Source of the DNA: an uncultured bacterium
GTDB taxonomy: Bacteria; Eisenbacteria; RBG-16-71-46; CAZHEV01
Reading direction: 5' to 3'
DNA length: 64,000 nucleotides
Assembly: GCA_964531335.1 (NCBI GenBank)
Contig: CAZHEV010000012.1
Coordinates: 34,866-98,865, forward strand
Under the pieces are notes generated by a model. It was not told the origin of the DNA. It did not search any database and saw only the letters and a program-made list of their open reading frames with translations. How positions within the stretch are numbered: position 1 is the first letter of the stretch; each line of letters begins with the position of its first letter. The translations under genes and the position numbers were made by a program. Positions 1-64,000 of this stretch are shown one piece after another.

Positions 1-1
1 C

Positions 2-277
2 ACCCTGGGGACGCGGGTCCTCTTTTTCAAAAGCGTCAAGGACTCCCAGTCGGGCATGTGGGTGTTCAAGAGGCACGCGCTGAAGCACCTGCGCCTTGAG
101 AGCGACGGGATGGCCTTCTCCGAGGAGATAAAGATAGAGGCTATACGGAGCAGGCACGTGAAGTTCGCCGAGCACCATATCAAATACGGCGACCGGATAG
201 GCACCATAAAGCTACAGAAGTGGCGCGACGGATTCAGCAATCTCCTTTATCTGCTCAAGCTCAGGTTTCGGTTCTGA
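2..277 (+). CDS. glycosyltransferase family 2-like protein, C-terminal fragment (5' end outside the window)
   Basis: Frame 2 is open from the window edge to the stop at 275-277; the ORF track lists only the Met-initiated part 56-277. The translation ...KSVKDSQSGMWVFKRHALKHL...EIKIEA... resembles the C-terminal part of polyprenol-phosphate sugar transferase-type GT2 enzymes. Family assignment is by motif recall only. Confidence 0.5.
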   Translation, partial: TLGTRVLFFKSVKDSQSGMWVFKRHALKHLRLESDGMAFSEEIKIEAIRSRHVKFAEHHIKYGDRIGTIKLQKWRDGFSNLLYLLKLRFRF

Positions 278-428
278 ACGGCCCACCCACAGGAGGTTCT
301 CACCGCGGTAGAGCGCTGAAGGCTTGGGCGTCTTTGCGAATTCAGCGTGATCCCGGCCCCACCGCGTCATGCAAAGCAAGACACATTCACATCCATAGCT
401 CAGATTCCCACCGCCGGCTGGTTTCCCC

Positions 429-457
429 TTGAGCCGCGGGGCGTTCCGCGTTATAAT
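429..457 (+). promoter_or_regulatory. sigma70-like promoter candidate (TTGAGC-17 nt-TATAAT)
   Basis: TTGAGC sits at 429-434, followed by a 17-nt spacer and TATAAT at 452-457, about 90 nt upstream of the oxidoreductase start. Pattern match only. Confidence 0.4.
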
Positions 458-543
458 GCCAGAGACTCGATTCGATGGACTCGCAAGCTCGGCCCTGGAG
501 GGTGGAGCTTGACGATTTCCTGCCCCTTTCGCTTTCTCTATGG

Positions 544-1581
544 ATGGAGGTTATGGCAGCAGAATCATCCGGGACCAAGGTGCTGAACGCCGGTGTGATA
601 GGCATCGGCAAGATGGGAATAGTCCACGCCGCCACCGTAAGGACCGACCCCAGGGTGAACGTGGCCGCTTTCTGCGACAGCTCGAAGTTCACCGTGCAGT
701 CGGCGAAGTCCTTTATCCGTGACGCCAACTTCTACACCGACTACCGCGAGATGCTGGACAAGGAGGCGCTCGACGTCGTCTACATCGCGACCCCGACAAG
801 CTCCCACTCGGAGCTGGCCGCTCATTGCGCGGCCGCCGGGAAGCACATCTTCGTGGAGAAGCCCCTGGGCACCGACCTCAAGGAGGCAGAGGGCGTCTGG
901 AAGGCCGTCCAGAAAAGCGGCGTGGTGAGCCAGGTGGGATACGTGTGCAGGTACTCGCCCACCTTCGAGAAGGCCAAGGAGCTGCTGGACGCGGGCGTCA
1001 TAGGCACCATCAAGAACTTCGGCTCGGTCAAGTACTCGAGCGACGTGCTGCGCAAGGTGGAGAAGAGCTGGCGGTTCATGCGCAAGGCTTCGGGCGGGGG
1101 CGGGGGAGTGGTGAACGAGTTCGCCTGCCACGGCGTCGATCTGCTCGTGTGGATCTTCGGGGAGCCGAAGGGCGTGAGCGCGAAGACCGAGAGCTGGTAC
1201 TCCGCCGAGGTCGAGGACTACGTGCACGCCACCTTCGACTACGGCGATTTCTCCGGGTGGATAGACTCGAGCTGGTCCATGCAGGATTTCAGAAAGCCTT
1301 ACAACAAGATCGACGTGACCGGCGACAACGGCAAGCTCATAGTGACCGACTCTGAGATCAGATGGCTCGTGCTGAAGTCGCACGCGGGGCACGAAGCGGG
1401 GTGGTACTCGATGAACATCACGGACCTCTACGTGCCCGTCAGGATCTTCGTCGGCGACATAATGTTTTCGAGGCAGGCGGAGTCCTTCCTCGGCGCGATA
1501 GACGGCGGGCCTCCGCCCAGGAGCAGCGTGCCCGAGGCGCTGCGCACCCAGCGCGTGCTGGAGGCCATCAGAAGGGCATAA
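544..1581 (+). CDS. Gfo/Idh/MocA family NAD(P)-dependent oxidoreductase
   Basis: ORF 475-1581. It has an N-terminal Rossmann motif VIGIGKMGIVHA and the FVEKPLG (EKP) motif typical of this family. The start is ambiguous (ATG at 544 or 553); the 475 extension looks non-coding. Confidence 0.85.
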   Translation: MEVMAAESSGTKVLNAGVIGIGKMGIVHAATVRTDPRVNVAAFCDSSKFTVQSAKSFIRDANFYTDYREMLDKEALDVVYIATPTSSHSELAAHCAAAGKHIFVEKPLGTDLKEAEGVWKAVQKSGVVSQVGYVCRYSPTFEKAKELLDAGVIGTIKNFGSVKYSSDVLRKVEKSWRFMRKASGGGGGVVNEFACHGVDLLVWIFGEPKGVSAKTESWYSAEVEDYVHATFDYGDFSGWIDSSWSMQDFRKPYNKIDVTGDNGKLIVTDSEIRWLVLKSHAGHEAGWYSMNITDLYVPVRIFVGDIMFSRQAESFLGAIDGGPPPRSSVPEALRTQRVLEAIRRA

Positions 1582-1710
1582 GGAATAGTGTGGAGTTGGT
1601 CGCGCGTGGAGCCTCAGTCGGGGAACCGCGCCCGGCGCGGAGGGCCACGCCCCCGAGAATCGAGGCGCCCGGGCTTTTCTCAAGGCCGCGCGCTTTCAGG
1701 AGTGATCATC

Positions 1711-2595
1711 ATGGCAGAGGCCAACGGCAAGCTGGACAAGATAATACTCGGCGACAACCAGTTCTTCGCGGTGAATCACAAGTCGCAGGAGGTCGCCTTC
1801 GCCCAGGCGGAGCGCTTCGGCAAGGATGAGGCCATTCTGGCCGTGATGCGCGCAGCCTACGACCGGGCGGTGCGGGGGATGATGCTGCACGCGCACCCGC
1901 GCGCGGAGGGCATCTGCGACGTAATGCGCGCCGAGAAGGACGCGTGGGAGGGCTTCGCCCTATACCCGTGCATCCCCTACGCCTTCAAGTACGTGATGGC
2001 CCTGAACGAGAAAGGCTTCTACCCGGTCCTCGTCGATCAGATAAAGAAGGCGGGCGTGGGCACGAGCCTGTCGATGTTCCTGAGCGGGGGCATGGGGCTT
2101 GCCACCGGCGATTACATGAAGCTCATAAAAGTGCTCGTCGATCTGGAGATGCAGATATACCGCGACATACCCATGCGCGTCGTATTCCTGCACAACGTCG
2201 TTGTGGACCTGCTACTGGCGCTGAAGGTCGAGGGAATACTGAAGTTCTACGCCGATCACATACGAGAGAAGCACGGGGTGCGGCCCGGCTTCGGCAGCCT
2301 GAACCTGCCCCTTTTGGTCGAGCGCCTCGAGGCCGAGGGAGTAAAGGACGCCGCCATAATGACCTCGGTGAACAAGACGGGCTTTTTCATGAACCCGTCG
2401 AAGGAGGCCTGCGAGAAAGTACTCAAGGACCGGAGCCTGGACGTGGTCGCGATGTCCATTCTGGCCTCGGGGGCGATCCCGGCAAGAGAGGCCTTTCCCT
2501 ACGCGGCCTCTTTTCCCGCGGTGAAGAGCTTTCTCTTCGGGGCGTCGAGGGAGGAGACGCTCGACAAGAGCCTGGCTATAATCAAGAGTCTGTGA
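1711..2595 (+). CDS. hypothetical protein (conserved-looking, function unknown)
   Basis: ORF 1588-2595. ATG 1711 is preceded by AGGAG at 1698-1702 with an 8-nt spacer, and codon usage matches the neighbours. I recognise no family motif. Confidence 0.7.
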   Translation: MAEANGKLDKIILGDNQFFAVNHKSQEVAFAQAERFGKDEAILAVMRAAYDRAVRGMMLHAHPRAEGICDVMRAEKDAWEGFALYPCIPYAFKYVMALNEKGFYPVLVDQIKKAGVGTSLSMFLSGGMGLATGDYMKLIKVLVDLEMQIYRDIPMRVVFLHNVVVDLLLALKVEGILKFYADHIREKHGVRPGFGSLNLPLLVERLEAEGVKDAAIMTSVNKTGFFMNPSKEACEKVLKDRSLDVVAMSILASGAIPAREAFPYAASFPAVKSFLFGASREETLDKSLAIIKSL

Positions 2596-5500
2596 AGCCG
2601 CGGCGCGCGCGATATCTCTTTCCCGCTATCTTGTGTCCCTGCGCCTTTATGTCCTCGAGCACCACGTAGGCCACCGGGACTATGACCAGCGTGATAAAGG
2701 TCGCGAACACGACCCCGAAGCCCAGCGACACGGCCATGGGGATCAGGAACTTGGCCTGAACGCTTCGCTCGAGCAGCAGCGGGGTCAGCCCCGCGAAGGT
2801 GGTGAGCGAGGTCAGGATTATCGGCCTGAACCTCATCATGCCGGCCTCGGAGACGGCTTCCTCCACCGTCGAGCCATCGGCGCGCTTTTCGTTCACGCGA
2901 TGGACCAGCACTATGCTGTCGTTGACCACGATCCCGGTGAGCGCGACCACGCCGAACATGGAGAGTATGGTCATATCCATCCCCATTATCACGTGACCCC
3001 AGACCGCCCCCACGAAGCCGAACGGAATAACGCACATGACTATCAGAGGCTGGAGGTAGGACCTGAAAGCGACGGCCATAAGGGCGTATATGACTATCAG
3101 GGCCAGCATGAAGCCCCTTTCGAGACCGGCCAACGTCTCCCTCTGCTCGCGCTGCTCGCCCTCGAAAGAGTATGATATGCTTGGATAGTCCGACAGTATC
3201 TCGGGCAGGGGCCCGGCTTCGAGCGCCGCGAGCACCTCGCCGGGGTTCGCCTCGGCGGGGTTCACGTCGGCGGTGACGTTTATGGCTCGGCGTCTGTCGA
3301 CTCTTCTTATGGAGGAGTAGCCTCTTCCTCGCTCTACCTCGGCCACCGCCGAGAATGGCACCTCGCCTCCGCCGGGGCGCCTCACGCGCATGTTCTCCAG
3401 GTCGCCTATCGATTTTCTTTCATCTTCGGGGTAGCGCACCATCACGCGCACGTCGTCACGGCCGCGCTGGATGCGCTGGGCTTCCTCCCCGTAGAACGCC
3501 TGCCTTACCTGCCTGGCCAGGTCCGCCAGGTTTATGCCGAACGCCTCCGCGGCGGGCTTGACCGAGAGCTTGAGCTCCTCTTTGCCCGGCTTGAAGGTGT
3601 CCGTGATGTCTATGACCCCCGCGTACCTGCCCAGCTCCTGCTTCAGCCGCTCCGCGGCCTGCTCGAGATGATCCATGTTGGTGCCGGTGAGCTGGACGTT
3701 TATGGGCTCTCCGGGCCTGAAAAGGCTCGAGTTGTAAACGAGCTCGTCCACGTCGGGAATAGGGGGCGTCATCTTCCTCCACCTGCGCACGATCTCGGAG
3801 CTGGAGATGTCGCGCTCTTCGGACCGAGCGAGCTCCAGCGCTATCTCTCCGACGTTGCTCCTCGCCTGCATCGATTGCCGGCCCATAGGTCCGCGCGAGG
3901 ACGCGAAGGGTTGCTCTCCCACAGAGGTGAAGATGTGCTGGACTGGAGAGGGCGTTCCCTTGGGGGCGCTCTTCTCGAGCTCTTCGCGAAGCGCGATGGC
4001 CTGGTCCTCTATTATCTTCATGGCCTCGGACGTAACCTCGATTGGAGTCCCGGGGGGCATGGCGAGCGAGGCGGTGACATAGTCCGACTCCACGCTGTGA
4101 AAGAAGAAGAACTTCACCCATCCCGCGCCGAGCAGCCCGGCCGTTACCATCAATGTGGCCGTCGCCCAGGCCAGTGTCGCGTAGCGAAGCTTGATGCCGA
4201 GATCCAGGGAGGGCTTGTACAAGCTGGTCCTGAACTTCTCGAACCTGTCCGAGAAGCCGCTCTGTATGGCGCCCCACTTTCTCCAGATCCAAGAGGTGTC
4301 GGTCCGCTCGCGTATGTGCGAAAGGTGGGCGGGAAGTATGAGAAGCGATTCGACCAGCGAGAACACCAGGGTCCAGATCACTATAATGGGGATGACCTTC
4401 ATGATCTTCCCCATGACGCCCTCCACGAACAGCAGGGGGGTGAACGCCACTATGGTGGTCATCACGCCGAACACCACGGGGACGGCGACCTGGCTCGCCC
4501 CCTTCGAGGACGCCCGCGGGCCCGATTCGCCCTGTTGATGGAGCTTGTAGATGTTCTCGCCGACGATTATGGCGTCGTCCACCACGATCCCCAGGACCAC
4601 TATGAAGGCGAACAGGGAGATCAGGTTTATCGAAACGTCCATAACCGGCATCAGCCAGAAAGCGCCGAGGAAGGAGATGGGTATCCCGAGGCTGACCCAG
4701 AAGGCAAGGCGCAGCTTCAAGAACAAAGCCAATATCAGAAAGACCAGGATATAGCCGTTTCTGGCGTTTCTGATCATCAGGTCCAGCCGGCTCTGAAGCA
4801 CTCTGGAGGAGTCGTTCCAGGTGGTCAGCTCGACGCCCTCGGGCATGCGGGCCCGGGCCTGGGCCACGTACTCCTTGGCCTTGTCGGATATATCGAGGGC
4901 GTTCTGATCGCCCACCCGGTAGATCCTTATATTGACCGCGGGGCGCCCGGAAAAGCGCGCGGATTGATCGGTCTCGGCGAAGCCGTCCACGACGTTCGCC
5001 ACGTCTCCGAGCAGGATGCGGGTGCCGTCGGGGCGGGTGAGCAGCACGAGGTTTTCGAACTCCGGGCCGCGGTACGCCTGGCCCTTTGTCCTCAGCAGGA
5101 TCTCGCCGCCTTCGGTGTCTATGGAGCCACCGGGAAGATCTATGGAGGAGCGGCGCACCGCCTGCGCCACGAAGTCGAAGGTGAGATTGTGCTCGCGAAG
5201 CGCCTCCTCGGACACCTCTATGGATATCTCGTAAGGGCGGGCGGCCACCAGCTCCACCTGGCTTATGCCCTCGATGGCCGACAGCTCATCGCGCGCCCGC
5301 TGCCCCAGCGCCTTCAGCGTCGTCTCGCTCGCGTCGCCGTAGACGGCCACGTCGATGACGGGCCGGCGGTTGGTCACCTCGGAGATAATAGGTTTTTCGG
5401 TCTCCGCGGGAAAGGTGTCGATCGCATCGACGCGCGCCTTTATGTCGTCCAGCAGCTCGCGGGGATCGGCGCCGGGCTCCACCTCGACCGTAACGGTGCC

Positions 5501-5767
5501 CATGCCCTCGGAGGCCACCGAGCTCAGCTCCTTGATGCTCTCCAGGTCCTGGATCGCCTCCTCTATCCTTACGCAGACGCCCTCTTCCACCTCCTGGGGG
5601 GCCGCCCCGAGGTACTGCACCTGCACGGTTATCATGTCCAGGGAGAACTCGGGGAAGATCTCGCGGGTGATGGTGGGGATGGTCAGAATGCCCGAGGCGA
5701 CTATGAGCGCCATGAGCAGGTTCGCGACCACGGAGTTCTCGGCAAACCATGAAAGAGCGCGGTTCAT
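2582..5767 (-). CDS. RND efflux transporter permease (AcrB/AcrD/AcrF-like)
   Basis: A 1061-aa ORF with the MNRALSWFAENSVVANLLMALIV N-terminus, two large periplasmic loops and about 12 hydrophobic helices (e.g. VVLGIVVDDAIIVGENIY). Its start overlaps the adaptor gene stop by 4 nt. Confidence 0.95.
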   Translation of the reverse strand: MNRALSWFAENSVVANLLMALIVASGILTIPTITREIFPEFSLDMITVQVQYLGAAPQEVEEGVCVRIEEAIQDLESIKELSSVASEGMGTVTVEVEPGADPRELLDDIKARVDAIDTFPAETEKPIISEVTNRRPVIDVAVYGDASETTLKALGQRARDELSAIEGISQVELVAARPYEISIEVSEEALREHNLTFDFVAQAVRRSSIDLPGGSIDTEGGEILLRTKGQAYRGPEFENLVLLTRPDGTRILLGDVANVVDGFAETDQSARFSGRPAVNIRIYRVGDQNALDISDKAKEYVAQARARMPEGVELTTWNDSSRVLQSRLDLMIRNARNGYILVFLILALFLKLRLAFWVSLGIPISFLGAFWLMPVMDVSINLISLFAFIVVLGIVVDDAIIVGENIYKLHQQGESGPRASSKGASQVAVPVVFGVMTTIVAFTPLLFVEGVMGKIMKVIPIIVIWTLVFSLVESLLILPAHLSHIRERTDTSWIWRKWGAIQSGFSDRFEKFRTSLYKPSLDLGIKLRYATLAWATATLMVTAGLLGAGWVKFFFFHSVESDYVTASLAMPPGTPIEVTSEAMKIIEDQAIALREELEKSAPKGTPSPVQHIFTSVGEQPFASSRGPMGRQSMQARSNVGEIALELARSEERDISSSEIVRRWRKMTPPIPDVDELVYNSSLFRPGEPINVQLTGTNMDHLEQAAERLKQELGRYAGVIDITDTFKPGKEELKLSVKPAAEAFGINLADLARQVRQAFYGEEAQRIQRGRDDVRVMVRYPEDERKSIGDLENMRVRRPGGGEVPFSAVAEVERGRGYSSIRRVDRRRAINVTADVNPAEANPGEVLAALEAGPLPEILSDYPSISYSFEGEQREQRETLAGLERGFMLALIVIYALMAVAFRSYLQPLIVMCVIPFGFVGAVWGHVIMGMDMTILSMFGVVALTGIVVNDSIVLVHRVNEKRADGSTVEEAVSEAGMMRFRPIILTSLTTFAGLTPLLLERSVQAKFLIPMAVSLGFGVVFATFITLVIVPVAYVVLEDIKAQGHKIAGKRYRARRGFTDS

Positions 5768-6978
5768 GAGGCCCCCTCCTCAGAACCCGAAGTGCGCACC
5801 TTCATGCCGTCGGTGACGGCCTCGAGCAGGGATACGCAGACCTTCTCGTTCGCCTCGAGGCCGCCGGTGATCACGACCTCCGAGCGGGCGACGCGCAGCA
5901 CGTCGACCTTTCTAAACCTCAGGCGGCTCTCGTCGTCCAGGACGAGCACCTCGTCCTTGCCTCGAAGGGCCGACCTGGGCAGGACCACCGCGCCCTCGAC
6001 CTCGCGGCCGAATATAACCGCGTCCACGAAAAGCCCCGCCGCCAGGGGGGTCGGATCACCCTCTTCCTTTCGGCCGTAGGGGTCCTCCACCTGTGCCACT
6101 ACGTTCACGGTGCGGCTGACAGGGTCAATCTGCCCCTCGACGCGCACTACTTCGCCCCGCCATTGCCTCTTTTTGCCGGCGAATTCCGCCGTCAGCAGAA
6201 CCGGAGGTCCCTGTTTAGAGTGCGAGTTGGCGTCGAAGTCCAGCGGGACGTCCAGATAAGCCACGTCCATGTCGGGTATGGGAATGGGCACCTCCGCGTA
6301 ATCGACCGCGAAGACGTTGGCCACCGGCACGCCCGGGGACAAGTATTGGCCCACGTCCACGAGCTTCGCCTTGACTCTGCCGACGAACGGCGCCTTTATG
6401 CGCGTTCGGGCGAGGTTGCGCCCGGCCCGCTCGAGGGCGGCCTCAGCGGAGGCGAGCGACGCCCGGGCCTCCTGTAACTGAAGCTCCCTCGTGGCCAGCG
6501 GCGGCGCCTCGCCCCGTCCGAGCTTCTCCCACTCGGCGCGCGCCACCTTTGCCTGTGCCTCCTCCATCTCGACTCGGACCTTGGCCTGGGCGACCTGGCC
6601 CCTTGCCGTCACGATGGCCAGCTCGTAGTCCCTGGGGTCGAGCCTCACGAGCACATCGCCCTTCCTGAAGAACCCTCCTGCGGCGAACGAGGGCGCGACC
6701 TCCATTACCTGGCCCGCGACCTCCGAGACCAGAGCCGCCTCGGTTCTCGGCCGCACGGTTCCGTGGCCGGTCACTTCGAGCTGATGGGTCGAAGGCTCGA
6801 CGGCGATCACCCTCACAAGGGGGATGTACTCGCGCGGCGGCCGGGTCTCGACCGGAGCGCGGGACTTTAACATGATCAACGTAACTATCGCGGCCGCGAT
6901 AAGAATCGCGATGGGCAACACGATCTTCAGTCTCTTGTCAATCAACGGAGTCCTCCGGTTCCTCTTGGTCCGTCTCAA
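5764..6978 (-). CDS. RND efflux periplasmic adaptor (membrane fusion protein, HlyD-like)
   Basis: A 404-aa ORF with an N-terminal TM anchor (IVLPIAILIAAAIVTLIML), a coiled-coil hairpin (ARGQVAQAKVRVEMEEAQAKVARAEWE...LQLQEARASLASAEAALERA) and beta-barrel segments. Its position between the OMF and RND genes fits. The 5' end overlaps the OMF gene by about 41 nt, so the true start may be internal. Confidence 0.9.
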   Translation of the reverse strand: MRRTKRNRRTPLIDKRLKIVLPIAILIAAAIVTLIMLKSRAPVETRPPREYIPLVRVIAVEPSTHQLEVTGHGTVRPRTEAALVSEVAGQVMEVAPSFAAGGFFRKGDVLVRLDPRDYELAIVTARGQVAQAKVRVEMEEAQAKVARAEWEKLGRGEAPPLATRELQLQEARASLASAEAALERAGRNLARTRIKAPFVGRVKAKLVDVGQYLSPGVPVANVFAVDYAEVPIPIPDMDVAYLDVPLDFDANSHSKQGPPVLLTAEFAGKKRQWRGEVVRVEGQIDPVSRTVNVVAQVEDPYGRKEEGDPTPLAAGLFVDAVIFGREVEGAVVLPRSALRGKDEVLVLDDESRLRFRKVDVLRVARSEVVITGGLEANEKVCVSLLEAVTDGMKVRTSGSEEGAS

Positions 6979-8419
6979 GCGTCATATTCAGGAAGTCCGT
7001 CCATCCCTCGGCGAGCTCGAAGCCGCCGCCCATGGCGAGATAGAGGTTGACCCGGGCATCGAGCCGCTGCCGTCCGACGGCGATGAGCTCGCTGCGTGAA
7101 TTGAGCGCCCTGCGTTGAGTCTCCAAGACGGTGATGTAATCCACTATCCCTTCGTTGTACTGCCGCTCGGCCAGCTTTCGCGCGGCCTCCGACTGCTCCG
7201 CCGCGGCCGCGGCGCTGCTCCGGCGCTTGGCGAGCGACTGCTCGTCGTACAGCGCGGACTCGACCTCCGCGAAGGCGGCCAGAAGCGACTGCGCGTAGTT
7301 GGCCAGCGCCTGGTCTGCGACCGCGTGCGAGAGCGCCAGGTTGGCCCGAAGGCGCCCTCCCTGGAATATGGGCTGGGTCAGGCCGGCCGCGACGGACCAG
7401 ACGCTGAAGTCCGCGTCGACGATGTTTTCGAGCTCCTCGGTCAGCGTGCCGGCGCTTCCGGTTAGGGTGATCCGGGGGAAGAACGCCCGCCTGGCCTCGG
7501 AGATCCTCTTCTCGGCCGCCGCGTATCTGCGCTCGGCGGCGAAGAGGTCGGGCCGGCGAAGGAGAAGCTCGCTCGGCAGCCCGGAAGGAACCGGTTCCGC
7601 TATATCGGGAAGCTGGGGCGCGGTGTCCAAGGCGCCGGCCGGGTAACGTCCAAGAAGAATCTCCAACTGTCTCTTCACCCTGTCGTGCTGCGACCTGCGC
7701 GCCTCGAGCATCGCCTGTGCCGAATAGAGGTTCGACAGGGCAAGTCGCAGATCGAGCGAGGAGCGCACTCCACGCTCGTAGCGGTCTCTGACCTGGGAGG
7801 CTGAGAGCTCGTAGTTTTCCACCGTCTCTTCTGCCAGCTCGACCTGAAGCCTCGACTCCACGAGCGCGAACCATGCCTTGGCGGTCTGGGCCGCGACGGA
7901 CAGGCGAAGCGCAACGAGATCGGCGGCGCTCGCCTGGAGATCGGCCAGAGCAGCCGACTCGGCCGACCTGACGCGACCCCAGAGATCGACCTCCCAGCTC
8001 GTATCCAGCGACACCCCGTAGGAGGTGGATCTTGTGGTTATCACCCCGCCCGCGCCCGGAATAGGTATCCCTATGATGTTCTGCCGCCTGCGTGATGCGT
8101 TGAACCCCATGGAGACATTGGGCAGCCCCTCCGCGCCGGCAAGTCGCGCCGAGGCCTCCGCCGCGTCCAGCCGGGCGGCGGCCGTCTGGAGGCTGTAGTT
8201 GCCCTCCAAAGCCTCCAGTATGATCTGGTCGATATCGGGGTCATCGAAGCTCCTCCACCAGTCGGCCTCCGGAGGCGAAAGGGAGGTGTCGGCCGGGGAG
8301 CCCGTCCATGACCTCGGTATCTCGACGCCGAGGCCGACCGGCTTTCGCTTTGGAGGAGAGGCGCAGCCCGCCGCTAGAAGCACGGCGGCCGCCGCGAGGG
8401 CGCAGGCGAATCGTCTCAT
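6938..8419 (-). CDS. efflux outer membrane factor lipoprotein (NodT/TolC family)
   Basis: A 493-aa ORF with a lipoprotein signal and lipobox (AVLLAAGC) and the two-repeat coiled-coil/beta architecture typical of OMFs. Its start overlaps the tetR stop by 4 nt. Confidence 0.9.
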   Translation of the reverse strand: MRRFACALAAAAVLLAAGCASPPKRKPVGLGVEIPRSWTGSPADTSLSPPEADWWRSFDDPDIDQIILEALEGNYSLQTAAARLDAAEASARLAGAEGLPNVSMGFNASRRRQNIIGIPIPGAGGVITTRSTSYGVSLDTSWEVDLWGRVRSAESAALADLQASAADLVALRLSVAAQTAKAWFALVESRLQVELAEETVENYELSASQVRDRYERGVRSSLDLRLALSNLYSAQAMLEARRSQHDRVKRQLEILLGRYPAGALDTAPQLPDIAEPVPSGLPSELLLRRPDLFAAERRYAAAEKRISEARRAFFPRITLTGSAGTLTEELENIVDADFSVWSVAAGLTQPIFQGGRLRANLALSHAVADQALANYAQSLLAAFAEVESALYDEQSLAKRRSSAAAAAEQSEAARKLAERQYNEGIVDYITVLETQRRALNSRSELIAVGRQRLDARVNLYLAMGGGFELAEGWTDFLNMTLETDQEEPEDSVD

Positions 8420-9102
8420 GTGGTGCCTCCCGAGGTCTCGGCGGGCACCGTCGCACGCATGCCCGCCGCAACGAAACCGACGAGCCTTCTCAGCGCGAGC
8501 TCGGAATCCTCCGGGTCGCCGAGTATGTCCTTGTTCGCCGGATGTCCGGCGGCGTCTCGCAACCGCGAGTGGAGCCGGGGCACGGCCATGGTGAAGGCCA
8601 TCGCCCCCACCATGAGGTGGATGCGCCAGTTCACGTCGGCGGGGGAGAGGTGCGGCAGCGCCTTCATAAAGGCGGCCGTGAATCTCATGAAGACTTCTCC
8701 GAAGATGTTGACGAAGATCCGGTGGATCGCCGGGTCGGCCTCGGTCACCGCGCGGCTCATAAGCTGCGGGATCAGCGACTCGTCAAGGCCGCGATCGAAA
8801 TGCCTGCGGATCGCGGGACCGACGAAAGCTTCTATGAGCGACTCCGGAGGTATGCTGTCCGAGCCATGGCGTTCTTCGAGCGCGCGCAGAGACTTGAGAC
8901 GCTCCTCGTTTATGGGACCGGCCCGGCGGGCAAATACTGCCTCGATGAGCCCTTCGCGCGAGCCGAAGTGATAGTGAACGGCGGCTGTGTTGACGCCAGC
9001 CTCCTTTATGATGGTCCTGAGCGATGTCGCGGCAAAGCCTTTAGTGGCATATAGTTGCTCCGCCGCCTCCAGTATCTTGGACTTTGTGTCCGCATCCTTC
9101 AT
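8416..9102 (-). CDS. TetR/AcrR family transcriptional regulator
   Basis: ORF 8416-9135. The N-terminal HTH KILEAAEQLYATKGFAATSLRTIIKEAGVNTAAVHYHFGSREGL is classic TetR. ATG 9102 (MKDADTK) is preceded by AGGAGGGA; ATG 9135 is an alternative start. Confidence 0.9.
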   Translation of the reverse strand: MKDADTKSKILEAAEQLYATKGFAATSLRTIIKEAGVNTAAVHYHFGSREGLIEAVFARRAGPINEERLKSLRALEERHGSDSIPPESLIEAFVGPAIRRHFDRGLDESLIPQLMSRAVTEADPAIHRIFVNIFGEVFMRFTAAFMKALPHLSPADVNWRIHLMVGAMAFTMAVPRLHSRLRDAAGHPANKDILGDPEDSELALRRLVGFVAAGMRATVPAETSGGTT

Positions 9103-9123
9103 AACAGTGCTTCCCTCCTGAAA

Positions 9124-9154
9124 CGATTGATTCAATTAAGCGATTGATTGAATT
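9124..9154. promoter_or_regulatory. tandem direct repeat, candidate TetR operator
   Basis: CGATTGATTCAATT (9124-9137) and CGATTGATTGAATT (9141-9154) match at 13 of 14 positions with 17-nt periodicity. They contain the small palindrome ATTGATTCAAT and lie in an AT-rich patch just upstream of (or overlapping) the tetR start, in the tetR/aminotransferase divergent region. Confidence 0.4.
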
Positions 9155-9477
9155 GGATGTCAAGCGATTTTTTTGGGGAAAGCCCGGGCAGGGCAGGGCC
9201 CGTGGGCAAAGAAGATACCCGCCGAGGCGGGGAGCCCGGGGTCGAGGCCTGACGGAGCGCGGGAGCGCGCGGCGCCCGGCCGCCATGGAGGCCGGGTTAC
9301 CGAGCTCCAATCGTCGAAGAGTGCGTCTTTCAGAGCCGGCACGGCAGGGCATGTGTGGAGCCCGGCCCGTCACCGGCTTTCTGCCGTGCTTGACAGCTAT
9401 GCGAGGCACCGATATTGTAGAGGTCTCCTAACGTGCTCAACCACAACCCCGCCGTCACGGTCCCTTTGAGGTAAGTT

Positions 9478-10695
9478 ATGAGCATAAGCCGTATCGCAAG
9501 GAGCATCGGAGAGTCGGCGACCCTGGTCCTGAACGCCAAGGCGGCCGCGCTGAGGGCGGAGGGCAAAGGCGTCATTCATCTTGGCGGCGGAGAGCCCAAG
9601 GACAAGGCGCCGGCGGCGGCGATAGAGAAGGCCTCGGAGGTCCTGAAGACGGGCGAGGTGCGCTACTCGCCTTCGGCGGGGATTCCCGCGCTAAGACAGG
9701 CGGTGGTCGAGTATACGGAGAAGCTCTACGGACACCAGGTTGGACCTGAGAACGTGATGGCGGCCGGCGGGGCCAAGCACGCCCTGATGTGCTGCCTGGA
9801 GGCCACCGTCGATCCCCGGGACGAGGTCATATTCCCGGTGCCGTACTGGGTGAGCTACCCGGAGATGGTGAAGCTCTGCGGCGCCAAGCCCGTCCCCGCG
9901 CCGGCCGGGGATGGGAGCCTGAGGCCTTCCGTGGAGGACATCGAGCGGAGGGTGACCGGCTCGACAAAGGCGGTGATAATCAACAGCCCGAACAACCCCT
10001 CCGGAGTGATGTACTCCGCCGAGTTCATAAGAGGGGCGGTCGAGCTTTGCGAGAGCCGCGGCATATATCTGATAATGGATGACATATATCACAGGCTGAT
10101 CTTCGACGGGCGCGAGCCCGTGAGCTGTTACAAGTTCGCGAAGGACCTCGGTGAGGATTCGAAGCTGGTGGTGGTCAACGGGGTCAGCAAGCAATACGCC
10201 ATGACGGGCTTCAGGCTCGGATGGTCGGTCGCCAACGCGGGGCTGACCAAGATCATGACGGACATCCAGTCGCACGAGACCTCGGGGTCGTCCACCATCT
10301 CGCAGCACGCCGCGGTGGGTGCGCTCACCGGTCCGCAGAACTGCGTGGAGGATCTGCGCGGGAAGCTGGAAAGAAACCGGGACGCATTGATGGAGGCGCT
10401 CAGGCCCTTCGACGGCATTGGGGTGGAGAGGCCCGACGGCACCTTCTACTGTTTCGTCGATTTCAGGCACTACGACGGAGATTCCAAGCGACTCTGCGAT
10501 TTTATTCTCGAAAAGGCGCTTGTGGTCACGATTCCCGGGATCGACTTCGGTATGGACGGCTTCCTCAGGATCAGCTACTGCGGATCCGCTGAGGAAGTGG
10601 TCGAGGGAGTCCGTCGCATCCGGTGGGCGCTGGACCCCGCTTCGCCGAAGGAGATCCAGATAGGCGATCGCCGCCGGGTCAGGGATTGGACGTGA
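9478..10695 (+). CDS. pyridoxal-phosphate-dependent aminotransferase, class I (aspartate aminotransferase-like)
   Basis: A 405-aa ORF with INSPNNPSG and the PLP-lysine motif SKQYAMTGFRLGW. GAGG lies upstream of ATG 9478. Confidence 0.9.
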   Translation: MSISRIARSIGESATLVLNAKAAALRAEGKGVIHLGGGEPKDKAPAAAIEKASEVLKTGEVRYSPSAGIPALRQAVVEYTEKLYGHQVGPENVMAAGGAKHALMCCLEATVDPRDEVIFPVPYWVSYPEMVKLCGAKPVPAPAGDGSLRPSVEDIERRVTGSTKAVIINSPNNPSGVMYSAEFIRGAVELCESRGIYLIMDDIYHRLIFDGREPVSCYKFAKDLGEDSKLVVVNGVSKQYAMTGFRLGWSVANAGLTKIMTDIQSHETSGSSTISQHAAVGALTGPQNCVEDLRGKLERNRDALMEALRPFDGIGVERPDGTFYCFVDFRHYDGDSKRLCDFILEKALVVTIPGIDFGMDGFLRISYCGSAEEVVEGVRRIRWALDPASPKEIQIGDRRRVRDWT

Positions 10696-10727
10696 CAGCC
10701 GGCCTCTTGTCCACTCTCATCGGTCGC

Positions 10728-11891
10728 ATGACGCCCTTTGCAAGGCGCGTCTCCGAGCCTACCTACGCGCGGGACACAACCGGGCGAATAGAACGGTGGG
10801 ATGAAAGGGACACTCTCTTCGCCCGCAGGGACCTCTTTCGGTTCTTCGGACCCGATTCGCCGCAGTATCAGGCATACTACCAGGACCATCGCGATTCTCT
10901 CGAATACGACAAGGCCATAGACAACATGGGCGCCCTGGGGCGCACGGGCGCGGTCGACGCGCCGATGTTCGAGGCGCAATTCGAGTGCGCCAGGGACCTG
11001 GGCCTTGAAGCCTTCGTCGACGGCGAACCGGCCTCGCCGGCGCGGGAGGTATCTCCGGAGCGGGCGGCGGCCAAGGTCAAGGAGCTGGCCCTGGGACTGG
11101 GCTCGGACCTCGTGGGCATAGGGCCGCTGCGCCGGGAGTGGGTCTACACGCACGCCGGGCGATCGTTCGGGGACAGGGATGGATACGCGAGGTGGGGGAG
11201 CCCCGTCGATCTAAGCGGTCACACGACGGCCATCGCCCTCGGTTTCGCGATGGACTATGACCTGCTTCGATGCGCGCCCGACTTTCCGATTCTCCTCGCG
11301 ACGGCGAAGGGCTACGGCATGGGGGCGTGGGTATCGGTGCAGCTTGCCCGTTACATCCGAATGCTCGGGTACTCCGCCCGCGCTCATCACATGTACAACT
11401 ACGGGATTTTGGCCGTGCCGGTCGCGGTCGATTGCGGACTGGGCGAGCTCTCGAGGGCGGGATACCTCATGACCAAGGAGTTCGGCTTGGGGCTCAGGAT
11501 TGCCGCCGTCACGACGGATATGCCTCTTCTTCACGACCGTCCGGTCGATCTCGCGGTGCAGTCCTTCTGCGACTCTTGCAGGATATGCGCCGAAAACTGC
11601 CCGATCGGGGCCATACCGCATGGAGAGAAAAGAGAGTACAACGGGCTGTTGAAATGGAAGCTCGACGAGGAGAAGTGCTACCGCTACTGGCACGCGGTGG
11701 GAACGGACTGCTCCCTGTGCATGGTAACCTGCCCCTGGACAAGGCCGAGGAACTGGCTTCACAGGGCCATGTCGTCGGTGGCCGTCATGCCGGGGCGTCA
11801 CCAGTCATGGATGGCCCAGGCGGAGAAGATCTTCTATGGGGGTTTCAAGACCGCGGCGCGCCCCAAGTTCCTGGAGCCCGGGAATCGATGA
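10728..11891 (+). CDS. reductive dehalogenase/QueG-superfamily protein with two 4Fe-4S motifs
   Basis: ORF 10623-11891. The C-terminus has CDSCRICAENCPIGAI and CSLCMVTCPW cluster motifs, and AKVKELALGLGSDLVGIGP is typical of the RdhA/QueG N-domains. There is no twin-arginine signal. The start is uncertain: ATG 10728, or GTG 10692 overlapping the upstream stop. Confidence 0.7.
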   Translation: MTPFARRVSEPTYARDTTGRIERWDERDTLFARRDLFRFFGPDSPQYQAYYQDHRDSLEYDKAIDNMGALGRTGAVDAPMFEAQFECARDLGLEAFVDGEPASPAREVSPERAAAKVKELALGLGSDLVGIGPLRREWVYTHAGRSFGDRDGYARWGSPVDLSGHTTAIALGFAMDYDLLRCAPDFPILLATAKGYGMGAWVSVQLARYIRMLGYSARAHHMYNYGILAVPVAVDCGLGELSRAGYLMTKEFGLGLRIAAVTTDMPLLHDRPVDLAVQSFCDSCRICAENCPIGAIPHGEKREYNGLLKWKLDEEKCYRYWHAVGTDCSLCMVTCPWTRPRNWLHRAMSSVAVMPGRHQSWMAQAEKIFYGGFKTAARPKFLEPGNR

Positions 11892-11984
11892 TGTCCGCGG
11901 GGGCCTGTGCCCGCGGGCGTTCCGCGCGACAGGCGGCGACTGGAGCCGGCTTGGTCCGAGGCCGGGAGAGGAACGACGTCGAAG

Positions 11985-12260
11985 ATGACGAAGATGTGGA
12001 GCATATTGTCCGCCTTTTTCGTGGTGGCCGCGTGGTGGGCTCACTCGTTTTTCCATGGCGCGGGCGTGGACTTCACCGCGCTTCACTGGGTCGTGCTGCT
12101 GGTGTGGCTGATCTGGGTCTTCTTCGGCGCGGCGGTTGTCTGGACCTTCCTGGGCGAGCGTGAGCCCAGGGCCGCCGGCGTCAGCGCCGCCCTGTTCGGC
12201 GCGGGCGCGCTCGTGATAGGGGCCGTTCTGCTGGTGATCTTTCGTCTCACATCCGCGTGA
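11985..12260 (+). CDS. small integral membrane protein (about 91 aa, 3 predicted TM helices)
   Basis: ORF 11907-12260. From ATG 11985 the product MTKMWSILSAFFVVAAWW...VVLLVWLIWVFFGAAVVW...ALFGAGALVIGAVLLVIF has three hydrophobic stretches. It lies directly downstream of the RdhA-like gene. Confidence 0.55.
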   Translation: MTKMWSILSAFFVVAAWWAHSFFHGAGVDFTALHWVVLLVWLIWVFFGAAVVWTFLGEREPRAAGVSAALFGAGALVIGAVLLVIFRLTSA

Positions 12261-12410
12261 CCGGAGTCGGCTGATCGACAAGTGGTGTAGTTACAAACTG
12301 ATACAGAAAGCGGCGGAACAAAACCGGCTTGACAGGGACCCTGTGGCGGGCCATTGTATTTCAGCTCACAACGGGCGTACTCGGCAATGCAATGTTAGGA
12401 GGACCGGACG

Positions 12411-15158
<2,748 letters not shown>

Positions 15159-15160
15159 GG

Positions 15161-16963
15161 GTGCTATTGAATGAACACAGCACAGCGCGAAGAACCGCCT
15201 GGGCGATAATAATAGTCAAAGTAATCGCGCTGGCCGCGCTCGCCGCCTTGTCGCTCAGGGCGTCGCTGCTTCCCTATGACATGGTGAAGGCCAGGCTCGA
15301 CTCCATGGCGGCCGACAGGATGGCCGAGGAGTTCGACGCGGCGGCCTTCTCCGAGCTCGTCTCCAGGCTCCGCGCGTTCGGGGTCGCGCTCATCGTCGTC
15401 GCCGCTCTGATCGTCATTTTCCGCAGGCCGCTTAGCAGATGGCTCGAAGGCCTCTTTCTCTCCCTGGGGACGCTTTGGCGCGACTTCCGGGAGGCCTGCG
15501 TTCTGAGCCGGGAGGGTCGGTTTCACGTGATCGCCTTCTGGACAGTGACGGCGGCAGCCCTGGCGTTGAGACTTCTGTTTATCAATCAGCCCATAAGGTA
15601 CGACGAGGCGCATTCTTTCATGTACTACGCGTCACGTCCGATCGTGGTGGGCCTATCCAACTACGCCTCGGTGAACAATCACCTCTTTCACACGCTACTT
15701 GTCCACATCTCCTATTCCATCTTTGGAAACGAGGAGTGGGCGTTGAGGCTTCCCGCGCTTGTTGCGGGTCTGCTGCTCGTGCCCGCGACTTACATGGCGG
15801 CTCGGATGCTCTACGACAAGAACGCCGCGATACTGGCCGCCTCGCTGGTCGCCGCCTCGTCCGCGCTGATCGAGTTCTCCACGAACGCGAGGGGCTACTC
15901 GCTCATCTGCCTCGTATTCATGCTTCTTCTCTCGCTCGCGGTGTACCTCAAGAATAGGGGAGGGACCGGGGGCTGGGTTCTCTTCACCGTCCTCTCGGCG
16001 GTGGGGTTCTATACGATTCCCGTGATGCTCTATCCCTTCGGGATAGTGTGCGTCTGGCTTTTCCTCTCGGCTGTGTTCAAGGATACGCGGACCGCGCCGG
16101 CGCCCTTCATAAGAAACCTTGTCCTGGCGGGGCTTTTCGCGGCCGCCATAACGCTGATTCTCTACACGCCCGTCTTCGTGGCGTCCGGCTTCGAGGCGGT
16201 GTTCGGCATTCCCTCCCTGGCGGCCGAGGCGGCGGGGGGCTGGCGGGGGTTCGCCTCCGGGATCGTGCTGAGAGTGGAGGCCTTCTGGGCGCAGTGGAAC
16301 CGCGACTTCCCGGCGTCGGTCGGCGCAATCCTGGCGGCGGGGTTCGTGATATCGCTGGTGCTGCACCGCAGCCTGGCAAGACACAAGGTGCCGCTCATCA
16401 TAGCCGTGCTCTTTTGGGTTGTGCCCGTGCTCGTGATCATGCGCGCGCTGCCCTGGCCGCGCGTGTGGCTGTACTTGCTGCCGCTTTACTTCATCGTCGT
16501 CTCCGCCGGTCTGGCGTTCCTATTCGGGGTCACGGCGATGTTGCTTCGCCGGAGGCCCTCCACGATCTGCGCGATCATGGCCCTCCACGTCGTGATAGGA
16601 ATAGGCGCGAGCGTGGCCTACAGCCGTTCCGTCTACTACTCCGAGGAGACGGGCACGCTGAGAAACGCGGAGGAGATAGCCCTCACCTTCGGCCCGGAGC
16701 TGGGGCCAAGGGACAAGCTGCTCGCCTTCGCTCCGGCCGGCGCGCCGCTGCTCTACTACTTCAAGAAGCACGACATCCCGACCGAGAGGCTGGTCGCCGA
16801 GGACCGCGACCGCTGGCAGAAGGTCTACGTGGTGGTCGACGTCCCCACGCACGATCTCGACTGGGTGCTCTCAAGGACCCGCCTGGACGTGGACTCCTAC
16901 CGCGAGCCCGAGCTGGTCGAAGAGTACGAATTCGCGGAGATATACCTCTTCGAGAGACGGTAG
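15161..16963 (+). CDS. GT-C fold membrane glycosyltransferase (ArnT/PMT-like, GT39/GT83-type)
   Basis: A 600-aa ORF starting at GTG, with more than 10 hydrophobic helices and an RYDEAHSFMYY acidic loop motif after the early TM helices, as in ArnT/PMT enzymes. Confidence 0.75.
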   Translation: MLLNEHSTARRTAWAIIIVKVIALAALAALSLRASLLPYDMVKARLDSMAADRMAEEFDAAAFSELVSRLRAFGVALIVVAALIVIFRRPLSRWLEGLFLSLGTLWRDFREACVLSREGRFHVIAFWTVTAAALALRLLFINQPIRYDEAHSFMYYASRPIVVGLSNYASVNNHLFHTLLVHISYSIFGNEEWALRLPALVAGLLLVPATYMAARMLYDKNAAILAASLVAASSALIEFSTNARGYSLICLVFMLLLSLAVYLKNRGGTGGWVLFTVLSAVGFYTIPVMLYPFGIVCVWLFLSAVFKDTRTAPAPFIRNLVLAGLFAAAITLILYTPVFVASGFEAVFGIPSLAAEAAGGWRGFASGIVLRVEAFWAQWNRDFPASVGAILAAGFVISLVLHRSLARHKVPLIIAVLFWVVPVLVIMRALPWPRVWLYLLPLYFIVVSAGLAFLFGVTAMLLRRRPSTICAIMALHVVIGIGASVAYSRSVYYSEETGTLRNAEEIALTFGPELGPRDKLLAFAPAGAPLLYYFKKHDIPTERLVAEDRDRWQKVYVVVDVPTHDLDWVLSRTRLDVDSYREPELVEEYEFAEIYLFERR

Positions 16964-17286
16964 ATCCTGTGCGCCGGATGCTGTTATATCGGGACAATGC
17001 CTCTTTTATGTGCTGCTCCCGTGATGAGCGCGGCGGTTTCTGGTCCATCGTCTCAGCCGGTTCATCTCACGACGATTAGCTTGCTTGCCAACGACCTGCC
17101 GTCGAAATTTGGATTGAGACAATAGAACCGAATGAAACCGGCTGTCTGCGGGACCCACGCCGTCCCACTGAGCCTTCTGTATTCCCGCTATGGGGGCCCA
17201 CGACAAGAGCCCAAGAATTCTTAACCTTACGTCAAAGACTCTGATGAAAGCGTCTTCCACGGGCACGGCGCTAAGATATTACTCTC

Positions 17287-17315
17287 TTGCCACACAAGCA
17301 TATTAGTGATATAAT
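17287..17315 (+). promoter_or_regulatory. near-consensus sigma70-like promoter (TTGCCA-17 nt-TATAAT)
   Basis: TTGCCA at 17287-17292, a 17-nt spacer and TATAAT at 17310-17315 lie in the AT-rich spacer about 240 nt upstream of the 17557 start. Confidence 0.45.
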
Positions 17316-17556
17316 ACACGTGCCTCGGATTCGCGGAGGCATTGTGAGGTTGTCGAGATCCAACGCAAACGGCCCTGGAGGCGGAAGCAGATTCGAGGGG
17401 AGTGCTTTGTATGCTGCACCACGTGCAAAGGCAAGGCCGTGTGCCAGCACTAGCCAATTAATATCAATGGTCCATAAGTTCAGCTGATACTTGAGAGCGT
17501 CAGAAAGTAAGCGCTTTAAGTCGCCGTCTGCTCTGCGGCTTTGTGATTGCGAGGCA

Positions 17557-20445
17557 ATGATGGAGGCTGCCAGGTCGTGGTCTTGTGTCGCAGTATCGCT
17601 GTGTTCATTTATAGTGTGCGCTGTGTCCTGCGGATTGCCGGCCATCGTAGAAGGCGGATCTACCAGATTGTCACTCCATACAACCAGAAGTCCTACAGAC
17701 AACAAGGGCGATTGGACTGATGGAGCGGGCGCTTATGGCGACGCAGGAACAAGTGCAGTATCAGTTGAAACCAATGCGTTCCATGAGTTCTTCGATTTCA
17801 ACTTTGATTTGCCACAACAAGCATTGATAACCGGCATTGTAGTAGAGGATGATAGCTGGTATTCCGGACACATTGCTCAGCCGGAAATTACGATACTACT
17901 CTCCTGGGATGGGGGCTATAACTGGACAAGTGGCGTCTCGCATTCGCTTGAGAGCGCGGAGCTCACGTATCCAACAGGCTCGCCAACAGGTACATGGGGC
18001 GAGAAATGGCTGCCCGGCGAGCTTAACAGTAGTGACTTTAGAGTTGCAGTAAAGTCAGCCTCGGGCCTTATTGTCCAAGGAAGCAGCTTTAGACTGGACT
18101 GGATCAGGGTGACTATACACTATACGGTACCCTTTGATGATACTCCTCCGCTCTTGCAACTCCAAAGTCCTAGACCGGAGGTGTACAGATGCGGGTTGGG
18201 CATCCCGATAAGGTATTCTGTGTCGGACAACATATCTGTGGATAAGTGCTGGTATACAATCGACGGCAGCAATGCAACTTCTCTGCCCGCCTGCGACGGA
18301 ACCACACTGGACGTTAGAGAAGGGCATCATAGGCTCGATGTATATGCGAGGGACTGGTGCGGAAACGTGCAGCACGGCTGCGTAAGCTTTACGGTAGATT
18401 CCGCCCCTGAGCAACCCATCCTAGCAATTTATGACAGGTCCATGCCCGGAAACTATTATGATCACTACATAAGTGAGATAATGAAGGTGGAGGGAGTAAT
18501 GGGCTTTCAAGTTGTGGATCTGTCTGATTACAGAAGTGGCTCCTATCCCCTGACGAAGTATGACGTCATCATTGTACTGGCAACATCCACGCTTACTCGG
18601 AATGAGACATCTGAGCTCGATGCATATGTCGCAGGTGGCGGGTCGCTCATAGGTATAAAACCCAACCCACAGCTTGCGGATCTCTTTGGAGTTGTGGCGC
18701 TGAACACCGCTATGGCTGGCGGATATGTAGCAGTTGACACTAGTACGGCGATTGGAAGAGGTATCGAACTCCAGCCGATACAGTATCATTCGGACGCTGA
18801 TCTATACCATTTGAACGGTGCCCATGCCCTTGCATGGATTTGCGAGAGACGAGACCGGCCAACGGAACATCCGGCAGTGACAGTTAACAATTACGGGGCA
18901 GGTAATACCGTGCTTTTCACCTATCCGCTTGTAAAGACGGTTGTTCTATTACATCAGGGGAATGATGAATTGCCCGACTTGACCGACGCCGACGGAGACG
19001 GAATATATCGACCACAAGACTACTTCGCAAATGGCTTCTATGACCCAGTGAATGCGACGATTCCGCAGGCGGATGAGCATCAATCACTTCTGGTGAACTC
19101 AGTGTATCACTTGATGTCTGATAAGATGCCCGTGCCGAGGCTCTGGTATTTGCCGGGTGGCGCAAAGGCAATGTGTTTGATACAAAGCGACTCGGGCGGG
19201 GATGATGGTGGACGAGATGTCGAGCTAGAGTTCCACTCGAACATTGTGGAGACCTACGGCGGCCGCTCGCATTACAACATTCTTGATCTCGACATGAGCG
19301 TTCGGCAGTGGGCGGTCTTGATCAACGACGAGCACACCGTGTCCCCCCATGTGTATGTTGGTGACAGGCCATCACTTGATTCAATGAGAAGTGGAATTAG
19401 GCGGGACGTAAATGACTTCCTTAGAAAGTATGGGCGAATGGGCAGAACGCAGGTCACCCATAGCAACGTATTCCCGGGGTACTGGGAGAGTGCGAAGTAC
19501 TTCTCTGATTGTGGACTTAAGATGAGTACACAGAATGGTGCGCCCATCAAAGATTATCCTCACTACGGGTACATGATGGGATCGGCGTTGCCTTTCAGGA
19601 TTGTCAAGAATGAGGAGGGCAATGACATCGTTGATGCATATCAACTGCCAATAGTGATGTCGGACATGGTCATGATTGAATATGGCAATTACACGGAGTC
19701 GGAAGCAATGGAAATAGTCGAGAATCTATTGGATGACTTGGTTAATAACTATCATGGCGTGGCAAGGCTGAATTTCCATGCAAATGGTGTCTATAGCAAT
19801 AATGGGCATTATGAGACGCGATGGTTTACTTCTTGCCTGGAGCTATGTAGGGATAAGTCAATACCTATGCTGTCTTCCGATCGGTTCTATCATTTCTGGA
19901 TGGATCGGATGACAACCGAGTTTCATGACATCCGGTATGATGACAGTCTATTCACCTGCCGGATCATAGGAGCGCCAGATTCGGCAAGGCTGGCGGTTCC
20001 GAGCGAGCTCAGTGAACTAAGAGTCGATTGTATAGAGGTCGACTCAGATGAGACTGGTTATGAGGTTGTCGAAATAGATGGGCGATACTACGCCATGTTT
20101 GCGATTAGCGCGCCAGATTGTAATGTAGCTGTTCATTATAGGTCGTCTGAGTCGGTGTCAGGGCAGGCTTGTCGTTTGTTACAGAATGTGCCGAATCCGT
20201 TCTGTGCGCCGAGTGGCACTAATATTCGTTATGAAGCTGAGAAGAATGGCGAAGTGGAGATTCTGATCTTCGACGCCGCCGGGCGCCTGGTGGGTACACT
20301 ATGCGACAGGGCGCGGGAAGGCATTAACGCTGTCTTCTGGTCAGGCATTAGGCAAAACGGAGATTACGTCGCCCCTGGCGTTTACTTCTATCAGCTGAAT
20401 GCTGAAGGTTTCCATGGACAGCGGAAGATGATACTGGTGTACTGA
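17557..20445 (+). CDS. large secreted multidomain protein with a C-terminal FlgD-Ig/T9SS-type sorting-like domain
   Basis: ORF 17491-20445. ATG 17557 gives a signal peptide (MMEAARSWSCVAVSLCSFIVCAVSCGLPA). Beta-sandwich/Ig-like segments are followed by a C-terminus ...NPFCAPSGTNIRYEAEKNGEVEILIFDAAGRLVGTL...APGVYFYQLNAEGFHGQRKMILVY, which resembles FlgD-Ig/Por-secretion C-terminal domains. GC is much lower than in the flanks. Confidence 0.8.
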   Translation: MMEAARSWSCVAVSLCSFIVCAVSCGLPAIVEGGSTRLSLHTTRSPTDNKGDWTDGAGAYGDAGTSAVSVETNAFHEFFDFNFDLPQQALITGIVVEDDSWYSGHIAQPEITILLSWDGGYNWTSGVSHSLESAELTYPTGSPTGTWGEKWLPGELNSSDFRVAVKSASGLIVQGSSFRLDWIRVTIHYTVPFDDTPPLLQLQSPRPEVYRCGLGIPIRYSVSDNISVDKCWYTIDGSNATSLPACDGTTLDVREGHHRLDVYARDWCGNVQHGCVSFTVDSAPEQPILAIYDRSMPGNYYDHYISEIMKVEGVMGFQVVDLSDYRSGSYPLTKYDVIIVLATSTLTRNETSELDAYVAGGGSLIGIKPNPQLADLFGVVALNTAMAGGYVAVDTSTAIGRGIELQPIQYHSDADLYHLNGAHALAWICERRDRPTEHPAVTVNNYGAGNTVLFTYPLVKTVVLLHQGNDELPDLTDADGDGIYRPQDYFANGFYDPVNATIPQADEHQSLLVNSVYHLMSDKMPVPRLWYLPGGAKAMCLIQSDSGGDDGGRDVELEFHSNIVETYGGRSHYNILDLDMSVRQWAVLINDEHTVSPHVYVGDRPSLDSMRSGIRRDVNDFLRKYGRMGRTQVTHSNVFPGYWESAKYFSDCGLKMSTQNGAPIKDYPHYGYMMGSALPFRIVKNEEGNDIVDAYQLPIVMSDMVMIEYGNYTESEAMEIVENLLDDLVNNYHGVARLNFHANGVYSNNGHYETRWFTSCLELCRDKSIPMLSSDRFYHFWMDRMTTEFHDIRYDDSLFTCRIIGAPDSARLAVPSELSELRVDCIEVDSDETGYEVVEIDGRYYAMFAISAPDCNVAVHYRSSESVSGQACRLLQNVPNPFCAPSGTNIRYEAEKNGEVEILIFDAAGRLVGTLCDRAREGINAVFWSGIRQNGDYVAPGVYFYQLNAEGFHGQRKMILVY

Positions 20446-20595
20446 GCGGGCGTAGTATGCTTGACACCAATTGAAGGAGCGATCGCTCTGCCGTCTTATT
20501 GAAACCATGCTGCCTAGAGGACGTCCTTGTGTTCGCGGGTTTCAATGCACGGTGGGCCGGGGCGGTGCTGGACTGGGCAATACTTCGCGGCGAGG

Positions 20596-21465
20596 CTATC
20601 GCCGCACGAGGTGCGCCACCAAGGCGAGGGCGAGCGCGAAGAAGGTAAAGACCGAGGCGAAGGCGGGAAGGGGATACATCCAGATCCCAGGCCTGGAGAT
20701 GGATGCCGTGCGCTCCTCCCCGATCGTATGCTCGAGCACCCAGTGGATCGCGGGCAGCACCACGGGGATCTTCTTCCAGTTCATGAGCGCGTAGTTGTCG
20801 TAGTCGAATACCTCATATGGGTACGCCGTGTTGGCCCGCGCGTTACGCATGAATAGCGCCCTGTCCTCGCGCAGCTCCTCGGCCGTGGCGGGCGTGCCGT
20901 CCGCGTGCTTGAAGACTATCCCGTAGAGAGGATCGGCGACGGCCCAGCGGCGGTCTATATTCGCGTTTACCACGGCGTGGATTCTATGGTCCAGGCTGTC
21001 CTGCAAAATGAGCGACCGCGAGGGTATCTTGTGGGCGTCGAGAAGCGCCATCACCACCCGCGAGGAGCTCCCGCAGCCCCCCCTGTAGTCGCATCCGTAC
21101 TCGATGACGTCCCTCGCGCTGGGATGGAACGGGTTGAGCTTGTAGTAGAGCTTTACCCAGGTTGACGGAAGATCGTCATAGCCCGGTCTCTCGAGGTCGT
21201 GATAGGCGAACTCCACGAACTTCTCCAGGACCTGCCGGTCGCTGAGGTTCTGGTAGCTCACTATCTCGTCCGCCAGCGCTTCGAAGAACTTCTTGTCCGA
21301 GACATAGGACATGACGGCCAGGGCGTCCACGGCGAGGGCGACCACGACCAGCCAAAGGCCGACCCGCCGCCAGTCTATGCCGTTCTTGCGCTCGGGCGGG
21401 CCGTTGCCGGGGGTCAAGGGCTTCTCGTGGGCCATGCGGGGGCGATTGTCGGACCTGCGTGCCAA
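20596..21465 (-). CDS. membrane-anchored transglutaminase-like cysteine protease-fold protein
   Basis: A 289-aa ORF with an N-terminal TM helix (VGLWLVVVALAVDALAV). The core reads GGCGSSSRVVMALLDAHKIPSRSLIL...HAVVNANIDRRWAVADP, matching the Cys-His-Asp order of transglutaminase-like domains. Confidence 0.65.
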   Translation of the reverse strand: MARRSDNRPRMAHEKPLTPGNGPPERKNGIDWRRVGLWLVVVALAVDALAVMSYVSDKKFFEALADEIVSYQNLSDRQVLEKFVEFAYHDLERPGYDDLPSTWVKLYYKLNPFHPSARDVIEYGCDYRGGCGSSSRVVMALLDAHKIPSRSLILQDSLDHRIHAVVNANIDRRWAVADPLYGIVFKHADGTPATAEELREDRALFMRNARANTAYPYEVFDYDNYALMNWKKIPVVLPAIHWVLEHTIGEERTASISRPGIWMYPLPAFASVFTFFALALALVAHLVRR

Positions 21466-21474
21466 TGTGAGCGA

Positions 21475-22662
21475 TCACCCCCTTAAGTGCTTCTTGAGGG
21501 CTCGGGCGACGTCGGCCACGTCGCCCTCCGTCATTCTGGGGTACAGGGGCAGCGAAAAGACCCTCTTGAAGACCTCCTCGGTCACGGGCAGGGGCATTTT
21601 GGGGTACTCGCGCCTGTAGTAGGGCTGCATGTGGACGGGGAAGAAGTGCACGGATGTGCCTATGTTCTCCTCCCGCAGGAGCTCGAGCAGCCGGTCCCTG
21701 GCCACTGGCGCGCCCTCGCTCAACAGAACGGGAAAAAGGTGCCTCGCGTGCCGGCCCTGGGGCGGATCGGGCGGAAGGATGAGTGTCTCCAGGCCCGCGA
21801 GCTCGTTTCGGTAAACCGACCAGAGCTTCTCCCTGGCGGCCAGGAACTCGTCGATTCGCTCAAGCTGGCGGACCCCGAGGGCGGCCTCCAGGTCCGTGGT
21901 GTTGTACTTGTAGCCCGGCACCGCGACCTGGTACTGCCACGCGGCGCTCGAGGTGTATCTCTCCCACGCGTCGCGGGTCATGCCGTGCAGGCTCAGGAGC
22001 CTTATCCTCTCGGCGAGCTCCTCGTTCGCCGTCGTGACCGCGCCTCCCTCGCCGGTGGTTATCGTCTTCGTCGGATAGAAGCTGAAGCAGGTGGCGTCAC
22101 CGATCGATCCGATCATGGCGCTCTTGTATTGCGCTCCCAGCGCGTGCGCGGCGTCCTCGACCACGGATACGCCGTTGTCGCGCGCGGTGTGAGCTATCGG
22201 CTCCATGTCGCAGGGATAGCCCGCGTAGTGTACGGGTATGACGACCCTTGTCTTGGGGGATACTTTGCGGGCGAAGTCCTGGGGGTCCATGGTGAGGCTG
22301 ACGGGATCGACGTCGGCGAAGACGGGGACCGCGCCGCAATGGACTATCACGTTTACGGTGGAGCAGAAGGTGAGGCTCGGGACTATCACCTCGTCACGAT
22401 GCCCAACGCCCAGCGCAACCAACGAGAGATGAAGGGCCGCCGTGCACGAGCTGACGGCCACGGCGTGGCCGGCGTCCACGTACTCGGCCAGGGCGCCCTC
22501 GAAGCGCTTCGCCACGGATCCGGCGGTCAGCCATCCGGAGTCCAGCACGGCCAGTATCTCGTCCTTCTCCCTTTGACCTATGGTCGGCAGGCAGAAGGGC
22601 AGAAACTCGTCCCTCACTGGTGCGCCTTCACGGCGGGGTTCACTCTCGGTGCGATCGGCCAT
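21475..22662 (-). CDS. DegT/DnrJ/EryC1/StrS family sugar aminotransferase
   Basis: A 395-aa ORF with FLPFCLPTIGQREKDEILAVLDSGWLT and the PLP-lysine region CFSFYPTKTITTGEGG. Confidence 0.92.
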   Translation of the reverse strand: MADRTESEPRREGAPVRDEFLPFCLPTIGQREKDEILAVLDSGWLTAGSVAKRFEGALAEYVDAGHAVAVSSCTAALHLSLVALGVGHRDEVIVPSLTFCSTVNVIVHCGAVPVFADVDPVSLTMDPQDFARKVSPKTRVVIPVHYAGYPCDMEPIAHTARDNGVSVVEDAAHALGAQYKSAMIGSIGDATCFSFYPTKTITTGEGGAVTTANEELAERIRLLSLHGMTRDAWERYTSSAAWQYQVAVPGYKYNTTDLEAALGVRQLERIDEFLAAREKLWSVYRNELAGLETLILPPDPPQGRHARHLFPVLLSEGAPVARDRLLELLREENIGTSVHFFPVHMQPYYRREYPKMPLPVTEEVFKRVFSLPLYPRMTEGDVADVARALKKHLRG

Positions 22663-22696
22663 CTCGTCTCTTTTCCGGAACGGGCGGACAGGCCGG

Positions 22697-24886
22697 CTAG
22701 TCCTGCCCCTTCCCGGAGTAGTAGCGCAACAGCTTGGAGGTCGCCCTCAGGACGCCCTCCATGTCCTCCTCGTTCATCTTGGGATACATGGGAAGCGAGA
22801 TGATCCTGTCCGTCAGGTACGCGGCGTTGGGGAAGTCCTCCGGCTTGAAGCTGAAGGTCTCTCTGTAATAGCCCTGCATGTGGAGCGATCTGAAGTGGAT
22901 GCCCGTGCCCACGTTCTCGACCTTGAGGCCGGTCATGAAGGCGTCGCGGTCCACGGAGAGCTTGTCGGTGTCCAAGGTGACTATGAACAGGTGCCACGCG
23001 TGGCGGATGTCGGGATGATCCTTGGGCAGCGACAGGTAGTCGGCCTGCTCGGCGAGCCCCTGTGTGTAGAACTCGGCCATCGACGCCCTCTTTTTGATGA
23101 ACTTCTCGAGCTTCGGAAGCTGGTGTATGCCCAGGGCCGCCTGTACGTCCGTCATGTTGTACTTGTAGCCCGGGACCACGACCTCCCAGTGCTGCGAGCC
23201 CGAGGCCGAGTACCTCTTCCAGGCGTCCTTGGTTATCCCGTGCAGGCTCAGTATCCTTATCTTCTCGGCCAGCTCTCCGTCGTCCGTCGCGATGAGGCCG
23301 CCCTCGATGGTGGTCATGTTCTTTATGGGATAGAAGCTGAAGCACGCGGCCTTGCTTATGGTCCCTATCCTGCGCCCCTTGTAGGCCGCGCCTATGGCAT
23401 GGGCCGCGTCCTCGACCACCTCCAGCCCGTGCTTTTGCGCAATGGCGCCTATCCGGTCCATGTCGCAGGGGTGGCCGGCCATGTGCACGGGCACTATGGC
23501 CTTCGTCTTCTTGTTTATCTTCTCCTCAATCAGATCGGGATTGATGTTGAGTGTGTCCCTCTCGACGTCCACGAAGACCGGCTTCGCCCCGAGATGGACT
23601 ATGACGTTGGCCGTCGCCGGCCAGGTTATGGGCGTGGTTATTACCTCGTCGCCGGGGCCTATGCCCAGGGCGGCCAGCGTTATGTGAAGCGCCCCGGTGC
23701 AGGAGTTGACGGCGACGGCGTGCTCGCAGCCCAGGTACTCGCGGGCCATGCCCTCGAACTTCTGAGTGCGCGGCCCGGTGGTGAGCCACCCGGACCTGAG
23801 GGTGTCTATTACCTCGCGCTCCTCCTCCTCGCCCACGAGCGGCAGGCAGAAGGGCACGAACTCGTCGCAGGCGGGCTCGCCGCCCATTGTGGCCGGCGTC
23901 TCGACCAGCTCCTTCAGCAACCTTATGTTGTAGTAGCGCGAGCTTTGCGGGTCCGGTATCTGCCCGCCCACCAGCGCCTCGTGTATTTCCTTGACGCTCT
24001 CCTCGACCGTCCATGACGGCTCCATGCCCAGGAGCTTGGTCATCTTGTCGAAGTTGACGTGGTACGTCCTGCGGTCGGCGTCCCCCGGGGCCACCTCCAG
24101 ATCGGCGTCGGGCAGAAGCGACCGGATCAGGGCCGCCAGGTCGCAGATCTGGTAGTTGAGCTTGTTGGTCCCTATGTTTATCGCCTCACAGGAGAGGTTC
24201 TCGTGGCGCTCGAGCGCCGCTATGAAGGCGTCCGCGCTGTCCTCTATGTGCAGGAACGGCCTCCATTGCTTGCCGCCGCCCAGCACGTAGATCTTCTTGT
24301 TCACGGTGCCGTGAAGGACCATAACGTTTACCGCAAGGTCGAAGCGCATCCTGGGGGAAAGCCCGAAGAGCGTGGCCTGTCTCATGTGCACCGGGCAGAA
24401 GGAGTCATCGGCCATCGCGTTCAGGTCCTTCTCGGTGCGCGCCTTGACCTCCGCGTAGAGCGACACGGGCCTCAGCGGTGACGACTCTTTCAACTCGCCC
24501 ATGCCCGCGCCGTAAACGCTGCACGAGGAGGCGAAAATGAAGGGCTTGACTCTCATCTCCTTCGCCCTGAAGGCGAGGTTCATGGAGGCGCGGTAGTTGA
24601 CGCGCTCGGTCATCTCGGGCCTGAGGTCGCACGAGGGATCGTTCGCGAGCCCGGCCAGGTGGATGAGGCCGCCAACGTCGTCGAATAAGCCCGGGTGCTC
24701 GTCCAGCCGGGCTATGTCGCCCTTTATCAGCTCGAAGTCTTCGTTTGCGACAAGATGCTTGACCGTCTCCTCTCCGAACAGCATGCGGTCGAACGCTCGA
24801 ACTTGATATCCTTTTTCGAGCAGCTTCCTGCATATGATGGTGCCCAGGTAGCCGGCGCCACCCGTGACGAGTATCCTCTTCTTCAT
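22697..24886 (-). CDS. fusion protein: N-terminal SDR NAD-dependent epimerase/dehydratase plus C-terminal DegT-family aminotransferase
   Basis: ORF 22697-24949; the start is taken at MKKRILVTGGAGYLG (24886). The N-terminal half has the GxxGxxG motif and YAEVK (YxxxK). The C-terminal half has FVPFCLPLVGEEEEREVIDTLRSGWLT and CFSFYPIKNMTTIEGG. It is a single uninterrupted frame of 729 aa. Confidence 0.9.
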   Translation of the reverse strand: MKKRILVTGGAGYLGTIICRKLLEKGYQVRAFDRMLFGEETVKHLVANEDFELIKGDIARLDEHPGLFDDVGGLIHLAGLANDPSCDLRPEMTERVNYRASMNLAFRAKEMRVKPFIFASSCSVYGAGMGELKESSPLRPVSLYAEVKARTEKDLNAMADDSFCPVHMRQATLFGLSPRMRFDLAVNVMVLHGTVNKKIYVLGGGKQWRPFLHIEDSADAFIAALERHENLSCEAINIGTNKLNYQICDLAALIRSLLPDADLEVAPGDADRRTYHVNFDKMTKLLGMEPSWTVEESVKEIHEALVGGQIPDPQSSRYYNIRLLKELVETPATMGGEPACDEFVPFCLPLVGEEEEREVIDTLRSGWLTTGPRTQKFEGMAREYLGCEHAVAVNSCTGALHITLAALGIGPGDEVITTPITWPATANVIVHLGAKPVFVDVERDTLNINPDLIEEKINKKTKAIVPVHMAGHPCDMDRIGAIAQKHGLEVVEDAAHAIGAAYKGRRIGTISKAACFSFYPIKNMTTIEGGLIATDDGELAEKIRILSLHGITKDAWKRYSASGSQHWEVVVPGYKYNMTDVQAALGIHQLPKLEKFIKKRASMAEFYTQGLAEQADYLSLPKDHPDIRHAWHLFIVTLDTDKLSVDRDAFMTGLKVENVGTGIHFRSLHMQGYYRETFSFKPEDFPNAAYLTDRIISLPMYPKMNEEDMEGVLRATSKLLRYYSGKGQD

Positions 24887-24979
24887 ACGATCGAGCCTCC
24901 AGGTTGCGTTACAGCCCGCCTCGCGGCGGGAAGTGCCTCTGCGGATCACCCCGGCGGCGCTTCCGCTCCAAGGCGCACT

Positions 24980-25963
24980 CTACTTGAGCCAGCGGTGGTA
25001 ATTGTACCTGCTGCCCACCAGTCGCCAGCCCAGCGTGGTCAGCGCGCGCTGGGTGGGATAGTTCCTGATGTTGGTGGGGCCTTCTATCAGATCGACCCTG
25101 TTTCCCACCCAATTCATGCCCGCGGCGGTCATGCCCTTGAACACGCCCAGGCTTCTGTACTCGGGAAGAACCGCGCCGAGATCGTACTTCGCTATTCTAA
25201 CGCCGATCGAATCGTGAGTGCTCTTGGCGAATTTCCAGGTGCCGAAGCCGATCAGCTTGTCGCCGTCCAGGGCCACGAAGACCTGGTCGGCGTACCCGCG
25301 GCACGAGTTCTTGACCCACTCGCGGTGCACGTTCTTCGCCCGGTCCGGCGGGATCCTCTCGTCCAGCGTGTATCTGTCGAAGTGGTCGGCGAAGCCTGTC
25401 ACGGCGAGGTTTTGTATCTCGGGCACGTCGGACTCCTCGAAGGGCCTGTACGTGAAAGCGTCGCTCAGCGGAGGCAGACTTCTGCGGGCCACGTCGAAGC
25501 CGTAGAAGATGAGCGTGGACATGTGCTCGAAGCCCGCCAGGCCCAGGGAGCGCACCATGTAATGGGCCACCGGGTCCGTCTTGGCCACGAGCAGCTCTCC
25601 GCCCTCCGAGGCGCAAAGCTCTACGGCGAAGTCGACGAGCTTGTCCGCTATCTCGTCCTGCGCCGGCCCGTCCGGCACTATGAGATCCTTTATGGAGAAG
25701 CAATTGATGCCGAGGACCTCGTTGTCCCAGGGCAGCGGTTCGATCGCCAACAGCCCCCGGGGACGGTCCTCGACCATCGCGCCGAAGACCCGGGCCTTCT
25801 CCGCGGATACCGCCTCCGCCGTCTTGTCGTAGTGGTACTTGGCGAGTTTCTCCCGCGCGAGGTGCTCGAAGTACTGGAACGGAAGGTTCCCCGAGGAGGC
25901 TATAAGCTCCTCGGTGTCCTTGAGCCCCGTGTATCCTATCTGCTCCACGGATATGCTTGCCAT
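24980..25963 (-). CDS. tandem GNAT-like N-acetyltransferase (WecD/TDP-fucosamine acetyltransferase-like)
   Basis: ORF 24980-25981. ATG 25963 (MASISVEQ) is preceded by AAGGAGG about 8 nt upstream and sits 1 nt after the upstream stop. The approximately 327-aa two-lobed acyltransferase-like sequence ends ...GAVLPEYRSLGVFKGM...TQRALTTLGW. The call also rests on its position next to sugar aminotransferases. Confidence 0.65.
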   Translation of the reverse strand: MASISVEQIGYTGLKDTEELIASSGNLPFQYFEHLAREKLAKYHYDKTAEAVSAEKARVFGAMVEDRPRGLLAIEPLPWDNEVLGINCFSIKDLIVPDGPAQDEIADKLVDFAVELCASEGGELLVAKTDPVAHYMVRSLGLAGFEHMSTLIFYGFDVARRSLPPLSDAFTYRPFEESDVPEIQNLAVTGFADHFDRYTLDERIPPDRAKNVHREWVKNSCRGYADQVFVALDGDKLIGFGTWKFAKSTHDSIGVRIAKYDLGAVLPEYRSLGVFKGMTAAGMNWVGNRVDLIEGPTNIRNYPTQRALTTLGWRLVGSRYNYHRWLK

Positions 25964-25964
25964 C

Positions 25965-27404
25965 TCAATCCCCTCCTTCAATCGGCTCGGGGCCGGCGGC
26001 CACCGGCTCAGGCGACGCCTCTTTCGCCCTCTCCATAACGGTCCGGGCGGCCTTGAAACCCTCCTCCATGCTCTGGTCCATGTTCAGGTAGGCGAAAGAT
26101 CCCTGACGGCCGACGGTTAGAAGGTTCGAATACGCGCTCAAATACTTCATTATATCCGGGAAGTTCTTCTCGTACTCGAGATCTGCTATAGGATAAGCGT
26201 AGGGCAGTTTGGTGAGGAAGTACGTCTCGACGTCCGCCCTCTTAACAAGGCGCAACTTCTCCAGGCCCTCTATACAGCGTTCAAACACCTTTTTCTCCGA
26301 CGCGTTCCAGATCTCATCCCCCTCGAAACAGGTCGTCTCGAGGCACAGGACGGTCTTGCCGCGGGGCATGAGCTTGGGGGTGAGGTTCTTGAATTCCGAG
26401 AATCTGTTGAAGAATATGTCGTCGGACGAATAGTACACCCACTGGTAGGGGGATACCTGTCTCTTCCTGACCAGTATGTACATGATGACCATGGAGCGGT
26501 ACTTGAGGCCCCGCACCTTCTTCAGAAGATCCAGGGGCGGCTCGGGCACGAGCGTCTCGGCCATCTTGTTTATGGGGATGGTGGATATCACGTAATCGCC
26601 GTAAGCCTTCGAAGGGCCTTCGGGCGTCTTGACGGACACGGACCTCGCCAGGCCCCTGTCGCAGTAGATTGCCGTGGCCTCAGCGTTGAGCCTTATGACG
26701 CCTCCGAGCTCCCGCACCCGCTCCGCGACCTTGTCCCACATCAGCTTGGCGCCCTTCTCCGTGTAGAAAAAGACGTCCCTGTAGGGCGAATGGGAGTGCT
26801 CGTCGCTCTCGTCCTTCTGCCCCTTGCCCAGGAGCGCCTTTTTCAGAACCGCCCACAGACTCAGCGACGGTATCCTCTGCGAGGCCCAGGTCAGAGTGAG
26901 CTCACTGGGCGGGATTCCCCAGACCTTTTCCGTATAAGGGCCGAAGTAGATGTCGTACAGGCGCCTGCCGAACCTGTTGGCGACCCAGTCCTCGAAATTG
27001 TACTCCGGGCCGCCCATCCTCATGCGCCGGCCGAGCCTGGTCCTCAGGAAGTTGACGAAGCAGAGGAAGGACACGTAGGGGTTGAGACCGAAAAAGATGT
27101 CCTTGGCCTTCAATGGGTAGTCGAAGTACCTGCCCTGAAAGTGGATGGCGGCCTTGCGGCGCAGGCGAATGAAATCATCGCCCATGAGCTCAACCATGCG
27201 CTGGACTATCGCCTCGTTTTCGGCGTTGGACCTGTGGAACCCATGCGTCCCATAGTCCAGGATGCAGCCCGCTCTCTCGAAGCTCGACGACATCCCGCCT
27301 ACCACGGGCTCCTTCTCCAGCAGCTCCACGGCGGTCCCGGACTCAGCCAGCTCCCATGCGGCGGCCAGGCCCGCGGGCCCGCCGCCCAGAACGATCACCT
27401 TCAT
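25965..27404 (-). CDS. FAD/NAD(P)-binding oxidoreductase (amine oxidase/UDP-galactopyranose mutase-like fold)
   Basis: A 479-aa ORF with the N-terminal dinucleotide-binding motif MKVIVLGGGPAGLAAAWELAESG...EKEPVVGG. Confidence 0.8.
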   Translation of the reverse strand: MKVIVLGGGPAGLAAAWELAESGTAVELLEKEPVVGGMSSSFERAGCILDYGTHGFHRSNAENEAIVQRMVELMGDDFIRLRRKAAIHFQGRYFDYPLKAKDIFFGLNPYVSFLCFVNFLRTRLGRRMRMGGPEYNFEDWVANRFGRRLYDIYFGPYTEKVWGIPPSELTLTWASQRIPSLSLWAVLKKALLGKGQKDESDEHSHSPYRDVFFYTEKGAKLMWDKVAERVRELGGVIRLNAEATAIYCDRGLARSVSVKTPEGPSKAYGDYVISTIPINKMAETLVPEPPLDLLKKVRGLKYRSMVIMYILVRKRQVSPYQWVYYSSDDIFFNRFSEFKNLTPKLMPRGKTVLCLETTCFEGDEIWNASEKKVFERCIEGLEKLRLVKRADVETYFLTKLPYAYPIADLEYEKNFPDIMKYLSAYSNLLTVGRQGSFAYLNMDQSMEEGFKAARTVMERAKEASPEPVAAGPEPIEGGD

Positions 27405-28654
27405 GTCGTATCCCCCTCAGCCCTTCCTTTCCAGACGCCCGTCCTGGAGGCCAGCCACAGAAAACCGAACGAGGCGAGGATGATGGAGCAGGGCTCCGTG
27501 GGTATTCTATATCTTATGGTAGTATGGAAGACGGAGTATCCCAGGGCGAAGAAGATGGGAACCGCCGCGAGAAGAAGTCCGCGACGGGCCCTGAAGAGCG
27601 AAACCGCCGCGCCCAGGAGCCCGAAGACCAGCACAGGGGCATAGGTCATCGCGGCCACTATCGCGTTCCTGTCGATGGTGTGGGGGTTGTCCGAGAAGGT
27701 GGACGGAACCGGGCTGAAGAAGTTCCTGAACTTTTTCAGGTACATCAACGCGAATCTGCCCGGATCGCGCGACACGTACTCCTTGAATCGCCTCATATAT
27801 ATCTCGTCCTCGGTCGGGCCTTGCGGGTCGGCCATGGCCTCGGCCCTTACCTCGTCCTTTATCTCGAACGCCATCGCCCTAGTGCCCTCCTTGTCGTCCG
27901 GGTCCGCCCAGGGGTTGTTGTGCAGATAGAGGAGCTGATTGCCGAGAGTGGCGATGAAGATGAACCTGTCCTCGACGATGTAGTTTCTCACGGTCCAGGG
28001 AACGATCATCAGAAGCGCGAAGAGTCCAAGCAAAACCCCGTCCTTGACGGCGGGAGTTATACGCCGGTCCTTCATCGCAAGCAGCCATGTCCCGGCGATC
28101 GGCAGAAACACGAGAAAGAGGGGGACGGCGAGGGCGCCCAGCCCGAGCAGAAGGCCCGCAAGAATAAGATAGCGCCTCGCCGCGGTGTCCCTGTACAGAA
28201 CGAGAAGCAGCAGGACGCCGAGTATGAGGAACGTCTCCAAGGCCTGGGGCATGACCATGCCGGTGACATAGATCAGCAGCGGGTAGAAGGCCGCGTAGAC
28301 CGCCGCCAGTAACGCGACCGGTCTTGAGAAAAGCCGTCCGGCGACGGCGTAGGTCAGAGCGCAGGCCAGCGCCCCGATGGACGCCTGAAAGGCCCGAATC
28401 GCGACAAGGCTCTCTCCGAAGACCGCCCTTACGGCCGCGAGGAAATAGACGTAGCCCGGGGGCTTGTAGCTCCCGGCAAGGTACCACTTTCCCTTGTCGA
28501 GGATCTGCGAGACGCCCTTCAAATACTGGTGCTCGTCGGACCAAAAGAGCTTGTCCTCCAAAGTCAGGCAAAACGCCAGGCGCAACGCCAGCGCGAGGCC
28601 GAAGATCGAGAGCAGTGCCGCCAGATCTGCGCGTGACCTGTAGCGGTCGAGCAA
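27401..28654 (-). CDS. GT-C fold membrane glycosyltransferase (ArnT/PMT-like, GT39-type)
   Basis: A 417-aa polytopic ORF with FWSDEHQY (acidic loop motif) and KPPGYVYFLAAV, typical of the family. It overlaps the downstream gene by 4 nt. Confidence 0.75.
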   Translation of the reverse strand: MLDRYRSRADLAALLSIFGLALALRLAFCLTLEDKLFWSDEHQYLKGVSQILDKGKWYLAGSYKPPGYVYFLAAVRAVFGESLVAIRAFQASIGALACALTYAVAGRLFSRPVALLAAVYAAFYPLLIYVTGMVMPQALETFLILGVLLLLVLYRDTAARRYLILAGLLLGLGALAVPLFLVFLPIAGTWLLAMKDRRITPAVKDGVLLGLFALLMIVPWTVRNYIVEDRFIFIATLGNQLLYLHNNPWADPDDKEGTRAMAFEIKDEVRAEAMADPQGPTEDEIYMRRFKEYVSRDPGRFALMYLKKFRNFFSPVPSTFSDNPHTIDRNAIVAAMTYAPVLVFGLLGAAVSLFRARRGLLLAAVPIFFALGYSVFHTTIRYRIPTEPCSIILASFGFLWLASRTGVWKGRAEGDTT

Positions 28655-28964
28655 GTCAATATACCTCGTTATCGTTCGTTCGATTCGGCGCGCCGCAGCC
28701 CCGTCCGTGCCGCGCCGGGCCCGGCCCGGCCGACGGCGCCCTCGCCGTCCGGTGAATGGCCAGCCGGCGGCGGATCGCCCGGCAATTGCACAACGCCCGG
28801 GAAATCCCGACGACAGAAGAGGTTCTCCCGGGCCACCTGCGGGACGGAATTCAGTGTCAACACGAATGGTATCAATGGAGTTATCGGCCTGTCAACGCCA
28901 CATCAAAACGCCGGAATGGCACCGCGGAGGCGCGTATCCGCGCCCCACCGGGCCGGGCCCCAAG

Positions 28965-31301
28965 CTAGTCCACGTAGCCGAGGCTTCTGAGGCGCTCGAG
29001 CTCCTCCGAGGAAGGGGCGCTCTCACGGTCCGCCCTGGTCGCCTCGGCGCCGTAGTCGGTTATGAGAAGACCGGGATGATCGGCCACGTAGCCCCGGTCC
29101 ATGCCCTCGACCAGGACTCGGCCCTGCATGTAGTCGGCACAGGGCAGACCGAGGAGATAGAGCATGGTCTGGCACAGGTCCAACGTCGTCGCCCTGTCCA
29201 CGATACCCAGGGCCTTGGCGCAGCTCATGATGGGATCGAGCCGTTCCTTGCGGCCGAGGACACGCTGCATTACGTCCGAGAGGGGCGTCTCGACCGTGGG
29301 ACGGGTGAACACAGGCCCCCTCTTGAAGGGAAGGCCCCTGGCGAACAGAGTACCGCGCGGATGGTGGGCGCCGGTGACGTCTCCCTTCATGGCCAGGACA
29401 TCGGTCAGCGGTATGGTCCGGTCCCCGATCGCGAGCACGTCATCGACCTCGGCCCCCCGGGTGTACGCGGATAGGTGGATGATCACATCCGAGCGGGCAA
29501 GGGGCTCCTTGAACGCCGGGTTCTTCTCCATCGTCGGCGTGTGAACCGCGGGAAAGAGCGGTCTTCCCGCTTCTTTCAATCGGACCGCGCGCAGCTTCTC
29601 CATGACGTAGTCGAGAGCCTCGTCGTAAGAGCTTCCCGCCCCCGGGAAGCTTCCCACCGCCGTACGGTTTATTTGGATCCCGGTGGCGCCCATGTTTGTG
29701 TCCGAGCCCCGGGGCCAGTAGGCGAGGGTCGCCGAGGTGTCTATCTCCGCCGATGCCGTGTAGGTCAGAAGGCCCATCTCGGCCAGAAGATCGTTGACGG
29801 CCAGATGGCACTCGGGCGCCGTTGCGGACTCCATCCCGTGGTCGGAGGCCACGATCACCACGGTATTGGCGTCTTCGATGGAGTTGAGGTGCGCGAACAT
29901 GCCCTCGACGTTTTCCCAGTGGTCCCGGATGACGTCGCTCTTTGCGGCGATGTCCGCCTCGCTCGGCTCGAGCGGCGTTCCTTCGAAGTCCTCGGGGTAC
30001 ATGAAGGACCAGTACCTGTGCTCCACGTCGTCCGTCGAATGAGTGTACACGGTGAAGAATGAAAAGGCCGGGTCGCTGTACTTCTTGAAAAGCTCGGTCA
30101 GCACCGCGATCTCATAGTTCAAGTCGCGCGCGTGCTGGTCCGCGCCTTCCGCGGGCGGCACCGACTCGATCAGCTCTGTTACTTCCGGGATGAGCGACGG
30201 CGGCCACACCTTCTCCTCATAAGGGATCGCCCCCACCGGGACCATTCTGGTCAGGTTGATTCCAAGAACCTGCTCGGGGGGATAGGCGACCATGTAGTTT
30301 ATGAGCCCGGTGGCGAGCCCGGCTTTGTTCGCTATGTTCCATAAGGCGGGCACTTTCCTGTGATGGCTTCCGGCCATGTAAGTGCCCTCCTCGCCGCTTA
30401 CGGTGTACGAGACGATACCGTGCACGTTTCTCTTCACCCCGGTGGCCATGGTGGTCCAGACGGAGGGGGAGAACGCCTTGCCGTAGACCTGAATGGGCCC
30501 GTAGGCGGATTCCTCCAGGAACCTCTTCATCTCGGGGAGCTTTCCCTCCGCCAGCATGGGCGCGAGCACCGTCCAGGTTGCCCCGTCCAGCCCTACGAAG
30601 ATCACCCGGAGGTCGCCGGCTCGCGGGCCGGCCATGTTGTCGACCCGCGTCCAGTCGACGCGCCCGTGAAGAAGGTGCATCTGCGTCCAGGTCAGCGCGG
30701 CCACCGCCACCGCGGCGATCACGAAGGCGACGTGGGCTTTGCGCCCCCAACGCCGGCAGGCGCGGCCGTAGAAGACGAGGGTGAGCACAATGGCGACGGC
30801 GAGGCCTATCGCGGCGCATATGAGCAGCGATTTCTGGATGAAGGCGATCCGGTAAGGGTCATAGAGCGCCACGTTTCTGGGGACATTTATCTGCCATCGC
30901 GCGTTTACGAATGCGAACGGGACAAGGGCCGCGAAAGGCAGAATGAGCAGCACCCAGAAGAGCCTCCGGCGCAGAGGCGGAATGATCCTGCCCGGCAGCC
31001 AGAGGAGGATCCCCAGGACCAGGCCCAGCGCACCGGCCAGAAGGGCGTATACGGCCACGGTGTAAGCGTAGGCATGCAAACCTTGCGCGAGGCCGAAGAT
31101 GTACGGAGAGGTCTCTTCCGCGTACACGAAGAACGAGGCGACCGAGAAAAGCACGCCCGAATAAACCCCGGCCATGAAGCCGTGCCATGCTCGCGAGGAC
31201 GCCGACGGTGAGGACTTGTCCTTGTCATTCAATTGACGGAAATCTCCTGTCAGGATGTGATGCAGACGCGGTTTCGCCCAGGGGGACCGGAGGGCTCTCA
31301 A
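28965..31301 (-). CDS. alkaline-phosphatase-superfamily enzyme (type I phosphodiesterase/nucleotide pyrophosphatase-like) with an N-terminal polytopic membrane domain
   Basis: A 778-aa ORF. About 6-7 N-terminal hydrophobic helices are followed by IFVGLDGATWTVL (metal/nucleophile region) and VIVASDHGM. The start is uncertain; ATG 31175 (MAGVYSG) is an alternative. Confidence 0.75.
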   Translation of the reverse strand: MRALRSPWAKPRLHHILTGDFRQLNDKDKSSPSASSRAWHGFMAGVYSGVLFSVASFFVYAEETSPYIFGLAQGLHAYAYTVAVYALLAGALGLVLGILLWLPGRIIPPLRRRLFWVLLILPFAALVPFAFVNARWQINVPRNVALYDPYRIAFIQKSLLICAAIGLAVAIVLTLVFYGRACRRWGRKAHVAFVIAAVAVAALTWTQMHLLHGRVDWTRVDNMAGPRAGDLRVIFVGLDGATWTVLAPMLAEGKLPEMKRFLEESAYGPIQVYGKAFSPSVWTTMATGVKRNVHGIVSYTVSGEEGTYMAGSHHRKVPALWNIANKAGLATGLINYMVAYPPEQVLGINLTRMVPVGAIPYEEKVWPPSLIPEVTELIESVPPAEGADQHARDLNYEIAVLTELFKKYSDPAFSFFTVYTHSTDDVEHRYWSFMYPEDFEGTPLEPSEADIAAKSDVIRDHWENVEGMFAHLNSIEDANTVVIVASDHGMESATAPECHLAVNDLLAEMGLLTYTASAEIDTSATLAYWPRGSDTNMGATGIQINRTAVGSFPGAGSSYDEALDYVMEKLRAVRLKEAGRPLFPAVHTPTMEKNPAFKEPLARSDVIIHLSAYTRGAEVDDVLAIGDRTIPLTDVLAMKGDVTGAHHPRGTLFARGLPFKRGPVFTRPTVETPLSDVMQRVLGRKERLDPIMSCAKALGIVDRATTLDLCQTMLYLLGLPCADYMQGRVLVEGMDRGYVADHPGLLITDYGAEATRADRESAPSSEELERLRSLGYVD

Positions 31302-31583
31302 TCAAAACCATTATATCACCTTGGAAGCAGCATCGTCAAAGGACGTGTGTGTTTGAGCGCCGATGGCTGCTATAATCGATTGCGTGCGGGCCGCGCGGCG
31401 TTCGCGAGCGCCGACACGGCTGCCCCGGGCGTGAGCCGGGCGGGGCCGGCCGATGGCCCGTTTTGGTGGCGCTCATTCGACAGAGGCGTCGTGCGGCAGG
31501 ACCGTCGCCGTCGCGCCGAAGGTCGCACGCGCCCGGCCGATAATGATTCCGGGGGGCTTCCAACCGATGAAATTAGGTTAGTG

Positions 31584-33503
31584 ATGTGTGGAATAGCAGG
31601 CATATACAACTACAGATCCTCGGCCCCCGTGGGGGAGGAGACCCTGCGCGCCATGGCCGATTCCCAGATCCACAGGGGGCCGGACGACGAGGGCTTCTAC
31701 TTGGACGGGGGCCTGGGGCTCGCCTTTCGCAGGCTCAGCATCATAGATCTCGAAAAGGGCGCCCAGCCGATCTCCAACGAGGACGGCACCGTCTGGAGCG
31801 TGCTCAACGGAGAGATCTACAACTACCTGGAGCTGCGCGAGAGCCTGAAGAACAAGGGACACAGGTTCAAGACCAACGTGGACAGCGAGGTGATCCCGCA
31901 CCTGTACGAGGAGTACGGCCACTCCTTCGCCGAGCACCTGCGCGGGATGTTCGCCGTGGGCCTCTGGGACGAGAAGAAGAGGCAGCTTCTTCTGGTAAGG
32001 GACAGGCTGGGGATAAAGCCCTTGTATTACTGGGACGAGGGCGGCTCCTTCGTCTTCGGCTCCGAGATAAAGGCGATTCTGGCTTCAGGGCGGGTCGATC
32101 GCGCCGTGGACCTGCAGGCGCTTTCAGATTACGTCACCTTCAGGTACGTACCCGCTCCGGCGACCATGTTCAAGGGGATCATGAAGGTGCCGCCCGGGTG
32201 CATGGTGACGGTGGGCGAGTCGGGCGTCCGCCGGGACCGCTACTGGGACTTTCGATTCGAAGGCGGCACTGACGGCGACGACAGGGAGATGGAGGAGCGC
32301 CTGTGGTCCATGATGCGCGATTGCGTGCGCATGAGGCTGATGAGCGACGTGCCCCTGGGCGCGCTTCTGAGCGGCGGCATAGACTCGAGCCTCATAGTGG
32401 CCATGATGAGCGATCTGGTGGACGCGCCGGTCAAGACATTCTCCGTCGGCTTCGAGTCGGCGGGGCCGCTCAGCGAGCTGCCCTACGCCAGGATGGTCTC
32501 CGAGAGGTTCGGCACGGACCACTACGAGATAGTCGTCGGCTACGAAGACCTGGTGGAGAACCTGCCGAGGCTGGTATGGCACCAGGACGAGCCGGTCACC
32601 GAGCCGGCCGCGATCCCGACCTACATGGTCTCGCGCCTTGCGCGGGAGCACGTGGTGGTCGTGCTCACCGGCGAGGGCGCGGATGAGCTTTTCGCCGGCT
32701 ACCCGCAGTACGGGCTGGAGAGCTGGGCCGGCCGGTACCAGAGAATACCGGGGCCGATCAGGGATCGCTTCATACGTCCTCTCGTCGCCTCGTTGCCCTT
32801 CGGCTTCAGGAGGCTGCGAGTCGTGGAGCGAAGCCTGTCCACGGCGTCGGACGGCGACAGATGGAGCAGCTGGTTCGCGGGCTTCAGCGGCGCGGAGAAG
32901 CGCAGCCTGCTCACGCGGGATTTCATCTCTTCGGTGGAGGACCCCTCGGGCGAGCGCATATTCGAGGAGCACATTTCGCGTCTCGGGAGCGCACACCCGG
33001 TCGAGAAGATGCTCTACGCGGACACGAAGGTCTGGCTGCCGGACGATCTTCTCATGAAGATGGACAAGATGAGCATGGCGGCCTCCCTGGAGGCCAGGGT
33101 GCCCCTGCTCGATCACAAGCTCGTGGAGCTGGCCGCGGCGATGCCGCTCAGGATGAAGCTCGAGGGGTTGCAGGGCAAGGGCGTGTTGAGAAAGCTGGCG
33201 AAGGGTATATTGCCGAAGGAGATAATAAGGAGAAAGAAGGTAGGATTCGTCGTGCCTATAAACGTGTGGTTCAGGCGGGATCTCAAACCTCTTCTCGAAT
33301 CGATGCTCTTCTCGGCGCGGTTCCTGGACAGGGGGTACTTCGATTCGGGCTATCTGAGCAAGCTCGTCACGGAGCACACCGAGGGAAGGGTCGATCACCG
33401 AAGGGAGTTGTGGACTCTGCTCAACCTCGAGCTCTGGATGCGGACTTTCATCGACCCGGTCGAGGCCCAGCCTCTATCGATGAGTCTGGAGGACGTGAAG
33501 TAG
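31584..33503 (+). CDS. asnB: asparagine synthase (glutamine-hydrolysing) family amidotransferase
   Basis: ORF 31233-33503. The start must be at MCGIAGIYNY (ATG 31584), because the Ntn amidotransferase needs Cys2. The PP-loop SGGIDSS is present. Confidence 0.92.
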   Translation: MCGIAGIYNYRSSAPVGEETLRAMADSQIHRGPDDEGFYLDGGLGLAFRRLSIIDLEKGAQPISNEDGTVWSVLNGEIYNYLELRESLKNKGHRFKTNVDSEVIPHLYEEYGHSFAEHLRGMFAVGLWDEKKRQLLLVRDRLGIKPLYYWDEGGSFVFGSEIKAILASGRVDRAVDLQALSDYVTFRYVPAPATMFKGIMKVPPGCMVTVGESGVRRDRYWDFRFEGGTDGDDREMEERLWSMMRDCVRMRLMSDVPLGALLSGGIDSSLIVAMMSDLVDAPVKTFSVGFESAGPLSELPYARMVSERFGTDHYEIVVGYEDLVENLPRLVWHQDEPVTEPAAIPTYMVSRLAREHVVVVLTGEGADELFAGYPQYGLESWAGRYQRIPGPIRDRFIRPLVASLPFGFRRLRVVERSLSTASDGDRWSSWFAGFSGAEKRSLLTRDFISSVEDPSGERIFEEHISRLGSAHPVEKMLYADTKVWLPDDLLMKMDKMSMAASLEARVPLLDHKLVELAAAMPLRMKLEGLQGKGVLRKLAKGILPKEIIRRKKVGFVVPINVWFRRDLKPLLESMLFSARFLDRGYFDSGYLSKLVTEHTEGRVDHRRELWTLLNLELWMRTFIDPVEAQPLSMSLEDVK

Positions 33504-33509
33504 TAAGCC

Positions 33510-33549
33510 GCCCCGGGCGACGGGACCGACTCGCGGCCTGTCCCGGGGC
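33510..33549 (+). terminator. GC-rich hairpin after asnB (weak terminator candidate)
   Basis: GCCCCGGG (33510-33517) pairs with CCCGGGGC (33542-33549) across a 24-nt loop and is followed by TTTG. It has no long U-tract. Confidence 0.25.
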
Positions 33550-33660
33550 TTTGAAAAAAGCGAAGCGGGGGGAGCATCCCGGGCGCGGCGCGGGGGTAAG
33601 CTCAGAGTCGGAGATCGCGCGGCGGGATGAAGACAGGGAGGAAGAAAGGAGCCTTGCAGA

Positions 33661-34599
33661 ATGGCGGAATACCTGGTCACGGGCGGAGCCGGCTTCATAG
33701 GATCGAACATCTGTGAAGAGCTGGTGGCCGGAGGACACAGCGTGCGCGTGGTCGACAACCTGTCGACCGGAAAGATGGAGAACCTCGACGGCTTGACGGA
33801 CGACGTCGAATTCGTGCGCGCCGATATCTGCGACCTGGAAGAGATGATGGCGGCCACCGAAGGCGTAAGCTACGTTTTGCACCAGGCGGCGATACCCTCC
33901 GTGCCCCGCTCGATGAAAGAGCCCCTACGGGTGAACGAGGCCAACGTGGTCGGCACTCTGACCCTTCTGGAGTGCGCCCGCAGGCGGGGCGTGAAGAAGC
34001 TGGTCTTCGCCTCGTCCTCCTCCGTCTACGGCGACTCCCCGACCTTGCCCAAGCACGAGGAGATGCCCTGCGCGCCCAAGTCCCCCTACGCCGTCACCAA
34101 GACCGTGGGCGAGCAGTACTGCAGGATGTACCACTCGGCCTTCGGCCTGCCAGTCGTGATGCTACGCTACTTCAACGTCTTCGGCCCGCGCCAGGACGAG
34201 ACGTCATATTACTCCGGCGTCATCTGCAAGTTCACCAGCGCGCTCCTGGACGGCCGCGGGCTCACGGTCTACGGCGACGGCAACCAGTCGCGGGACTTTA
34301 CGTATATCGCAAACGTGGTGGACGCGAATTTCAAAGCCTGCCGGTCGGAGAAGGCGGTGGGGCGGGTCATCAACGTGGGCGGCGGAGAGCAGACCAGCAT
34401 AAACGATCTCGTAAGGGTTCTATCCGAGATCACCGGCGGCGAGCCGGAGGTCGAGCACACGCCCCCGCAGTCTGGAGATGTGCTCCACTCCAGAGCGGAC
34501 GTGAGGAGGGCGCGTGAGCTCCTGGGCCACGAGGCATCGGTCGGGCTCATGGAAGGCCTCAAGCGCACCGTGGAGTGGTATTCCTCGAAGACGGATTAG
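33661..34599 (+). CDS. NAD-dependent nucleotide-sugar epimerase (SDR; UDP-hexose 4-epimerase-like)
   Basis: A 312-aa ORF with GGAGFIGSN, SPYAVTK (YxxxK) and the RYFNVFGPRQ motif of extended SDR epimerases. AAAGGAG lies upstream. Confidence 0.9.
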   Translation: MAEYLVTGGAGFIGSNICEELVAGGHSVRVVDNLSTGKMENLDGLTDDVEFVRADICDLEEMMAATEGVSYVLHQAAIPSVPRSMKEPLRVNEANVVGTLTLLECARRRGVKKLVFASSSSVYGDSPTLPKHEEMPCAPKSPYAVTKTVGEQYCRMYHSAFGLPVVMLRYFNVFGPRQDETSYYSGVICKFTSALLDGRGLTVYGDGNQSRDFTYIANVVDANFKACRSEKAVGRVINVGGGEQTSINDLVRVLSEITGGEPEVEHTPPQSGDVLHSRADVRRARELLGHEASVGLMEGLKRTVEWYSSKTD

Positions 34600-34610
34600 A
34601 GCCGCGGTCG

Positions 34611-36329
34611 TTACTCCTTGGTCGCCAGAAAGCTCCCAATCGCCAGGTGAGTCATCCCCGATTTCAGGAACACGTCGACCGCGTCCTCCGGCGTGCAGAC
34701 TATCGGATAGCCGTGCAGGTTGAACGAGGTGTTCAGGACGCCGCCCCTTCCGGTTAGCGCCTCGAACTCGCTCAACAGCCGGTGGTAGTCGTTGTTCCAG
34801 TCCTTTGACACCACCTGCGGCCTCGCCGTGTCGTCGTAGGGGTGGACGGCCGCACGGAGCTCGTCGACCTTCTCCGTCGTGTTGAACGACATGATCATGT
34901 ACGGGGCATCGATGTCCTTGGGATTGACCAGGTAGTCGCCGGCGCGCTCCGCCTTTACCGAGGGGGCGAACGGCATCCAGAAGTCGCGGTTCTTTATCAT
35001 GTCGTTTATTACCTTCACCACGCCGGGCACGGTGGGGTCGGCCAATATGGACCTGTTGCCCAGGGCCCTTGCGCCGAACTCCATCCTCCCCTTGAACCTG
35101 CCGACAGGATGCCCCTCGGCCAGTATGGAAGCCGCCTTCTTCTCTATGTCGTCCTCCCTGTTGAAGCTGATGGCTCCGCCCGAGTCCTTCGCCCGTCGAA
35201 GCGCGTCCTCGATCTCGCCGTCCGAGTGCTCGGGACCGAGGTAGATCGGCCCTATCGGCTCGAGATCGGGGTCCACGCCCAGGTCGAGGCACTTGTCCCT
35301 GTAGGCGACGTAAGCCGCGCCCATGGCGTTCGACTCGTCCCCGCAGGAAGGGAACACGAACAGGGAGTTGAGCTCCGGCAGCTCCGAGACCGCCTTGTTG
35401 GCCTTGACGTTCATGAAGACGCCGCCGGCCAGGGCGACGTCGGATATCCCGGTGTGCCTTATGCAGTTTCGCACCCAGGTAGCGAGCATTCTCTCCGAGA
35501 ACATCTGGAGCCCGCCGCAGACGCCGTCGAATCGCTTCAACGCCAGCCCGTCGCGCAGGAAGTCGTAGCTGTAGTATGTCTCGGGGCAGCCCGGCCCCCT
35601 TTTCCAGACGATCGAGTCGTGCTCGGGGAAGACGAGGAGATCCTTGAAGAAGTTGTACACCTGCGCCGTGACCGTGCTCGAGGCGTAAGGGGCCAGGCCC
35701 ATGAGCTTGTACTCGTGCTCCAGCGGCACCATGCCCATGATGAAAGTGACCATCGCGTAGAGGTTACCGAGCGAGTCGCTCTCCGGGATCTCGGCCACCC
35801 TATTGATCGAGCCACCCTCTCCGACGTTCACGGAGGCGCAGAGCCCGTCGCCCGCGCCGTCGTTTGTGAGGACGAGGACCCGGTCCGGCTTGTCCGGCAT
35901 GCCGTAGTAGGCGCAGGCCGCGTGCGCGTGGTGGTGGTCGACGAATACGGCCCTCGACTTGTCCAGACCGGCCCTGGCGAGCCAACCGAGCCTGTCCGCC
36001 CTCCGTCGCTCGTTGTAGATCGTCCTGAGCGCGGTCCTTTTCAGGAACCGCTTGACCGTGGTCCTGAGCGAGCCGGTCTTCTCGTACTCTGCCATGAGCG
36101 CCTCGCGGTCCATGGGGTAGGGCATGTGATTCCCGTGCATCGCGATGACGTCTATGTCGGAGGGCTCGCAGCCGGCCATCTCGAGGATCTTGCGCGCCGC
36201 AAGCTCGGGAAAGCCCGACCAGTTCTTGACCCTGTTGAAGCGCTCTTCCTGAATCGCCGCCACCATCCGCCCGTCCTCTATCAAGGCCGCCGCGGCGTTA
36301 TGCCCGTCGTGGATACCGAGAACTCTCAT
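34611..36329 (-). CDS. carbamoyltransferase (NodU/CmcH family)
   Basis: ORF 34611-36404. The canonical N-terminus MRVLGIHDGHNAAAALIEDGRMVAAIQEERFNRVKN begins at 36329, 1 nt after the upstream gene stop. Confidence 0.9.
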   Translation of the reverse strand: MRVLGIHDGHNAAAALIEDGRMVAAIQEERFNRVKNWSGFPELAARKILEMAGCEPSDIDVIAMHGNHMPYPMDREALMAEYEKTGSLRTTVKRFLKRTALRTIYNERRRADRLGWLARAGLDKSRAVFVDHHHAHAACAYYGMPDKPDRVLVLTNDGAGDGLCASVNVGEGGSINRVAEIPESDSLGNLYAMVTFIMGMVPLEHEYKLMGLAPYASSTVTAQVYNFFKDLLVFPEHDSIVWKRGPGCPETYYSYDFLRDGLALKRFDGVCGGLQMFSERMLATWVRNCIRHTGISDVALAGGVFMNVKANKAVSELPELNSLFVFPSCGDESNAMGAAYVAYRDKCLDLGVDPDLEPIGPIYLGPEHSDGEIEDALRRAKDSGGAISFNREDDIEKKAASILAEGHPVGRFKGRMEFGARALGNRSILADPTVPGVVKVINDMIKNRDFWMPFAPSVKAERAGDYLVNPKDIDAPYMIMSFNTTEKVDELRAAVHPYDDTARPQVVSKDWNNDYHRLLSEFEALTGRGGVLNTSFNLHGYPIVCTPEDAVDVFLKSGMTHLAIGSFLATKE

Positions 36330-36330
36330 T

Positions 36331-37317
36331 TCAACTCCTTCCGGCCTGAGACACCACGCTTCTATAGACATCCAGAATTCTAAGCGAAACACGGGAAAGA
36401 TCAAGATGCGCGACCCTCTTCACGCCCTCCGTGCGCCCGCGCGCGGAGAGCACATCGCCGAGCGCCTCGGCTATCGGCCCCGCCTCGCGCGGGACCATAC
36501 GGCAGCCGTCCACGCCCTCGATCAGCTCGCGGACGTCGCCCACCTCGACGGATACTATCGGCAGGTCGCAGGCCATCGACTCCACGGCTATGTTGGGAGA
36601 ACCCTCGGAGTACGAGGTTATCAGGAGCGCGTCGCAGGCGTTCATGTGCAGGGATACCTTCTCCTCGCTGACGTTCGAGGGGGTGAGGATCTCGACGTCC
36701 ATGCCCCTGGCCTTCAGGAGGCCGACCGCCTCTTCGGCGAGAGGGAAGTTCTTGACGGGGATCGACCTGTCCCCAAGAAAGAGCACCTTGTGGCTGTCCA
36801 CCGGAAGACCCAGCGCGGCGCAGGACTGGGCCCTGTCCAGCGGCCTGAAAACCCTGAAATCCACCCCGCTCGGGACAACCACGACTTTCGAGCCGTTGGG
36901 GAACAGGTCCTTTATCTGCCGCGTCTTCACTATTACCGCGGAGGCGCTCTTGGCCGACTGCATCGCCGCTTTGACCAGGAGCCTGCTCACGGCCGTGACT
37001 TTGCCGTTGGGCTTTCGCCGGCCCAGCGCGTCGTCCCCCACGAAGGTCACCACCCAGGGGACCTTCTTCTGGCGGGCCGCTATGGCGCCGGTGAGCCCAT
37101 AATATGCGTGCACTATGTCATACCGACGCTCGGCGAGCCTGCGCTTCAGCCTGGGGAGGGCCCTTATGTACTCGCGGCGGTCCTTCCAGCCCTCGACCAC
37201 CATGACGTCGACGTCGACGCCGAGGTCGCGGAGCCCCTGCACCTCGCGCTTTACGTATATGCCGAGCCACTGCCGGTCGGGCTGCGGGTACATGTTCGTA
37301 AGCATTAGGACTTTCAT
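36331..37317 (-). CDS. glycosyltransferase family 4 (GT-B)
   Basis: A 328-aa ORF with MKVLMLTNMYP... and the C-terminal SYSEGSPNIAVESMACDLPIVS region (E-x7-E-like). Confidence 0.85.
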   Translation of the reverse strand: MKVLMLTNMYPQPDRQWLGIYVKREVQGLRDLGVDVDVMVVEGWKDRREYIRALPRLKRRLAERRYDIVHAYYGLTGAIAARQKKVPWVVTFVGDDALGRRKPNGKVTAVSRLLVKAAMQSAKSASAVIVKTRQIKDLFPNGSKVVVVPSGVDFRVFRPLDRAQSCAALGLPVDSHKVLFLGDRSIPVKNFPLAEEAVGLLKARGMDVEILTPSNVSEEKVSLHMNACDALLITSYSEGSPNIAVESMACDLPIVSVEVGDVRELIEGVDGCRMVPREAGPIAEALGDVLSARGRTEGVKRVAHLDLSRVSLRILDVYRSVVSQAGRS

Positions 37318-37353
37318 ATATCTATGTATCGGCCCGCGGCGTCCGCGGTCCTA

Positions 37354-38463
37354 TCAAGGCTCCTCTCCGGCCTCAGCCGCCAGGTGATAGACGGCCATCG
37401 CCAGATTCGCAGGGTAGGCGCGCGCGTCGCTCAGGATCCTGTAATCGCCGAAGGAAAACGGCAGGCTCCCGTCGGGCCTCTGCACGCCCAATGTCCACTC
37501 GTAGCCCTTTCGCGACAGTTCCCGGTATTCTCCCAGGCCCCATCGCGTGGCGCACGAAAGCGCATAGGCCAAGGTGTGGGCGTGATAGATGACGCGCGGA
37601 AGCTCGCTCTTGCAGCTATACCTGCAAGCCCCCTCGCCCGTGACCCCGCCCGCCAGAAAAGGGGCCATCTTGGCGGCGATGGACCGGGTCTCCAGGCGCT
37701 CCTTCCTCTTCCAGGAATGATAGAGATCTATCAGTTGAAACGCGTTGTACTGGTAACACTGGTAATGAGGGACGGAGCGGTCGTAGCCCTCCCCGGGGAC
37801 CTCGTAGGGCATCTCCCCGGTCTCTGTCTGCACGTCCTGGAGAAAGGCGAGCAGGGGGTCGGCCATCTTCATCGGCGCGGGGTCGTCCGAGGCGTCGGCG
37901 AGCTCCGAGAGAAACCAGAGCGCGGCGGTGGAGTTATTGGGCACCTTGCCGCGCGGCACGTTGAAGTAGTTGACCGCCGCTCCTTTTGCGCCGTGGCTCT
38001 GGTAACCTATGCGACCTTCCATGAACCTCCACCAGGCCACCGCCGCGTCCAGGCACTTCGCGTCGTCGGTCCGCCTGTATGTGGCCAGCAGTCCCGCGCC
38101 CGCCCAGAGCCCCTCTATGTTGGTCACCAGGTGGCGCCGCTCCGGCATGGGGCTGGGCCAGCTTCCGTCATCGCGCTGGCCTTCCATGCAGAAATCGCTC
38201 GAGGCCATGGCTATCTCGGCGAACCGGTCGTCCTTCGTGAGCCTGTGAAGTAGCCAGTTGCCGAGGATCCAATAGCCCTGGCCCTGGTAGGAGACGACGT
38301 CGTCCCTCCAGGGCAAGAAGGTCGTATATCCCTTGACGAACCGCCAGAACCTGAGGTTCCAGCGAACGCCCGGGGTGGGGCCGCGGAGGGCCTTGCCGTC
38401 CCAGTGCTCCCCCACGAGGTACTGGTGGAGCCTCAGGGCGGACTCGAGGAGGTTCTCTTTCAT
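37354..38463 (-). CDS. hypothetical protein, possibly an (alpha/alpha)6-toroid fold (terpenoid cyclase/prenyltransferase-like repeats)
   Basis: A 369-aa ORF with good coding appearance. The repeated DGSWP / PDGSLPF motifs resemble alpha/alpha-barrel repeat proteins. Function unknown. Confidence 0.6.
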   Translation of the reverse strand: MKENLLESALRLHQYLVGEHWDGKALRGPTPGVRWNLRFWRFVKGYTTFLPWRDDVVSYQGQGYWILGNWLLHRLTKDDRFAEIAMASSDFCMEGQRDDGSWPSPMPERRHLVTNIEGLWAGAGLLATYRRTDDAKCLDAAVAWWRFMEGRIGYQSHGAKGAAVNYFNVPRGKVPNNSTAALWFLSELADASDDPAPMKMADPLLAFLQDVQTETGEMPYEVPGEGYDRSVPHYQCYQYNAFQLIDLYHSWKRKERLETRSIAAKMAPFLAGGVTGEGACRYSCKSELPRVIYHAHTLAYALSCATRWGLGEYRELSRKGYEWTLGVQRPDGSLPFSFGDYRILSDARAYPANLAMAVYHLAAEAGEEP

Positions 38464-38626
38464 GCTAACGGCCTCTCTGAGAGATGTTTTGCCGTATTCT
38501 AGCAGCGTTTAGGAGAGACGGTCAACGAGCGCGTGCGGGGGAGGGCGCGCGGGGGATGGCGTGCAGGCATGCGCCGGGTTCGCTGGTGAGGGCCCATCAC
38601 CCCTGAGGGCGCCCGCATCCGACGGA

Positions 38627-38650
38627 ACGGTGTGTGCAAACGGTGTGTGC
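38627..38650. repeat. tandem 11-nt direct repeat ACGGTGTGTGC x2 upstream of DGR target 1
   Basis: ACGGTGTGTGC occurs at 38627-38637 and again at 38640-38650 (13-nt period), about 135 nt upstream of the GTG start at 38783. Confidence 0.6.
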
Positions 38651-38782
38651 GAAAGCACTTGAAGAATCCCATGTATGGGGCCAATATTGAGTGGCTTATA
38701 TCCGATAAGGTGCGCTGAAACATCCAGGCAAATCGCAGACAAGTAGAAGAACTTCGGTAATGGCTGAGGCGGAGGTGTCGTT

Positions 38783-41782
38783 GTGAGACTTGTCAGAGTT
38801 TTTGTCTCATCTCCGGGAGACGTCCAGGAGGAGCGCAGGGTCCTGGAAGAGGTGGTGGACTCAGTTAACGGCGACGTCGGCGAGAGGCACTCCGTCTTCC
38901 TGAAGCTCTTTCGGTGGGAGAAGGACGTCGTTCCGCGGATAGGGCCCGCTCCTCAGGAGGTAGTGGACGCCCAGGCTCCCTATTGCGACATCTTCCTTGG
39001 GATCATGTCCGGCCGGTTCGGGACTAGAACGGGCAAGTGGGGCTCCGGGACGGAGCACGAGTTTCGCCAGGCGGTAGAGAGGTGGGGGAGGAGCGATTCC
39101 CCCTGGATCCTTTTCTACTTCGACGACGAGCCGCCGACACCGAAGACGCGTGATGCGGCCATGCAGTTCGCCAAGGTTTTGGAGTTTCGCGAGGAACTCA
39201 AGAAGCTCGGGATTACGGGCAGCTACAAAGGCGTGCAGGGCGACCGTTCTTCGTTTGCCTGGCAAGCCGGCGAGCACCTGCGCCGGATCGTGCTCAATCA
39301 TCTGCCGCCAATTGAATCGGGGGAAGGCGCCGGGGCGAAAAGACCGGCGCCCGGCCACATGGTAGAGGCCGGACTCAAACCACCTGCCGTTCCAAAGGCG
39401 TACCGCGACTGGCTATGTTCCCAGTGCTCGGAGATCGGCCTCCTGGGTCTCGAGCTCAAGCAGTCCCACGCCGTAAGGCTCAGCCATGTGTACGTCCCGC
39501 TATGCACTCACGCTGTCTCCGAAAAGAAGCGCGGCGAGCGTTCCCGCCGTGAAGACGAGCGCTTCCTGACCGACATGCCCGGGCGTGAGGCCAAGCCGCG
39601 GTTGCTCCTTGATCTTCTCGGGAAGGAGTCCCTCTACGTTCCCGGGGCGCCGGGGGCGGGCAAGTCGACCTTCTGCCGGTGGGTGGCGTGGCTTGTTTGC
39701 AACGCTGACATGCCTTCCTACATAACCGAAGCCGCGGACACCCCGGAGGGCTACGCTGAGAGCTTTCCCAGCGCCTTTGGCGGGAGACTCCCGGTCCTGA
39801 TCAGGCTGCGCGAGTTCTGGGAGTACCTGCCACGCTCGCCGGGTCGATGCGAGATGACAAAGGACGAGCTGGATAGAGCAATCGGAGAGTGGTTCGAGAA
39901 CAAGACGCCCAAGGGCATCGAATGGACCGGCGGCAGCGGGCGGGCGGACCTTGCGACTCATATGGAGCAGGGCTCGGCGATCCTGATATTGGACGGGGCC
40001 GACGAGGTGCCGCTCTCCGGCGAAGAGAAAAGGCCCTGCTCTCCGCGTGCGATGCTCCTGTCGGGCCTCGCCTCGGCCGTACCGTCATGGATGAAGACCG
40101 GCAATCGGGTCCTGCTGACGAGCCGCCCCTACGGGCTGGGCACTCGGGAGTCCGAGACGCTGGGCCTTAGGCAGGCGCCCATAGTAGAGCTGGACCCTGA
40201 CCTCCAGAACCTTCTCATTATACGCTGGTTTGCGATCCTTGAAGGTGACTCCGCTACCGGCGAGGAGGTGGCCCGGGAGATGATCACGCACATACGCGGT
40301 CGCAACGACATAGATCCTCTTGCCTCAAATCCGATGCTCCTCACCGCGATGTGCGTGATATACGGCGAGGGCAAGCGCCTACCCCAGGATAAGCACGATC
40401 TCTACACGCGTATCGTCAACAACGTGCTGTACAACCGGTTCCACCGCGATCCGACGCTTATCGACCCGGTCCGCAACCGTCTCGCCGTCGTTGCGCACGG
40501 AATGCACACAGGTGAAGCTCTCGAAGAGGACAGAACAGCTCCCCAGGTGGAGGCGACGAACGAGGAGATAGACATAATCCTCCGGGACTACCAGGACAAC
40601 GTGCCGTTTACCGAGTCCGCCTTCGTGGACGCCGTCCAGGCGCGCGAGCAGCTTCTGGCCGAGTCCGGGCTGCTGCTGCCCCGCGGGGAGGGCAGGGCGG
40701 GGTTCTACCACCTCTCCTTCCAGGAGTTCCTCGCCGCACAGAGGCTCATGGAGCTGGATGCAGCACGCCTCCGGGAGGTATTCCGAGAGCGAGCGGAAAC
40801 CTCCGAGTGGAGAAACACTCTTTCGTTCCTGTTCAGCTCAAGACTGGCCGGATCGGTGTCCCCGGAGGGGAGCACCAGGTTGCTGGCGGAACTGCTGAGC
40901 GAAGTCTCCGTTGAGAAGCTCGGGCTGCACGTGGTCGTGGCGGACTGTTTTCAAATACTGCTGGGAAAGGGGATCCGGCTTCCGGAGGCTCTCGAGGAGA
41001 AGTTCCGAAAGGACTGCCTGAGCGCGATCAAGGCGGAGGTCTCCATTCCCGAAAGGGTGCATCTCGGGCTGGTGCTGGGGCAGATAGGCCACCCCAGAAT
41101 TGTGACGGATCTCAGGGACAGGGCCGCGTATGTGGAGGTGCCGCCAAAGCGGTATTTTGTGGGCGAGAAACGAAAGCGTTTTGATTTGAAAGAGAGTTTT
41201 CTGCTCTCGCGATATCCGGTGACCAACGGGCAATATGCGGTCTTCGTTGAAGAAGAGGGATACAAGGATCGGAAGTGGTGGTCTGATGAGGGATGGAAGT
41301 GGCGTGAAAGTGAAGACGTCCGCGAACCCGGCTACTGGCACGATCGTACCTGGAATGGTCCCACTCAGCCGGTCGTGGGCGTATCGTTCTACGAGGCGGA
41401 GGCGTTCGCGCGCTGGGCCGGAGGCCGTCTGCCCGCCGAGAGGGAATGGGAAGCGGCGGCACGAGGGCCGGAAGGATACGTCTATCCCTGGGGGGACGAC
41501 TGGGAGGAAGGTATCTGCAACAGCGATGAGTCCGGCGTCGGCGCCACAACGCCGGTCGGCCTCTTCCCTCGGTCTCGGTCGGCGCCGTTCGAGCTGGAGG
41601 ACATGTCGGGCAACGTGTGGGAATGGTGCTCGGATTACTATGACCCGACGGGGTCGCCCGGAGCCCGTGTTCTGCGCGGCGGTTCCTGGATCTATGGATC
41701 GAGGGGCCTGCGCGCCGCCATTCGCCTCAGGGGCGTCCCCGTCCTCCGGGTCGTCAGCATAGGATTTCGGGTTGTCTTGTGA
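38783..41782 (+). CDS. DGR target 1: NLR-like STAND NTPase (DUF4062/TIR-like N-domain, NACHT, HEAT-like linker, C-terminal FGE-type C-type-lectin fold carrying VR1)
   Basis: A 999-aa ORF starting at GTG 38783, with GGAGG upstream. The N-terminus reads VRVFVSSPGDVQEERR...CDIFLGIMSGRFG...ILFYFDD. Walker A GAPGAGKST is at 39644-39670 and Walker B ILILDGADE at 39980-40006. The FGE/SUMF1-like domain spans about 41129-41779 (YPVTNGQY...VVGVSFYEAEAFARWAGGRLPAEREWE...GNVWEWC...RGGSW...IGFRVVL). Confidence 0.93.
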   Translation: MRLVRVFVSSPGDVQEERRVLEEVVDSVNGDVGERHSVFLKLFRWEKDVVPRIGPAPQEVVDAQAPYCDIFLGIMSGRFGTRTGKWGSGTEHEFRQAVERWGRSDSPWILFYFDDEPPTPKTRDAAMQFAKVLEFREELKKLGITGSYKGVQGDRSSFAWQAGEHLRRIVLNHLPPIESGEGAGAKRPAPGHMVEAGLKPPAVPKAYRDWLCSQCSEIGLLGLELKQSHAVRLSHVYVPLCTHAVSEKKRGERSRREDERFLTDMPGREAKPRLLLDLLGKESLYVPGAPGAGKSTFCRWVAWLVCNADMPSYITEAADTPEGYAESFPSAFGGRLPVLIRLREFWEYLPRSPGRCEMTKDELDRAIGEWFENKTPKGIEWTGGSGRADLATHMEQGSAILILDGADEVPLSGEEKRPCSPRAMLLSGLASAVPSWMKTGNRVLLTSRPYGLGTRESETLGLRQAPIVELDPDLQNLLIIRWFAILEGDSATGEEVAREMITHIRGRNDIDPLASNPMLLTAMCVIYGEGKRLPQDKHDLYTRIVNNVLYNRFHRDPTLIDPVRNRLAVVAHGMHTGEALEEDRTAPQVEATNEEIDIILRDYQDNVPFTESAFVDAVQAREQLLAESGLLLPRGEGRAGFYHLSFQEFLAAQRLMELDAARLREVFRERAETSEWRNTLSFLFSSRLAGSVSPEGSTRLLAELLSEVSVEKLGLHVVVADCFQILLGKGIRLPEALEEKFRKDCLSAIKAEVSIPERVHLGLVLGQIGHPRIVTDLRDRAAYVEVPPKRYFVGEKRKRFDLKESFLLSRYPVTNGQYAVFVEEEGYKDRKWWSDEGWKWRESEDVREPGYWHDRTWNGPTQPVVGVSFYEAEAFARWAGGRLPAEREWEAAARGPEGYVYPWGDDWEEGICNSDESGVGATTPVGLFPRSRSAPFELEDMSGNVWEWCSDYYDPTGSPGARVLRGGSWIYGSRGLRAAIRLRGVPVLRVVSIGFRVVL

Positions 41783-41799
41783 ATTGGCGTCAGGACTCC
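41666..41799 (+). repeat. DGR variable repeat 1 (VR1) plus IMH-like 3' end
   Basis: Aligns to TR 43428-43561 at offset 1762. There are 19 differences, all at TR adenines (hand alignment). It includes the target 1 stop codon at 41780-41782. Confidence 0.92.
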
Positions 41800-41836
41800 G
41801 TATCAGCTTGGCCCCTTTACATTTGTCTTTCTCTGT

Positions 41837-41860
41837 GGCGTCGCGATTTGCCGTGACGCC
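41837..41860 (+). other. stem-loop downstream of VR1
   Basis: GGCGTCGCG (41837-41845) pairs with CGTGACGCC (41852-41860), giving 9 bp including one G-T pair, with a 6-nt loop. It lies about 55 nt after the target 1 stop and before avd. Confidence 0.45.
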
Positions 41861-41887
41861 GCAAGTGCTTTGCGGGACTACACAGCT

Positions 41888-42265
41888 ATGCCGGAAGCCT
41901 CCTCGGAAATGTTGTTGATTACGAAAATGTATGACTTCGTGCTGTGGAGCTGCCGGCACATCGCCAAGTTTCCGCGAAGCCACCGTTTCACTCTCGGCGA
42001 CAGGATGGAGGTCCGACTGTACGAGTTGCTCGAGCTTTTTCTGAGGGCGAAGTATTCTCGTGATCGGCTTCCAACTCTGCGGAAGGCCAACATGGAGCTG
42101 GAGCTACTTCGCTTCCAGTTTCGTCTCGCGAAGGACTTGGAGTGCCTTTCGGTGAAAAGCTACGGCTGCTCCTCACGCACTGTGAATGAAATCGGCAAGC
42201 TACTGGGCGGGTGGGTCAAGAAAGCCTCCGCGAAACCGGTGCAAACCCCAAGGCGGCAACCATGA
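41888..42265 (+). CDS. avd: DGR accessory variability determinant (Avd; four-helix-bundle / 23S rRNA IVS-protein family)
   Basis: ORF 41870-42265 (TTG); ATG 41888 or 41909 is the likely start. The sequence LLITKMYDFVLWSCRHIAKFPRSHRFTLGDRMEVRLYELLELFLRA...LELLRFQFRLAKDL matches the helical FP-(K/R)-x-x-(R/K)-(F/Y)-x-L-G-D-(Q/R) pattern of this family. Its position immediately upstream of the RT also fits. Confidence 0.85.
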   Translation: MPEASSEMLLITKMYDFVLWSCRHIAKFPRSHRFTLGDRMEVRLYELLELFLRAKYSRDRLPTLRKANMELELLRFQFRLAKDLECLSVKSYGCSSRTVNEIGKLLGGWVKKASAKPVQTPRRQP

Positions 42266-42297
42266 CTCCCTTCGCAAGCAGATGAGATGAAGGACAG

Positions 42298-43362
42298 GTG
42301 AGAAGACAAGGCGGCATCTGGGAGGAGCTCATTAGCTTCCCGAATCTTCTGCGGGCGGCCCAGAAGGCCGCCCGCGGCAAGCGGGCTCGGTCGAACGTGG
42401 CTCGGTTCCACCTGGACCTGGAAGGGCAGCTCTGTCGGCTCCAGGACGAGCTTATCGCGAAGACTTACCTTCCGGGTCAGTATCGAACCTTCGCGATACA
42501 TGAGCCGAAGGCCCGCACTATCAGCGCCGCACCGTACCGGGATCGTGTCGTCCATCACGGCCTTTGCCAAGTGCTGGAGCCGGCATTCGAACGTCGGTTC
42601 ATCTTCGACAGCTACGCGTGCCGCAAGGGAAAGGGGACTCATGCGGCGCTGGCCCGCTTCACGCAGTTCGCCAGAAGAAACCGCTACGTCCTCAAGTGCG
42701 ACGTTCGAAGGTACTTCCCGTCTATCGACCATGAGATCTTGAAGGGACAAGTCCGAAGGAGGATCAAGGACCGGGACGCCCTGTGGTTGGTCGATCTGAT
42801 CGTCGATCATTCCAATCCACAGGAACCTGTGTGCGACTGGTTTCCCGGAGACAATCTGCTCACGCCTTCAGAGCGGCGCCGTGGTCTTCCGATTGGCAAC
42901 CAGACAAGCCAGTTCTTTGCCAACGTCTATCTCGATCCGCTGGACCACTACGTCAAGGAGCGGCTGCGAGCGCGCTACTACATTCGCTACGTCGACGACT
43001 TTGTTGTCTTCGGGGATGACAAAGAGTGGCTCTCAGACGTGCGGGATCGGTGCGCGGGGTTCGCTCGCGGCCTTCGTCTGGCTCTACACGAGCGAAAGTG
43101 CGTGATATCCCGCACCTGCGATGGTACGCGATTCCTCGGTTTTCGCGTCTTCCCTACTCACAGGCTGCTCGCGCGGGAGAACGTCGCCCGGACGAGGCGG
43201 CGGCTCCGGTGGCTTGGGGGCGAGTTCGCCGCGGGTCACGTGTCGGCGGCTGATGTGAGCCGCCGCATTATGAGCTGGATAGGGCACGCTCAGCACGGAG
43301 ATACATTCCGCTTGCGCTCCAGGCTCTTCAGGGAGAATACTTTCTCACGGAAGGGCGAGTAG
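42298..43362 (+). CDS. DGR-type reverse transcriptase
   Basis: A 354-aa ORF starting at GTG. RT motifs include [50 protein letters not shown] (the [ILV]GxxxSQ variant that I recall as DGR-specific) and [12 protein letters not shown] (YxDD). Confidence 0.95.
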
Positions 43363-43427
43363 GTCCTCTTAGGCGGGTGGTTCGCCGGCGGATGTCACGG
43401 TACCTTCTCGGGGGGCGGTCGTAACTT

Positions 43428-43561
43428 CGTGTTCTGCGCGGCGGTTCCTGGAACAATGAATCGAGGAACATGCGCGCCGCCATTCGCAACAGGAACAACC
43501 CCGACAACCGGAACGACAACATAGGATTTCGGGTTGTCTTGTGAATTGGCGTCAGTACTCC
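43428..43561 (+). repeat. DGR template repeat (TR) with IMH*-like 3' end
   Basis: This non-coding copy lies 66 nt downstream of the RT stop and is rich in AAC triplets. In the target frame it would read [38 protein letters not shown]. It is the adenine-bearing parent of VR1 and VR2. Confidence 0.92.
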
Positions 43562-43718
43562 ACATGGAAGCTTCGGGCATGGCAATTGCGTTGTCCAAGG
43601 AGGGCCGGAGCCGGCCGATTCACGGATCGGACGGGAGCGCCCCCGTGGGAGTCCAGACCGCCGTCCGGCGTCGGCCGCATGGCCCGGGGCCTCAGTCGGC
43701 CGGCCGAAACAACAAACC

Positions 43719-43763
43719 GTCCCGCGGGGACTGGTAGGCCCCGGCCGAAGGCCCCCGCGGGAC
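43719..43763 (+). other. strong GC-rich stem-loop downstream of the TR
   Basis: GTCCCGCGGGG (43719-43729) is the perfect reverse complement of CCCCGCGGGAC (43753-43763), across a 23-nt loop. It lies about 160 nt after the TR end and about 65 nt before the ATPase gene. Confidence 0.6.
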
Positions 43764-43826
43764 TCGTCAAGAGCATTCGTTCTAGCGCGATCTGAAGGAA
43801 GACGCCGCATGAGGAGGGCGGAAGGG

Positions 43827-45056
43827 ATGCTGAGCAAGGAAGATGAGGGTCTTCTGAAGAAGGCACTGAACGTCTTTGACCCGGCGCGTCCACTTGAGGG
43901 CGAGCTGTTGGACAGCTTCTACATTTCTAGGCCCCATGCGCCCTTGAAGGCAATGAAGGCCTATCTCCGTGCCAACCAGAGCCCCGTCAAGGTGCTTTTC
44001 TGCGGTCACAGGGGTTGCGGGAAGTCAACGGAGCTTGCGCGTCTGGCAAAGGATCTGGAAAATGAGTTCTTAATTGTCCCGGTCTCGGCCCGATCGCTCG
44101 ACCTGGCCGATCTCACCTATGTCGATGTCATCCTTGCCTCCGCGGCGGGATTGTTCCTCCAGGCAAGCTCGGTGAAAGGCGCGGCTAGGATCAAGTCAAG
44201 CGTGCTGAAAGACGTGCTGGAGTGGCTTGGGAGCGAGATCGTCCGGGAAACGACGGTGTCCGTCTTGAAGTCGGGAAATATGGGCGCGAAGCTGAGTGTT
44301 TTGATACTCAGCCTCCAAGGCAAGTACTCGAGTGAGACGACCACGCGCAAGACGGTGAGAGACCGCCTGTATCGGCAGGTAAGCGACCTCATTCAGCGCA
44401 TGGATGCCGTATGCGAAGAGCTGGAGAAGAAAGGCGTTCCGCCGCTGATACTCTTTGAAGATATAGACAAGGCGGATCTGGAGAGGGCACGAGGTCTGTT
44501 CGTAGAACATAGGAACACCATGATCAGCCCGGCATGCAGGATAATCTATACTTTTCCGATTTCATTGAGACATTCACACGAGTTTCCGGCCATTCGACGT
44601 GACTACAGCAAGGTGTTCTCTCTCCCAAACATCAGTATCAACGAGAGAAATGGTTCGATCGACGCGCGGGGGCGTGAGGCCATAGGGTCCGTGATTACAC
44701 GAAGAATCCCGGGGGAAGTCTTCGAGAAGAAGGCCTTCGATTCCATTGTGGAATTGAGCGGAGGACTTATGACGGACCTGGTTCGCCTTGTCTCGGATGC
44801 CGCCCTTATCGCCTTGACCGAAGGATCCTCGCACATTACAAATGAGATAGTGGAACGTGTCGAGGCTGAGATGGCTAACGACTACCGTAGGATTCTTGTG
44901 TCCGAGCACTATGATGCGTTGAGGCGCTCACTCAGTGAAAAAGAGTTCGTTGCCGACGATGTGACCCGCGAATTGCTGGCGAACCAAAGCCTTCTTGAAT
45001 ATCGCAATAACAAAGTGTGGTGCGACGTACACCCCATTGTTCGAGGGTTGTTGTGA
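43827..45056 (+). CDS. P-loop AAA+ ATPase (ORC/Cdc6-like or STAND-related), function unknown
   Basis: ORF 43809-45056 (ATG at 43809 or 43827). Walker A is FCGHRGCGKSTEL and Walker B is PPLILFEDIDKAD, followed by an alpha-helical C-terminal half. The stop TGA (45054-45056) overlaps the ATG of target 2 (45056). Confidence 0.85.
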   Translation: MLSKEDEGLLKKALNVFDPARPLEGELLDSFYISRPHAPLKAMKAYLRANQSPVKVLFCGHRGCGKSTELARLAKDLENEFLIVPVSARSLDLADLTYVDVILASAAGLFLQASSVKGAARIKSSVLKDVLEWLGSEIVRETTVSVLKSGNMGAKLSVLILSLQGKYSSETTTRKTVRDRLYRQVSDLIQRMDAVCEELEKKGVPPLILFEDIDKADLERARGLFVEHRNTMISPACRIIYTFPISLRHSHEFPAIRRDYSKVFSLPNISINERNGSIDARGREAIGSVITRRIPGEVFEKKAFDSIVELSGGLMTDLVRLVSDAALIALTEGSSHITNEIVERVEAEMANDYRRILVSEHYDALRRSLSEKEFVADDVTRELLANQSLLEYRNNKVWCDVHPIVRGLL

Positions 45057-48000
45057 TGGGAACTAGGATCGATATGGATGCGCCGCTACAGCGGCTGGTA
45101 ACCTTGCTGAAGAACCTCGAGGAGGGAGCGATAATCTTTGCCGTCTATGATATGGCGGACGTTCCAGGTCGAGCTATCGGAGCTCTCAGAGCCCTGCTGG
45201 AGGGCCGCGTTCTGGAGCTCCGCATCGACAGGGAGCACAGAAACCCCGTCGATCTGGTTCGTTCTGCTGATGCGCGAAAGGGCGACGTGCTTTGCGTCCT
45301 GAACCTGGAGGAGGGCTTTCCGGACGCATTGGGCTATCTGGATCTTCAGCGGGAGGAGCTATTGGAATTCGGTGTGCCGGTCGTGATCTGGGTGACGCCG
45401 CACGAGCACCGCGAAGTAATAAGAAGAGCCCCGAACCTATACAGGTTCAGGAAAACGCTTGTGGACTTCAGGAGGGCCGGCTCCGAGGGACCACTTGAAT
45501 CCCGATCCGTACCCAAGGTCTTCATCTCGTCGACTGTAGAGGATCTGCGGCCGTATCGCGAGGCGGCGCGGGACGCGGCCATCAACGCGGGCTTCTTCCC
45601 TGTGATGATGGAGTATTTCACGGCCGTCGGCAGACCCCCGCTCGATGAGTGCATGGGCAAAGTGTCCGAGGCCCACCTGGTCGTAGTTATCCTCGCGCAT
45701 CGCTACGGGTGGGTCCCGGATGACCAGCCGGCCGGTGGAGACAAGAGTATCACCTGGCTTGAATGTGAGAGGGCGGAGCAGGAAGGCAAGGAGGTCCTGG
45801 CGTTTATCGTCGATGACGCCCGGAGTTGGCCCGAGGAGCGCCGAGAGGAGCACGATCTGGCTGTCGCCGCGAGAGAGAGCAAAGCGACCCCTGAGTTGCT
45901 GGAGAGGGTCCAGACAAGAGTTGCACGCCTGAGGCAGTTCAAGCGCTGGCTGGACGGCCGCGGGGTGCGCGTGACATTCACGACGCCCGAGGACCTGCAC
46001 GGGAAGATCTCGAATGCCCTGCACGCCTGGAGAAGCCGACATCCGGGCTTGGCCCAGAGTGCGGCCAAAACGCCCGCCCTGCCCGCCGACCCTGCGCGGT
46101 ATCTGAAGTACGTTCGGGAACAGACGGCGTACATAGACATCCGAGGGCTTCAGGTGGGCAGCGGCAAGGTCTTCCGATTTCCCATAGAGGACCTCTATAT
46201 CACTCTCACGACCACGGCCTCCGCGGAGACGGCTAAAGAGGAGAAGCGCAAGGGCAGGAAGGCGCGCGATGAGGCGGACCCCATGATGTCTCGCAGGGAC
46301 TCGTCCGTTCCTCTTCACAAGGCCCTGGCGAAGCGCCGGCTCGTGGTGGTCGGCGATCCCGGCTCCGGCAAGACGACGTTTCTGAGACGCGTCGCGTCCA
46401 CGCTTTCCCAGACGGCGCTCGGCGAGGTTCCCGACGCGGCGAAGAGTCGGCTGGGTCTGGCGGGAAAGCCGCTTCCGGTATTCGTCCGGCTGGTAGAGCT
46501 CGCCGAGCACATCGAGGAGAGTCGCCGCGTCCACGGCGGTCGGCGTCCATTGGCTCGCGACGCCGCTCGATGGCTGCCGCACTTTCTGGCATCCACAACC
46601 GAGGACGGGGGGCATGGGCTTGACGAGGAGTACTTCCGGGAACGCTTGGAGAAAGGCGATTGCGCGATCCTTCTCGACGGGTTGGACGAGGTCCCCACCC
46701 GTCCTTCTCGCGAGGGGATGTCCCGGCTCATAGAAAGGCTGGCCGGCGCCTATAAGGGCTGCATCCTCGTGGTCACCAGCCGCCCCGCCGCGTACACGGG
46801 GGAGACGGTGCTCCCCGGCTTTACACACGCGCGGATCGAATCGCTCGAAGAAGAAGCAATCGCAACCTTCCTCGGGAAGTGGTCGGGCGCTCTCTGTCCT
46901 GAGAGCCCCGGCGAGGCCGAACGCCACCGCGACGAGCTTGCGGGGGCTCTGACAAGCCGCCCGGAGATAAAGCGCATGGCGCGGAACCCGGTGATGCTCA
47001 CGGCGCTTGCCGTGGTCCATTGGAACGAGAGGCGGCTCCCGGAGCAGAGGGCGGATCTCTACCAGTCGATCATAAGATGGCTGTCCAGATCCCGCGAGCA
47101 GCGCTCTGAGAGGCTCCCCTCGGACAGATGTGTCGCCGTGTTGCAGGAGCTCGCCCTGGCCATGCAGAGTCACCCCGAAGGCCGCCAGGTCCAGGTGACG
47201 AGGCGATGGGCGGCGGAGGCGATCGCCGTCGAGCTCACCGGCGAGGGAGCGCAGCGCGCCGTGGCGGAGGCGCCCTCGGTGCGCGAGACCGCAAGATATG
47301 GCGCAGATGACATGAAGCCCGCGGGCGAGCCGTCGAGGCACGCCATAGAGCTGGCAGAACGCTTCCTCGAGGAGGAGGAGCAAGACAGCGGGATAGTGGT
47401 AGGCCGCGGAAACGAGATCCGCTTCTGGCATCTCACCTTTCAGGAATACCTGGCGGCGCGGGCTATTGCCGCCCGCTCCGAGGCGGAGCAGAAGGCGCTA
47501 CTTTTCGGCGATAGTGACAGAATCCACCGCCCCGACTGGCGCGAGGTCGTCCTGCTGCTGACTGGGGTGTTGCACCAGCAGGGCAGACAAAAGGTGGATG
47601 GGTTCGTATCCCAGGCGCTCGACATGATCGGAGAGAGGCCGAGCCTCTCCCGTCAGGCGCGGTGCGCCGGTCTTCTGGGCGCCCTTCTCCGCGATCTGGC
47701 CCCCCTGGACTATAGGATTTCCGACGCAAGATATCCGAAGCTCCTCGATACGGTCATGGGCGTATTCGACGCGAAGCGCTCGAGGTCGGTTTCCATTGAG
47801 GAGCGCGTCGAGGCGGCGGAGGCGCTGGGCCAGGCGGGCGACCCCCGACTGAACATGAACGATCCCGATCGCTGGATACACATACCCAAGAAGCCCTTCC
47901 TCATGGGAGCTCAGAAAAAGGATCCAACGAAGCCCGGTTACGATCCGGGGGCTGACGATGACGAGGCGCCGGTGAGGACAGTAAACCTCGATGCCTACCG

Positions 48001-48598
48001 GATCGGGCGCTACCCGGTGACGGTGGAGGAGTACGAGCGGTTCGTCGAGCACGGGGGCTACGAGGAGAAGCGTTGGTGGAAGGAGGGGGGCTTCGGGCAG
48101 TTCGCCGAGCCGGGGGACTGGGAAGAACAGCTCGCACACCCCAATCGCCCTGTTGTGGGTGTGAGTTGGTATGAGGCGGCTGCGTACGCGGCGTGGGCGG
48201 GGTGCGGGCTTCCCACGGAGGCTCAGTGGGAGAGGGCGGCCAGGGGCACGGACGGCCGAAAGTACCCCTGGGGGGACGATCCGCCCGATCCCGCCAGATG
48301 CAATTACGAAGAGACCAGGCTTGGACGCGCGACGCCCGTGGGTGTCTTCCCGCTGGGCGCGACACCGGAGGGCGTTTGCGACATGGCCGGAAACGTCTGG
48401 GAGTGGTGTCAAGATTGGTACAGTGAGGCATACGAGCCCGGCCGGCTTGACAACCCTCGGGGGCCTGACAGAGGGACACTTCGTGTTCTGCGCGGCGGTT
48501 CCTGGGGCTATGTATCGTGGAACTTGCGCGCCGCCATTCGCGGCGGGGGCAACCCCGGCGACCGGCTCGACGACCTGGGGTTTCGGGTTGTCTTGTGA
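45056..48598 (+). CDS. DGR target 2: NLR-like STAND NTPase (unknown N-module, DUF4062, NACHT, HEAT-like linker, C-terminal FGE-type C-type-lectin fold carrying VR2)
   Basis: ORF 45017-48598. ATG 45056 overlaps the upstream stop (ATGA). The DUF4062-like region KVFISSTVEDLRPYREAARDAAINAGFFPVMMEYF...ILAHRYGWVP...ITWLECERA...VLAFIVDD spans about 45515-45830. Walker A GDPGSGKTT is at 46352-46378 and Walker B ILLDGLDE at 46667-46690. The FGE-like domain spans about 47873-48595 and ends ...RGGSWGYVSWNLRAAIRGGGNPGDRLDDLGFRVVL. Confidence 0.93.
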   Translation: MGTRIDMDAPLQRLVTLLKNLEEGAIIFAVYDMADVPGRAIGALRALLEGRVLELRIDREHRNPVDLVRSADARKGDVLCVLNLEEGFPDALGYLDLQREELLEFGVPVVIWVTPHEHREVIRRAPNLYRFRKTLVDFRRAGSEGPLESRSVPKVFISSTVEDLRPYREAARDAAINAGFFPVMMEYFTAVGRPPLDECMGKVSEAHLVVVILAHRYGWVPDDQPAGGDKSITWLECERAEQEGKEVLAFIVDDARSWPEERREEHDLAVAARESKATPELLERVQTRVARLRQFKRWLDGRGVRVTFTTPEDLHGKISNALHAWRSRHPGLAQSAAKTPALPADPARYLKYVREQTAYIDIRGLQVGSGKVFRFPIEDLYITLTTTASAETAKEEKRKGRKARDEADPMMSRRDSSVPLHKALAKRRLVVVGDPGSGKTTFLRRVASTLSQTALGEVPDAAKSRLGLAGKPLPVFVRLVELAEHIEESRRVHGGRRPLARDAARWLPHFLASTTEDGGHGLDEEYFRERLEKGDCAILLDGLDEVPTRPSREGMSRLIERLAGAYKGCILVVTSRPAAYTGETVLPGFTHARIESLEEEAIATFLGKWSGALCPESPGEAERHRDELAGALTSRPEIKRMARNPVMLTALAVVHWNERRLPEQRADLYQSIIRWLSRSREQRSERLPSDRCVAVLQELALAMQSHPEGRQVQVTRRWAAEAIAVELTGEGAQRAVAEAPSVRETARYGADDMKPAGEPSRHAIELAERFLEEEEQDSGIVVGRGNEIRFWHLTFQEYLAARAIAARSEAEQKALLFGDSDRIHRPDWREVVLLLTGVLHQQGRQKVDGFVSQALDMIGERPSLSRQARCAGLLGALLRDLAPLDYRISDARYPKLLDTVMGVFDAKRSRSVSIEERVEAAEALGQAGDPRLNMNDPDRWIHIPKKPFLMGAQKKDPTKPGYDPGADDDEAPVRTVNLDAYRIGRYPVTVEEYERFVEHGGYEEKRWWKEGGFGQFAEPGDWEEQLAHPNRPVVGVSWYEAAAYAAWAGCGLPTEAQWERAARGTDGRKYPWGDDPPDPARCNYEETRLGRATPVGVFPLGATPEGVCDMAGNVWEWCQDWYSEAYEPGRLDNPRGPDRGTLRVLRGGSWGYVSWNLRAAIRGGGNPGDRLDDLGFRVVL

Positions 48599-48615
48599 AT
48601 TGGCGTCAGGACTCC
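48482..48615 (+). repeat. DGR variable repeat 2 (VR2) plus IMH-like 3' end
   Basis: Aligns to TR 43428-43561 at offset 5054. There are 19 differences, all at TR adenines (hand alignment). It includes the target 2 stop codon at 48596-48598. Confidence 0.92.
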
Positions 48616-48967
48616 GTAACGGTTTAGCCCCTTTACAGGTCCGCCGGGCACGCGCCCTCACGTCCGGGGAGCACGGCACGTCTCCGAGTTGTCCACCCGG
48701 CCGCCCCCGCTTGTACCATCTCGTAGCCTGTGCTAACATAATCTCGGTAATTGGCGGAGGCAAGCAGGGTGAGAGCTGGATGACCTCCTCACAGGATTGG
48801 TTTGGTTCCTCACGGCCTGGGCCGGACGTGGCCTGGCCCTGGCCGCAACGAACTTTGCCTTACACTTTCACTCGAGCCCTGACGATTTTGGACTTCTGGC
48901 GTTGTCCCGGCGCCGCCGCTCGCGGCGGCGGCCCTGAGATCGGATTACCCCAGGGCGAAAAGGACGT

Positions 48968-49939
48968 ATGCGAGTTTTTGTAACCGGCGTGTCAGGCTTC
49001 GCCGGAAGCCACCTGGCGGAGCTCCTTCTTGCCGGCGGGCATGAGGTTCACGGCTTTACGGACGATCCGTCCCTCGACGACAATCTTGCGCCGCTTGCGG
49101 GCCGCGTGAAGATCTCGAAGGGCGACATCCGCGATCGCCGGGCTGTCCGCTCGGCTCTCTCCGAGGCGAGACCGGAAAGAATATACCATCTGGCCGCGGT
49201 CACCCCGGGCAGGGGCCACCCGAAGGACGAGCTTTTCTGGGAGGTCAACGTGGGCGGCACGGCGATCCTGCTCGATGAGGCCTCGCGGCTGGAGCGGGTC
49301 AAGGTCTTGGTGGCCGGATCGAGCGCCGAGTACGGCCTGATCCCCAGGAAGGACAATCCCCTCACGGAGGCGGCGGAGCTTCGCCCCATGGGGGTGTACG
49401 CGGTCAGCAAGGCGGCTCAGACGCTCCTGGCCTTCTCATACTGGGCCCATCAGGGAGTATGGGTTGTAAGGACCCGGGCGTTCAACCACACGGGGCCGCG
49501 CGAGGACACAGGCTTTGTCTCGTCCACCTTCGCGCGGCAGGTGGCCGCGGCGGAGGCCGGCGCCGCCGAGCCCGTGATTCGGGTTGGCAATCTTAGCGCC
49601 TACAGGGACATAGCCGACGTTAGGGACATAGTGAGGGGCTACGTCGCCGCCCTGGAAGGGGGTAGGGCCGGAGCCCTGTACAATATTTGCTCGGGCATCC
49701 CCACGCAGGTCCGGGAGGTTCTGGACAGGCTGGTTGCCATGTCCGAGAGGCCGCTCAGGGTTGAGGTGGACCGGGATAGGCTGAGGCCCTCGGATCTGCC
49801 CTTCCAGCAGGGCGACTCGTCCCTTCTCGAGAAGGAGACCGGCTGGAAGCCCGAGATCCCCCTGGAGAGGACCATCGGGGACCTACTCGAGTACTGGAGG
49901 CTAAGGTTAAGAAAAGAAACGGGATCAACACGCCGATAA
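48968..49939 (+). CDS. NAD-dependent nucleotide-sugar epimerase/dehydratase/reductase (SDR; GDP-4-keto-6-deoxymannose reductase-like)
   Basis: A 323-aa ORF with MRVFVTGVSGFAGSHLAELL and GVYAVSK (YxxxK). Confidence 0.85.
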   Translation: MRVFVTGVSGFAGSHLAELLLAGGHEVHGFTDDPSLDDNLAPLAGRVKISKGDIRDRRAVRSALSEARPERIYHLAAVTPGRGHPKDELFWEVNVGGTAILLDEASRLERVKVLVAGSSAEYGLIPRKDNPLTEAAELRPMGVYAVSKAAQTLLAFSYWAHQGVWVVRTRAFNHTGPREDTGFVSSTFARQVAAAEAGAAEPVIRVGNLSAYRDIADVRDIVRGYVAALEGGRAGALYNICSGIPTQVREVLDRLVAMSERPLRVEVDRDRLRPSDLPFQQGDSSLLEKETGWKPEIPLERTIGDLLEYWRLRLRKETGSTRR

Positions 49940-49968
49940 CGTAGGAAACCTCGGGAATAGGAGGGGCG

Positions 49969-50958
49969 ATGGACTGGTCTGGGATCAAGGTGCTGGTTAC
50001 GGGAGCCGGCGGCTTCATCGGAAGCCATCTTACCGAGCGTCTGGTCGCCGAGGGCGCTTCGGTGAGGGCCTTTGTCCGGTACAACTCAAAGGGCTACAGG
50101 GGATTCATCGATGATTTCCCCCCGCAGGTCATGGAGGCCCTGGAGGTGGTCGCGGGCGATCTGGGAGACTCGGATGCGGTGTACCGCGCCATGGAGGGCG
50201 TCGAGTACGTCTTCCATCTCGGGGCCCTTATAGCCATCCCTTACTCCTATGTCCATCCAAGGGACGTCGTCAAGACGAACGTGATGGGAACGCTGAACGT
50301 GCTGTCGGGCTGCCGCGACCACGGCGTCAAGAGGCTCGTGCACACGTCGACGAGCGAAGTGTACGGGACGGCGCAGTACGTCCCGATCGACGAGAAGCAC
50401 CCCCTCGTGGGACAGTCGCCTTACTCGGCCAGCAAGATAGCGGCTGATCAGATAGCGGAGAGCTTTTACCGGTCCTTCGACGTGCCCGTCGCGACGCTGC
50501 GACCGTTCAACACCTACGGGCCGCGCCAGTCGGCGAGGGCGGTAATCCCGTCGGTCATCAGCCAGGCGATAGGAAGGGACGTGGTCCAGGTGGGCGCGAT
50601 GCACCCCGTGAGGGATCTCACTTTCGTCTCCGATACGGTGCAGGGGTTTCTGCTGACCGCGGAGCGGGACGAGGCGGTCGGGGTGGTGACGAACCTCGGC
50701 TGGGGTACCGGCATCTCGGTCAAGGATCTCGTGGAGAAGATAGTGTCCATCGTCGGCAGGAAGGTGGAGGTCATGTTCGACGCCACCAGGCTCAGGCCCG
50801 CGAAGAGCGAGGTGGACAGGCTAATCGCCGACAGCACCCAGGCGAAGGCCAGGTTGGGCTGGGAGCCCAAGGTGGAGCTCGACGAAGGTCTCAGGCAGAC
50901 GGTGAAGTGGATCAGCGAGCACTTCGACATTTACAGTCCCTCGACGTACGCTGTCTAG
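49969..50958 (+). CDS. NAD-dependent nucleotide-sugar 4,6-dehydratase/epimerase (extended SDR)
   Basis: A 329-aa ORF with GAGGFIGSH, TSTSEVYG, YSASK and RPFNTYGPRQ. GGAGG lies upstream. Confidence 0.88.
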   Translation: MDWSGIKVLVTGAGGFIGSHLTERLVAEGASVRAFVRYNSKGYRGFIDDFPPQVMEALEVVAGDLGDSDAVYRAMEGVEYVFHLGALIAIPYSYVHPRDVVKTNVMGTLNVLSGCRDHGVKRLVHTSTSEVYGTAQYVPIDEKHPLVGQSPYSASKIAADQIAESFYRSFDVPVATLRPFNTYGPRQSARAVIPSVISQAIGRDVVQVGAMHPVRDLTFVSDTVQGFLLTAERDEAVGVVTNLGWGTGISVKDLVEKIVSIVGRKVEVMFDATRLRPAKSEVDRLIADSTQAKARLGWEPKVELDEGLRQTVKWISEHFDIYSPSTYAV

Positions 50959-50974
50959 GGGCCGGCTGCGGGAT

Positions 50975-51676
50975 GTGCCAATGGATGCTGTAGTCATGGC
51001 GGGCGGTAAAGGGACCAGGCTGCGGCCCCTTACATACGCGATACCCAAGCCGCTGCTTCCGGTGGGGGAGCGGCCCATACTGGAAATACTGCTCGGCCAG
51101 CTCAAGAAGAGCGGGTTCACGCGCGTGTACGTAAGCATCGGGTACAAGGGCGATCTCATAAGATCATATCTGGGCGACGGCTCGCGCCTGGGCGTTTCCG
51201 TGGAGTACGTGGACGAGCCGGAGGCTCTGGGGACGGCGGGCGCCCTGGCGCTCATAAAGGACCGTCTCAAGAGCCCGTTTCTGATGGCAAACGGGGATAT
51301 CTTGACGAAGCTCGACTTCGACAGGTTCTACGCCGAGCATGTTTCGGAGGGCGCGGCGATGACGGTGGGCTGCATCGAGTACAAGGTGCAGATCCCGTTC
51401 GGAGTCGTGAAAAGCGACAACGGTCTCGTGCGTGGAATAGCGGAGAAACCGACAACGACGCACCTGGTGGCCTCGGGCATATACGTGCTGAGCCCGGAGG
51501 CGCTGGAAGCCTTGGGCGCCCCCGAGCGCCTGGACGTCCCGGACCTCATGCTGGGCCTGGTCAGGCGCGGCAAGAAGGTGCGCACCCACGTTATCACGGA
51601 GCCCTGGCTGGACGTCGGAAAGATGAGCGACTACGAAAGGGCGACGCAAGAAGCGGCCTCATGGGGAGGCGTTTGA
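50975..51676 (+). CDS. sugar-phosphate nucleotidyltransferase
   Basis: A 233-aa ORF with the MAGGKGTRLRPLTYAIPKPLLPV signature. Confidence 0.9.
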   Translation: MPMDAVVMAGGKGTRLRPLTYAIPKPLLPVGERPILEILLGQLKKSGFTRVYVSIGYKGDLIRSYLGDGSRLGVSVEYVDEPEALGTAGALALIKDRLKSPFLMANGDILTKLDFDRFYAEHVSEGAAMTVGCIEYKVQIPFGVVKSDNGLVRGIAEKPTTTHLVASGIYVLSPEALEALGAPERLDVPDLMLGLVRRGKKVRTHVITEPWLDVGKMSDYERATQEAASWGGV

Positions 51677-51678
51677 GA

Positions 51679-52995
51679 ATGAGGATATCCGTGTTCGGAC
51701 TCGGATACGTCGGCTGCGTCAGCTCGGCATGCCTGGCCGATCAGGGGCACGAGGTCATAGGCGTAGACATAAGCGAGTTCAAGGTGGACGCGATAAAGGC
51801 CGGCAGGAGCCCGATCATAGAGAAGGGGCTCGACGAATTGATTTCGCGGGCCGTCGAGCGGGGAAGCCTGACCGCCACCGCAGACGTCAGGGGGGCCGTC
51901 GCCGGCACGGAGCTCTCGCTCATATGCGTGGGGACCCCGAGTGGGGGGAGCGGCGAGATAGACATGAGCTACGTCTATCGAGTGGCCGGGAGCATAGGCG
52001 CGGCATTGAAGGATAAGGCGGACTTTCACGCCGTGGTCTTCAGGAGCACGATGCTGCCCGGTTCCATGGAGGGAGAGGTGATCCCGCGACTTCTGGAGGC
52101 TTCGTCCCGCGGGCTGGGGGGCGGCATCGGCGTGGGCTACAACCCCGAGTTCCTGAGGGAGGGAAGCGCGGTCAAGGACTTCTTCAATCCGCCTCTGACC
52201 GTGATCGCGGTCACCGACCAGGCGACGAAGGAATGCGTCCGGCGCGCGTACGGCTTCGTTGGCGCGCCCTTCATAGTCACCGACATGAAGTCGGCCGAGA
52301 TGATCAAGTACGTAAACAACGCTTTTCACGCACTGAAGGTGGCCTTCGCGAACGAGATCGGAACGATTTGCAAGCACGAGGGCATCGACGGCCGCGAGGT
52401 GATGCGGCTGTTCTGCATGGACGACAAGCTGAACCTTTCGGCGACGTATCTTCAACCCGGCTTCGCTTTCGGGGGAAGCTGTCTGCCGAAGGATCTCAAG
52501 GCGCTTTCCGGGCGAATCAAGAGCGCGCAGATATCCGCCCCCGTGCTGAGATCGGTCCTGCGCAGCAACGAAGATCACATAGAGCGGGCCACCAAGCTGA
52601 TAGAAGGAGCGGGGGGCAAGAAGGTGGGCATCCTCGGTTTGAGCTTCAAGGCGGAAACCGACGACGTGCGCGGAAGCCCCGTGGTCAAGATAATAGAGAC
52701 CCTGGTCGGCAAGGGCTACGAGGTCTCCGTTTACGATTCCAACGTCGATCTCAGCCGGATAATGGGCACCAACCGGCGGTTCCTCGAAGAGGAGGTGCCG
52801 TACCTGCCCTCGATACTGAGATCGTCCCCCGGCGAGATCACGTCCTCGTGTGACGTGATAGTGGTGGCTAACAAGAGCCTGGAATTCAAGGACATCGCGG
52901 CCGCGACGCGGCCCGAGCAGACGCTCGTTGATATAGTCGGCATCTTAGAGGACGGGTCGGGACTGAAAGGCAGGTACATTGGCATCTGCTGGTAA
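51679..52995 (+). CDS. nucleotide-sugar 6-dehydrogenase (GDP-mannose/UDP-glucose dehydrogenase family, AlgD-like N-terminus)
   Basis: ORF 51661-52995. MRISVFGLGYVGCVSSACLADQGHEVIGVD begins at 51679. The catalytic Cys motif GGSCLPKD is present. Confidence 0.92.
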   Translation: MRISVFGLGYVGCVSSACLADQGHEVIGVDISEFKVDAIKAGRSPIIEKGLDELISRAVERGSLTATADVRGAVAGTELSLICVGTPSGGSGEIDMSYVYRVAGSIGAALKDKADFHAVVFRSTMLPGSMEGEVIPRLLEASSRGLGGGIGVGYNPEFLREGSAVKDFFNPPLTVIAVTDQATKECVRRAYGFVGAPFIVTDMKSAEMIKYVNNAFHALKVAFANEIGTICKHEGIDGREVMRLFCMDDKLNLSATYLQPGFAFGGSCLPKDLKALSGRIKSAQISAPVLRSVLRSNEDHIERATKLIEGAGGKKVGILGLSFKAETDDVRGSPVVKIIETLVGKGYEVSVYDSNVDLSRIMGTNRRFLEEEVPYLPSILRSSPGEITSSCDVIVVANKSLEFKDIAAATRPEQTLVDIVGILEDGSGLKGRYIGICW

Positions 52996-52996
52996 G

Positions 52997-54172
52997 GTGC
53001 TCATACTGGTCGAGAATCTGACGGTTCCTTTCGACAGGCGCGTGTGGCTGGAGGCGCAGGCGCTGAGGGACGCGGGCTGGGAGGTGTCCGTGATATGTCC
53101 CAAGGGAGAGACCTACACGAAGTCCTTCGAGGTACTGGAAGGGGTCCGCATATACAGGTATCCGACCCCTCCGCCCACCAAGGGACTGGGCAGCTACATC
53201 TGGGAATTCGTCTACTGCTGGTTCATGACTGGCTGGCTCTCCCTAAGGGTGCATTTCGGAACCGGCTTCGACGTAATACACGCTTGCAATCCCCCGGACA
53301 CCTTCTTCGCGCTGGGAAGGTTCTACAAGATCTTCGGCAAGAAATTCATCTACGACCAGCACGACCTCTGTCCGGAGCTGTTTCTGGCGAGATTCAAGGC
53401 CCGGAAGAGAATCACGTACAAGATGCTGCTCGCTCTGGAGAAATGGACCTACGACACCGCGAATCTCGTCCTTTCCACGAACGAGTCGTACAAGAGAACG
53501 GCCACCGGCAGAGGCAAGGTGCCGCCGGAGGACGTTGTCGTCGTCAGGAGCGCTCCCGACATCAAGAGGTTCTCGCCCAAGGAGCCCGAAGAAGCCCTGA
53601 AGAAAGGCAAGAGATATCTTGTGTGCTATCTGGGAGTGATGGCGCCGCAGGACGGAGTGGACTACCTCATCCGTTCGGTGGATCACATAGTGAACACCAG
53701 GAAGAGGAGGGACGTCCATTTCGTACTCATAGGGTCGGGAGACAGCTACGACAATCTCCGGGAGCTGACGACCAGCCTGGGGCTGGACGACGTCGTCGAG
53801 TTCACGGGCAGGATCCCGGACAAGGACGTCGAGCGCTACCTGTCCACGGCCGAGGTCTGCGTCAGCCCGGACCCGAAAAACGATCTCAACGACGCCTCTA
53901 CCATGAACAAGATCTTGGAGTACATGGCCCTGGGCCGGTCTATCGTCGCCTTCGATTTGAAGGAGACCAGGTACTCGGCGGGGGAGGGCGCGCTTTACGC
54001 TAAGGCGAACGACTACAGGGACTTCGGCGACAAGATCGTCGAGCTGTTGGATGACGAGGATAAACGAGCAGCCATGGGTGAGCGCAACACCCGCAGGCTC
54101 AGCGAGTCGCTGTCCTGGGACAAGTCCAAGGAGCGACTGCTCGAAGCTTACGAGATAATCAAAAGGAAGTAG
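52997..54172 (+). CDS. glycosyltransferase family 4 (GT-B)
   Basis: ORF 52979-54172 (TTG). GTG 52997 gives (M)LILVENLTVPFDRRVW, typical of GT4 N-termini. The nucleotide-sugar-binding region is at the C-terminus (KILEYMALGRSIVAFD). Confidence 0.85.
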   Translation: MLILVENLTVPFDRRVWLEAQALRDAGWEVSVICPKGETYTKSFEVLEGVRIYRYPTPPPTKGLGSYIWEFVYCWFMTGWLSLRVHFGTGFDVIHACNPPDTFFALGRFYKIFGKKFIYDQHDLCPELFLARFKARKRITYKMLLALEKWTYDTANLVLSTNESYKRTATGRGKVPPEDVVVVRSAPDIKRFSPKEPEEALKKGKRYLVCYLGVMAPQDGVDYLIRSVDHIVNTRKRRDVHFVLIGSGDSYDNLRELTTSLGLDDVVEFTGRIPDKDVERYLSTAEVCVSPDPKNDLNDASTMNKILEYMALGRSIVAFDLKETRYSAGEGALYAKANDYRDFGDKIVELLDDEDKRAAMGERNTRRLSESLSWDKSKERLLEAYEIIKRK

Positions 54173-54180
54173 GAGTTGCT

Positions 54181-55218
54181 ATGAGACCGAACGAGGCGGT
54201 CCTGGCACTGACCCTCGGGTGCAACTCCAAGTGCAGGACATGCGACTTATGGAAAGCGAAAAGAGGGCCCGAGATGAGGCCCGGCGACTATGCCAGGCTG
54301 CCGTCCTCGCTGACGCACATAAACTTGAGCGGGGGGGAACCCTATCTCAGGGACGATCTTCCGGACATATACGCGGTGCTAAGGGACAAGTTCCCCAAGG
54401 GCAGGATAGTGGCGTCCACCAACGGCCTGATGCCCGACCGCATCGAGCGCATGACTTCGAGGATGCCGGGGCTGGCGGTGAGGGTGTCTCTGGACGCGAT
54501 AGGGCCCAAGAACGACGAATTGAGGGGAGTGCCCGGCGCTTACGAGAAGTCCATGGAGACATTGAGGAGACTGTCGGAGACGGGCGTGGGGGACCTCGGG
54601 ATCAGCTCGACGGCGAGCAAGGGAAACTGCGACCAGCTCGTGCCGCTGCTGGAGCTGGCAAGAGAGAGGAACATGGAGTTCGTGTGCAGCGTCACCCACA
54701 GCTCGTCGATCTATTTCGGCAGGCAGGAGGGCCTGATCCCCAGCGAGGAGGAGTGCGTCCCCGAGCTGGAGAAGGTTACGAGAATGCAGCTCAAGTCTTT
54801 CAGCCCCAAGGAGTGGTTCAGGGCTTACATGACCTCCGGCATGATCGACTACGTTCGGAGGCTGCGGCGGAAGTTTCCCTGCACGGCTATAAGGGACTAC
54901 TTCTACCTGGACCCGGCTGGAGTCGTCTACCCGTGCAACATGCGAGACGACCCCATGGGCAACATTCTGGAAAAAGACTACGACGAGATCGTCAGGGAGA
55001 GTCCCGAGGTAATGCGAAAGGTCGAGAATTGCGAGATCCAGTGCTGGATGAGCTGCACCGTCGCCCCTACGCTGCGTCGCAGGCCCTGGAAAGCAGTGCC
55101 TTGGATATCGGCGAACAAGCTGGGACTGGGGAAGAGATCCGCCGGCCCTCGAAGATCGTCCGCGATCGACGGTGGATGCGGATGTGATCAAAGAAGTGCG
55201 AGTGCTGGCTGTAAATAA
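54181..55218 (+). CDS. radical SAM enzyme with a Cys-rich C-terminal (SPASM/twitch-like) region
   Basis: A 345-aa ORF with the CxxxCxxC motif CNSKCRTC at the N-terminus (LTLGCNSKCRTCDLW). Later cysteines occur at PCNMRD...CEIQCWMSC. Confidence 0.85.
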   Translation: MRPNEAVLALTLGCNSKCRTCDLWKAKRGPEMRPGDYARLPSSLTHINLSGGEPYLRDDLPDIYAVLRDKFPKGRIVASTNGLMPDRIERMTSRMPGLAVRVSLDAIGPKNDELRGVPGAYEKSMETLRRLSETGVGDLGISSTASKGNCDQLVPLLELARERNMEFVCSVTHSSSIYFGRQEGLIPSEEECVPELEKVTRMQLKSFSPKEWFRAYMTSGMIDYVRRLRRKFPCTAIRDYFYLDPAGVVYPCNMRDDPMGNILEKDYDEIVRESPEVMRKVENCEIQCWMSCTVAPTLRRRPWKAVPWISANKLGLGKRSAGPRRSSAIDGGCGCDQRSASAGCK

Positions 55219-56410
55219 GTTCTTCTATCTTCGGGGCGGCTGCGAAAGATACTTTTTCGCCCTGGAGGAGCTGTTGAAGACAATGGGCCATGAGGTGCGT
55301 CATCTCTCGATGAAGCACCCCAGGAACAGGCCGAGCCCCGATTTGAAGTATTTCGTGAGCGAGGTCGATTTCTCGAGGAACGAATCGCTCGGGCGCAGCA
55401 TCGAGAAAGGACTGCGGGTGATCTACTCCCCACAGGCCAAGAGGGCCATGGAGGCCGTTTTACGGGACACGGCGCCGGATATCGTGCACTTGCACAACAT
55501 AGCGCACCAGCTCTCGCCTTCGATCCTGTTGCCCCTGAAGAACGGAGGGCCTCCGGTCGTGCAGACCATGCATGACTACAAGCTCGTTTGCCCCATCTAC
55601 GTGCTGGCGAGAAATGGCAGGACCTGCGAGGACTGCCGTGGGGGCCGCTATTACAACGTCGCCGTCAAGGGTTGCCATCCGGGCGGATTCGGCGCGGCGG
55701 TCGCCAACGCCGCGGAGATGTACCTGCACAGGAGCATCCTGAAGAGCTACGACGCCGTGGACATCTTCATCTGTCCCAGCAACGCCATGCTGGAGAAGAT
55801 GCTCTCCTTCGGCATTCCGGAGAACAGGTTGGCTCACGTGCCTCATTTCATTCCCGTGGAGGAGTACAGCCCGCGGTCGGGTCCCAAGGACTACTACGTC
55901 TACGCGGGCCGTCTCTCGAGGGAGAAAGGGCTGTTGACGCTCATGGAGGCCGCGGCCTCGGTGCCCGACATGAAGCTCTTGGTGTTGGGAGAGGGTCCGC
56001 TGGAGGAGGAGCTCAAGACCCGCTTCGGGTCGAAGCCGTGGATCGAGCTCGGTGGCTACCTGCACGGCGACGAGTTGATGGACGCGCTGGCCGGAGCGGC
56101 CTTCTCGGTACTGCCCTCCCAGTGCTACGAGAATTCGCCCCTGGCCGTCATGGAGAGCTTCGCCCTGGGCGTGCCCGTCGTGGCGTCGAGGATCGGCGGG
56201 CTGCCCGAGATGGTGACGGGCGGAGAGACGGGCCTGCTGGTCCGGCCCGGAGACGCGGAGGATCTGGCCTCCGCCATATCTTGGCTTGCCGCCAACCCAA
56301 AGGAGACGGAGCGAATGGGCGCGGTGGCGAGGCGGTTCGCCGAGCGCGAGTACAGCGCGGACGCGCATTACGGACGGTTGATGGAAGTCTACGGAAGGGC
56401 CCTTTCATGA
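55172..56410 (+). CDS. glycosyltransferase family 4 (GT-B)
   Basis: A 412-aa ORF with VRVLAVNKFFYLRGGCERYF at the N-terminus and ENSPLAVMESFALGVPVVASRIGGLPE. The start could be GTG 55196 or 55202 rather than ATG 55172, which overlaps the radical SAM gene by 47 nt. Confidence 0.88.
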   Translation: MDADVIKEVRVLAVNKFFYLRGGCERYFFALEELLKTMGHEVRHLSMKHPRNRPSPDLKYFVSEVDFSRNESLGRSIEKGLRVIYSPQAKRAMEAVLRDTAPDIVHLHNIAHQLSPSILLPLKNGGPPVVQTMHDYKLVCPIYVLARNGRTCEDCRGGRYYNVAVKGCHPGGFGAAVANAAEMYLHRSILKSYDAVDIFICPSNAMLEKMLSFGIPENRLAHVPHFIPVEEYSPRSGPKDYYVYAGRLSREKGLLTLMEAAASVPDMKLLVLGEGPLEEELKTRFGSKPWIELGGYLHGDELMDALAGAAFSVLPSQCYENSPLAVMESFALGVPVVASRIGGLPEMVTGGETGLLVRPGDAEDLASAISWLAANPKETERMGAVARRFAEREYSADAHYGRLMEVYGRALS

Positions 56411-57501
56411 AGATCGCGATGGTGGGCCAGAAGGGAGTACCTGCCACCTACGGCGGAATAGAGAGAAACGTCGAGGAAGTGGGGCTCAGACTGGCCAGAA
56501 GAGGGCATGACGTAACGGTCTATTGCCGCCTTTACTACACCAAGCGCGGAGGCATGTATCGCGGCATGAAGCTGAGGCGTCTTCCCAGTATCAATACGAA
56601 GCATCTCGACACGGCGACTCATTGCCTGTTGTCCACCATGGACTCGTTGCTTCGCAACTACGACATAGTGCACTTCCACGCGCTGGGGCCGTCCGTGTTC
56701 GCGAGCATCCCCCATCTGAGCGGCGCAAAGACCGTCGTCATGGTGCATGGCCTGGACTGGCAGAGGGAAAAGTGGGGGCCTATGGCGTCGTGGGTGCTGA
56801 AGAAATGCGAGTATCCGGCGATTCACTTTCCCGACAAGACGGTGGTCGTCTCGAAGACATTGCAGAGGTACTTCGCGGAGAAATATTCCAGGGACACCGT
56901 GGTCATCCCCAACGGCACGAAGGTCCCCGTCAACAGGCCCGCCGGCAAGATAAGGAAGTTCGGGTTGGAAGAGGGCAACTATGTTCTATTCGTGGGAAGG
57001 CTGGTGCCCGAGAAAGGCGTCCATTTCCTGATGGACGCCTTCTCCAAGGTGGACACGGATCTGAAGCTCGTGCTCGCGGGTGGCTCCAGTTTCTCCGACT
57101 CGTACGTGAGCAGACTTCGAAAGCACGAGGGCGACAAGGTGGTCTTTCTGGACTACGTCTACGGCGACGTCCTTGAGGAGCTCTGGAGCAACGCCTATCT
57201 CGTGGTGCAGCCCTCGACCATGGAGGGGTTGTCAATATCTCTCCTCGAGGCCCTGAGCTACGGAAGGTGCGTTCTGATAAGCGACATCCCCGAGAACGTG
57301 GAGGTGGTCGGCGACTGCAGTCCGTCCTTCAGGACCCAGAATGTGGAGGACCTCAGCGCGAAACTGCAGAGGCTTCTCAAGGACCCCGACCTGGTGAAGG
57401 ACTACGAGCGAAGGTGCCGCGATCACGTCTCTCGCAGCTACAGTTGGGATACGATCTCGGACAGCATAGAGGCTTTGTACGAGAAAACGCTCGGAAGGTA
57501 G
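56407..57501 (+). CDS. glycosyltransferase family 4 (GT-B)
   Basis: This is the in-frame tail of ORF 55588-57501. ATG 56407 overlaps the upstream stop (ATGA). The sequence has MKIAMVGQKGVPATYGGIERNVEE... and EGLSISLLEALSYGRCVLISDIPEN. Confidence 0.9.
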   Translation: MKIAMVGQKGVPATYGGIERNVEEVGLRLARRGHDVTVYCRLYYTKRGGMYRGMKLRRLPSINTKHLDTATHCLLSTMDSLLRNYDIVHFHALGPSVFASIPHLSGAKTVVMVHGLDWQREKWGPMASWVLKKCEYPAIHFPDKTVVVSKTLQRYFAEKYSRDTVVIPNGTKVPVNRPAGKIRKFGLEEGNYVLFVGRLVPEKGVHFLMDAFSKVDTDLKLVLAGGSSFSDSYVSRLRKHEGDKVVFLDYVYGDVLEELWSNAYLVVQPSTMEGLSISLLEALSYGRCVLISDIPENVEVVGDCSPSFRTQNVEDLSAKLQRLLKDPDLVKDYERRCRDHVSRSYSWDTISDSIEALYEKTLGR

Positions 57502-57604
57502 GGAGAAGAGCGGCCCTCCCACGCCCTTCGCCATGCTCCACGTCCACACGGCTTGATTCTCAGGAGCGCTTGACCCTATCATTGGGTGGTGGTTGGGTTC
57601 GGGT

Positions 57605-58750
57605 ATGAGCGGGGAGGACCCGGCCCCGGCAAGGGAGCCTCTGGCCTCGCCCGGGAGTGTAATAGTGAGCAATGATCAAGACCTTTACGCGGCGGTTCTC
57701 GCAGGAGGCAAGGGCGAGAGATTCTGGCCCGTGAGCCTCAGGTCCTATCCCAAGCAGTTCCTTTCCGTCTTCGGCGACAGACCTATGCTTGCCGAAACGC
57801 TCCACAGGATCGAGGGTTTCATACCGCCTGAGAAGACGCTCATCATGACCGGGGGCCATCTCAGAGAGCTGGTGCTGGAGACGGTGGGCCAGGTCCCCCC
57901 GGAGAACGTGCTTGGGGAGCCCGTTTCCAAGAACACAGCGCCCGCGATAGGCCTGGCGGCTCTTCTGCTCGACGTCAAGGCCCCCGGCGCCGTGATGGCG
58001 GCATTGCCGGCCGATCACCTGATCAAAGACAACGAATCTTTTCGCAGAGATCTGTCTCTCGCCGTGCAGGTCGCTCGCGTCGAGGGCCGCCTGGTGACCT
58101 TCGGGATCAGGCCGAACAGGCCTGAGACCGGGTATGGGTACGTGAGGATAGGCTCTCCTCTGGGATCGTTCGAGAACGTCTTCGAGGCCGGCGGGTTCAG
58201 GGAAAAACCCAACCTCAAGCAGGCCGGCCAGCTACTGGCCGAGGGCAACTATCTCTGGAACAGCGGCATCTTCGTTTGGACGACGAGTTTCATCCTGGAC
58301 GCCTTCGAGAAACACCTGCCCTCGCTGAGAAGGGGGCTGGAGGCCCTAAGGCCTTCCATAGGAACCCCGGAGCAGAAGGATGGGATAGATGAGTACTTCG
58401 CCGCGGCGCAGGACATATCGATAGACTACGGACTGATGGAGAAGGCCGAGAGCGTGGCCGTGGTGCAGGCCTCCTTCGACTGGGACGATATCGGATCGTG
58501 GCTGGTGGTGGAGCGTCTATACGAGGAGGACGAGGCGGGCAACGTGGTAAGGGGCGACGCCGTGAACGTCAACACACACAACTCCACGGTCATCTGCCGA
58601 GACGGGTTCGTCGCCACTCTCGGCGTCTCGGACCTGCTCATCGTGCGGACGGCCGACGCCACGCTGATATGCCGCAAAGACAAGATCGGCGACATAGACG
58701 CCCTCGTGGAAGAGATAGGTCGCTCCGAGGATTTCGAGAAGTTCCTGTAG
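57605..58750 (+). CDS. mannose-1-phosphate guanylyltransferase-like nucleotidyltransferase
   Basis: ORF 57593-58750 with AAVLAGGKGERFWPVSLRSYPKQFL, GIRPNRPETGYGY and the left-handed helix-like C-terminus. The start is uncertain within the first ~30 codons. Confidence 0.88.
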   Translation: MSGEDPAPAREPLASPGSVIVSNDQDLYAAVLAGGKGERFWPVSLRSYPKQFLSVFGDRPMLAETLHRIEGFIPPEKTLIMTGGHLRELVLETVGQVPPENVLGEPVSKNTAPAIGLAALLLDVKAPGAVMAALPADHLIKDNESFRRDLSLAVQVARVEGRLVTFGIRPNRPETGYGYVRIGSPLGSFENVFEAGGFREKPNLKQAGQLLAEGNYLWNSGIFVWTTSFILDAFEKHLPSLRRGLEALRPSIGTPEQKDGIDEYFAAAQDISIDYGLMEKAESVAVVQASFDWDDIGSWLVVERLYEEDEAGNVVRGDAVNVNTHNSTVICRDGFVATLGVSDLLIVRTADATLICRKDKIGDIDALVEEIGRSEDFEKFL

Positions 58751-58774
58751 AGGCCCGGCGGGATCGCCGCCCGC

Positions 58775-59971
58775 TCACTTTCCGCCCTGAGCTTCGATCC
58801 GTTTGTGAAGCGCTCTGACTCCGTCCTCGGCCTTGTCCGGCGATGTGACGCATGTGAGGTTCGTCGGGGTGGCGCAAATGCCGTCGACGGGCACGCCGCC
58901 CTCGGCGAGGTCTGCAAGCGCCTTGCCGGCTATCTCGGGAGACCCCGCGCTGTCGCCGACCAGCGACAGCAGACCGATCTTCTTCTTGAGAGTCGCCTTG
59001 ACCCCGCCGGATGCCTCGATGGCCTTGACGGCGCGGTCGGCCCGTACGGTGTCCACCACCACGTTTACGGCGCCCTCGGCGCTGCCCCCCATGGATGAGG
59101 TCATCATGTACACGGGTATGTTCGCCGAGGCCAGCGACGACAAGACGTCCGCGACCTGGCGGGGGTTGTCCGCGGGCTCCACGCTTATAACCATAACTTG
59201 CTTGCGCACACCGATCCCCCTGAGCGGAAAATCGGCCGTCGGTTTGTCCGTCACGATTGTGCCCTCCGTTTCCTCGAATCCGGACCTTATGCTGAGAGGA
59301 ATGCCGAATCTCCTGGCCGCCAGGACCGCCTTGTCCTGGACGACCTGAGACCCCGCCCCGATCAGCTCGATTAGCTGCTTGTACGATAAGCGCGGAATCC
59401 TCTTCGCGTTGGGGACGATCCAGGGGTCCGCCGTGAAGACCCCTCCCACGTCCTTGTACAGCTCGCACCGCTCCGCGCCGAACGCCGCGGCCAAGGTGAC
59501 GGCGGTCAGATCGGATCCGCCCCTGCCGAGAGTCGTGACCTCCTTGGCGCCGCTCACTCCCTGGAAGCCGGCTACGATCACGATCTTACCGCGTTCCATC
59601 TCGTCCCTTATCCTGAATGCCTTGACGTCCACTATTCTGGCTTCGCCGTGACCGTGGTCGGTGATTATGCCGCTCTGCGATCCGGTAAAGCTTATCGCGT
59701 GATGTCCGATGTCGTTTATGGCGATGGCCAGAAGGGCCATGGATATCCGCTCTCCGGCCGTCAGAAGCATGTCCAGCTCGCGCTTGGCGGGGCTCGAGGT
59801 GATCTGCGCGGCGAGGTCCGTGAGTTGATCGGTGGTCGCTCCCATGGCGGACACAACTACTATGATGTCGCCGCACGCGCGCTTGGTGGCCACCACCCTT
59901 TGCGCGACGGCCTTGATCTGCTCCGGTGTCTCGAGGCACCGGCCACCGTATTTTTGCACGACCAGCGACAT
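58775..59971 (-). CDS. lysC: aspartate kinase
   Basis: ORF 58775-60055. The canonical N-terminus MSLVVQKYGG begins at 59971. It also has VVVSAMGATTDQL and two C-terminal ACT-like repeats. Confidence 0.92.
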   Translation of the reverse strand: MSLVVQKYGGRCLETPEQIKAVAQRVVATKRACGDIIVVVSAMGATTDQLTDLAAQITSSPAKRELDMLLTAGERISMALLAIAINDIGHHAISFTGSQSGIITDHGHGEARIVDVKAFRIRDEMERGKIVIVAGFQGVSGAKEVTTLGRGGSDLTAVTLAAAFGAERCELYKDVGGVFTADPWIVPNAKRIPRLSYKQLIELIGAGSQVVQDKAVLAARRFGIPLSIRSGFEETEGTIVTDKPTADFPLRGIGVRKQVMVISVEPADNPRQVADVLSSLASANIPVYMMTSSMGGSAEGAVNVVVDTVRADRAVKAIEASGGVKATLKKKIGLLSLVGDSAGSPEIAGKALADLAEGGVPVDGICATPTNLTCVTSPDKAEDGVRALHKRIEAQGGK

Positions 59972-60026
59972 GCGGTCCTCACTGGGTTTTAGCGCGAGCG
60001 GGAAGGCCCGGCCCGGCAAAATTCTG

Positions 60027-60055
60027 TTGACAAAAGCGGTTCCCGCCGATAGCAT
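60027..60055 (+). promoter_or_regulatory. promoter candidate for the tRNA-Gly/tRNA-Cys pair (TTGACA-17 nt-TAGCAT)
   Basis: TTGACA at 60027-60032, a 17-nt spacer and TAGCAT at 60050-60055 lie about 60 nt upstream of tRNA-Gly. Confidence 0.4.
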
Positions 60056-60115
60056 TAATATGCTTTGGAAGTGGGTCCTAAGCGACCGTCAAGGGGCCCC
60101 GATGGAGGGATTAGA

Positions 60116-60192
60116 GCGGAAGTAGCTCAGTCCGGTAGAGCTCCACCTTGCCAAGGTGGCCGTCGCGGGTTCAAATCCCGTCTTCCGCTCCA
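60116..60192 (+). tRNA. tRNA-Gly (anticodon GCC), CCA encoded
   Basis: Hand-folded cloverleaf. The acceptor is GCGGAAG/CTTCCGC and the D-arm is GCTC-AGTCCGGTA-GAGC. The anticodon arm is CCACC-TTGCCAA-GGTGG and the T-arm is GCGGG-TTCAAAT-CCCGT. The discriminator is T, followed by CCA. Confidence 0.93.
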
Positions 60193-60252
60193 AATACTGC
60201 CTAGAGGCTTTGGGCAGTGCCGCGCGGTCGGAGCCGATTCGTCGAAACGGAA

Positions 60253-60327
60253 GGCGGCATAGCCAAGGGGTAAGGCGACGGTCTGCAAAACCGTTATTCT
60301 CCGGTTCAAATCCGGATGCCGCCTCCA
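60253..60327 (+). tRNA. tRNA-Cys (anticodon GCA), CCA encoded
   Basis: Hand-folded. The acceptor is GGCGGCA/TGCCGCC, the anticodon arm is ACGGT-CTGCAAA-ACCGT and the T-arm is TCCGG-TTCAAAT-CCGGA. The discriminator is T, followed by CCA. Confidence 0.9.
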
Positions 60328-60486
60328 CACGCGGGCAGGATCGGCAAGCAACCAAGGAACTCCACTTCCCCCACTTCCCGCCGGCCGATTCCCTCTGTTC
60401 TCCACGAGCTCGTTGCACAGGTCTTCTCCGCCGCGCTCCTTACCCAACATCGCGGCCGCGATACCGGCGGGCGGGCACCGCTTCGA

Positions 60487-60828
60487 TCAGTCCTTGAAGC
60501 TCTTAACCGCATCCTCTTCGTGGTAGTAGCTTTCGAATACCGACAGAAGCCTGGTGACCATGAGGATGCTCTTGACCCGCTCCTTGACGTTGAGGAGCTT
60601 CACCTGTCCGCCCGCGTTTGTGATCGTGGTAAACCCTGACACGATTATGCCGACGCCCGTACTGTTCATCCAGGGCACATCGCTGAGATCCAGTATGACC
60701 TTCTTCTTGCCTTCCTCGACGAGCCGCTGGACCGTCTGCCTGAAGATATCGTCGTCGGGGCCGCCTTGTACCTTCCCGGAGATCTCGAGCACGCAGACGT
60801 CGCCGTTCATTCTCTCTTTGATCTTCAT
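60487..60828 (-). CDS. STAS-domain anti-sigma-factor antagonist (SpoIIAA-like)
   Basis: ORF 60487-60864. ATG 60828 (MKIKERM) follows GGAGGTGGAG. The sequence VCVLEISGKV...ILDLSDVPWMNSTGVGIIV...GGQVKLLNV is typical of STAS domains. Confidence 0.85.
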   Translation of the reverse strand: MKIKERMNGDVCVLEISGKVQGGPDDDIFRQTVQRLVEEGKKKVILDLSDVPWMNSTGVGIIVSGFTTITNAGGQVKLLNVKERVKSILMVTRLLSVFESYYHEEDAVKSFKD

Positions 60829-61085
60829 CTCCACCTCCGTTGTGTTTCTGGGACGCCCCTCCATTGTGTGCGTCCTTCGCTAACCGGCAAATATACCGCC
60901 TGGAGCACTCCAGGGCAAGGAGTTTGCGCAGGCGGGCCTAGGCCCCGTGACGGGAGGTTATGGGGGCGCCGCCGCGGCCCGGGGGGCGTGCATATGCAGG
61001 CCTTTTGGCCTAACGACCCCCCGCAGTTATGCCGAAAATCAAGAGATAGATGGCTGGTTTCAGCCACCGTAATGGAGGGGAATCG

Positions 61086-61928
61086 ATGCAGCTCGTCGCG
61101 CCAAGACCCATGCCCAAGTCGCAGCCCCGAGAGGCCAGGGCCAGGGGCGCCGTCGTCTCTGTGCTCAGCGGCAAGGGTGGGGTGGGAAAGACCGTCATAT
61201 CGACCAACCTGGCCCTCGCGCTGGCCGCCCGGGCGGGCGAGGTGCTGCTCGTGGACTGCGACCTCTCGGCCGGGCAATCCCATCTGGTTCTGGGAGTCTG
61301 TCCCTCGGGGGGGCTGGCCCAGGTTGTGCGAGGCCATAAGCGGCTCGGAGACATCGTGTTGAAGGCGGCCGACGGCCTCCTGCTGGCTCCCGGAGGGCCT
61401 TCTGGAGAGTACGTCACCGACCTGCGCGGCCGCGAGGTCAGGGCGATCCTGGGAGAGGCCGTGACGGCGGCACCCGAGGCCCGGGCGATTCTCTTCGACG
61501 GCGGCTCGGGGCGCGCGCCGGCGGCGGCGGACTTCGTGAAGGCGGCGGACGTAGCGATCGTACTCACAAGCCCGGAACCGACTGCTGTCAGGGCCACGGT
61601 GGCGCTACTCGAGTCCCTGCTTAGCGAGTGCCCCGCGTCGGAGCCTTGCATGGTTGTCAACATGGCGTCGGACGAACGCGAGGCGAGGGCTACCTTCGCC
61701 AAGATAGCCGATGCCCTCCTGCCCGTGTTCTCGGCCGGACCCGGGCTGCTCGGATGGATTCCAAGCGACCCTCAGGTCGCGCGGTCCCTGCGCAAATACC
61801 GCCCGTTTCTCACGGATGCGCCGGAGAGCAGGGCAGCGGCCGGAGTGAAAGACCTTGCAGCCGCCCTGGCCCCGCGCCTTGGATCGAGAGGGGACCTTGG
61901 AAATGGAGAGAACGTCCAGGCCGCTTGA
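61086..61928 (+). CDS. MinD/ParA/FlhG-family P-loop ATPase
   Basis: ORF 61050-61928 with the deviant Walker A SGKGGVGKT (VVSVLSGKGGVGKTVISTNLALALA) and Walker B-like LLVDCD. The start is ambiguous (61050 or 61086). Confidence 0.85.
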   Translation: MQLVAPRPMPKSQPREARARGAVVSVLSGKGGVGKTVISTNLALALAARAGEVLLVDCDLSAGQSHLVLGVCPSGGLAQVVRGHKRLGDIVLKAADGLLLAPGGPSGEYVTDLRGREVRAILGEAVTAAPEARAILFDGGSGRAPAAADFVKAADVAIVLTSPEPTAVRATVALLESLLSECPASEPCMVVNMASDEREARATFAKIADALLPVFSAGPGLLGWIPSDPQVARSLRKYRPFLTDAPESRAAAGVKDLAAALAPRLGSRGDLGNGENVQAA

Positions 61929-61985
61929 GGACCTGGCGGGACCGGCTGTACGCGACGCGGGATCGCGGAGGAGAGGTGCCTGAAG

Positions 61986-63323
61986 ATGGAGTCTTCGATG
62001 CCCCGGATAGTCTGGGAAGGCGACCGTTTCGGGTCGCACGATACGAGGGAGGATCTCGTCCAATCGGTTATAGGCATGGCCGACCATGGCGTTCCTGTGA
62101 GCGTGTGGCCGGCGCCGATTCCCGATATCCCCGCCTGCGAGTCCGACAGGCTGGCCCTTGCGCGGTTGGCGCATCTTTCAGCCGAGCCTCCGGATGACGG
62201 AGCTCGCATATCGATTCTGCAGGTCGAGCCCTATCTGCTCCGCCGTGACGAGAGCGCGGCATACTGCATAGGCAGAACCGCCGTCGGGACCGCCCGGGTC
62301 TCCCCCGAATGCAGGTGCGCGGCGGACTCACTCGATGAGATCTGGGTGCCCTCGACATTCAGTCGCATGGCCTTTACCGCCTCCGGCGTGCCGGAGGAGA
62401 AGGTCCACGTGGTACCAACGTGTATAGACGAGGAGTCGTTTCGTCCCACAGAAGAGCCCCAGGTCGTCGACAGGGGCAAGGGGTTCGTCTTCTCGACGAC
62501 GTTGGACTGGGATTACGTCAGGGGACTGGACATTGTGCTCGAAGCGTATGTGCGGGAGTTCAGGGCCGAGGAGGACGTAGTCCTGGCTCTTATGGCGCCC
62601 CCGCCCCTTGGCGCCGCGACCGTATATACGGAGAAGGCGGCGGGCCTGGAGTTCTGGCTGGAGCTGGAAAACTGGCTGCTCGGCCGGCTGAGGGCGCGCG
62701 GCGGGACAGGAGGTCAAAGCGGCGGCTTCGAGGACGTGCTGGCCGCCGCGGGAAGCGACGCGCTGCGCGAGGAGCTGGGCAGAGACAGAGAGCGCGAGAA
62801 CAAGACAGTGGCGGAGATAACCGAGGCCGTCCGTGAGGAGCTGGGCGCCGCGCGCATGCCGGCCATCAAAGTCGTCAGCGCGGCCTTTCCGCGGTCCATC
62901 CTGCCCCGGCTCTATGCGGCCTGCGATGCGTTCGTGTCCGCCCCGCGGGCGGAACAGTGGGGACGGCATTTCTTGGAAGCGATGGCCGTCGGTGTTCCCA
63001 CAATAGGCACGAGATGGGGGGGGCACCTGGACTTCATGCGGCCCGGGAACAGCTTCTTGATCGGAGTCCGGTCGCTTGTGGACGTAAACGACGGGGGCGA
63101 TCCGCAACTGGTGGGACAGCGTCTTGCGGAGCCGGACGTAGAGCACCTGAGAGAGCTGATGAGAAGGGTCTTCGAGCACAACTCCGAGGCCAGGGAGCGG
63201 GCGGCCAGGGGCGCCGCCTACGTAAGGTCGAAGTACTCCCGCAGGCGCGTATCGTCGCTTATGGCGGAACGGCTCGCGGAAATAGCCGGCGACCGCGAGC
63301 TGAATATCCCCGCTGCTGCCTGA
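61986..63323 (+). CDS. glycosyltransferase (GT-B, GT1/GT4-like) with an internal insertion
   Basis: A 445-aa ORF. The C-terminal EQWGRHFLEAMAVGVPTIGTRWGGHLDF matches the GT1/GT4 sugar-donor-binding region. The charged segment around 62690-62830 looks like an insertion. Confidence 0.75.
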   Translation: MESSMPRIVWEGDRFGSHDTREDLVQSVIGMADHGVPVSVWPAPIPDIPACESDRLALARLAHLSAEPPDDGARISILQVEPYLLRRDESAAYCIGRTAVGTARVSPECRCAADSLDEIWVPSTFSRMAFTASGVPEEKVHVVPTCIDEESFRPTEEPQVVDRGKGFVFSTTLDWDYVRGLDIVLEAYVREFRAEEDVVLALMAPPPLGAATVYTEKAAGLEFWLELENWLLGRLRARGGTGGQSGGFEDVLAAAGSDALREELGRDRERENKTVAEITEAVREELGAARMPAIKVVSAAFPRSILPRLYAACDAFVSAPRAEQWGRHFLEAMAVGVPTIGTRWGGHLDFMRPGNSFLIGVRSLVDVNDGGDPQLVGQRLAEPDVEHLRELMRRVFEHNSEARERAARGAAYVRSKYSRRRVSSLMAERLAEIAGDRELNIPAAA

Positions 63324-63407
63324 GGCGCCGGGGCGGACCAACGCGCTCAGACTTGACCCGCCGCAAACGCTTGGTCCATACTCTCCTTGCACTATCGTTG
63401 GTGAGCC

Positions 63408-63495
63408 GCCGGGGTGGCGGAACAGGTAGACGCTGCGGACTTAAAATCCGCTGGAGTATTTCTCCGTGCCGGTTCGATTCCGGCCCCCGGCACCA
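63408..63495 (+). tRNA. tRNA-Leu (anticodon TAA), long variable arm, CCA encoded
   Basis: Hand-folded. The acceptor is GCCGGGG/CCCCGGC and the anticodon arm is GCGGA-CTTAAAA-TCCGC. The variable arm is TGGAGTATTTCTCCGT and the T-arm is GCCGG-TTCGATT-CCGGC. The discriminator is A, followed by CCA. Confidence 0.92.
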
Positions 63496-63632
63496 GCGGG
63501 GTCCGTGGTCGCGGCAATTAGCCCAGCACCCGCCAATAAGGTGATGCGCGGCCGATCCGCGGAGAGGCCCGGAACCGGCCCGCGATTCCCCTCTGGTTTA
63601 TTTCCTTTCAACGTAGCGATGGCGATCGAGTC

Positions 63633-63851
63633 ATGCCCATGCACAGACATTTTGGAACCCGCATGCTGATGCTGATGAGTGTTCTTGCTCTGACCGCTAC
63701 GCCATGGGTTGCGTCGGGCGGTTCTTGTGATAAGGTCGCTCAACTCCTGGCTGCAACGAGCTTTGGTTACAACGCGGGTACTGCGAGACTCCCAGAAAAC
63801 ATAGATACACGCATTTGCTGGGATAGCGGTGCTAACTGCGCTTTGTGCTGA
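63633..63851 (+). CDS. small secreted Cys-containing hypothetical protein (72 aa)
   Basis: This ORF-track entry has a signal-like segment RMLMLMSVLALTATPWVASG and 4 Cys in the mature part. GC is lower than in the surrounding DNA. I recognise no homology. Confidence 0.35.
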   Translation: MPMHRHFGTRMLMLMSVLALTATPWVASGGSCDKVAQLLAATSFGYNAGTARLPENIDTRICWDSGANCALC

Positions 63852-63884
63852 CAAGAGCCCGCCGCTGCTGGTACATGCATAGAT

Positions 63885-64000
63885 ATGTACCTGCGAACCA
63901 CCCGGCGCAAGAAGAAGGACGGAACCGCGGTCGAGTACTACCAGCTCGCCGAGACCCGTTGGAATCCCCAGACCAAGCGGCCCGAGGTGCAGGTCATCCA
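63885..64000 (+). CDS. IS1634/IS4-like transposase, N-terminal fragment (runs off the window)
   Basis: ATG 63885 opens MYLRTTRRKKKDGTAVEYYQLAETRWNPQTKRPEVQVI..., which closely resembles the stereotyped N-termini I recall for IS1634-family transposases (M-[FY]-[LI]-R-x-x-x-[RK]...KDG-[ST]-x-x-x-Y-x-Q-L-[AV]-[EH]). It is open to the window end and is not in the ORF track because it has no stop. Confidence 0.5.
   Translation, partial: MYLRTTRRKKKDGTAVEYYQLAETRWNPQTKRPEVQVI

Follow-up and report, generated by a model that had tools for sequence, protein, structure and literature searches.

Sequence evidence for a diversity-generating retroelement with two DUF4062-NACHT-lectin targets in the chromosome of an uncultured bacterium

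In the genome of an uncultured bacterium, a reverse transcriptase (RT) gene lies between two imperfect copies of one repeat. This raises the question of whether the locus is a diversity-generating retroelement (DGR) and, if so, what kind of protein it diversifies. Here, we have analysed a window of 64,000 nucleotides (GCA_964531335.1, CAZHEV010000012.1:34866-98865), with all positions counted from its first letter. Our results make it very likely that the locus is a complete DGR, and it is a clear further example of the kind already described rather than a new mechanism. The host appears to be planctomycete-like, judging from the closest homologues. An initial annotation had proposed a complete DGR core at 41666-43561. 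That core is confirmed, and the element is larger than proposed: outside this interval lie another target gene with its own variable repeat (VR2) and, 3' of the template repeat (TR), a structured RNA (Table 1).

Table 1. Coordinates of the genes, repeats and RNA elements of the locus
Feature	Position	Strand	Remarks
Target gene 1	38783..41782	+	999 aa; DUF4062 + NACHT/STAND NTPase + FGE-sulfatase-type C-type lectin fold
VR1	41666..41799	+	mutagenised part 41690-41764; IMH-like constant 3' part 41765-41799; G at 41794
Pyrimidine-rich motif GGCCCCTTTACA	41810..41821	+	VR1 3' flank, past TR homology
avd, DGR accessory variability determinant	41888..42265	+	125 aa; NCBIfam NF033474, Pfam bAvd
DGR reverse transcriptase	42298..43362	+	354 aa, GTG start; LPIGNQTSQ, YVDD intact
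Long-range RNA duplex, 5' strand GGGGGGCGGTC	43410..43420	+	pairs with 43656-43666
TR	43428..43561	+	ungapped comparison; homology with VR2 begins at 43424
IMH*-like 3' part of TR	43527-43561	+	T at 43556
Structured RNA 3' of TR (Sp-like domain)	43557..43763	+	covariation
P1 (TR-3'-end:Sp duplex)	43557-43567 with 43643-43652	+	conserved CCAGAC next
9-bp stem-loop	43611-43619/43626-43634	+	resembles Avd-binding stem-loop
Long-range duplex, 3' strand	43656-43666	+	pairs with 43410-43420
Stem-loop	43668-43674/43700-43705	+	A-rich tract 43706-43718 next
3' stem-loop	43719-43729/43753-43763	+	invariant GGUAG...CGAA internal loop
P-loop ATPase gene	43809..45056	+	415 aa; weak AAA_16 and Sll1717-family similarity
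Target gene 2	45056..48598	+	1180 aa from ATG 45056; open frame begins GTG 45017
VR2	48482..48615	+	mutagenised part 48506-48580; G at 48610 opposite TR T43556
VR2 flank motif AGCCCCTTTACA	48626-48637	+	counterpart of VR1 flank motif

The TR and VR1 were compared by machine, ungapped, at an offset of 1762. They differ by 19 substitutions (8 A>T, 8 A>G and 3 A>C), all at TR adenines (TR numbering 43453, 55, 59, 67, 68, 70, 88, 89, 94, 95, 97 and 98, and 43504, 06, 07, 12, 13, 16 and 19). These are exactly the sites that the initial annotation had listed. Its claim that no C, G or T differs over 43428-43555 also holds, as the sole other difference, T>G at 43556, falls just beyond, and no non-adenine mismatch lies within the mutagenised stretch. 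The annotation was likewise right about the translation of the TR, the motifs YVDD and LPIGNQTSQ, the 66 nt that separate the RT stop codon from the TR, and the 17 nt by which the repeat runs beyond the target stop codon. VR2 also shows 19 changes, confined to adenines (12 A>G, 5 A>T and 2 A>C), and shares the T>G at 43556. With 32 A in the 128 positions of 43428-43555, the hypergeometric probability that all 19 changes of one VR fall on A is 1.6e-14. Outcomes in VR1 and VR2 differ at their common variable positions, and the A-only pattern is thus seen in two independent instances. A repeat search recovered the same repeat independently (family D1). If the repeats had come from ordinary duplication or gene conversion beside an unrelated RT (retron, group II intron, Abi or DRT), such a bias would be hard to account for: 38 of the 40 differences in the two TR/VR comparisons fall on the 25% of positions that are A in one copy only.

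The variable adenines of the TR, 29 in 18 codons (43452-43526), are nearly all at codon positions 1-2, and 10 of the 18 codons are AAY in the codon table. No stop codon can be reached through A changes in the ~18 variable codons, which give the sensor roughly 1e15 amino-acid combinations. Both target genes end in a VR, with the stop codon of target 1 (41780-41782) inside VR1, and the variable adenines fall in the C-terminal lectin fold, where the changes would alter its ligand-binding tip.

The identity of the RT also bears on an origin by duplication. IMG labels its homologues 'retron-type reverse transcriptase', and PADLOC DRT models match it partially, as expected for any RT. However, the enzyme scores far under the curated cut-offs of the group II intron, retron, Drt and AbiA models, and an Rfam search for intron or retron RNA gave no match. 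Its closest solved relative is the BPP-1 DGR RT, matched over the full length (E 1.8e-53, versus 7.7e-22 for a group II RT), and the motifs and catalytic aspartates are kept in 20 homologues. Neither a grouping with retron, group II intron or Abi enzymes nor an inactivated active site, the two doubts raised earlier about the RT, was found. The neighbouring ORF, previously described as Avd-like, passes the curated DGR-Avd model NF033474 (DivGenRetAVD, 111.6 bits, cut-off 80), a DGR marker, as well as Pfam bAvd (83.8 bits, cut-off 40), and weakly matches the BPP-1 Avd structures 4dwl and 8ub7_B; its start at 41888 agrees with the gene call in Logan contig L001. An RT profile recovered 81 loci, 49 of them with A-specific TR/VR pairs, in the order target-avd-RT-TR(-target); they include Trichodesmium erythraeum IMS101 and Nostoc. 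Judged by model scores, structure matches and the TR/VR pairs of its relatives, the RT is of the DGR lineage, and we regard a duplication beside an unrelated RT as extremely improbable.

The TR is accompanied by structured RNA. Using an alignment of 38 loci, RNAalifold and pair counts, we found a covariation-supported RNA of ~200 nt 3' of the TR and, shortly before the TR, the 5' strand of a long-range duplex. In the helices of this Sp-like RNA, 88.7% of cells are paired, compared with 30-45% when partners are slid, and the covariation score is 0.66 versus at most 0.15, with none of 500 shuffles equally high. Related loci show complementarity between a segment ~10-25 nt upstream of the TR and the one after CCAGAC, with sequences that differ by locus. 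This duplex bracketing the TR resembles the 'cPRT Stop' duplex described in bioRxiv 10.1101/2023.10.23.563531, according to which BPP-1 cannot do without the corresponding RNA elements and 207 further DGRs are predicted to have them. No Rfam family matches the structured RNA 3' of the TR.

Over the constant region 43527-43561, the TR differs from both VRs at one base (T43556 versus G at 41794 and 48610), and a C/T-to-G difference of this kind is present in 46 of 70 TR/VR pairs of related loci. Such non-identical, IMH/IMH*-like 3' ends may give directionality to the transfer. The 3' flanks of VR1 and VR2 have a pyrimidine-rich motif in common that recurs after VRs in related DGRs, where CCCTTT is found in 44 of 75 VR flanks but in only 2 of 52 TR flanks. 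We suggest that this motif is a candidate target-site element. A GC-rich hairpin common to the VR1 and VR2 flanks was looked for and not found; such hairpins are present in only 34% of DGRs (PMC5758913).

How the element could work is suggested by analogy with BPP-1. The RT-Avd complex would bind a transcript containing the TR and the flanking structured RNA, and cDNA synthesis would be primed in cis at the duplex that the 3' end of the TR forms with RNA downstream of it. The RT would then copy the TR, misincorporating opposite adenines, and the mutagenised cDNA would replace the VR at the 3' end of either target gene, with directionality provided by the IMH-like constant segment, one base apart from the TR copy. 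The BPP-1 DGR (mtd-avd-TR-brt) and our locus have in common the A-specific TR-to-VR transfer, a target of C-type lectin (CLec) fold that carries the VR at its 3' end, IMH/IMH*-like constant ends, homologous Avd and RT (PDB 8ub7, 4dwl) and, around the TR, a TR:Sp duplex, an Avd-type stem-loop and a long-range duplex. They differ in gene order, as the TR follows the RT here, in the CLec, which is of FGE type here and of Mtd type in BPP-1, and in the VR flanks, which here carry the pyrimidine-rich motif without a common GC-rich hairpin.

It is conceivable that the pattern merely records past homing in a decayed or domesticated DGR whose targets are no longer diversified. Only one allele per target is present in the databases searched: no sequence variants of the targets were found in the protein collection, and no related contig in the JGI metagenomes. 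However, the four reading frames are intact with their catalytic motifs, and every RNA helix is intact in this locus. Moreover, since there are zero non-A substitutions over 2 x 128 nt, save for the clade-wide IMH/IMH* difference, the VRs would have undergone no drift since the last homing. We therefore consider a relic very unlikely. The DGR is probably functional and may be active at present.

The targets indicate what the DGR could be for. Their domains were assigned by Pfam scan and motif search, with homologues of like architecture as a further basis for target 1. In target 1, the Walker A motif is GAPGAGKS (residue 288) and the Walker B motif is ILILDGADE (residue 400), and the FGE-sulfatase-type lectin fold occupies the C-terminus (residues 801-998). 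In target 2, an N-terminal domain of ~135-138 aa precedes DUF4062. Next comes a NACHT NTPase, with GDPGSGKT as Walker A (residue 433) and AILLDGLDE as Walker B (residue 537), and the protein closes with an FGE-type C-type lectin fold. The FGE-sulfatase domain is recognised by Pfam with E values of 1.8e-47 and 4.2e-57 in targets 1 and 2, respectively, and the lectin fold weakly matches TvpA (PDB 2y3c). No transmembrane segment was found in either target. The two are paralogues, predicted to be cytoplasmic, with the build of NLR/Avs immune receptors. Homologues exchange the N-terminal domain (DUF4062, TIR_2, SIR2_2, metallophosphatase, trypsin, CHAT), in the manner of defence NLRs.

These targets, and the setting of the cassette, speak against a phage- or prophage-borne DGR for switching host tropism, as in Bordetella phage BPP-1, even though the mechanism and core genes are identical and phage DGR RTs are detectable as homologues. 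A chromosomal cluster for polysaccharide synthesis surrounds the cassette, the neighbours being sugar-nucleotide and glycosyltransferase genes, and none of the ~20 flanking ORFs scanned is a phage gene. The targets are ~1000-aa STAND NTPases and not tail proteins. Relatives of the RT are cellular (Planctomycetota, Cyanobacteriota, Acidobacteriota, Thiomargarita), with 60-70% identity to cellular relatives and 47-55% to cyanobacterial RTs, but only 42.5% to the best phage RT. We give a phage origin almost no weight. In the BPP-1-type signature first claimed for this locus, the mechanism stands and the biology does not: this is a cellular chromosomal DGR with two cytoplasmic STAND NTPase targets in place of a single phage tail-fibre protein.

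The locus matches the architecture of the clade 5D-type DGR/STAND conflict system, in a study that describes two STAND targets for cellular DGRs (Doré et al. 2024, PMC10907252); this likeness to clade 5/5D is one of architecture. Like the clade 5D STAND type (Thiohalocapsa PB-PSB1 DGR 3 and 6), the locus is chromosomal, has Avd, RT and TR, and has two paralogous targets of predicted cytoplasmic location, with effector-type N-terminal domains, a central NACHT/STAND NTPase and a single C-terminal FGE-type CLec containing the VR. The N-terminal domain here is DUF4062, which is absent from the list in PMC10907252 (TIR, peptidase or extensions with no characterised domain). Cyanobacterial DGRs (Trichodesmium erythraeum IMS101, Nostoc, Calothrix, Scytonema) have the same gene order target-avd-RT-TR, an RNA domain 3' of the TR, a single G-versus-C/T IMH difference and a CCCTTT-type VR flank; the loop of the stem-loop is GGGA (GNRA) in these DGRs and UCACGG here. 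The targets described for them in published work are often associated with vWA/MoxR and are not of the DUF4062-NACHT type.

Target 2 is also coupled, unlike clade 5D systems, to a P-loop ATPase gene whose stop codon overlaps its ATG (TGATG). We rejected this gene as a DGR component. It is the partner of the target 2 N-terminal domain in a conserved two-gene module, which elsewhere consists of a ~410-aa P-loop ATPase and a STAND protein with fixed TPR sensors; the N-terminal domain is also found in STAND-TPR proteins elsewhere. The putative DUF4062 effector on diversified NLR-like sensors and the coupling of target 2 to this module are modest additions to known DGRs.

DUF4062 (PF13271) scores 31.2 bits in target 1 and 71.9 bits in target 2 (gathering cut-off 24.7), and in target 2 it weakly matches the KpSwz and TEP1 DUF4062 structures. 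All of 46 homologues share one glutamate, which is E93 in target 1 and, three residues past a conserved Thr, E236 in target 2, while the glutamate of the KpSwz S-x-T-E motif corresponds to E91 in target 1 and to Trp in target 2. The AF2 model of DUF4062 (pLDDT 94) has TIR-STING as its top PDB match, a weak one (TM-score 0.42, E 6e-4), and flavodoxin-like folds reach similar scores. Three 2026 preprints describe DUF4062 as a TIR-like NADase defence effector; retroelements are not mentioned in them. In the DUF4062/NIR NADase defence proteins (Swarozyc, DUF4062-Avs2, Vulcan, Vesta, Evangelion), as here, an N-terminal DUF4062 with a conserved S-x-T...E region is joined to a STAND NTPase and a C-terminal sensor, as in PsAvs2; those proteins use TPR or other fixed repeats, whereas the sensor here is a DGR-diversified lectin fold. 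By sequence similarity, the DUF4062 domains of both targets are putative TIR-like NADase effectors, and the targets may act in NAD depletion.

Taken as a whole, DUF4062 would be the effector, the NACHT NTPase the switch and the FGE-type C-type lectin fold the sensor. We lean slightly towards the view that the targets act as immune sensors. It is possible, if not quite probable, that they are hypervariable innate-immune receptors with NAD+ depletion by the DUF4062 NADase as output, and that target 2 joins a DGR-programmable sensor to a separate two-gene system. If this is true, bacterial NLRs diversified by DGRs, most of which have hitherto had no assigned effector, would gain a defined biochemical read-out, and DGR-diversified lectin domains would be sensor cartridges that can be exchanged between immune chassis of more than one type.

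The initial annotation had read this locus as a complete diversity-generating retroelement (DGR), and our analysis supports it: we consider it very likely to be a bona fide DGR. Ungapped alignment of the template repeat (TR, 43428-43561) with the first variable repeat (VR1, 41666-41799) reproduced exactly the 19 substitutions that had been listed, all at TR adenines (8 A>T, 8 A>G and 3 A>C); with 32 adenines in 128 positions, the hypergeometric chance of 19/19 is 1.6e-14. As had been claimed, 43428-43555 holds no non-adenine mismatch, and the one extra difference, T>G at 43556, falls just beyond that range. The TR translation, the motifs, the 66-nt spacing after the reverse transcriptase (RT) gene and the 17 nt of VR1 past the stop codon of target 1 all check out, and the TR/VR repeat family was recovered independently by a repeat search of the window.

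While the TR/VR1 pair stands as described, the element is larger. Searching the full window for sequence resembling TR, with mismatches permitted at adenines only, revealed a third copy missed initially (VR2), which forms the last codons of a second large gene, and no further copy on either strand. VR2 differs from TR by 19 adenine changes (12 A>G, 5 A>T and 2 A>C) and the same T43556>G. Because VR1 and VR2 are unlike at shared template positions, they represent two independent products of one template. Read in the target frame, TR holds 29 adenines that can vary. They fall in 18 codons (AAY in 10 cases), nearly always at codon positions 1-2; a stop codon is unreachable, and the adenine set allows ~1e15 protein variants per target.

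Features of the DGR cassette and its surroundings (window coordinates)
Feature	Position	Remarks
Target 1	38783-41782	999 aa
VR1	41666-41799	end of target 1
avd	41888-42265	NCBIfam NF033474 'diversity-generating retroelement protein Avd', 111.6 bits (cut-off 80); Pfam bAvd, 83.8 bits
RT	42298-43362	best solved relative BPP-1 DGR RT (8ub7, E 1.8e-53, end-to-end alignment)
Long-range duplex	43410-43420 with 43656-43666	5' strand just upstream of TR
TR	43428-43561	
P1 duplex	43557-43567 with 43643-43652	TR 3' end; then conserved CCAGAC
9-bp stem-loop	43611-43619/43626-43634	one internal mismatch
Stem-loop	43668-43674/43700-43705	A-rich tract next
11-bp 3' stem-loop	43719-43729/43753-43763	invariant GGUAG...CGAA internal loop
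P-loop ATPase gene	43809-45056	415 aa; between TR RNA and target 2; stop codon overlaps ATG of target 2
Target 2	45056-48598	1180 aa
VR2	48482-48615	end of target 2
tRNA genes Gly-GCC, Cys-GCA, Leu-TAA	60116-60327 and 63408-63495	

The Avd-like ORF noticed between the repeats scores above the NF033474 cut-off and matches the Avd structures of the reference DGR of Bordetella phage BPP-1 weakly. That the RT might belong with the retron, group II intron or Abi RTs is not borne out. Its next best solved relative after the BPP-1 DGR RT is a group II intron RT (E 7.7e-22), and it falls below all the curated cut-offs, scoring 131.7 against 300 for group II intron maturases and 41.9 against 235 for retrons, and lying far under those for Drt2-5 and AbiA. 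The active site is intact, as had been noted, with the catalytic aspartates, LPIGNQTSQ and YVDD invariant or almost so in 20 homologues. Identity of the RT is at most 42.5% to phage DGR RTs and reaches 60-70% with cellular homologues.

Using an RT profile, 80 loci were recovered from species-representative genomes, of Planctomycetota (closest, 59-65%), many filamentous cyanobacteria (among them Trichodesmium erythraeum IMS101 and Nostoc), Acidobacteriota, Thiomargarita and others. When the RT-related loci were searched for ungapped adenine-specific TR/VR pairs with a basic DGR finder built on self-BLAST, 70 pairs were returned in 49 loci including the window. In these relatives TR almost always comes straight after the RT and a VR sits ~1.7 kb upstream; the order is that of the window, namely target-avd-RT-TR, in many cases with a second target behind it. 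The target C-termini are all FGE-type lectin domains akin to those of the window.

Alignment of the TR 3' region from 38 loci, analysed by RNAalifold and pair counting, showed that the 247-nt non-coding stretch 3' of TR is a conserved multi-helix RNA. Pairing was found in 88.7% of cells, compared with 30-45% after shifting partners by 1-3 columns; the covariation score reached 0.66 as against at most 0.15, with double changes in 34 of 36 pairs and none of 500 shuffles equal. Most of the 38 loci keep complementarity between the segments equivalent to the long-range duplex, despite unlike sequences. By analogy with BPP-1, these elements correspond to the TR:Sp priming duplex (Sp being the RNA region 3' of TR), to the stem-loop bound by Avd, and to the 'cPRT Stop' duplex together with the stem-loop and adenosines that go with it. 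In BPP-1 the TR:Sp duplex, Avd-binding stem-loop and cPRT Stop duplex are essential, and they are predicted in 207 other DGRs (bioRxiv 10.1101/2023.10.23.563531). Rfam searches of the whole window (gathering thresholds) and of 41600-44000 (E<=1) returned the three tRNAs only, none of them in the cassette, so the TR-flanking RNA is not a curated family.

The constant 3' end (43527-43561) is the same in TR and both VRs, save that T43556 of TR is G in VR1 and VR2 (41794 and 48610). A difference of the same type (C or T in TR, G in VR, ~5 nt before the homology end) occurs in 46 of the 70 TR/VR pairs of related loci and is the sole non-adenine difference in 30 of them. Position 43556 abuts the P1 duplex on its 5' side, and the equivalent position in BPP-1 is the first templated base (bioRxiv 10.1101/2023.10.23.563531). 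We infer that this position would be the discriminator of the lineage between IMH and IMH*, the constant 3' ends of VR and TR.

Beyond the homology end both VR flanks carry GCCCCTTTACA, and pyrimidine motifs of the CCCTTT type are present in 44/75 VR flanks compared with 2/52 TR flanks, which makes the motif a candidate target-site element. Such pyrimidine-rich motifs (CCCTTT/TTTACC) lie just 3' of the VRs in the window (41800-41825 and 48616-48641) and in relatives across phyla (L002-L081), frequently in several copies, as with (GCCCTTTT)n in Trichodesmium. Target recognition may rest on them in place of the BPP-1 hairpin. A GC-rich hairpin or cruciform of the BPP-1 kind was itself considered 3' of the VRs and is not counted as a part: VR1 has a 12-bp hairpin ~35 nt downstream, VR2 is without a counterpart, and neither fold beats shuffles. 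Its absence is not unusual, as just 34% of DGRs show a GC-rich hairpin in the VR flank (PMC5758913). Scans for promoters and terminators gave no useful information.

The two targets are paralogues at 31% identity. Both combine DUF4062 with a NACHT NTPase, whose Walker A and B motifs are intact, and with an FGE-sulfatase-type lectin fold at the C-terminus; no hydrophobic segment in either suggests a membrane location. Hundreds of target 1 homologues (40-57% identity) retain the NACHT-lectin core, and in some (P0180, P0184, P0188, P0193, P0198, P0221, P0226 and others) TIR_2, SIR2_2, metallophosphatase, trypsin or CHAT replaces DUF4062. This N-terminal exchange follows the pattern in which defence NLR/Avs proteins swap their effectors. 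Three 2026 preprints, which nowhere mention DGRs, show DUF4062 to be a TIR-like NADase and defence effector; one of its settings is the N-terminus of an Avs2 STAND protein. For NADase function the locus itself gives partial evidence. In 46 homologues a DUF4062 glutamate is invariant (E93 in target 1, E236 in target 2), and where KpSwz, a DUF4062 protein used for comparison, has the S-x-T-E glutamate, target 2 has Trp. The target 2 domain (45506-45950) is of a subtype with S-I-T-W-L-E as against S-x-T-E of target 1 and KpSwz, shared by homologues P0149 and P0154. An AF2 model of DUF4062 (pLDDT 94) resembles TIR-STING weakly (TM-score 0.42), and a PDB sequence search with the target 1 domain gave nothing significant. 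On balance, we lean slightly towards the targets being NAD-depleting immune sensors.

Target 2 also has a partner gene. Homologues of the P-loop ATPase elsewhere lie directly upstream of STAND-TPR proteins, whose first ~130-135 residues share 42% identity with residues 7-138 of target 2. Target 2 has thus become, by fusion, part of a conserved two-gene module. This module, a ~410-aa P-loop ATPase followed by a STAND NTPase with an overlapping or adjacent start, was observed in the window (43809-45056 and 45056-45470) and at two other loci (L082, 8001-11614; L084, 8001-11570). Elsewhere its sensor consists of TPR repeats, whereas in the window it is a DGR-diversified lectin. PADLOC has no model for it. 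By tblastn the ATPase gene is absent from 81 RT-related loci, and it is therefore not a general DGR accessory gene.

The cassette (~38.8-48.6 kb, ~10 kb) interrupts a run of sugar-nucleotide epimerase/dehydratase, glycosyltransferase, carbamoyltransferase and aminotransferase genes. Third-position GC is 0.66-0.76 in cassette genes compared with 0.80-0.87 in the flanking sugar-metabolism genes, which, together with the split polysaccharide-synthesis cluster, points to horizontal acquisition. The ~20 flanking ORFs scanned showed no gene of a phage, integrase or plasmid, and the three tRNAs confirm a cellular chromosomal context. Separately, the ORF at 17491-20445 (984 aa; GC 0.50 against ~0.63, third-position GC 0.54), with a weak beta-galactosidase trimerisation-domain match only, is a compositionally foreign island inside the polysaccharide cluster. 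An ORF of 369 aa on the minus strand (37354-38463), opposite in direction to target 1 and immediately upstream of it, has coding-like composition (third-position GC 0.84) and no Pfam or PADLOC match.

The locus is complete, apparently undecayed and probably functional. No VR allele diversity came to light in a protein search with target 1, in cluster look-ups or when the JGI metagenomes were scanned for exact DNA matches to the constant VR/TR end. A 1777-nt Logan contig (L001, SRR7048218), from a public short-read assembly, is 100% identical to 41773-43549, which spans avd and the RT. Its two ends fall within VR1 and within TR, as is typical of assemblies that break at repeats, and VR heterogeneity could be measured in the reads of SRR7048218.

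The locus shares mechanism and components with BPP-1, and its biology matches the cellular DGRs of Doré et al. 2024 (PMC10907252); sensors with FGE domains like these were placed in NTP-dependent conflict systems by Kaur et al. 2020 (PMC7159879). It leaves the understanding of how DGRs work unchanged, and its additions are modest: a DUF4062 effector linked to DGR-diversified NLR-like sensors, and a target 2 coupled to an ATPase module. DGRs are, to our knowledge, the only prokaryotic system of targeted protein hypermutation, and those acting on NLR-like proteins come closer than anything else in bacteria to anticipatory antigen receptors. We know of no ligand or output shown for any DGR-diversified NLR-like protein. 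The locus would be a convenient test case, being compact and complete; since NAD+ hydrolysis has just been shown for the family of its N-terminal domains, the NAD+ level would be an easy read-out for what a DGR-diversified sensor recognises.

Follow-up and report, generated by a model that had tools for sequence, protein, structure and literature searches.

What might a large NLR-like NTPase sense and trigger when a bacterium hypermutates one end of it? This question is raised by a locus in the 64,000-nt stretch of uncultured bacterial DNA analyzed here (the window), in which one complete diversity-generating retroelement (DGR), made up of Avd, a reverse transcriptase (RT) and a template repeat (TR), serves two genes, target 1 and target 2. 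We consider it probable, if well short of certain, that their products are DGR-diversified, NLR-like NADase defense receptors. As the preliminary description had stated, DGR-diversified STAND/CLec proteins have been surveyed before; since papers on this class exist (Kaur 2020, PMC7159879; Doré 2024, PMC10907252, DGR clade 5D), the locus is a clean, intact example of a described kind. What is added here is the NADase link of DUF4062, the swapped N-terminal domains in homologs, and the extra domain of target 2 together with its partner ATPase.

We infer current DGR activity, a ligand, oligomerization, an NADase output and a defense phenotype as parts of the following proposal. The chromosomal DGR would use Avd and RT to copy TR RNA into adenine-mutagenized cDNA, which would replace, in both paralogous genes, the final 117 bases of the coding sequence and a further 11 nt beyond the stop codon. 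Each target would be a cytoplasmic NLR-like protein with a variable lectin sensor, a NACHT switch and a DUF4062 (NIR) effector, in which the C-type-lectin (CLec) domain, having lost the catalytic cysteines of formylglycine-generating enzyme (FGE), would offer a reprogrammable ligand-binding face. A ligand bound there would release the NACHT module and lead to oligomerization, gathering the DUF4062 domains and switching on NAD+ hydrolysis, and the loss of NAD+ would cause growth arrest or death, that is, an abortive-infection-type defense against phage or another invader.

Target 1 Has a Three-Part, NLR-Like Architecture

Target 1 starts with a GTG codon, with GGAGG upstream of it, and its parts are as follows.

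38783..41782, + strand: target 1, DUF4062 (NIR) - NACHT - helical - FGE/CLec protein, ORF of 999 aa
38783..39307, + strand: DUF4062 (NIR), TIR-like domain, residues 1-175 (Pfam PF13271, PADLOC PDC-S60, model)
39047-39064, + strand: GTEHEF with candidate catalytic Glu E93 (conservation in homologs)
39590..40222, + strand: NACHT-type P-loop NTPase core, about residues 270-480 (motifs, conservation, NLRP3 structure matches)
39644-39670, + strand: Walker A GAPGAGKST, residues 288-296 (motif located)
39980-40006, + strand: Walker B ILILDGADE, residues 400-408 (motif located)
40115-40129, + strand: sensor-1 LTSRP (motif located)
40223..41128, + strand: helical region, residues 481-782, STAND winged-helix/helical domains and then HEAT-like repeats (model all-helical)
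41129..41779, + strand: FGE-type CLec domain, residues 783-999 (Pfam FGE-sulfatase; PDB sequence matches)

The preliminary description had read this protein as a DGR-diversified, NLR-like STAND receptor in three parts (N-terminal module, NACHT and FGE/CLec). This reading is supported, since the layout is borne out by Pfam, by motifs and by Foldseek searches with an AlphaFold2 model (pLDDT 90, pTM 0.77), and the ORF, the motifs and the variable codons all lie where they had been placed. The FGE-sulfatase and DUF4062 profiles score above threshold, while NACHT falls 3 bits short in target 1 (23.4 bits, under the gathering score of 26.7) and is above it in the paralog; the model recovers both the NACHT fold, as in NLRP3, and the FGE/EgtB fold.

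The NACHT module, whose two Walker motifs had been located exactly, displays the signatures GxxGxGKS, hhhhDGxDE and TSRP, and residues G291, K294, S295, D404, G405, D407, E408, S447 and R448 are invariant across 71 homologs. Pfam NACHT is listed for most homologs of target 1, and the model matches NLRP3 NACHT structures with E values of 3.6e-13 to 1e-10 in alignments covering about 580-650 columns. The HEAT-like linker claimed to follow is indeed helical in the model, while its HEAT likeness is weakly backed, by a match of family profile positions 741-781 to designed HEAT-like alphaRep proteins (E 2.8e-6).

Target 1 has 489 homologs at E<=1e-10. A search of 2.9 million viral contigs turned up no relatives, and the family is therefore cellular. 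No signal peptide or membrane segment is present, so target 1 samples the cytoplasm. The models of validated defense proteins (Avs, bNACHT) in PADLOC and NCBIfam do not match it.

The N-Terminal DUF4062 Domain Is a Candidate NADase

The N-terminal domain had been described as DUF4062-type and as a candidate effector. The first part stands, with Pfam PF13271 matching residues 5-97 at 31.2 bits in full-length target 1 and at 35.2 bits when the domain is scored alone (gathering score 24.7). The grading as a mere candidate has been overtaken by three bioRxiv preprints (10.64898/2026.09.04.749371, 10.64898/2026.05.01.722283, 10.64898/2026.06.25.731849), the available text of which reports DUF4062 to be a TIR-like NADase on which antiphage defense depends, also where it forms the N-terminal effector module of a STAND protein, Avs2; the catalytic Glu is placed at positions 87-108. 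These reports yield a concrete predicted output for target 1, namely NAD degradation. Residues 2-145 also match the N terminus of the PADLOC defense-candidate model PDC-S60 (E 6.6e-32), and the domain, which carries the motifs VFVSS (residues 6-10), CDIFLGI (68-74) and ILFYFDD (109-115), is modeled as a five-stranded beta-alpha domain (pLDDT 89.6). T90, E91, E93 and A97 are each at least 90% conserved in the 71 homologs, and E93 lies in the conserved T-E-x-E-F motif where helix 89-104 starts. The Pfam match stops at the identical profile position in both targets, which makes E236 of target 2 the counterpart of E93 in target 1.

It is possible, if doubtful, that DUF4062 here is not an NADase at all but a noncatalytic TIR-like assembly or adaptor module, or an enzyme acting on another nucleotide substrate. 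A search for folds like that of the N-terminal model gave generic flavodoxin-like proteins only (TM about 0.4), with no TIR among the top 50, and the TIR-like assignment thus rests on Pfam membership and the preprints; by BLASTP, the DUF4062 domains of the two targets do not align. In the available preprint text, a figure legend on assays of TEP1, NWD1, NWD2 and NPHP3 states activity for TEP1 only. The Evangelion preprint calls a single catalytic mechanism across DUF4062 proteins unresolved, and PsAvs2 was earlier annotated with a putative CMP hydrolase. Against this, T-E-x-E-[FY] is kept in at least 90% of the family and Glu 93 falls inside the catalytic span given in the available preprint text. 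Moreover, homologs that align over only ~80% of target 1, whose N-terminal region they leave unmatched, have enzymatic NADase-type domains instead in their precomputed Pfam lists (TIR_2 in 7, SIR2_2 in 11), next to metallophosphoesterase (3), trypsin (1) and CHAT (1).

The Setting Is a Polysaccharide Cluster

The locus lies within a polysaccharide-biosynthesis cluster of sugar-nucleotide and glycosyltransferase genes, with no recognizable defense island. This location would suit the same architecture serving self/nonself or kin discrimination, or regulatory signaling, with the variable lectin sensing a cellular or neighbor-derived molecule, as in fungal NLR incompatibility or in the regulatory tuning proposed for cyanobacterial DGRs. 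Doré et al. (PMC10907252) raise resource sharing with neighbors in multicellular consortia, cite work on kin recognition and mention that cyanobacterial DGRs had earlier been proposed to act in signal transduction; there is no known phage trigger. We nevertheless regard a role outside antiphage defense as unlikely, because the N-terminally unmatched homologs list classic cell-suicide/defense effectors (TIR, SIR2, CHAT and trypsin), the N-terminal domain of target 1 matches a defense-candidate model, DUF4062 genes are reportedly enriched near defense systems (20% vs. 3.9% expected, 2026 DUF4062 preprints), and target 1 samples the cytoplasm.

One DGR Probably Diversifies the C Termini of Both Targets

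The components of the DGR are arranged as follows.

41666..41793, + strand: VR1, variable repeat of target 1 (alignment to TR)
41870..42265, + strand: avd, DGR accessory variability determinant, 131 aa (NCBIfam NF033474, Pfam bAvd)
42298..43362, + strand: DGR reverse transcriptase, 354 aa (Pfam RVT_1, PADLOC RT)
42907-42924, + strand: RT motif SQFFAN (motif located)
42988-42999, + strand: RT motif YVDD (motif located)
43428..43555, + strand: TR, template repeat (three-copy repeat family; alignment)
48482..48609, + strand: VR2, variable repeat of target 2 (alignment to TR)

Avd scores 111.4 bits with NCBIfam NF033474 DivGenRetAVD (cutoff 80) and matches Pfam bAvd (E 1.5e-23), while the RT matches Pfam RVT_1 (E 1.2e-20) and the PADLOC RT model (E 1.3e-48); RTs 60-70% identical to it adjoin target-1 homologs in other genomes. 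VR1 differs from TR at 19 positions, all of them TR adenines, for which the chance probability is about 1e-14 (hypergeometric), and the same holds for all 19 differences of VR2, which change 14 codons. In target 1, the changes affect 13 codons and 13 amino acids at residues 970-992, in agreement with the earlier count of 13 codons within the last 30 residues, and the conserved 3' end of VR1 extends 11 nt beyond the stop codon. TR contains 29 adenines in its 114-nt coding-equivalent part, and its 17 mutable codons allow about 10^15 variants, stop codons being unreachable. Hypervariability at the same positions is family-wide: over 70 homologs, the entropy of the 13 variable positions is 3.39 bits vs. 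1.32 bits for the interleaved positions.

It is distinctly unlikely that the DGR is now inactive, the VRs being frozen products of past mutagenesis and the proteins receptors of fixed specificity. The protein sequences of both targets are identical in a second assembly on record (Logan; SRR7048218 for target 1), which is weak evidence for inactivity because both assemblies may stem from one sample. Downstream of both VRs and of TR, we detected no hairpin or structured element, and TR is found inside the fetched flanks of 13 of 80 related loci, most having none within 8 kb. However, the locus is as intact as it had appeared, with Avd, RT and both targets being intact ORFs with catalytic motifs, and there is no non-adenine mismatch between the VRs and TR in 2 x 117 nt, which, with the identical 3' flanking sequence, argues against long neutral drift.

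The Variable Segment Occupies the Site of the FGE Cysteines

The C-terminal FGE-type CLec fold claimed for target 1 is recovered by Pfam FGE-sulfatase (residues 801-998, E 1.8e-47), and in the model by Foldseek matches to FGE/EgtB structures (E 1e-15 to 1e-11). PDB sequence matches comprise EgtB, FGE, CalU17 and TvpA, the last a solved DGR variable protein that the family profile finds with an E value of 3.7e-15. The catalytic cysteine pair of human FGE (SYMCHRSYC, PDB 2aii_X) aligns to residues 970-972, the first cluster of variable positions, which places the variable segment where true FGEs hold their catalytic cysteines, as proposed. The stated lack of cysteines is likewise correct, the final 38 residues of the protein and the TR-encoded peptide both being free of them. 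That the domain is an enzyme, as its strong sequence similarity to EgtB, OvsA and FGE and the source-database label of its homologs ("SUMF1/EgtB/PvdO family nonheme iron enzyme") would have it, is hardly credible, since both catalytic cysteines are missing with a hypermutated segment in their place, 13 hypervariable residues would be incompatible with an active site, EgtB is matched in its FGE-fold half only (chain residues about 188-434), and NCBIfam enzyme equivalogs all score far under their cutoffs (e.g., EgtB, 119 bits vs. 360).

As in TvpA (2Y3C), TaqVP (5VF4) and Mtd, DGR variable proteins of known structure that share the FGE-type CLec fold, the VR lies at the extreme C terminus and spans roughly the last 40 residues, of which the final seven are invariant, and variability stems from AAY codons. 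Judging solely by homology to such proteins, the variable residues are probably exposed on the surface. TvpA, TaqVP and Mtd stand alone, as surface proteins or as receptor-binding proteins of phages, whereas the domain here would be the C-terminal sensor of a 999-aa cytoplasmic NTPase.

Comparison with Known Systems

The closest published counterparts are DGR clade 5D loci with two STAND + CLec targets, proposed to be antigen sensors (Doré 2024, PNAS, PMC10907252); related conflict systems with proposed hypermutated antigen sensors were described by Kaur, Burroughs, Iyer, and Aravind (2020, eLife, PMC7159879). As in Thiohalocapsa PB-PSB1 DGR 3 and DGR 6 and their relatives (PMC10907252), one RT and one TR accompany two target genes, each encoding a STAND NTPase (NACHT or nSTAND1) at the center and one VR-bearing CLec domain of the FGE type at the C terminus, a likeness in locus and target architecture. 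Homologs of target 1 occur in related purple sulfur bacteria, among them Thiorhodococcus drewsii (named by Doré et al.), Lamprocystis and Thiodictyon, while the host here resembles an uncultured type IX secretion system lineage, not a purple sulfur bacterium or cyanobacterium. Unlike many of the Doré loci, whose N-terminal modules have no characterized domain, ours has an identifiable one, DUF4062 (NIR), a name absent from the main text of Doré et al. (PMC10907252); target 2 also differs from them in its extra N-terminal domain and dedicated upstream ATPase. Doré et al. call CLec-STAND proteins experimentally uncharacterized (PMC10907252), in line with the preliminary statement that no ligand or output had been demonstrated for the class, and in later literature we found no experiment on a DGR-diversified STAND-CLec protein.

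By motif and description, target 1 resembles PsAvs2 and TEP1/NWD1 in having an N-terminal DUF4062 with a conserved Glu before a STAND NTPase. PsAvs2, Vulcan, Vesta, Swarozyc, Evangelion and human TEP1 are DUF4062 (NIR) NADase proteins according to the three 2026 preprints, whose available text describes sensor-triggered NAD+ depletion and population-level protection. In contrast to the fixed sensors of PsAvs2-type proteins (TPR/HEAT repeats, WD40, portal/terminase-binding auxiliary domain), the CLec here is hypermutable; the available text of the three preprints mentions neither FGE/CLec sensors nor retroelements. The antiphage NLR-like proteins Avs and bNACHT likewise have an effector at the N terminus, then a STAND switch, and a sensor at the C terminus, but validated members recognize conserved phage proteins with germline-fixed sensors. 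A survey of STAND proteins (Nature 2026, PMC13581612) lists FGE-sulfatase-like domains among their sensors and makes no mention of hypermutation.

An Added N-Terminal Domain and a Partner ATPase Set Target 2 Apart

The second target and the gene preceding it are as follows.

43827..45056, + strand: partner P-loop ATPase, 409 aa from the database-recorded start (weak AAA_16 match; conserved family)
45056..48598, + strand: target 2, [partner-ATPase-associated N-domain] - DUF4062 - NACHT - FGE/CLec, 1180 aa (Pfam)
46352-46378, + strand: target 2 Walker A (motif located)
46664-46690, + strand: target 2 Walker B (motif located)

The 1180-aa product, found in a protein collection, is a paralog of target 1 (31% identity) with Pfam matches to DUF4062 (E 5.2e-20), NACHT (40.5 bits, gathering score 26.7) and FGE (E 4.2e-57), and has an N-terminal domain beyond the layout of target 1. 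Upstream, the longest ORF of the partner ATPase, a member of a conserved family of about 410 aa, begins at 43809, and its stop codon overlaps the ATG of target 2 (TGATG), by which target 2 is predicted to be translationally coupled to it. In all five other loci examined, a homolog of the partner ATPase is followed by a TPR protein, which in four of the five has a STAND NTPase domain, and residues 1-140 of target 2 are 31-44% identical to the N termini of the proteins that follow these homologs.

A Two-Target Retroelement with Adenine-Restricted Variation

The cassette of the diversity-generating retroelement (DGR) combines two large target genes, avd, a reverse transcriptase (RT) gene, a template repeat (TR), and ORF4, the gene for a partner P-loop ATPase. 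Its parts are listed below, and it can be seen that avd, the RT gene, and the TR are all situated between target 1 and target 2.

Features of the DGR cassette (window coordinates, strand, description)
38783-41782, +, target 1, an ORF of 999 aa with a GTG start and GGAGG seven bases before it
41666-41793, +, VR1, the variable repeat at the 3' end of target 1, one of a three-copy repeat family
41870-42265, +, avd (NCBIfam NF033474, 111.4 bits against an equivalog cutoff of 80)
42298-43362, +, RT (RVT_1, E 1.2e-20; YVDD at residues 231-234, SQFFAN at residues 204-209)
43428-43555, +, TR, noncoding and located after the RT gene, second member of the repeat family
43827-45056, +, ORF4, partner P-loop ATPase of 409 aa, whose stop overlaps the target-2 ATG as TGATG
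45056-48598, +, target 2, 1180 aa, with the order DUF4062-NACHT-FGE behind an extra domain of ~140 residues
45056-45475, +, extra N-terminal domain of target 2, like the N termini of proteins encoded 3' of homologues of the ATPase
48482-48609, +, VR2, the variable repeat at the 3' end of target 2, third member of the repeat family

The hallmarks of a DGR were found together: TR/VR differences confined to adenines, an RT with an intact catalytic motif beside the TR, an Avd protein, and a conserved VR/TR 3' end. Only 66 nt separate the RT stop codon from the start of the TR. When VR1 was compared with the TR codon by codon, all 19 base differences fell on TR adenines and none elsewhere, a result with a chance probability of ~1e-14 given 29 adenines among 114 positions, and the 19 differences between VR2 and the TR likewise all lie at TR adenines. 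The changes in VR1 affect 13 codons and 13 amino acids between residues 970 and 992 of the protein, which are the 13 altered codons that the preliminary description had picked out. With ten AAY (AAC or AAT) codons and 17 mutable codons in total, the TR could specify a repertoire that we compute at ~10^15.2 protein variants, in which stop codons are unreachable.

The three repeat copies end in a common 3' stretch of 32 nt, which is identical in the TR and VR1 and carries one mismatch in VR2. Past this stretch, VR1 and VR2 have GGACTCCGTA...GCCCCTTTACA in common, and the TR has GTACTCCACA there, the arrangement of IMH and IMH* expected from sequence. Searches for a hairpin or cruciform 3' of VR1 and VR2 and for structured RNA 3' of the TR gave nothing, with folding no better than that of shuffled sequences (z-scores +2.1, -0.3, and -0.6), and a scan of the cassette for promoters and terminators stayed at chance level.

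Because the parts are intact and there is no non-adenine drift at all, the DGR is presumably active at present. In the sole other assembly with both target genes (SRR7048218 for target 1), the protein sequences are identical. One contig of this independent short-read assembly (Logan, 7620 nt) ends at most 5 nt from the target-1 stop, inside the VR/TR repeat, an assembly failure of the kind expected at a DGR repeat.

The Variable Segment Closes an FGE-Type Lectin Domain

Target 1 ends in a domain that Pfam assigns to the FGE-sulfatase family (residues 801-998, E 1.8e-47). The fold is that of the C-type lectins (CLec) as previously proposed: the DGR-diversified protein TvpA (2y3c) is matched at E 8e-4 from the single target-1 sequence and at E 3.7e-15 from the family profile, and in Foldseek searches the target-1 model matched EgtB, FGE, ToxD, and CalU17 with E values of 1e-15 to 1e-11. 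VR1 encodes the last 38 residues of the protein, the final seven of which (IGFRVVL) are invariant. In TaqVP, Mtd, and TvpA, the VR is at the C terminus with an invariant terminal strand, and the binding site is made up of the variable residues, every one of which is exposed to solvent. The placement of the target-1 VR, at the extreme C terminus, with AAY codons and an invariant heptapeptide, is like that of these three proteins. Variable and conserved positions take turns within the segment, which is modeled with a pLDDT of 92-97 in the AlphaFold2 prediction. This alternation, together with the exposure known from all solved homologues, lends indirect support to a variable face that may be contiguous and solvent-exposed in target 1 as well.

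The same pattern is visible across relatives of target 1. Among 70 homologues, mean entropy is 3.39 bits at the 13 variable positions, compared with 1.32 at the positions interleaved with them and 1.43 in the rest of the lectin domain. This high entropy at the 13 positions indicates that the whole family appears to be diversified at the same sites.

A different reading of this domain, that it is a formylglycine-generating or EgtB-type enzyme, can be dismissed, because every NCBIfam enzyme equivalog falls far short of its cutoff (119 bits against 360 for the EgtB equivalog) and the catalytic cysteine pair is absent. In human FGE, this pair is known to be C336 and C341 (Dierks et al. 2005, cited in PMC6328139); the human C-terminal sequence used for the comparison agrees with PDB 2aii_X. 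When human FGE is aligned to target 1, C336 lies opposite a gap that follows residue 970 and C341 lies opposite G972, so the variable segment does occupy the site of the FGE catalytic cysteines, and no cysteine is found in residues 962-999 of target 1 or in the peptide encoded by the TR. All of this agrees with the initial view of a binding scaffold rather than an enzyme. As a side observation, residue 976, a few positions past the one aligned with the second catalytic cysteine, is Leu in target 1 (ATG codon in the TR); of 69 homologues, 33 have Cys at this position and 23 have Ala.

A NACHT Module Lies between the Lectin Domain and the N Terminus

The central part of target 1 displays the motifs of a NACHT NTPase: Walker A GAPGAGKST at residues 288-296 (39644-39670) and Walker B ILILDGADE at residues 400-408 (39980-40006), both exactly where they had been reported, and a sensor-1 LTSRP at residues 445-449. 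Key residues of these motifs are invariant in 71 homologues. The Pfam NACHT model (PF05729) scores 23.4 bits, just below its gathering score of 26.7, and reaches 40.5 bits in target 2. To obtain a structural view, we used an AlphaFold2 model of target 1 built on 71 sequences (pLDDT 90.0, pTM 0.77), which in Foldseek matched the NACHT of NLRP3 in several entries (9gu4, E 3.6e-13; 8swk, 3.1e-12; 7alv, 5.4e-12; 8ej4, 1.1e-10). Despite the subthreshold Pfam score, the presence of a NACHT module in target 1 is well supported, since the Walker A, DGxDE, and TSRP motifs are all present, the paralogue is above threshold, the majority of homologues with 45-55% identity have PF05729, and the structural matches are to NLRP3. 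Over its positions 741-781, the family profile matches designed proteins with HEAT-like repeats, which is modest support for the HEAT-like linker proposed between this module and the lectin domain.

The N-Terminal Domain Belongs to a Family with Reported NADase Activity

The motifs VFVSS, CDIFLGI, and ILFYFDD, on which the proposal of a DUF4062-type, TIR-like domain was based, are found in the first 115 residues of target 1. The family assignment stands: Pfam DUF4062 (PF13271) matches residues 5-97 above its gathering score of 24.7 (31.2 bits for the full protein, 35.2 for the isolated domain) and matches 21 of the 22 members of the target-1 subfamily. Residues 2-145 also match the N terminus of PDC-S60, a PADLOC defense-candidate model, with E 6.6e-32; a literature search on PDC-S60 found nothing. 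The TIR-like fold, on the other hand, did not emerge from the structural comparison. The N-terminal domain is modeled as a five-stranded β-α sandwich (pLDDT 89.6), and Foldseek against the PDB returned generic flavodoxin-like matches only (TM ~0.4), with no TIR or deoxyribosyltransferase fold among the best 50. When the first 180 aa were compared with PDB sequences, the matches likewise stayed at chance level.

Functional information on this family comes from three 2026 preprints (bioRxiv 10.64898/2026.09.04.749371, 10.64898/2026.05.01.722283, and 10.64898/2026.06.25.731849). They describe DUF4062, for which one of them introduces the name NIR, as a TIR-like NADase. It is reported to drive antiphage defense in Swarozyc, Evangelion, Vulcan, Vesta, and an Avs2 protein; human TEP1 is reported to have the same activity. 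Each is described with a catalytic Glu between positions 87 and 108 in an E-[YF] motif (KpSwz E97, Vulcan E98, Eva01 E87, PsAvs2 E108). The preprints mention neither FGE/CLec sensors nor retroelements. In target 1, T90-E91-H92-E93-F94 form the N-terminal end of a helix spanning residues 89-104, and T90, E91, and E93 are at least 90% conserved in homologues. We consider E93 to be the candidate catalytic Glu, set against the characterized members by reported position only. Since the Pfam model stops at the same profile position in both targets, E93 would correspond to E236 of target 2. The measurable prediction that follows from a domain of this NADase family is a loss of NAD+ that would require both E93 and the Walker A lysine.

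Among comparative arguments for a possible effector slot at the N terminus, the strongest comes from the domain lists of close homologues. For those that align over only ~80% of target 1, with the N-terminal region unmatched (P0060-P0118 in our numbering of homologues), precomputed Pfam lists name other domains: TIR_2 (n=7), SIR2_2 (n=11), metallophosphoesterase (n=3), trypsin (n=1), and CHAT (n=1). This variety suggests that one hypermutable sensor-and-switch chassis is reused with many outputs. In these lists, the additional domains stand in place of, or alongside, DUF4062.

Target 2 Appears to Be Coupled to a Partner ATPase

Target 2 is only 31% identical to target 1. Homologues of ORF4, the ATPase encoded immediately upstream and translationally coupled to target 2 by the TGATG overlap, form a conserved family of ~410 aa, and in all five of the other loci examined (L082, L084, L086, L087, and L088 in our numbering of the compared genome loci), the ATPase gene is directly followed by a gene for a TPR protein, which in four of the five also contains a STAND NTPase domain. 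Over their first ~135 residues, all five TPR proteins share 31-44% identity with the extra domain of target 2 (E 1e-19 to 6e-37). Given this coupling to the ATPase and the common N-terminal domain, target 2 looks like a fusion that would place a hypermutable receptor under a partner ATPase, a layer that target 1 does not have. Judging from the same alignments and gene order, the ATPase and its docking domain look like an undescribed module common to different STAND receptors.

Relation to Known Systems and Proposed Mode of Action

DGR-diversified FGE domains on STAND proteins were predicted by Kaur et al. 2020 (PMC7159879). Doré et al. 2024 (PMC10907252) reported two-target loci of DGR clade 5D, in which both targets consist of STAND and CLec parts, proposed that they are antigen sensors, and stated that such loci are experimentally uncharacterized; a 2026 STAND survey (PMC13581612) lists FGE-sulfatase sensors. 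Our locus is likened to clade 5D by architecture alone, two targets each with STAND and CLec parts. It belongs to a known, published class, and the preliminary description, borne out in full as an observation, had set its novelty too high; its interpretation of the protein as a DGR-diversified, NLR-like receptor is supported by the sequence and model comparisons. No PADLOC or NCBIfam model of Avs1-5 or bNACHT matches target 1; the only PADLOC match is PDC-S60, to the N-terminal domain alone. The NCBIfam match of target 2 to EruA is at the level of the P-loop only (20 bits against a cutoff of 1000).

To the class, the locus adds an identifiable effector family with reported NADase activity, varied N-terminal domains on one chassis, and a second target coupled to an ATPase. 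DGR-diversified NLR-like receptors have been proposed as a bacterial counterpart of somatically diversified immune receptors, and none is known to have a demonstrated ligand, trigger, or output. The present locus is compact, all of its parts are intact, its N-terminal family is reported to hydrolyze NAD+, and the ATPase-coupled target 2 suggests an extra regulatory layer that is undescribed for DGR-diversified STAND systems.

The proposed mode of action would begin with adenine-mutagenic retrohoming, which would rewrite the lectin face of target 1. A ligand would then bind to the variable face, the NACHT module would oligomerize, DUF4062 domains would thereby be brought together to hydrolyze NAD+, and the cell would arrest or die. 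What the locus itself displays is the architecture and, of these steps, the sequence signature of retrohoming only; ligand binding, oligomerization, NAD+ hydrolysis, and arrest or death are proposed by analogy with characterized Avs, bNACHT, and NIR systems. It is possible, if on balance unlikely, that the locus functions as an anticipatory immune system in a host not known to be multicellular. Across the population, the DGR would in that case keep producing receptor variants, up to ~10^15 for each target, with NLR-like organization and an NAD+-depletion output, and cells whose variant recognizes an invader would die or arrest, protecting their kin. Such a system would have two tiers, with target 1 acting alone and target 2 gated by the partner ATPase via a dedicated N-terminal docking domain, the same domain and ATPase being used elsewhere by TPR-type STAND receptors.

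Distribution and Genomic Surroundings

Relatives of target 1 were found in 80 genome loci (L002-L081), mostly in Planctomycetota, with 53% identity for the best match; others are in Acidobacteriota, purple sulfur bacteria (Thiorhodococcus drewsii and Lamprocystis), Defluviicoccus, Competibacter, and Methylococcales. No member of the family was found on the 2.9 million viral contigs searched, and a phage-borne DGR of the tail-fiber type was rejected on this basis. Within the fetched flanks, an adenine-biased TR was seen at just 13 of the 80 loci, or at 9 of the 37 whose flanks are good, and 15 of the 80 have an RT. Where a TR is missing despite the family-wide hypervariability of the VR, the loci may be remote targets, may have a distant TR, or may hold frozen repertoires. 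Several loci (L004, L007, L023, L029, L033, and L048) have two VR-like copies and no TR in range.

The cassette (~38.5-48.7 kb, ~10 kb) lies within a cluster of sugar-nucleotide and glycosyltransferase genes, with an epimerase, a carbamoyltransferase, and a glycosyltransferase upstream, and dehydratases, nucleotidyltransferases, a UDP-glucose dehydrogenase, glycosyltransferases, and a radical SAM protein downstream. These surroundings form no recognizable defense island. The cluster extends over 15000-37400 and 48968-58750, interrupted by the DGR cassette, and also encodes epimerases, a DegT aminotransferase fusion, an asparagine synthase, and a radical SAM/SPASM protein. It includes several GT4 enzymes as well, among them one with a subthreshold match to the Pfam family 'GT4-conflict'. 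The Rfam matches in the window are three tRNAs only, tRNA-Gly(GCC), tRNA-Cys(GCA), and tRNA-Leu(TAA), located downstream of the cluster at 60116-60327 and 63408-63495. An aspartate kinase encoded on the minus strand at 58775-60055 has metagenomic relatives that are 60-74% identical. Identity then falls sharply, to <50% for named phyla, of which Candidatus Eisenbacteria is one of the first. Lastly, a 984-aa ORF at 17491-20445 lies in a stretch of low GC content (0.50 versus ~0.62 elsewhere in the window). Pfam gives no match to it at E<=1e-5. At its C terminus is TIGR04183, the type A sorting domain of type IX secretion (31.6 bits, cutoff 23), which may hint at a host in the Fibrobacterota-Chlorobiota-Bacteroidota group of phyla and not in cyanobacteria or Planctomycetota. 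The ORF may encode a secreted protein that was acquired horizontally.

Follow-up and report, generated by a model that had tools for sequence, protein, structure and literature searches.

An N-terminal domain of predicted AAA+-type fold joins one of two DGR-diversified NACHT receptors to the cassette of a dedicated ATPase gene

Two diversified receptors at one DGR locus

The window, a 64,000-nt stretch of a contig from an uncultured bacterium of the Eisenbacteria (GCA_964531335.1, contig CAZHEV010000012.1), contains a DGR with two target genes (Table 1). According to Pfam, target 2 has the DUF4062-NACHT-FGE architecture of target 1, and a single template repeat (TR) serves the two genes, as the initial annotation of this DNA had proposed on both counts. 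Its variable repeat marks target 2 as a genuine DGR target: over 120 nt, VR2 differs from the TR at 19 positions, all of them TR adenines, and the same holds for all 19 mismatches between VR1 and the TR.

Table 1. Features of the DGR locus and of target 2 (window coordinates).
Feature	Position	Strand	Basis or remarks
Target 1, DUF4062-NACHT-FGE without X	38783..41782	+	Pfam
VR1, target 1	41666-41821		repeat family
bAvd accessory protein	41870..42265	+	Pfam bAvd, E = 1.5e-23
DGR reverse transcriptase	42298..43362	+	Pfam RVT_1, E = 1e-20
TR	43428..43583	+	repeat family and alignment to VRs
Partner P-loop ATPase, 415 aa	43809..45056	+	Walker A GHRGCGKST, Walker B LILFEDIDK
Target 2, X-DUF4062-NACHT-FGE	ATG 45056 to stop 48598	+	DGR-diversified
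X domain, residues 1-140 of target 2	45056..45475	+	phmmer family, AF2, Foldseek
Linker X-DUF4062, residues 141-153	45476..45514	+	pLDDT down to 30-50
DUF4062 (TIR-like), residues 154-240	45515..45775	+	Pfam PF13271, E = 5e-20
NACHT NTPase core, residues ~427-609	46334..46882	+	Pfam NACHT and AAA_16
FGE/C-type-lectin-fold domain, residues 939-1179	47870..48592	+	Pfam PF03781, E = 4e-57
VR2, 3' end of target 2 and invariant 3' stretch beyond the stop	48482..48637	+	repeat family D1

The DUF4062 domain of target 2 scores 71.9 bits against a Pfam cut-off of 24.7, and its KVFISS motif begins at residue 154 (nt 45515). The NACHT domain scores 40.6 bits (cut-off 26.7) and has intact Walker A (GDPGSGKTT, 46352-46378) and Walker B (ILLDGLDE, 46667-46690) motifs, and the FGE-sulfatase match reaches 194 bits; all coordinates previously given for these features were correct. 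DUF4062 has been reported as a TIR-like NADase domain, with activity described for other members (bioRxiv 10.64898/2026.05.01.722283), and its counterpart in target 2 may be a TIR-like effector, that is, a putative NADase.

Ahead of DUF4062, target 2 carries an additional N-terminal module, which we name X, and a gene for a P-loop ATPase (hereafter the partner ATPase) lies immediately upstream. Target 1 has neither. The ATPase gene at 43809-45056 did not figure in the initial annotation and supplies the decisive context for X.

Target 2 had been described as a longer paralog of target 1, but this overstates the kinship: the two proteins share 31% identity over NACHT-FGE, whereas target 2 is 48-59% identical to members of a large X-less DUF4062-NACHT-FGE family found elsewhere. 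Since target 2 is nearer to this outside family than to target 1, X and the ATPase appear to have been grafted onto one lineage, and target 2 does not look like a local duplicate that was elaborated afterwards. Co-occurrence of X with DUF4062-NACHT proteins elsewhere, a point raised earlier, was indeed found in three other X-DUF4062-NACHT-FGE proteins (P0271-P0273), but X is present in just 3 of 120 close relatives of target 2.

Family, fold and translation of the X domain

The N-terminal ~140 residues of target 2 are a genuine, conserved and previously unannotated domain. Neither Pfam nor NCBIfam gave a match to residues 1-153, even at E<=1, PADLOC gave no family for this N-terminus, nor did any of the three libraries give one for the partner ATPase, a word-indexed protein search with residues 1-155 returned no matches, and when PDB sequences were searched with a profile of X, the lowest E-value was 0.39. 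Exhaustive phmmer searching with X, however, recovered 172 cluster representatives at E<=1e-3, 30 of them at E<=1e-10, in proteins of 130-2300 aa, and target 2 matches the HMM built for this family at E = 4.1e-51 over positions 2-145 of 148. The initial annotation could assign these residues to no family, but the module belongs to a large unnamed one, and its reality as a translated part of the protein is borne out. Homologue alignments to X end around residue 140, and the core extends over residues ~8-140 of target 2. A narrow X alignment, used as a query for related loci, yielded 4 genomic loci.

X is nearly always found at the extreme N-terminus, 147 of 149 copies beginning at or before residue 44, while the bodies behind it vary and include TPR, NB-ARC-TPR, TIR/SEFIR-STAND, TPR-CHAT and NACHT-FGE; solo X proteins of 138-158 aa exist as well. 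Of the residues in the family alignment, R99 never varies, and E100, W112 and A125-P126-x-F128 hardly do. Target 2 retains R99, E100, W112, A125, P126 and R132, and agrees with the family motifs R-E, W and A-P-[DN]-F except for a leucine at position 128, where the family has phenylalanine.

AlphaFold (AF2) modelling of X predicted five beta-alpha units, with a pLDDT of 76 from the single sequence and of 92.8 (pTM 0.87) with a 47-sequence alignment, in line with the alpha/beta character surmised earlier from the sequence. The predicted order of secondary-structure elements, a0-b1-a1-b2-a2-b3-a3-b4-a4-b5, is that of AAA+ proteins. When the model was compared with the PDB by Foldseek, the top 50 matches were all AAA+ (E 1e-4 to 1.5e-3, TMq 0.44-0.62); RAD17/RFC1, RuvB, ORC/Cdc6, FtsH, MuB, TnsC, Vps4 and Bcs1 are among the structural matches, as is TM0771 (2gno), a protein of the clamp-loader type that is annotated as DNA polymerase III gamma subunit-related. 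Foldseek matches of the single-sequence model pointed to the same fold, and in BFVD, too, almost every named top match was an AAA+-type ATPase. X is thus predicted to be an AAA+ ATPase core fold without a P-loop, an assignment that rests on predicted structure and moderate TM scores, since AAA+ homology is undetectable at the sequence level. A comparison of X with the partner ATPase profile by hhalign likewise gave a probability of 0.7%, which is not significant; its top local alignment runs in register with a0-b1-loop-a1-b2, but we do not take this as support.

A Walker A motif (GxxxxGK[ST]) occurs in none of 193 X domains, and the loop that follows b1 reads YDMAD in target 2. Candidate Walker B acidic residues for the end of b3 lie in LNLEE (residues 81-85), where the family has [DN]-x-E, with the glutamate present in 67%. 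The C-terminal helical lid is absent from the AF2 model, in which b5 is the last element of the domain and a disordered linker comes next. No arginine-finger-like residue is conserved in more than 50% of the 193 domains at the expected position in helix a4, and R119 of target 2, considered as a candidate, was dropped on this ground. Lacking a P-loop, X is predicted to be unable to bind ATP.

That X is translated from the ATG at 45056 is supported by several features of the gene. This ATG shares one base with the stop of the ATPase gene (TGATG), through which the two genes are probably translationally coupled, and an SD-like GAGGG lies 8 nt 5' of it; M7, at 45074, would be the alternative start. 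The 459-nt N-terminal stretch has 0 stops in the frame of target 2 as opposed to 8 and 4 in the other frames, and its codon-position GC (0.69/0.40/0.67) follows a pattern close to that of the remainder of the gene. No in-frame ATG, GTG or TTG is found just 5' of 45515, the nearest being a GTG within the last strand of X. The proposal that the first ~150 codons are untranslated and that the true start lies near 45515, for which the somewhat lower GC3 of the N-terminal stretch (0.67, compared with 0.78 in the remainder) is the sole point, has a negligible probability and was rejected, because the stretch is a conserved domain with a full-length family match (E = 4e-51) and a confidently predicted fold.

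Pairing of X with the partner ATPase

Homologues of the partner ATPase number more than 541. The Pfam matches of the partner ATPase to AAA_16, ATPase_2 and ORC-CDC6-like are weak, KAP also being among them, and a profile search of PDB sequences with the ATPase alignment returned P-loop and lid fragments only. Both Walker A (with K72) and Walker B are retained, and this ~410-aa protein is apparently an active ATPase; its C-terminus carries an invariant segment, LSLLEYRN..W.DVHP.

X was found directly downstream of the ATPase at 57 of 63 metagenomic ATPase loci, those counted having at least 450 nt of downstream sequence. Viewed from the side of X, the ATPase lies directly upstream at 11 of 12 independent loci. 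It is encoded on the same strand and abuts or overlaps the X gene at L001/2, L003/4/8, L005/6/7, L009, L010, L013, L014/15, L016 and L017, and each of P0271-P0273 (3/3) has it upstream, whereas the X-less control P0280 has neither X nor ATPase within 8 kb. The exceptions are an X-NACHT-FGE protein (P0022), upstream of which an EAD7 protein takes the place of the ATPase, and six ATPase loci without X that all belong to one subclade. Together the pair makes up a widespread two-gene cassette, in which the ATPase gene comes first and the second gene has X as its N-terminal hallmark.

The two components also diverge together. Over 56 non-redundant pairs the pairwise identities of ATPase and X are correlated (r = 0.853, Mantel p = 0.001), and the loci closest to the window by ATPase are also the closest by X. 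X was absent from 120 ATPase homologues, and scanning the window with the X and ATPase HMMs gave matches solely at 45056 (X) and 43809 (ATPase). At the loci scanned there was no second copy of X, leaving aside a few cases in which the match to one X ORF was split. We note that tight pairing and correlated divergence are also expected for a co-inherited operon whose products never touch.

The ATPase+X unit is found mostly outside DGRs. Because the metagenomic ATPase-X loci scanned contain no RT homologue and the ATPase tracks X rather than the RT, the possibility that the partner ATPase is a DGR accessory factor was rejected.

Related systems and a proposed role for the ATPase-X pair

In light of earlier work, the locus is a variant within the known STAND-CLec DGR conflict systems, and what is new is X with its dedicated ATPase. 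The closest kind are the STAND NTPase-FGS/CLec DGR targets ('clade 5D', Dore et al. 2024, PMC10907252; NTPase-FGS, Kaur et al. 2021, PMC8195603), with which it shares two targets, a central NACHT, a C-terminal DGR-diversified FGE/CLec domain, an N-terminal effector (here the TIR-like DUF4062) and the placement of bAvd, RT and TR between the two targets. It differs from them in that one N-terminal extension can be defined as a domain and has an ATPase partner of its own. Among bacterial proteins, those of the DGR-diversified STAND-lectin kind are currently the strongest candidates for hypermutating antigen receptors, and their N-terminal extensions have so far gone without annotation; for one such extension we can now name a P-loop-less, AAA+-like domain and a constant genetic partner.

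Pairs of active and inactive NTPases, and cores made of an ATPase plus co-chaperone, are known from conflict systems (Kaur et al. 2020, PMC7159879; Kaur et al. 2021, PMC8195603). In the nSTAND2 two-gene operon, one STAND NTPase is active and the other inactive, and their hetero-assembly has been predicted (Kaur et al. 2021, Fig. 6C, PMC8195603). The present cassette resembles it in its adjacent genes, one for an active P-loop NTPase and one for a partner with eroded motifs that is fused to variable effector and sensor modules. X, by contrast, is a ~135-aa core that has neither lid nor winged helix and no conserved Arg finger, and it stands N-terminal to a second, complete and, judging from its motifs, active STAND module. 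Identity with nSTAND2 was rejected, as neither the ATPase nor X has a Pfam nSTAND2 match and no arginine is more than 50% conserved in helix a4.

A constant ATPase gene directly upstream of a constant N-terminal domain with variable parts is likewise reminiscent of the MoxR-vWA ternary cores (Kaur et al. 2020, PMC7159879), and DGR 8/9 of Thiohalocapsa PB-PSB1 (Dore et al. 2024, PMC10907252) have an ATPase upstream of a target with an uncharacterised N-terminal extension, such an extension being present on the DGR 3 target of PB-PSB1 as well; the partner proteins in these systems carry variable effector or sensor parts, sometimes with a DGR-diversified FGE. However, the ATPase here is not MoxR, X is not vWA, and no VMAP or iSTAND third component was seen. 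A MoxR-vWA identity was rejected given that the ATPase matches only AAA_16, ATPase_2 and ORC-CDC6-like, and these weakly, and that X has no vWA match. Dead AAA+ subunits such as clamp-loader delta' and inactive ORC subunits share with X the AAA+ core fold and a degenerate P-loop, and RFC, RAD17 and ORC subunits are found among the structural matches of X, but delta' and ORC keep the lid, the collar and detectable sequence homology, whereas X keeps neither. In the literature we found no description of a pseudo-ATPase N-terminal module or of an ATPase-coupled DGR target, the only frameworks being those of Kaur et al. 2020/2021 and Dore et al. 2024.

Since X almost always directly follows the dedicated ATPase gene, target 2, unlike target 1, is probably tied to this ATPase. 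The reading that we favour, and consider somewhat better than an even bet, is that X is a pseudo-AAA+ docking module through which the partner ATPase controls target 2, whereas target 1 works on its own. In the window, the ATPase+X unit has been combined with a DUF4062-NACHT-FGE receptor that has a DGR-diversified lectin-fold tip, and the receptor would dock on the ATPase via X, either as the pseudo-subunit that makes a mixed AAA+ assembly complete or as a handle gripped by the ATPase; X has no lid and no conserved Arg finger, and the pseudo-subunit version is therefore the weak one. ATP turnover by the partner may then gate, threshold or reset both the ligand-triggered oligomerisation of the NACHT module and the firing of the TIR-like DUF4062 effector, in a direction of control that we can only infer. 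Target 1, having neither X nor partner ATPase, would fire autonomously. The division of labour between the two targets suggested by the initial annotation is a reasonable idea, for which ATPase coupling provides a concrete difference, and ATP-dependent control may be an optional add-on for otherwise similar receptors.

The ATPase could also be a chaperone or unfoldase for which X is a client tag, an autoinhibitory X being remodelled or removed so that the receptor is licensed, much as in MoxR-vWA systems. The same genetics (pairing at 57/63 loci, r = 0.85) would be expected, and Dore et al. 2024 and Kaur et al. 2020 can be cited in its support, but the ATPase is not MoxR-like, with no AAA_3 or AAA_5 match and AAA_16, ORC-CDC6-like and KAP in their place. 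We regard this proposal, which is a sub-variant of the docking idea and not a true alternative to it, as unlikely.

Slightly less probable still is that X serves as an extra sensor, for example as an inactive, iSTAND-type NTPase that receives nucleic acids, with the ATPase a separate co-operonic component. Inactive STAND modules have been proposed to retain ancestral, ORC/Cdc6-like nucleic-acid binding (Kaur et al. 2021, PMC8195603), and an AAA+-like core without P-loop in which the basic residues R99 and R132 are conserved would be compatible with such a function. Yet the ~135-aa core is devoid of the lid and winged helix with which ORC/Cdc6 and STAND proteins engage nucleic acids, most X proteins already have a sensor (TPR or FGE) behind X, and the linkage of X to one particular ATPase at ~90% of loci would be left unexplained.

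An adaptor of the EAD kind, recruiting a second X-bearing protein by homotypic contact, would fit the strictly N-terminal position of X ahead of STAND modules and effectors, as well as the solo X proteins, but we rejected it as quite improbable: EADs are short, helical and typically several per locus, whereas X is a five-stranded alpha/beta domain without an EAD Pfam match that occurs singly in the window and at the scanned loci, and its constant neighbour is an ATPase without X (0/120 homologues).

Returning to the docking of X on the ATPase, a wider form of it can be put forward, which we hold to be conceivable though on balance doubtful: the ~410-aa ATPase and X may constitute an undescribed, widespread control module of bacterial NLR-like and TPR immune receptors, in which the AAA+ partner grips a pseudo-AAA+ handle and sets or resets the threshold of oligomerisation and firing, and which in DGR loci would act as an ATP-dependent checkpoint on a hypermutating receptor against self-reactive variants. 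If true, a diversifying antigen receptor in bacteria would be subject to something analogous to licensing or tolerance control. The pair precedes many immune-type bodies (TPR, NB-ARC-TPR, TIR-STAND, CHAT) in several phyla and is a compact, directly testable two-gene unit. The X profile can be used to annotate hundreds of 'hypothetical' N-termini and could become a new domain-family entry.

The N-terminal domain of target 2

The locus is laid out as a canonical DGR, and a 120-nt comparison with the TR gives 19 mismatches for VR1 and 19 for VR2. As all of these differences (38/38) lie on TR adenines, the proposal of the initial annotation that one TR feeds both targets is borne out.

Features of the DGR locus in the window
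Feature	Position	Location
target 1	38783-41782	
VR1	41666-41821	target 1
bAvd	41870-42265	
DGR RT	42298-43362	
TR	about 43428-43583	
P-loop ATPase ORF	43809-45056	
target 2	45056-48598	
VR2	48482-48637	3' end of target 2

Read from its ATG, target 2 encodes a product of 1180 aa with Pfam matches to DUF4062 (residues 154-240), NACHT/AAA_16 (~427-609) and FGE-sulfatase (939-1179), and its motifs KVFISS (at 45515), GDPGSGKTT (46352-46378) and ILLDGLDE (46667-46690) agree with this placement, such that the ORF and coordinates first proposed for it proved exact. Residues 1-153 matched no Pfam or NCBIfam model, even at E<=1. A start near 45515, which would leave this stretch untranslated, had been raised at the outset. 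The ATG overlaps the ATPase stop (TGATG) and is preceded by GAGGG 8 nt upstream, no start codon is found at the DUF4062 boundary, and across the 459 nt coding for the N-terminus this frame alone is open, with a GC1/GC2/GC3 pattern typical of coding sequence. Decisively, when 1.84 billion cluster representatives were searched exhaustively by phmmer with residues 1-155, 172 proteins scored E<=1e-3 and 30 of them E<=1e-10, with identities of 41-46% for the best; a family HMM, over the entire length of the model, matched the window (E = 4e-51). The downstream start therefore fails, an untranslated stretch is excluded and the extra N-terminal segment is real. Its residues, initially assignable to no family, are indeed absent from Pfam and NCBIfam but belong to a conserved, unnamed family, whose domain (residues ~1-140) we call X.

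In 147 of 149 family members X lies at the very N-terminal end of the protein. Of its residues, R99 never varies, and E100, W112 and A125-P126-x-F128 hardly do. The AlphaFold model from a single sequence reached pLDDT 76, and that from a 47-sequence alignment pLDDT 92.8 and pTM 0.87, with the order a0-b1-a1-b2-a2-b3-a3-b4-a4-b5 followed by a disordered linker, in keeping with the small alpha/beta domain predicted at the outset. For both models the top 50 Foldseek matches in the PDB were exclusively AAA+ ATPase cores, including RAD17/RFC1, the clamp-loader-type protein 2gno, RuvB, ORC/Cdc6, FtsH, MuB, TnsC, Vps4, Bcs1 and an Avs5 STAND, and nearly all named top matches in BFVD were AAA+-type ATPases. 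The E-values (1e-5 to 1e-3) and query-normalised TM scores (0.44-0.64) support a shared fold class, and not close kinship. A Walker A motif was found in none of 193 non-redundant X domains (the loop after b1 reads YDMAD in target 2), and neither Pfam, a PDB profile search nor hhalign against the ATPase linked X to AAA+ at the sequence level. Judged from these models, X is thus best described as an AAA+-like core lacking P-loop and lid, "AAA+" being a fold assignment in the sense of "works like", as X falls outside the sequence criteria for AAA+ membership.

A partner ATPase encoded directly upstream

The gene just upstream of target 2, which the initial annotation had not linked to X, encodes a 415-aa ATPase that keeps its catalytic motifs (Walker A GHRGCGKST, Walker B LILFEDIDK). 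Its family comprises >541 proteins of ~410 aa, for which annotation yielded nothing past weak AAA_16, ORC-CDC6-like and KAP matches. Its start is ambiguous by 6 codons (43809-43827), the 100% identical database copy P0151 (409 aa) beginning at the second Met, 43827.

The neighbourhoods of three ATPase homologues each held a downstream protein starting with X. Searches that started from X found the ATPase adjoining it in loci L007-L010, L013, L014/15, L016 and L017, the exception being P0022 (X-NACHT-FGE; L011:150-7171, L012:788-7809), the one X protein without ATPase. There, a 136-aa EAD7 protein stands upstream in place of the ATPase, preceded by an Fe-alcohol dehydrogenase, and a second NACHT-FGE gene lies downstream. 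At L016:913-2175, upstream of an X-TPR protein, the ATPase is spread over two separate ORFs (289 + 118 aa), owing either to a frameshift or to a sequencing error.

Scanning metagenomes with the ATPase alignment yielded 80 loci. X lay directly downstream on the same strand in 57 of the 63 (90%) with >=450 nt of downstream sequence, and its beginning was visible in 9 of the remaining 17, which are truncated (<450 nt). The six loci without X (L025, L030, L031, L035, L036 and L037) form one subclade without a downstream plus-strand gene. These ATPases are 40-42% identical to that of the window, and the regions downstream hold stretches whose translation is tRNA-like as judged by eye. The called genes overlap by up to 4 nt or lie at most a few tens of nt apart; pairwise identities of ATPase and X are correlated over 56 non-redundant pairs (r = 0.853, Mantel p = 0.001), and the loci that supply the window's closest ATPases also supply its closest X domains. 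ATPase and X form a pair that is translationally coupled, nearly obligate and diverges in concert.

Two single ORFs, P0069 (608 aa) and P0102 (226 aa), fuse a partial ATPase, Walker A included, to X; in P0102 the second half of X directly follows the b1-P-loop-a1-b2 region of the ATPase. Deletion, chimeric assembly or Rosetta-stone fusion may explain these two ORFs.

Proteins carrying X and the origin of target 2

The bodies behind X vary, with TPR arrays in 68 of 109 representatives and, elsewhere, NB-ARC/AAA_16-TPR, TIR/SEFIR-STAND-TPR, TIR-EAD1-nSTAND2, NACHT, NACHT-FGE, Metallophos-NACHT-FGE and TPR-CHAT, a layout that is the "constant core, variable payload" syntax of conflict systems. 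Solo X proteins of ~140-160 aa also exist, followed by a conserved ~365-aa protein without Pfam match. Two such loci, with X of 138-158 aa after the ATPase and then the ~365-aa ORF (L046:6209-7871, L062:6221-7908), may represent a three-gene variant of the cassette. At L078:1544-4684, X-TPR-CHAT, with a C-terminal caspase-like protease, directly follows the ATPase.

Target 2 had been taken for a longer paralog of target 1. The two share 31% identity over NACHT-FGE, whereas the target 2 body is closest, at 48-59% identity, to ~1000-aa DUF4062-NACHT-FGE proteins, nearly all of which have DUF4062 beginning within about the first 25 residues. Because these closer, X-less relatives lie elsewhere, target 2 is not a local copy of target 1 with later additions. 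Only 3 of 120 target 2 relatives carry X (P0271-P0273), and in each case the gene directly follows the ATPase (L098-L100). An X-less control, P0280 (L101), had neither ATPase nor X within 8 kb, and HMMs for both found neither with target 1 in the window. The ATPase+X unit is itself most closely related to ATPase + X-NB-ARC-TPR cassettes, the majority of them found in MAGs labelled Acidobacteriota, Armatimonadota and 'Proteobacteria'. By sequence comparison, target 2 is a member of the large DUF4062-NACHT-FGE family onto which the ATPase+X unit was grafted.

L099 is a related DGR in the order ATPase, X-target, Avd, RT, TR (RT against the window RT, E = 2e-165), with a single X-DUF4062-NACHT-FGE target (L099:8941-15131; VR 13351-13483, TR 14999-15131); the HMM hits its ATPase in two frames (5-310 and 381-407), so this gene may be frameshifted. 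L098:7590-12290 holds an ATPase and X-DUF4062-NACHT-FGE pair with no RT, Avd or TR repeat within 22 kb of sequence, and its receptor may be a remote or orphan target. Residues 1-145 of target 1 (38783-39217) gave a hit to PDC-S60, a candidate-defence model of PADLOC (E = 6.6e-32), and did not align with the target 2 DUF4062 region by BLASTP.

A possible role for X, and surroundings of the locus

The system matches the STAND-CLec DGR class (Dore et al. 2024, PMC10907252), also described as NTPase-FGS systems (Kaur et al. 2021, PMC8195603), in its two targets, central NACHT and N-terminal effectors, and is 'clade 5D'-like. Many N-terminal extensions without characterised domains have been reported in this class (Dore et al. 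2024, PMC10907252; Kaur et al. 2021, PMC8195603), and targets in other clades that bear unknown extensions have been noted downstream of ATPases (Dore et al. 2024, PMC10907252). We found no Pfam, NCBIfam or PADLOC model for X and, in the literature searched, no description of X or of its pairing with the ATPase, although X may have been described earlier under another name. What is new is a pseudo-AAA+ N-terminal domain family with a dedicated partner ATPase, on one of two DGR-diversified NLR-like receptors. The original observation is confirmed and its interpretation partly supported; a division of labour between the two receptors is a reasonable idea, for which the concrete difference would be ATPase coupling.

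We propose that X would attach the receptor to the partner ATPase. It could serve as a pseudo-subunit in a mixed assembly, akin to clamp-loader delta', inactive ORC subunits or the nSTAND2 active/inactive pair (Kaur et al. 2021, PMC8195603), or as a handle acted on by an ATPase ring or switch, akin to MoxR-vWA (Kaur et al. 2020, PMC7159879). What would be controlled in this way is NACHT oligomerisation and, through it, the TIR-like effector DUF4062, a domain reported as an NADase (bioRxiv 10.64898/2026.05.01.722283). Alternatively, X might be an inactive NTPase acting as a sensor, an EAD-like homotypic adaptor, or purely a client tag of the ATPase. We are highly confident in a real, N-terminal, AAA+-like X without P-loop, coupled to and diverging with an ATPase that keeps its motifs; that X in addition docks the receptor to this ATPase, which would control it, is somewhat favoured, and any specific direction of control is tentative. 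ATPase and X would form a compact two-gene control unit open to testing and relevant to bacterial immunity.

The DGR island is flanked by window positions 31233-38253 and 48968-52995. One flank carries an asparagine synthase-like gene and a carbamoyltransferase, and the other a nucleotide-sugar gene run (two GDP-mannose-dehydratase/epimerase-like genes, a nucleotidyl transferase and a UDP-glucose dehydrogenase). The two ORFs that immediately precede target 1, 36406-37308 and 37324-38253, had no Pfam match. The sole Rfam matches in the window are tRNA-Gly(GCC), tRNA-Cys(GCA) and tRNA-Leu(TAA), at 60116-60327 and 63408-63495.
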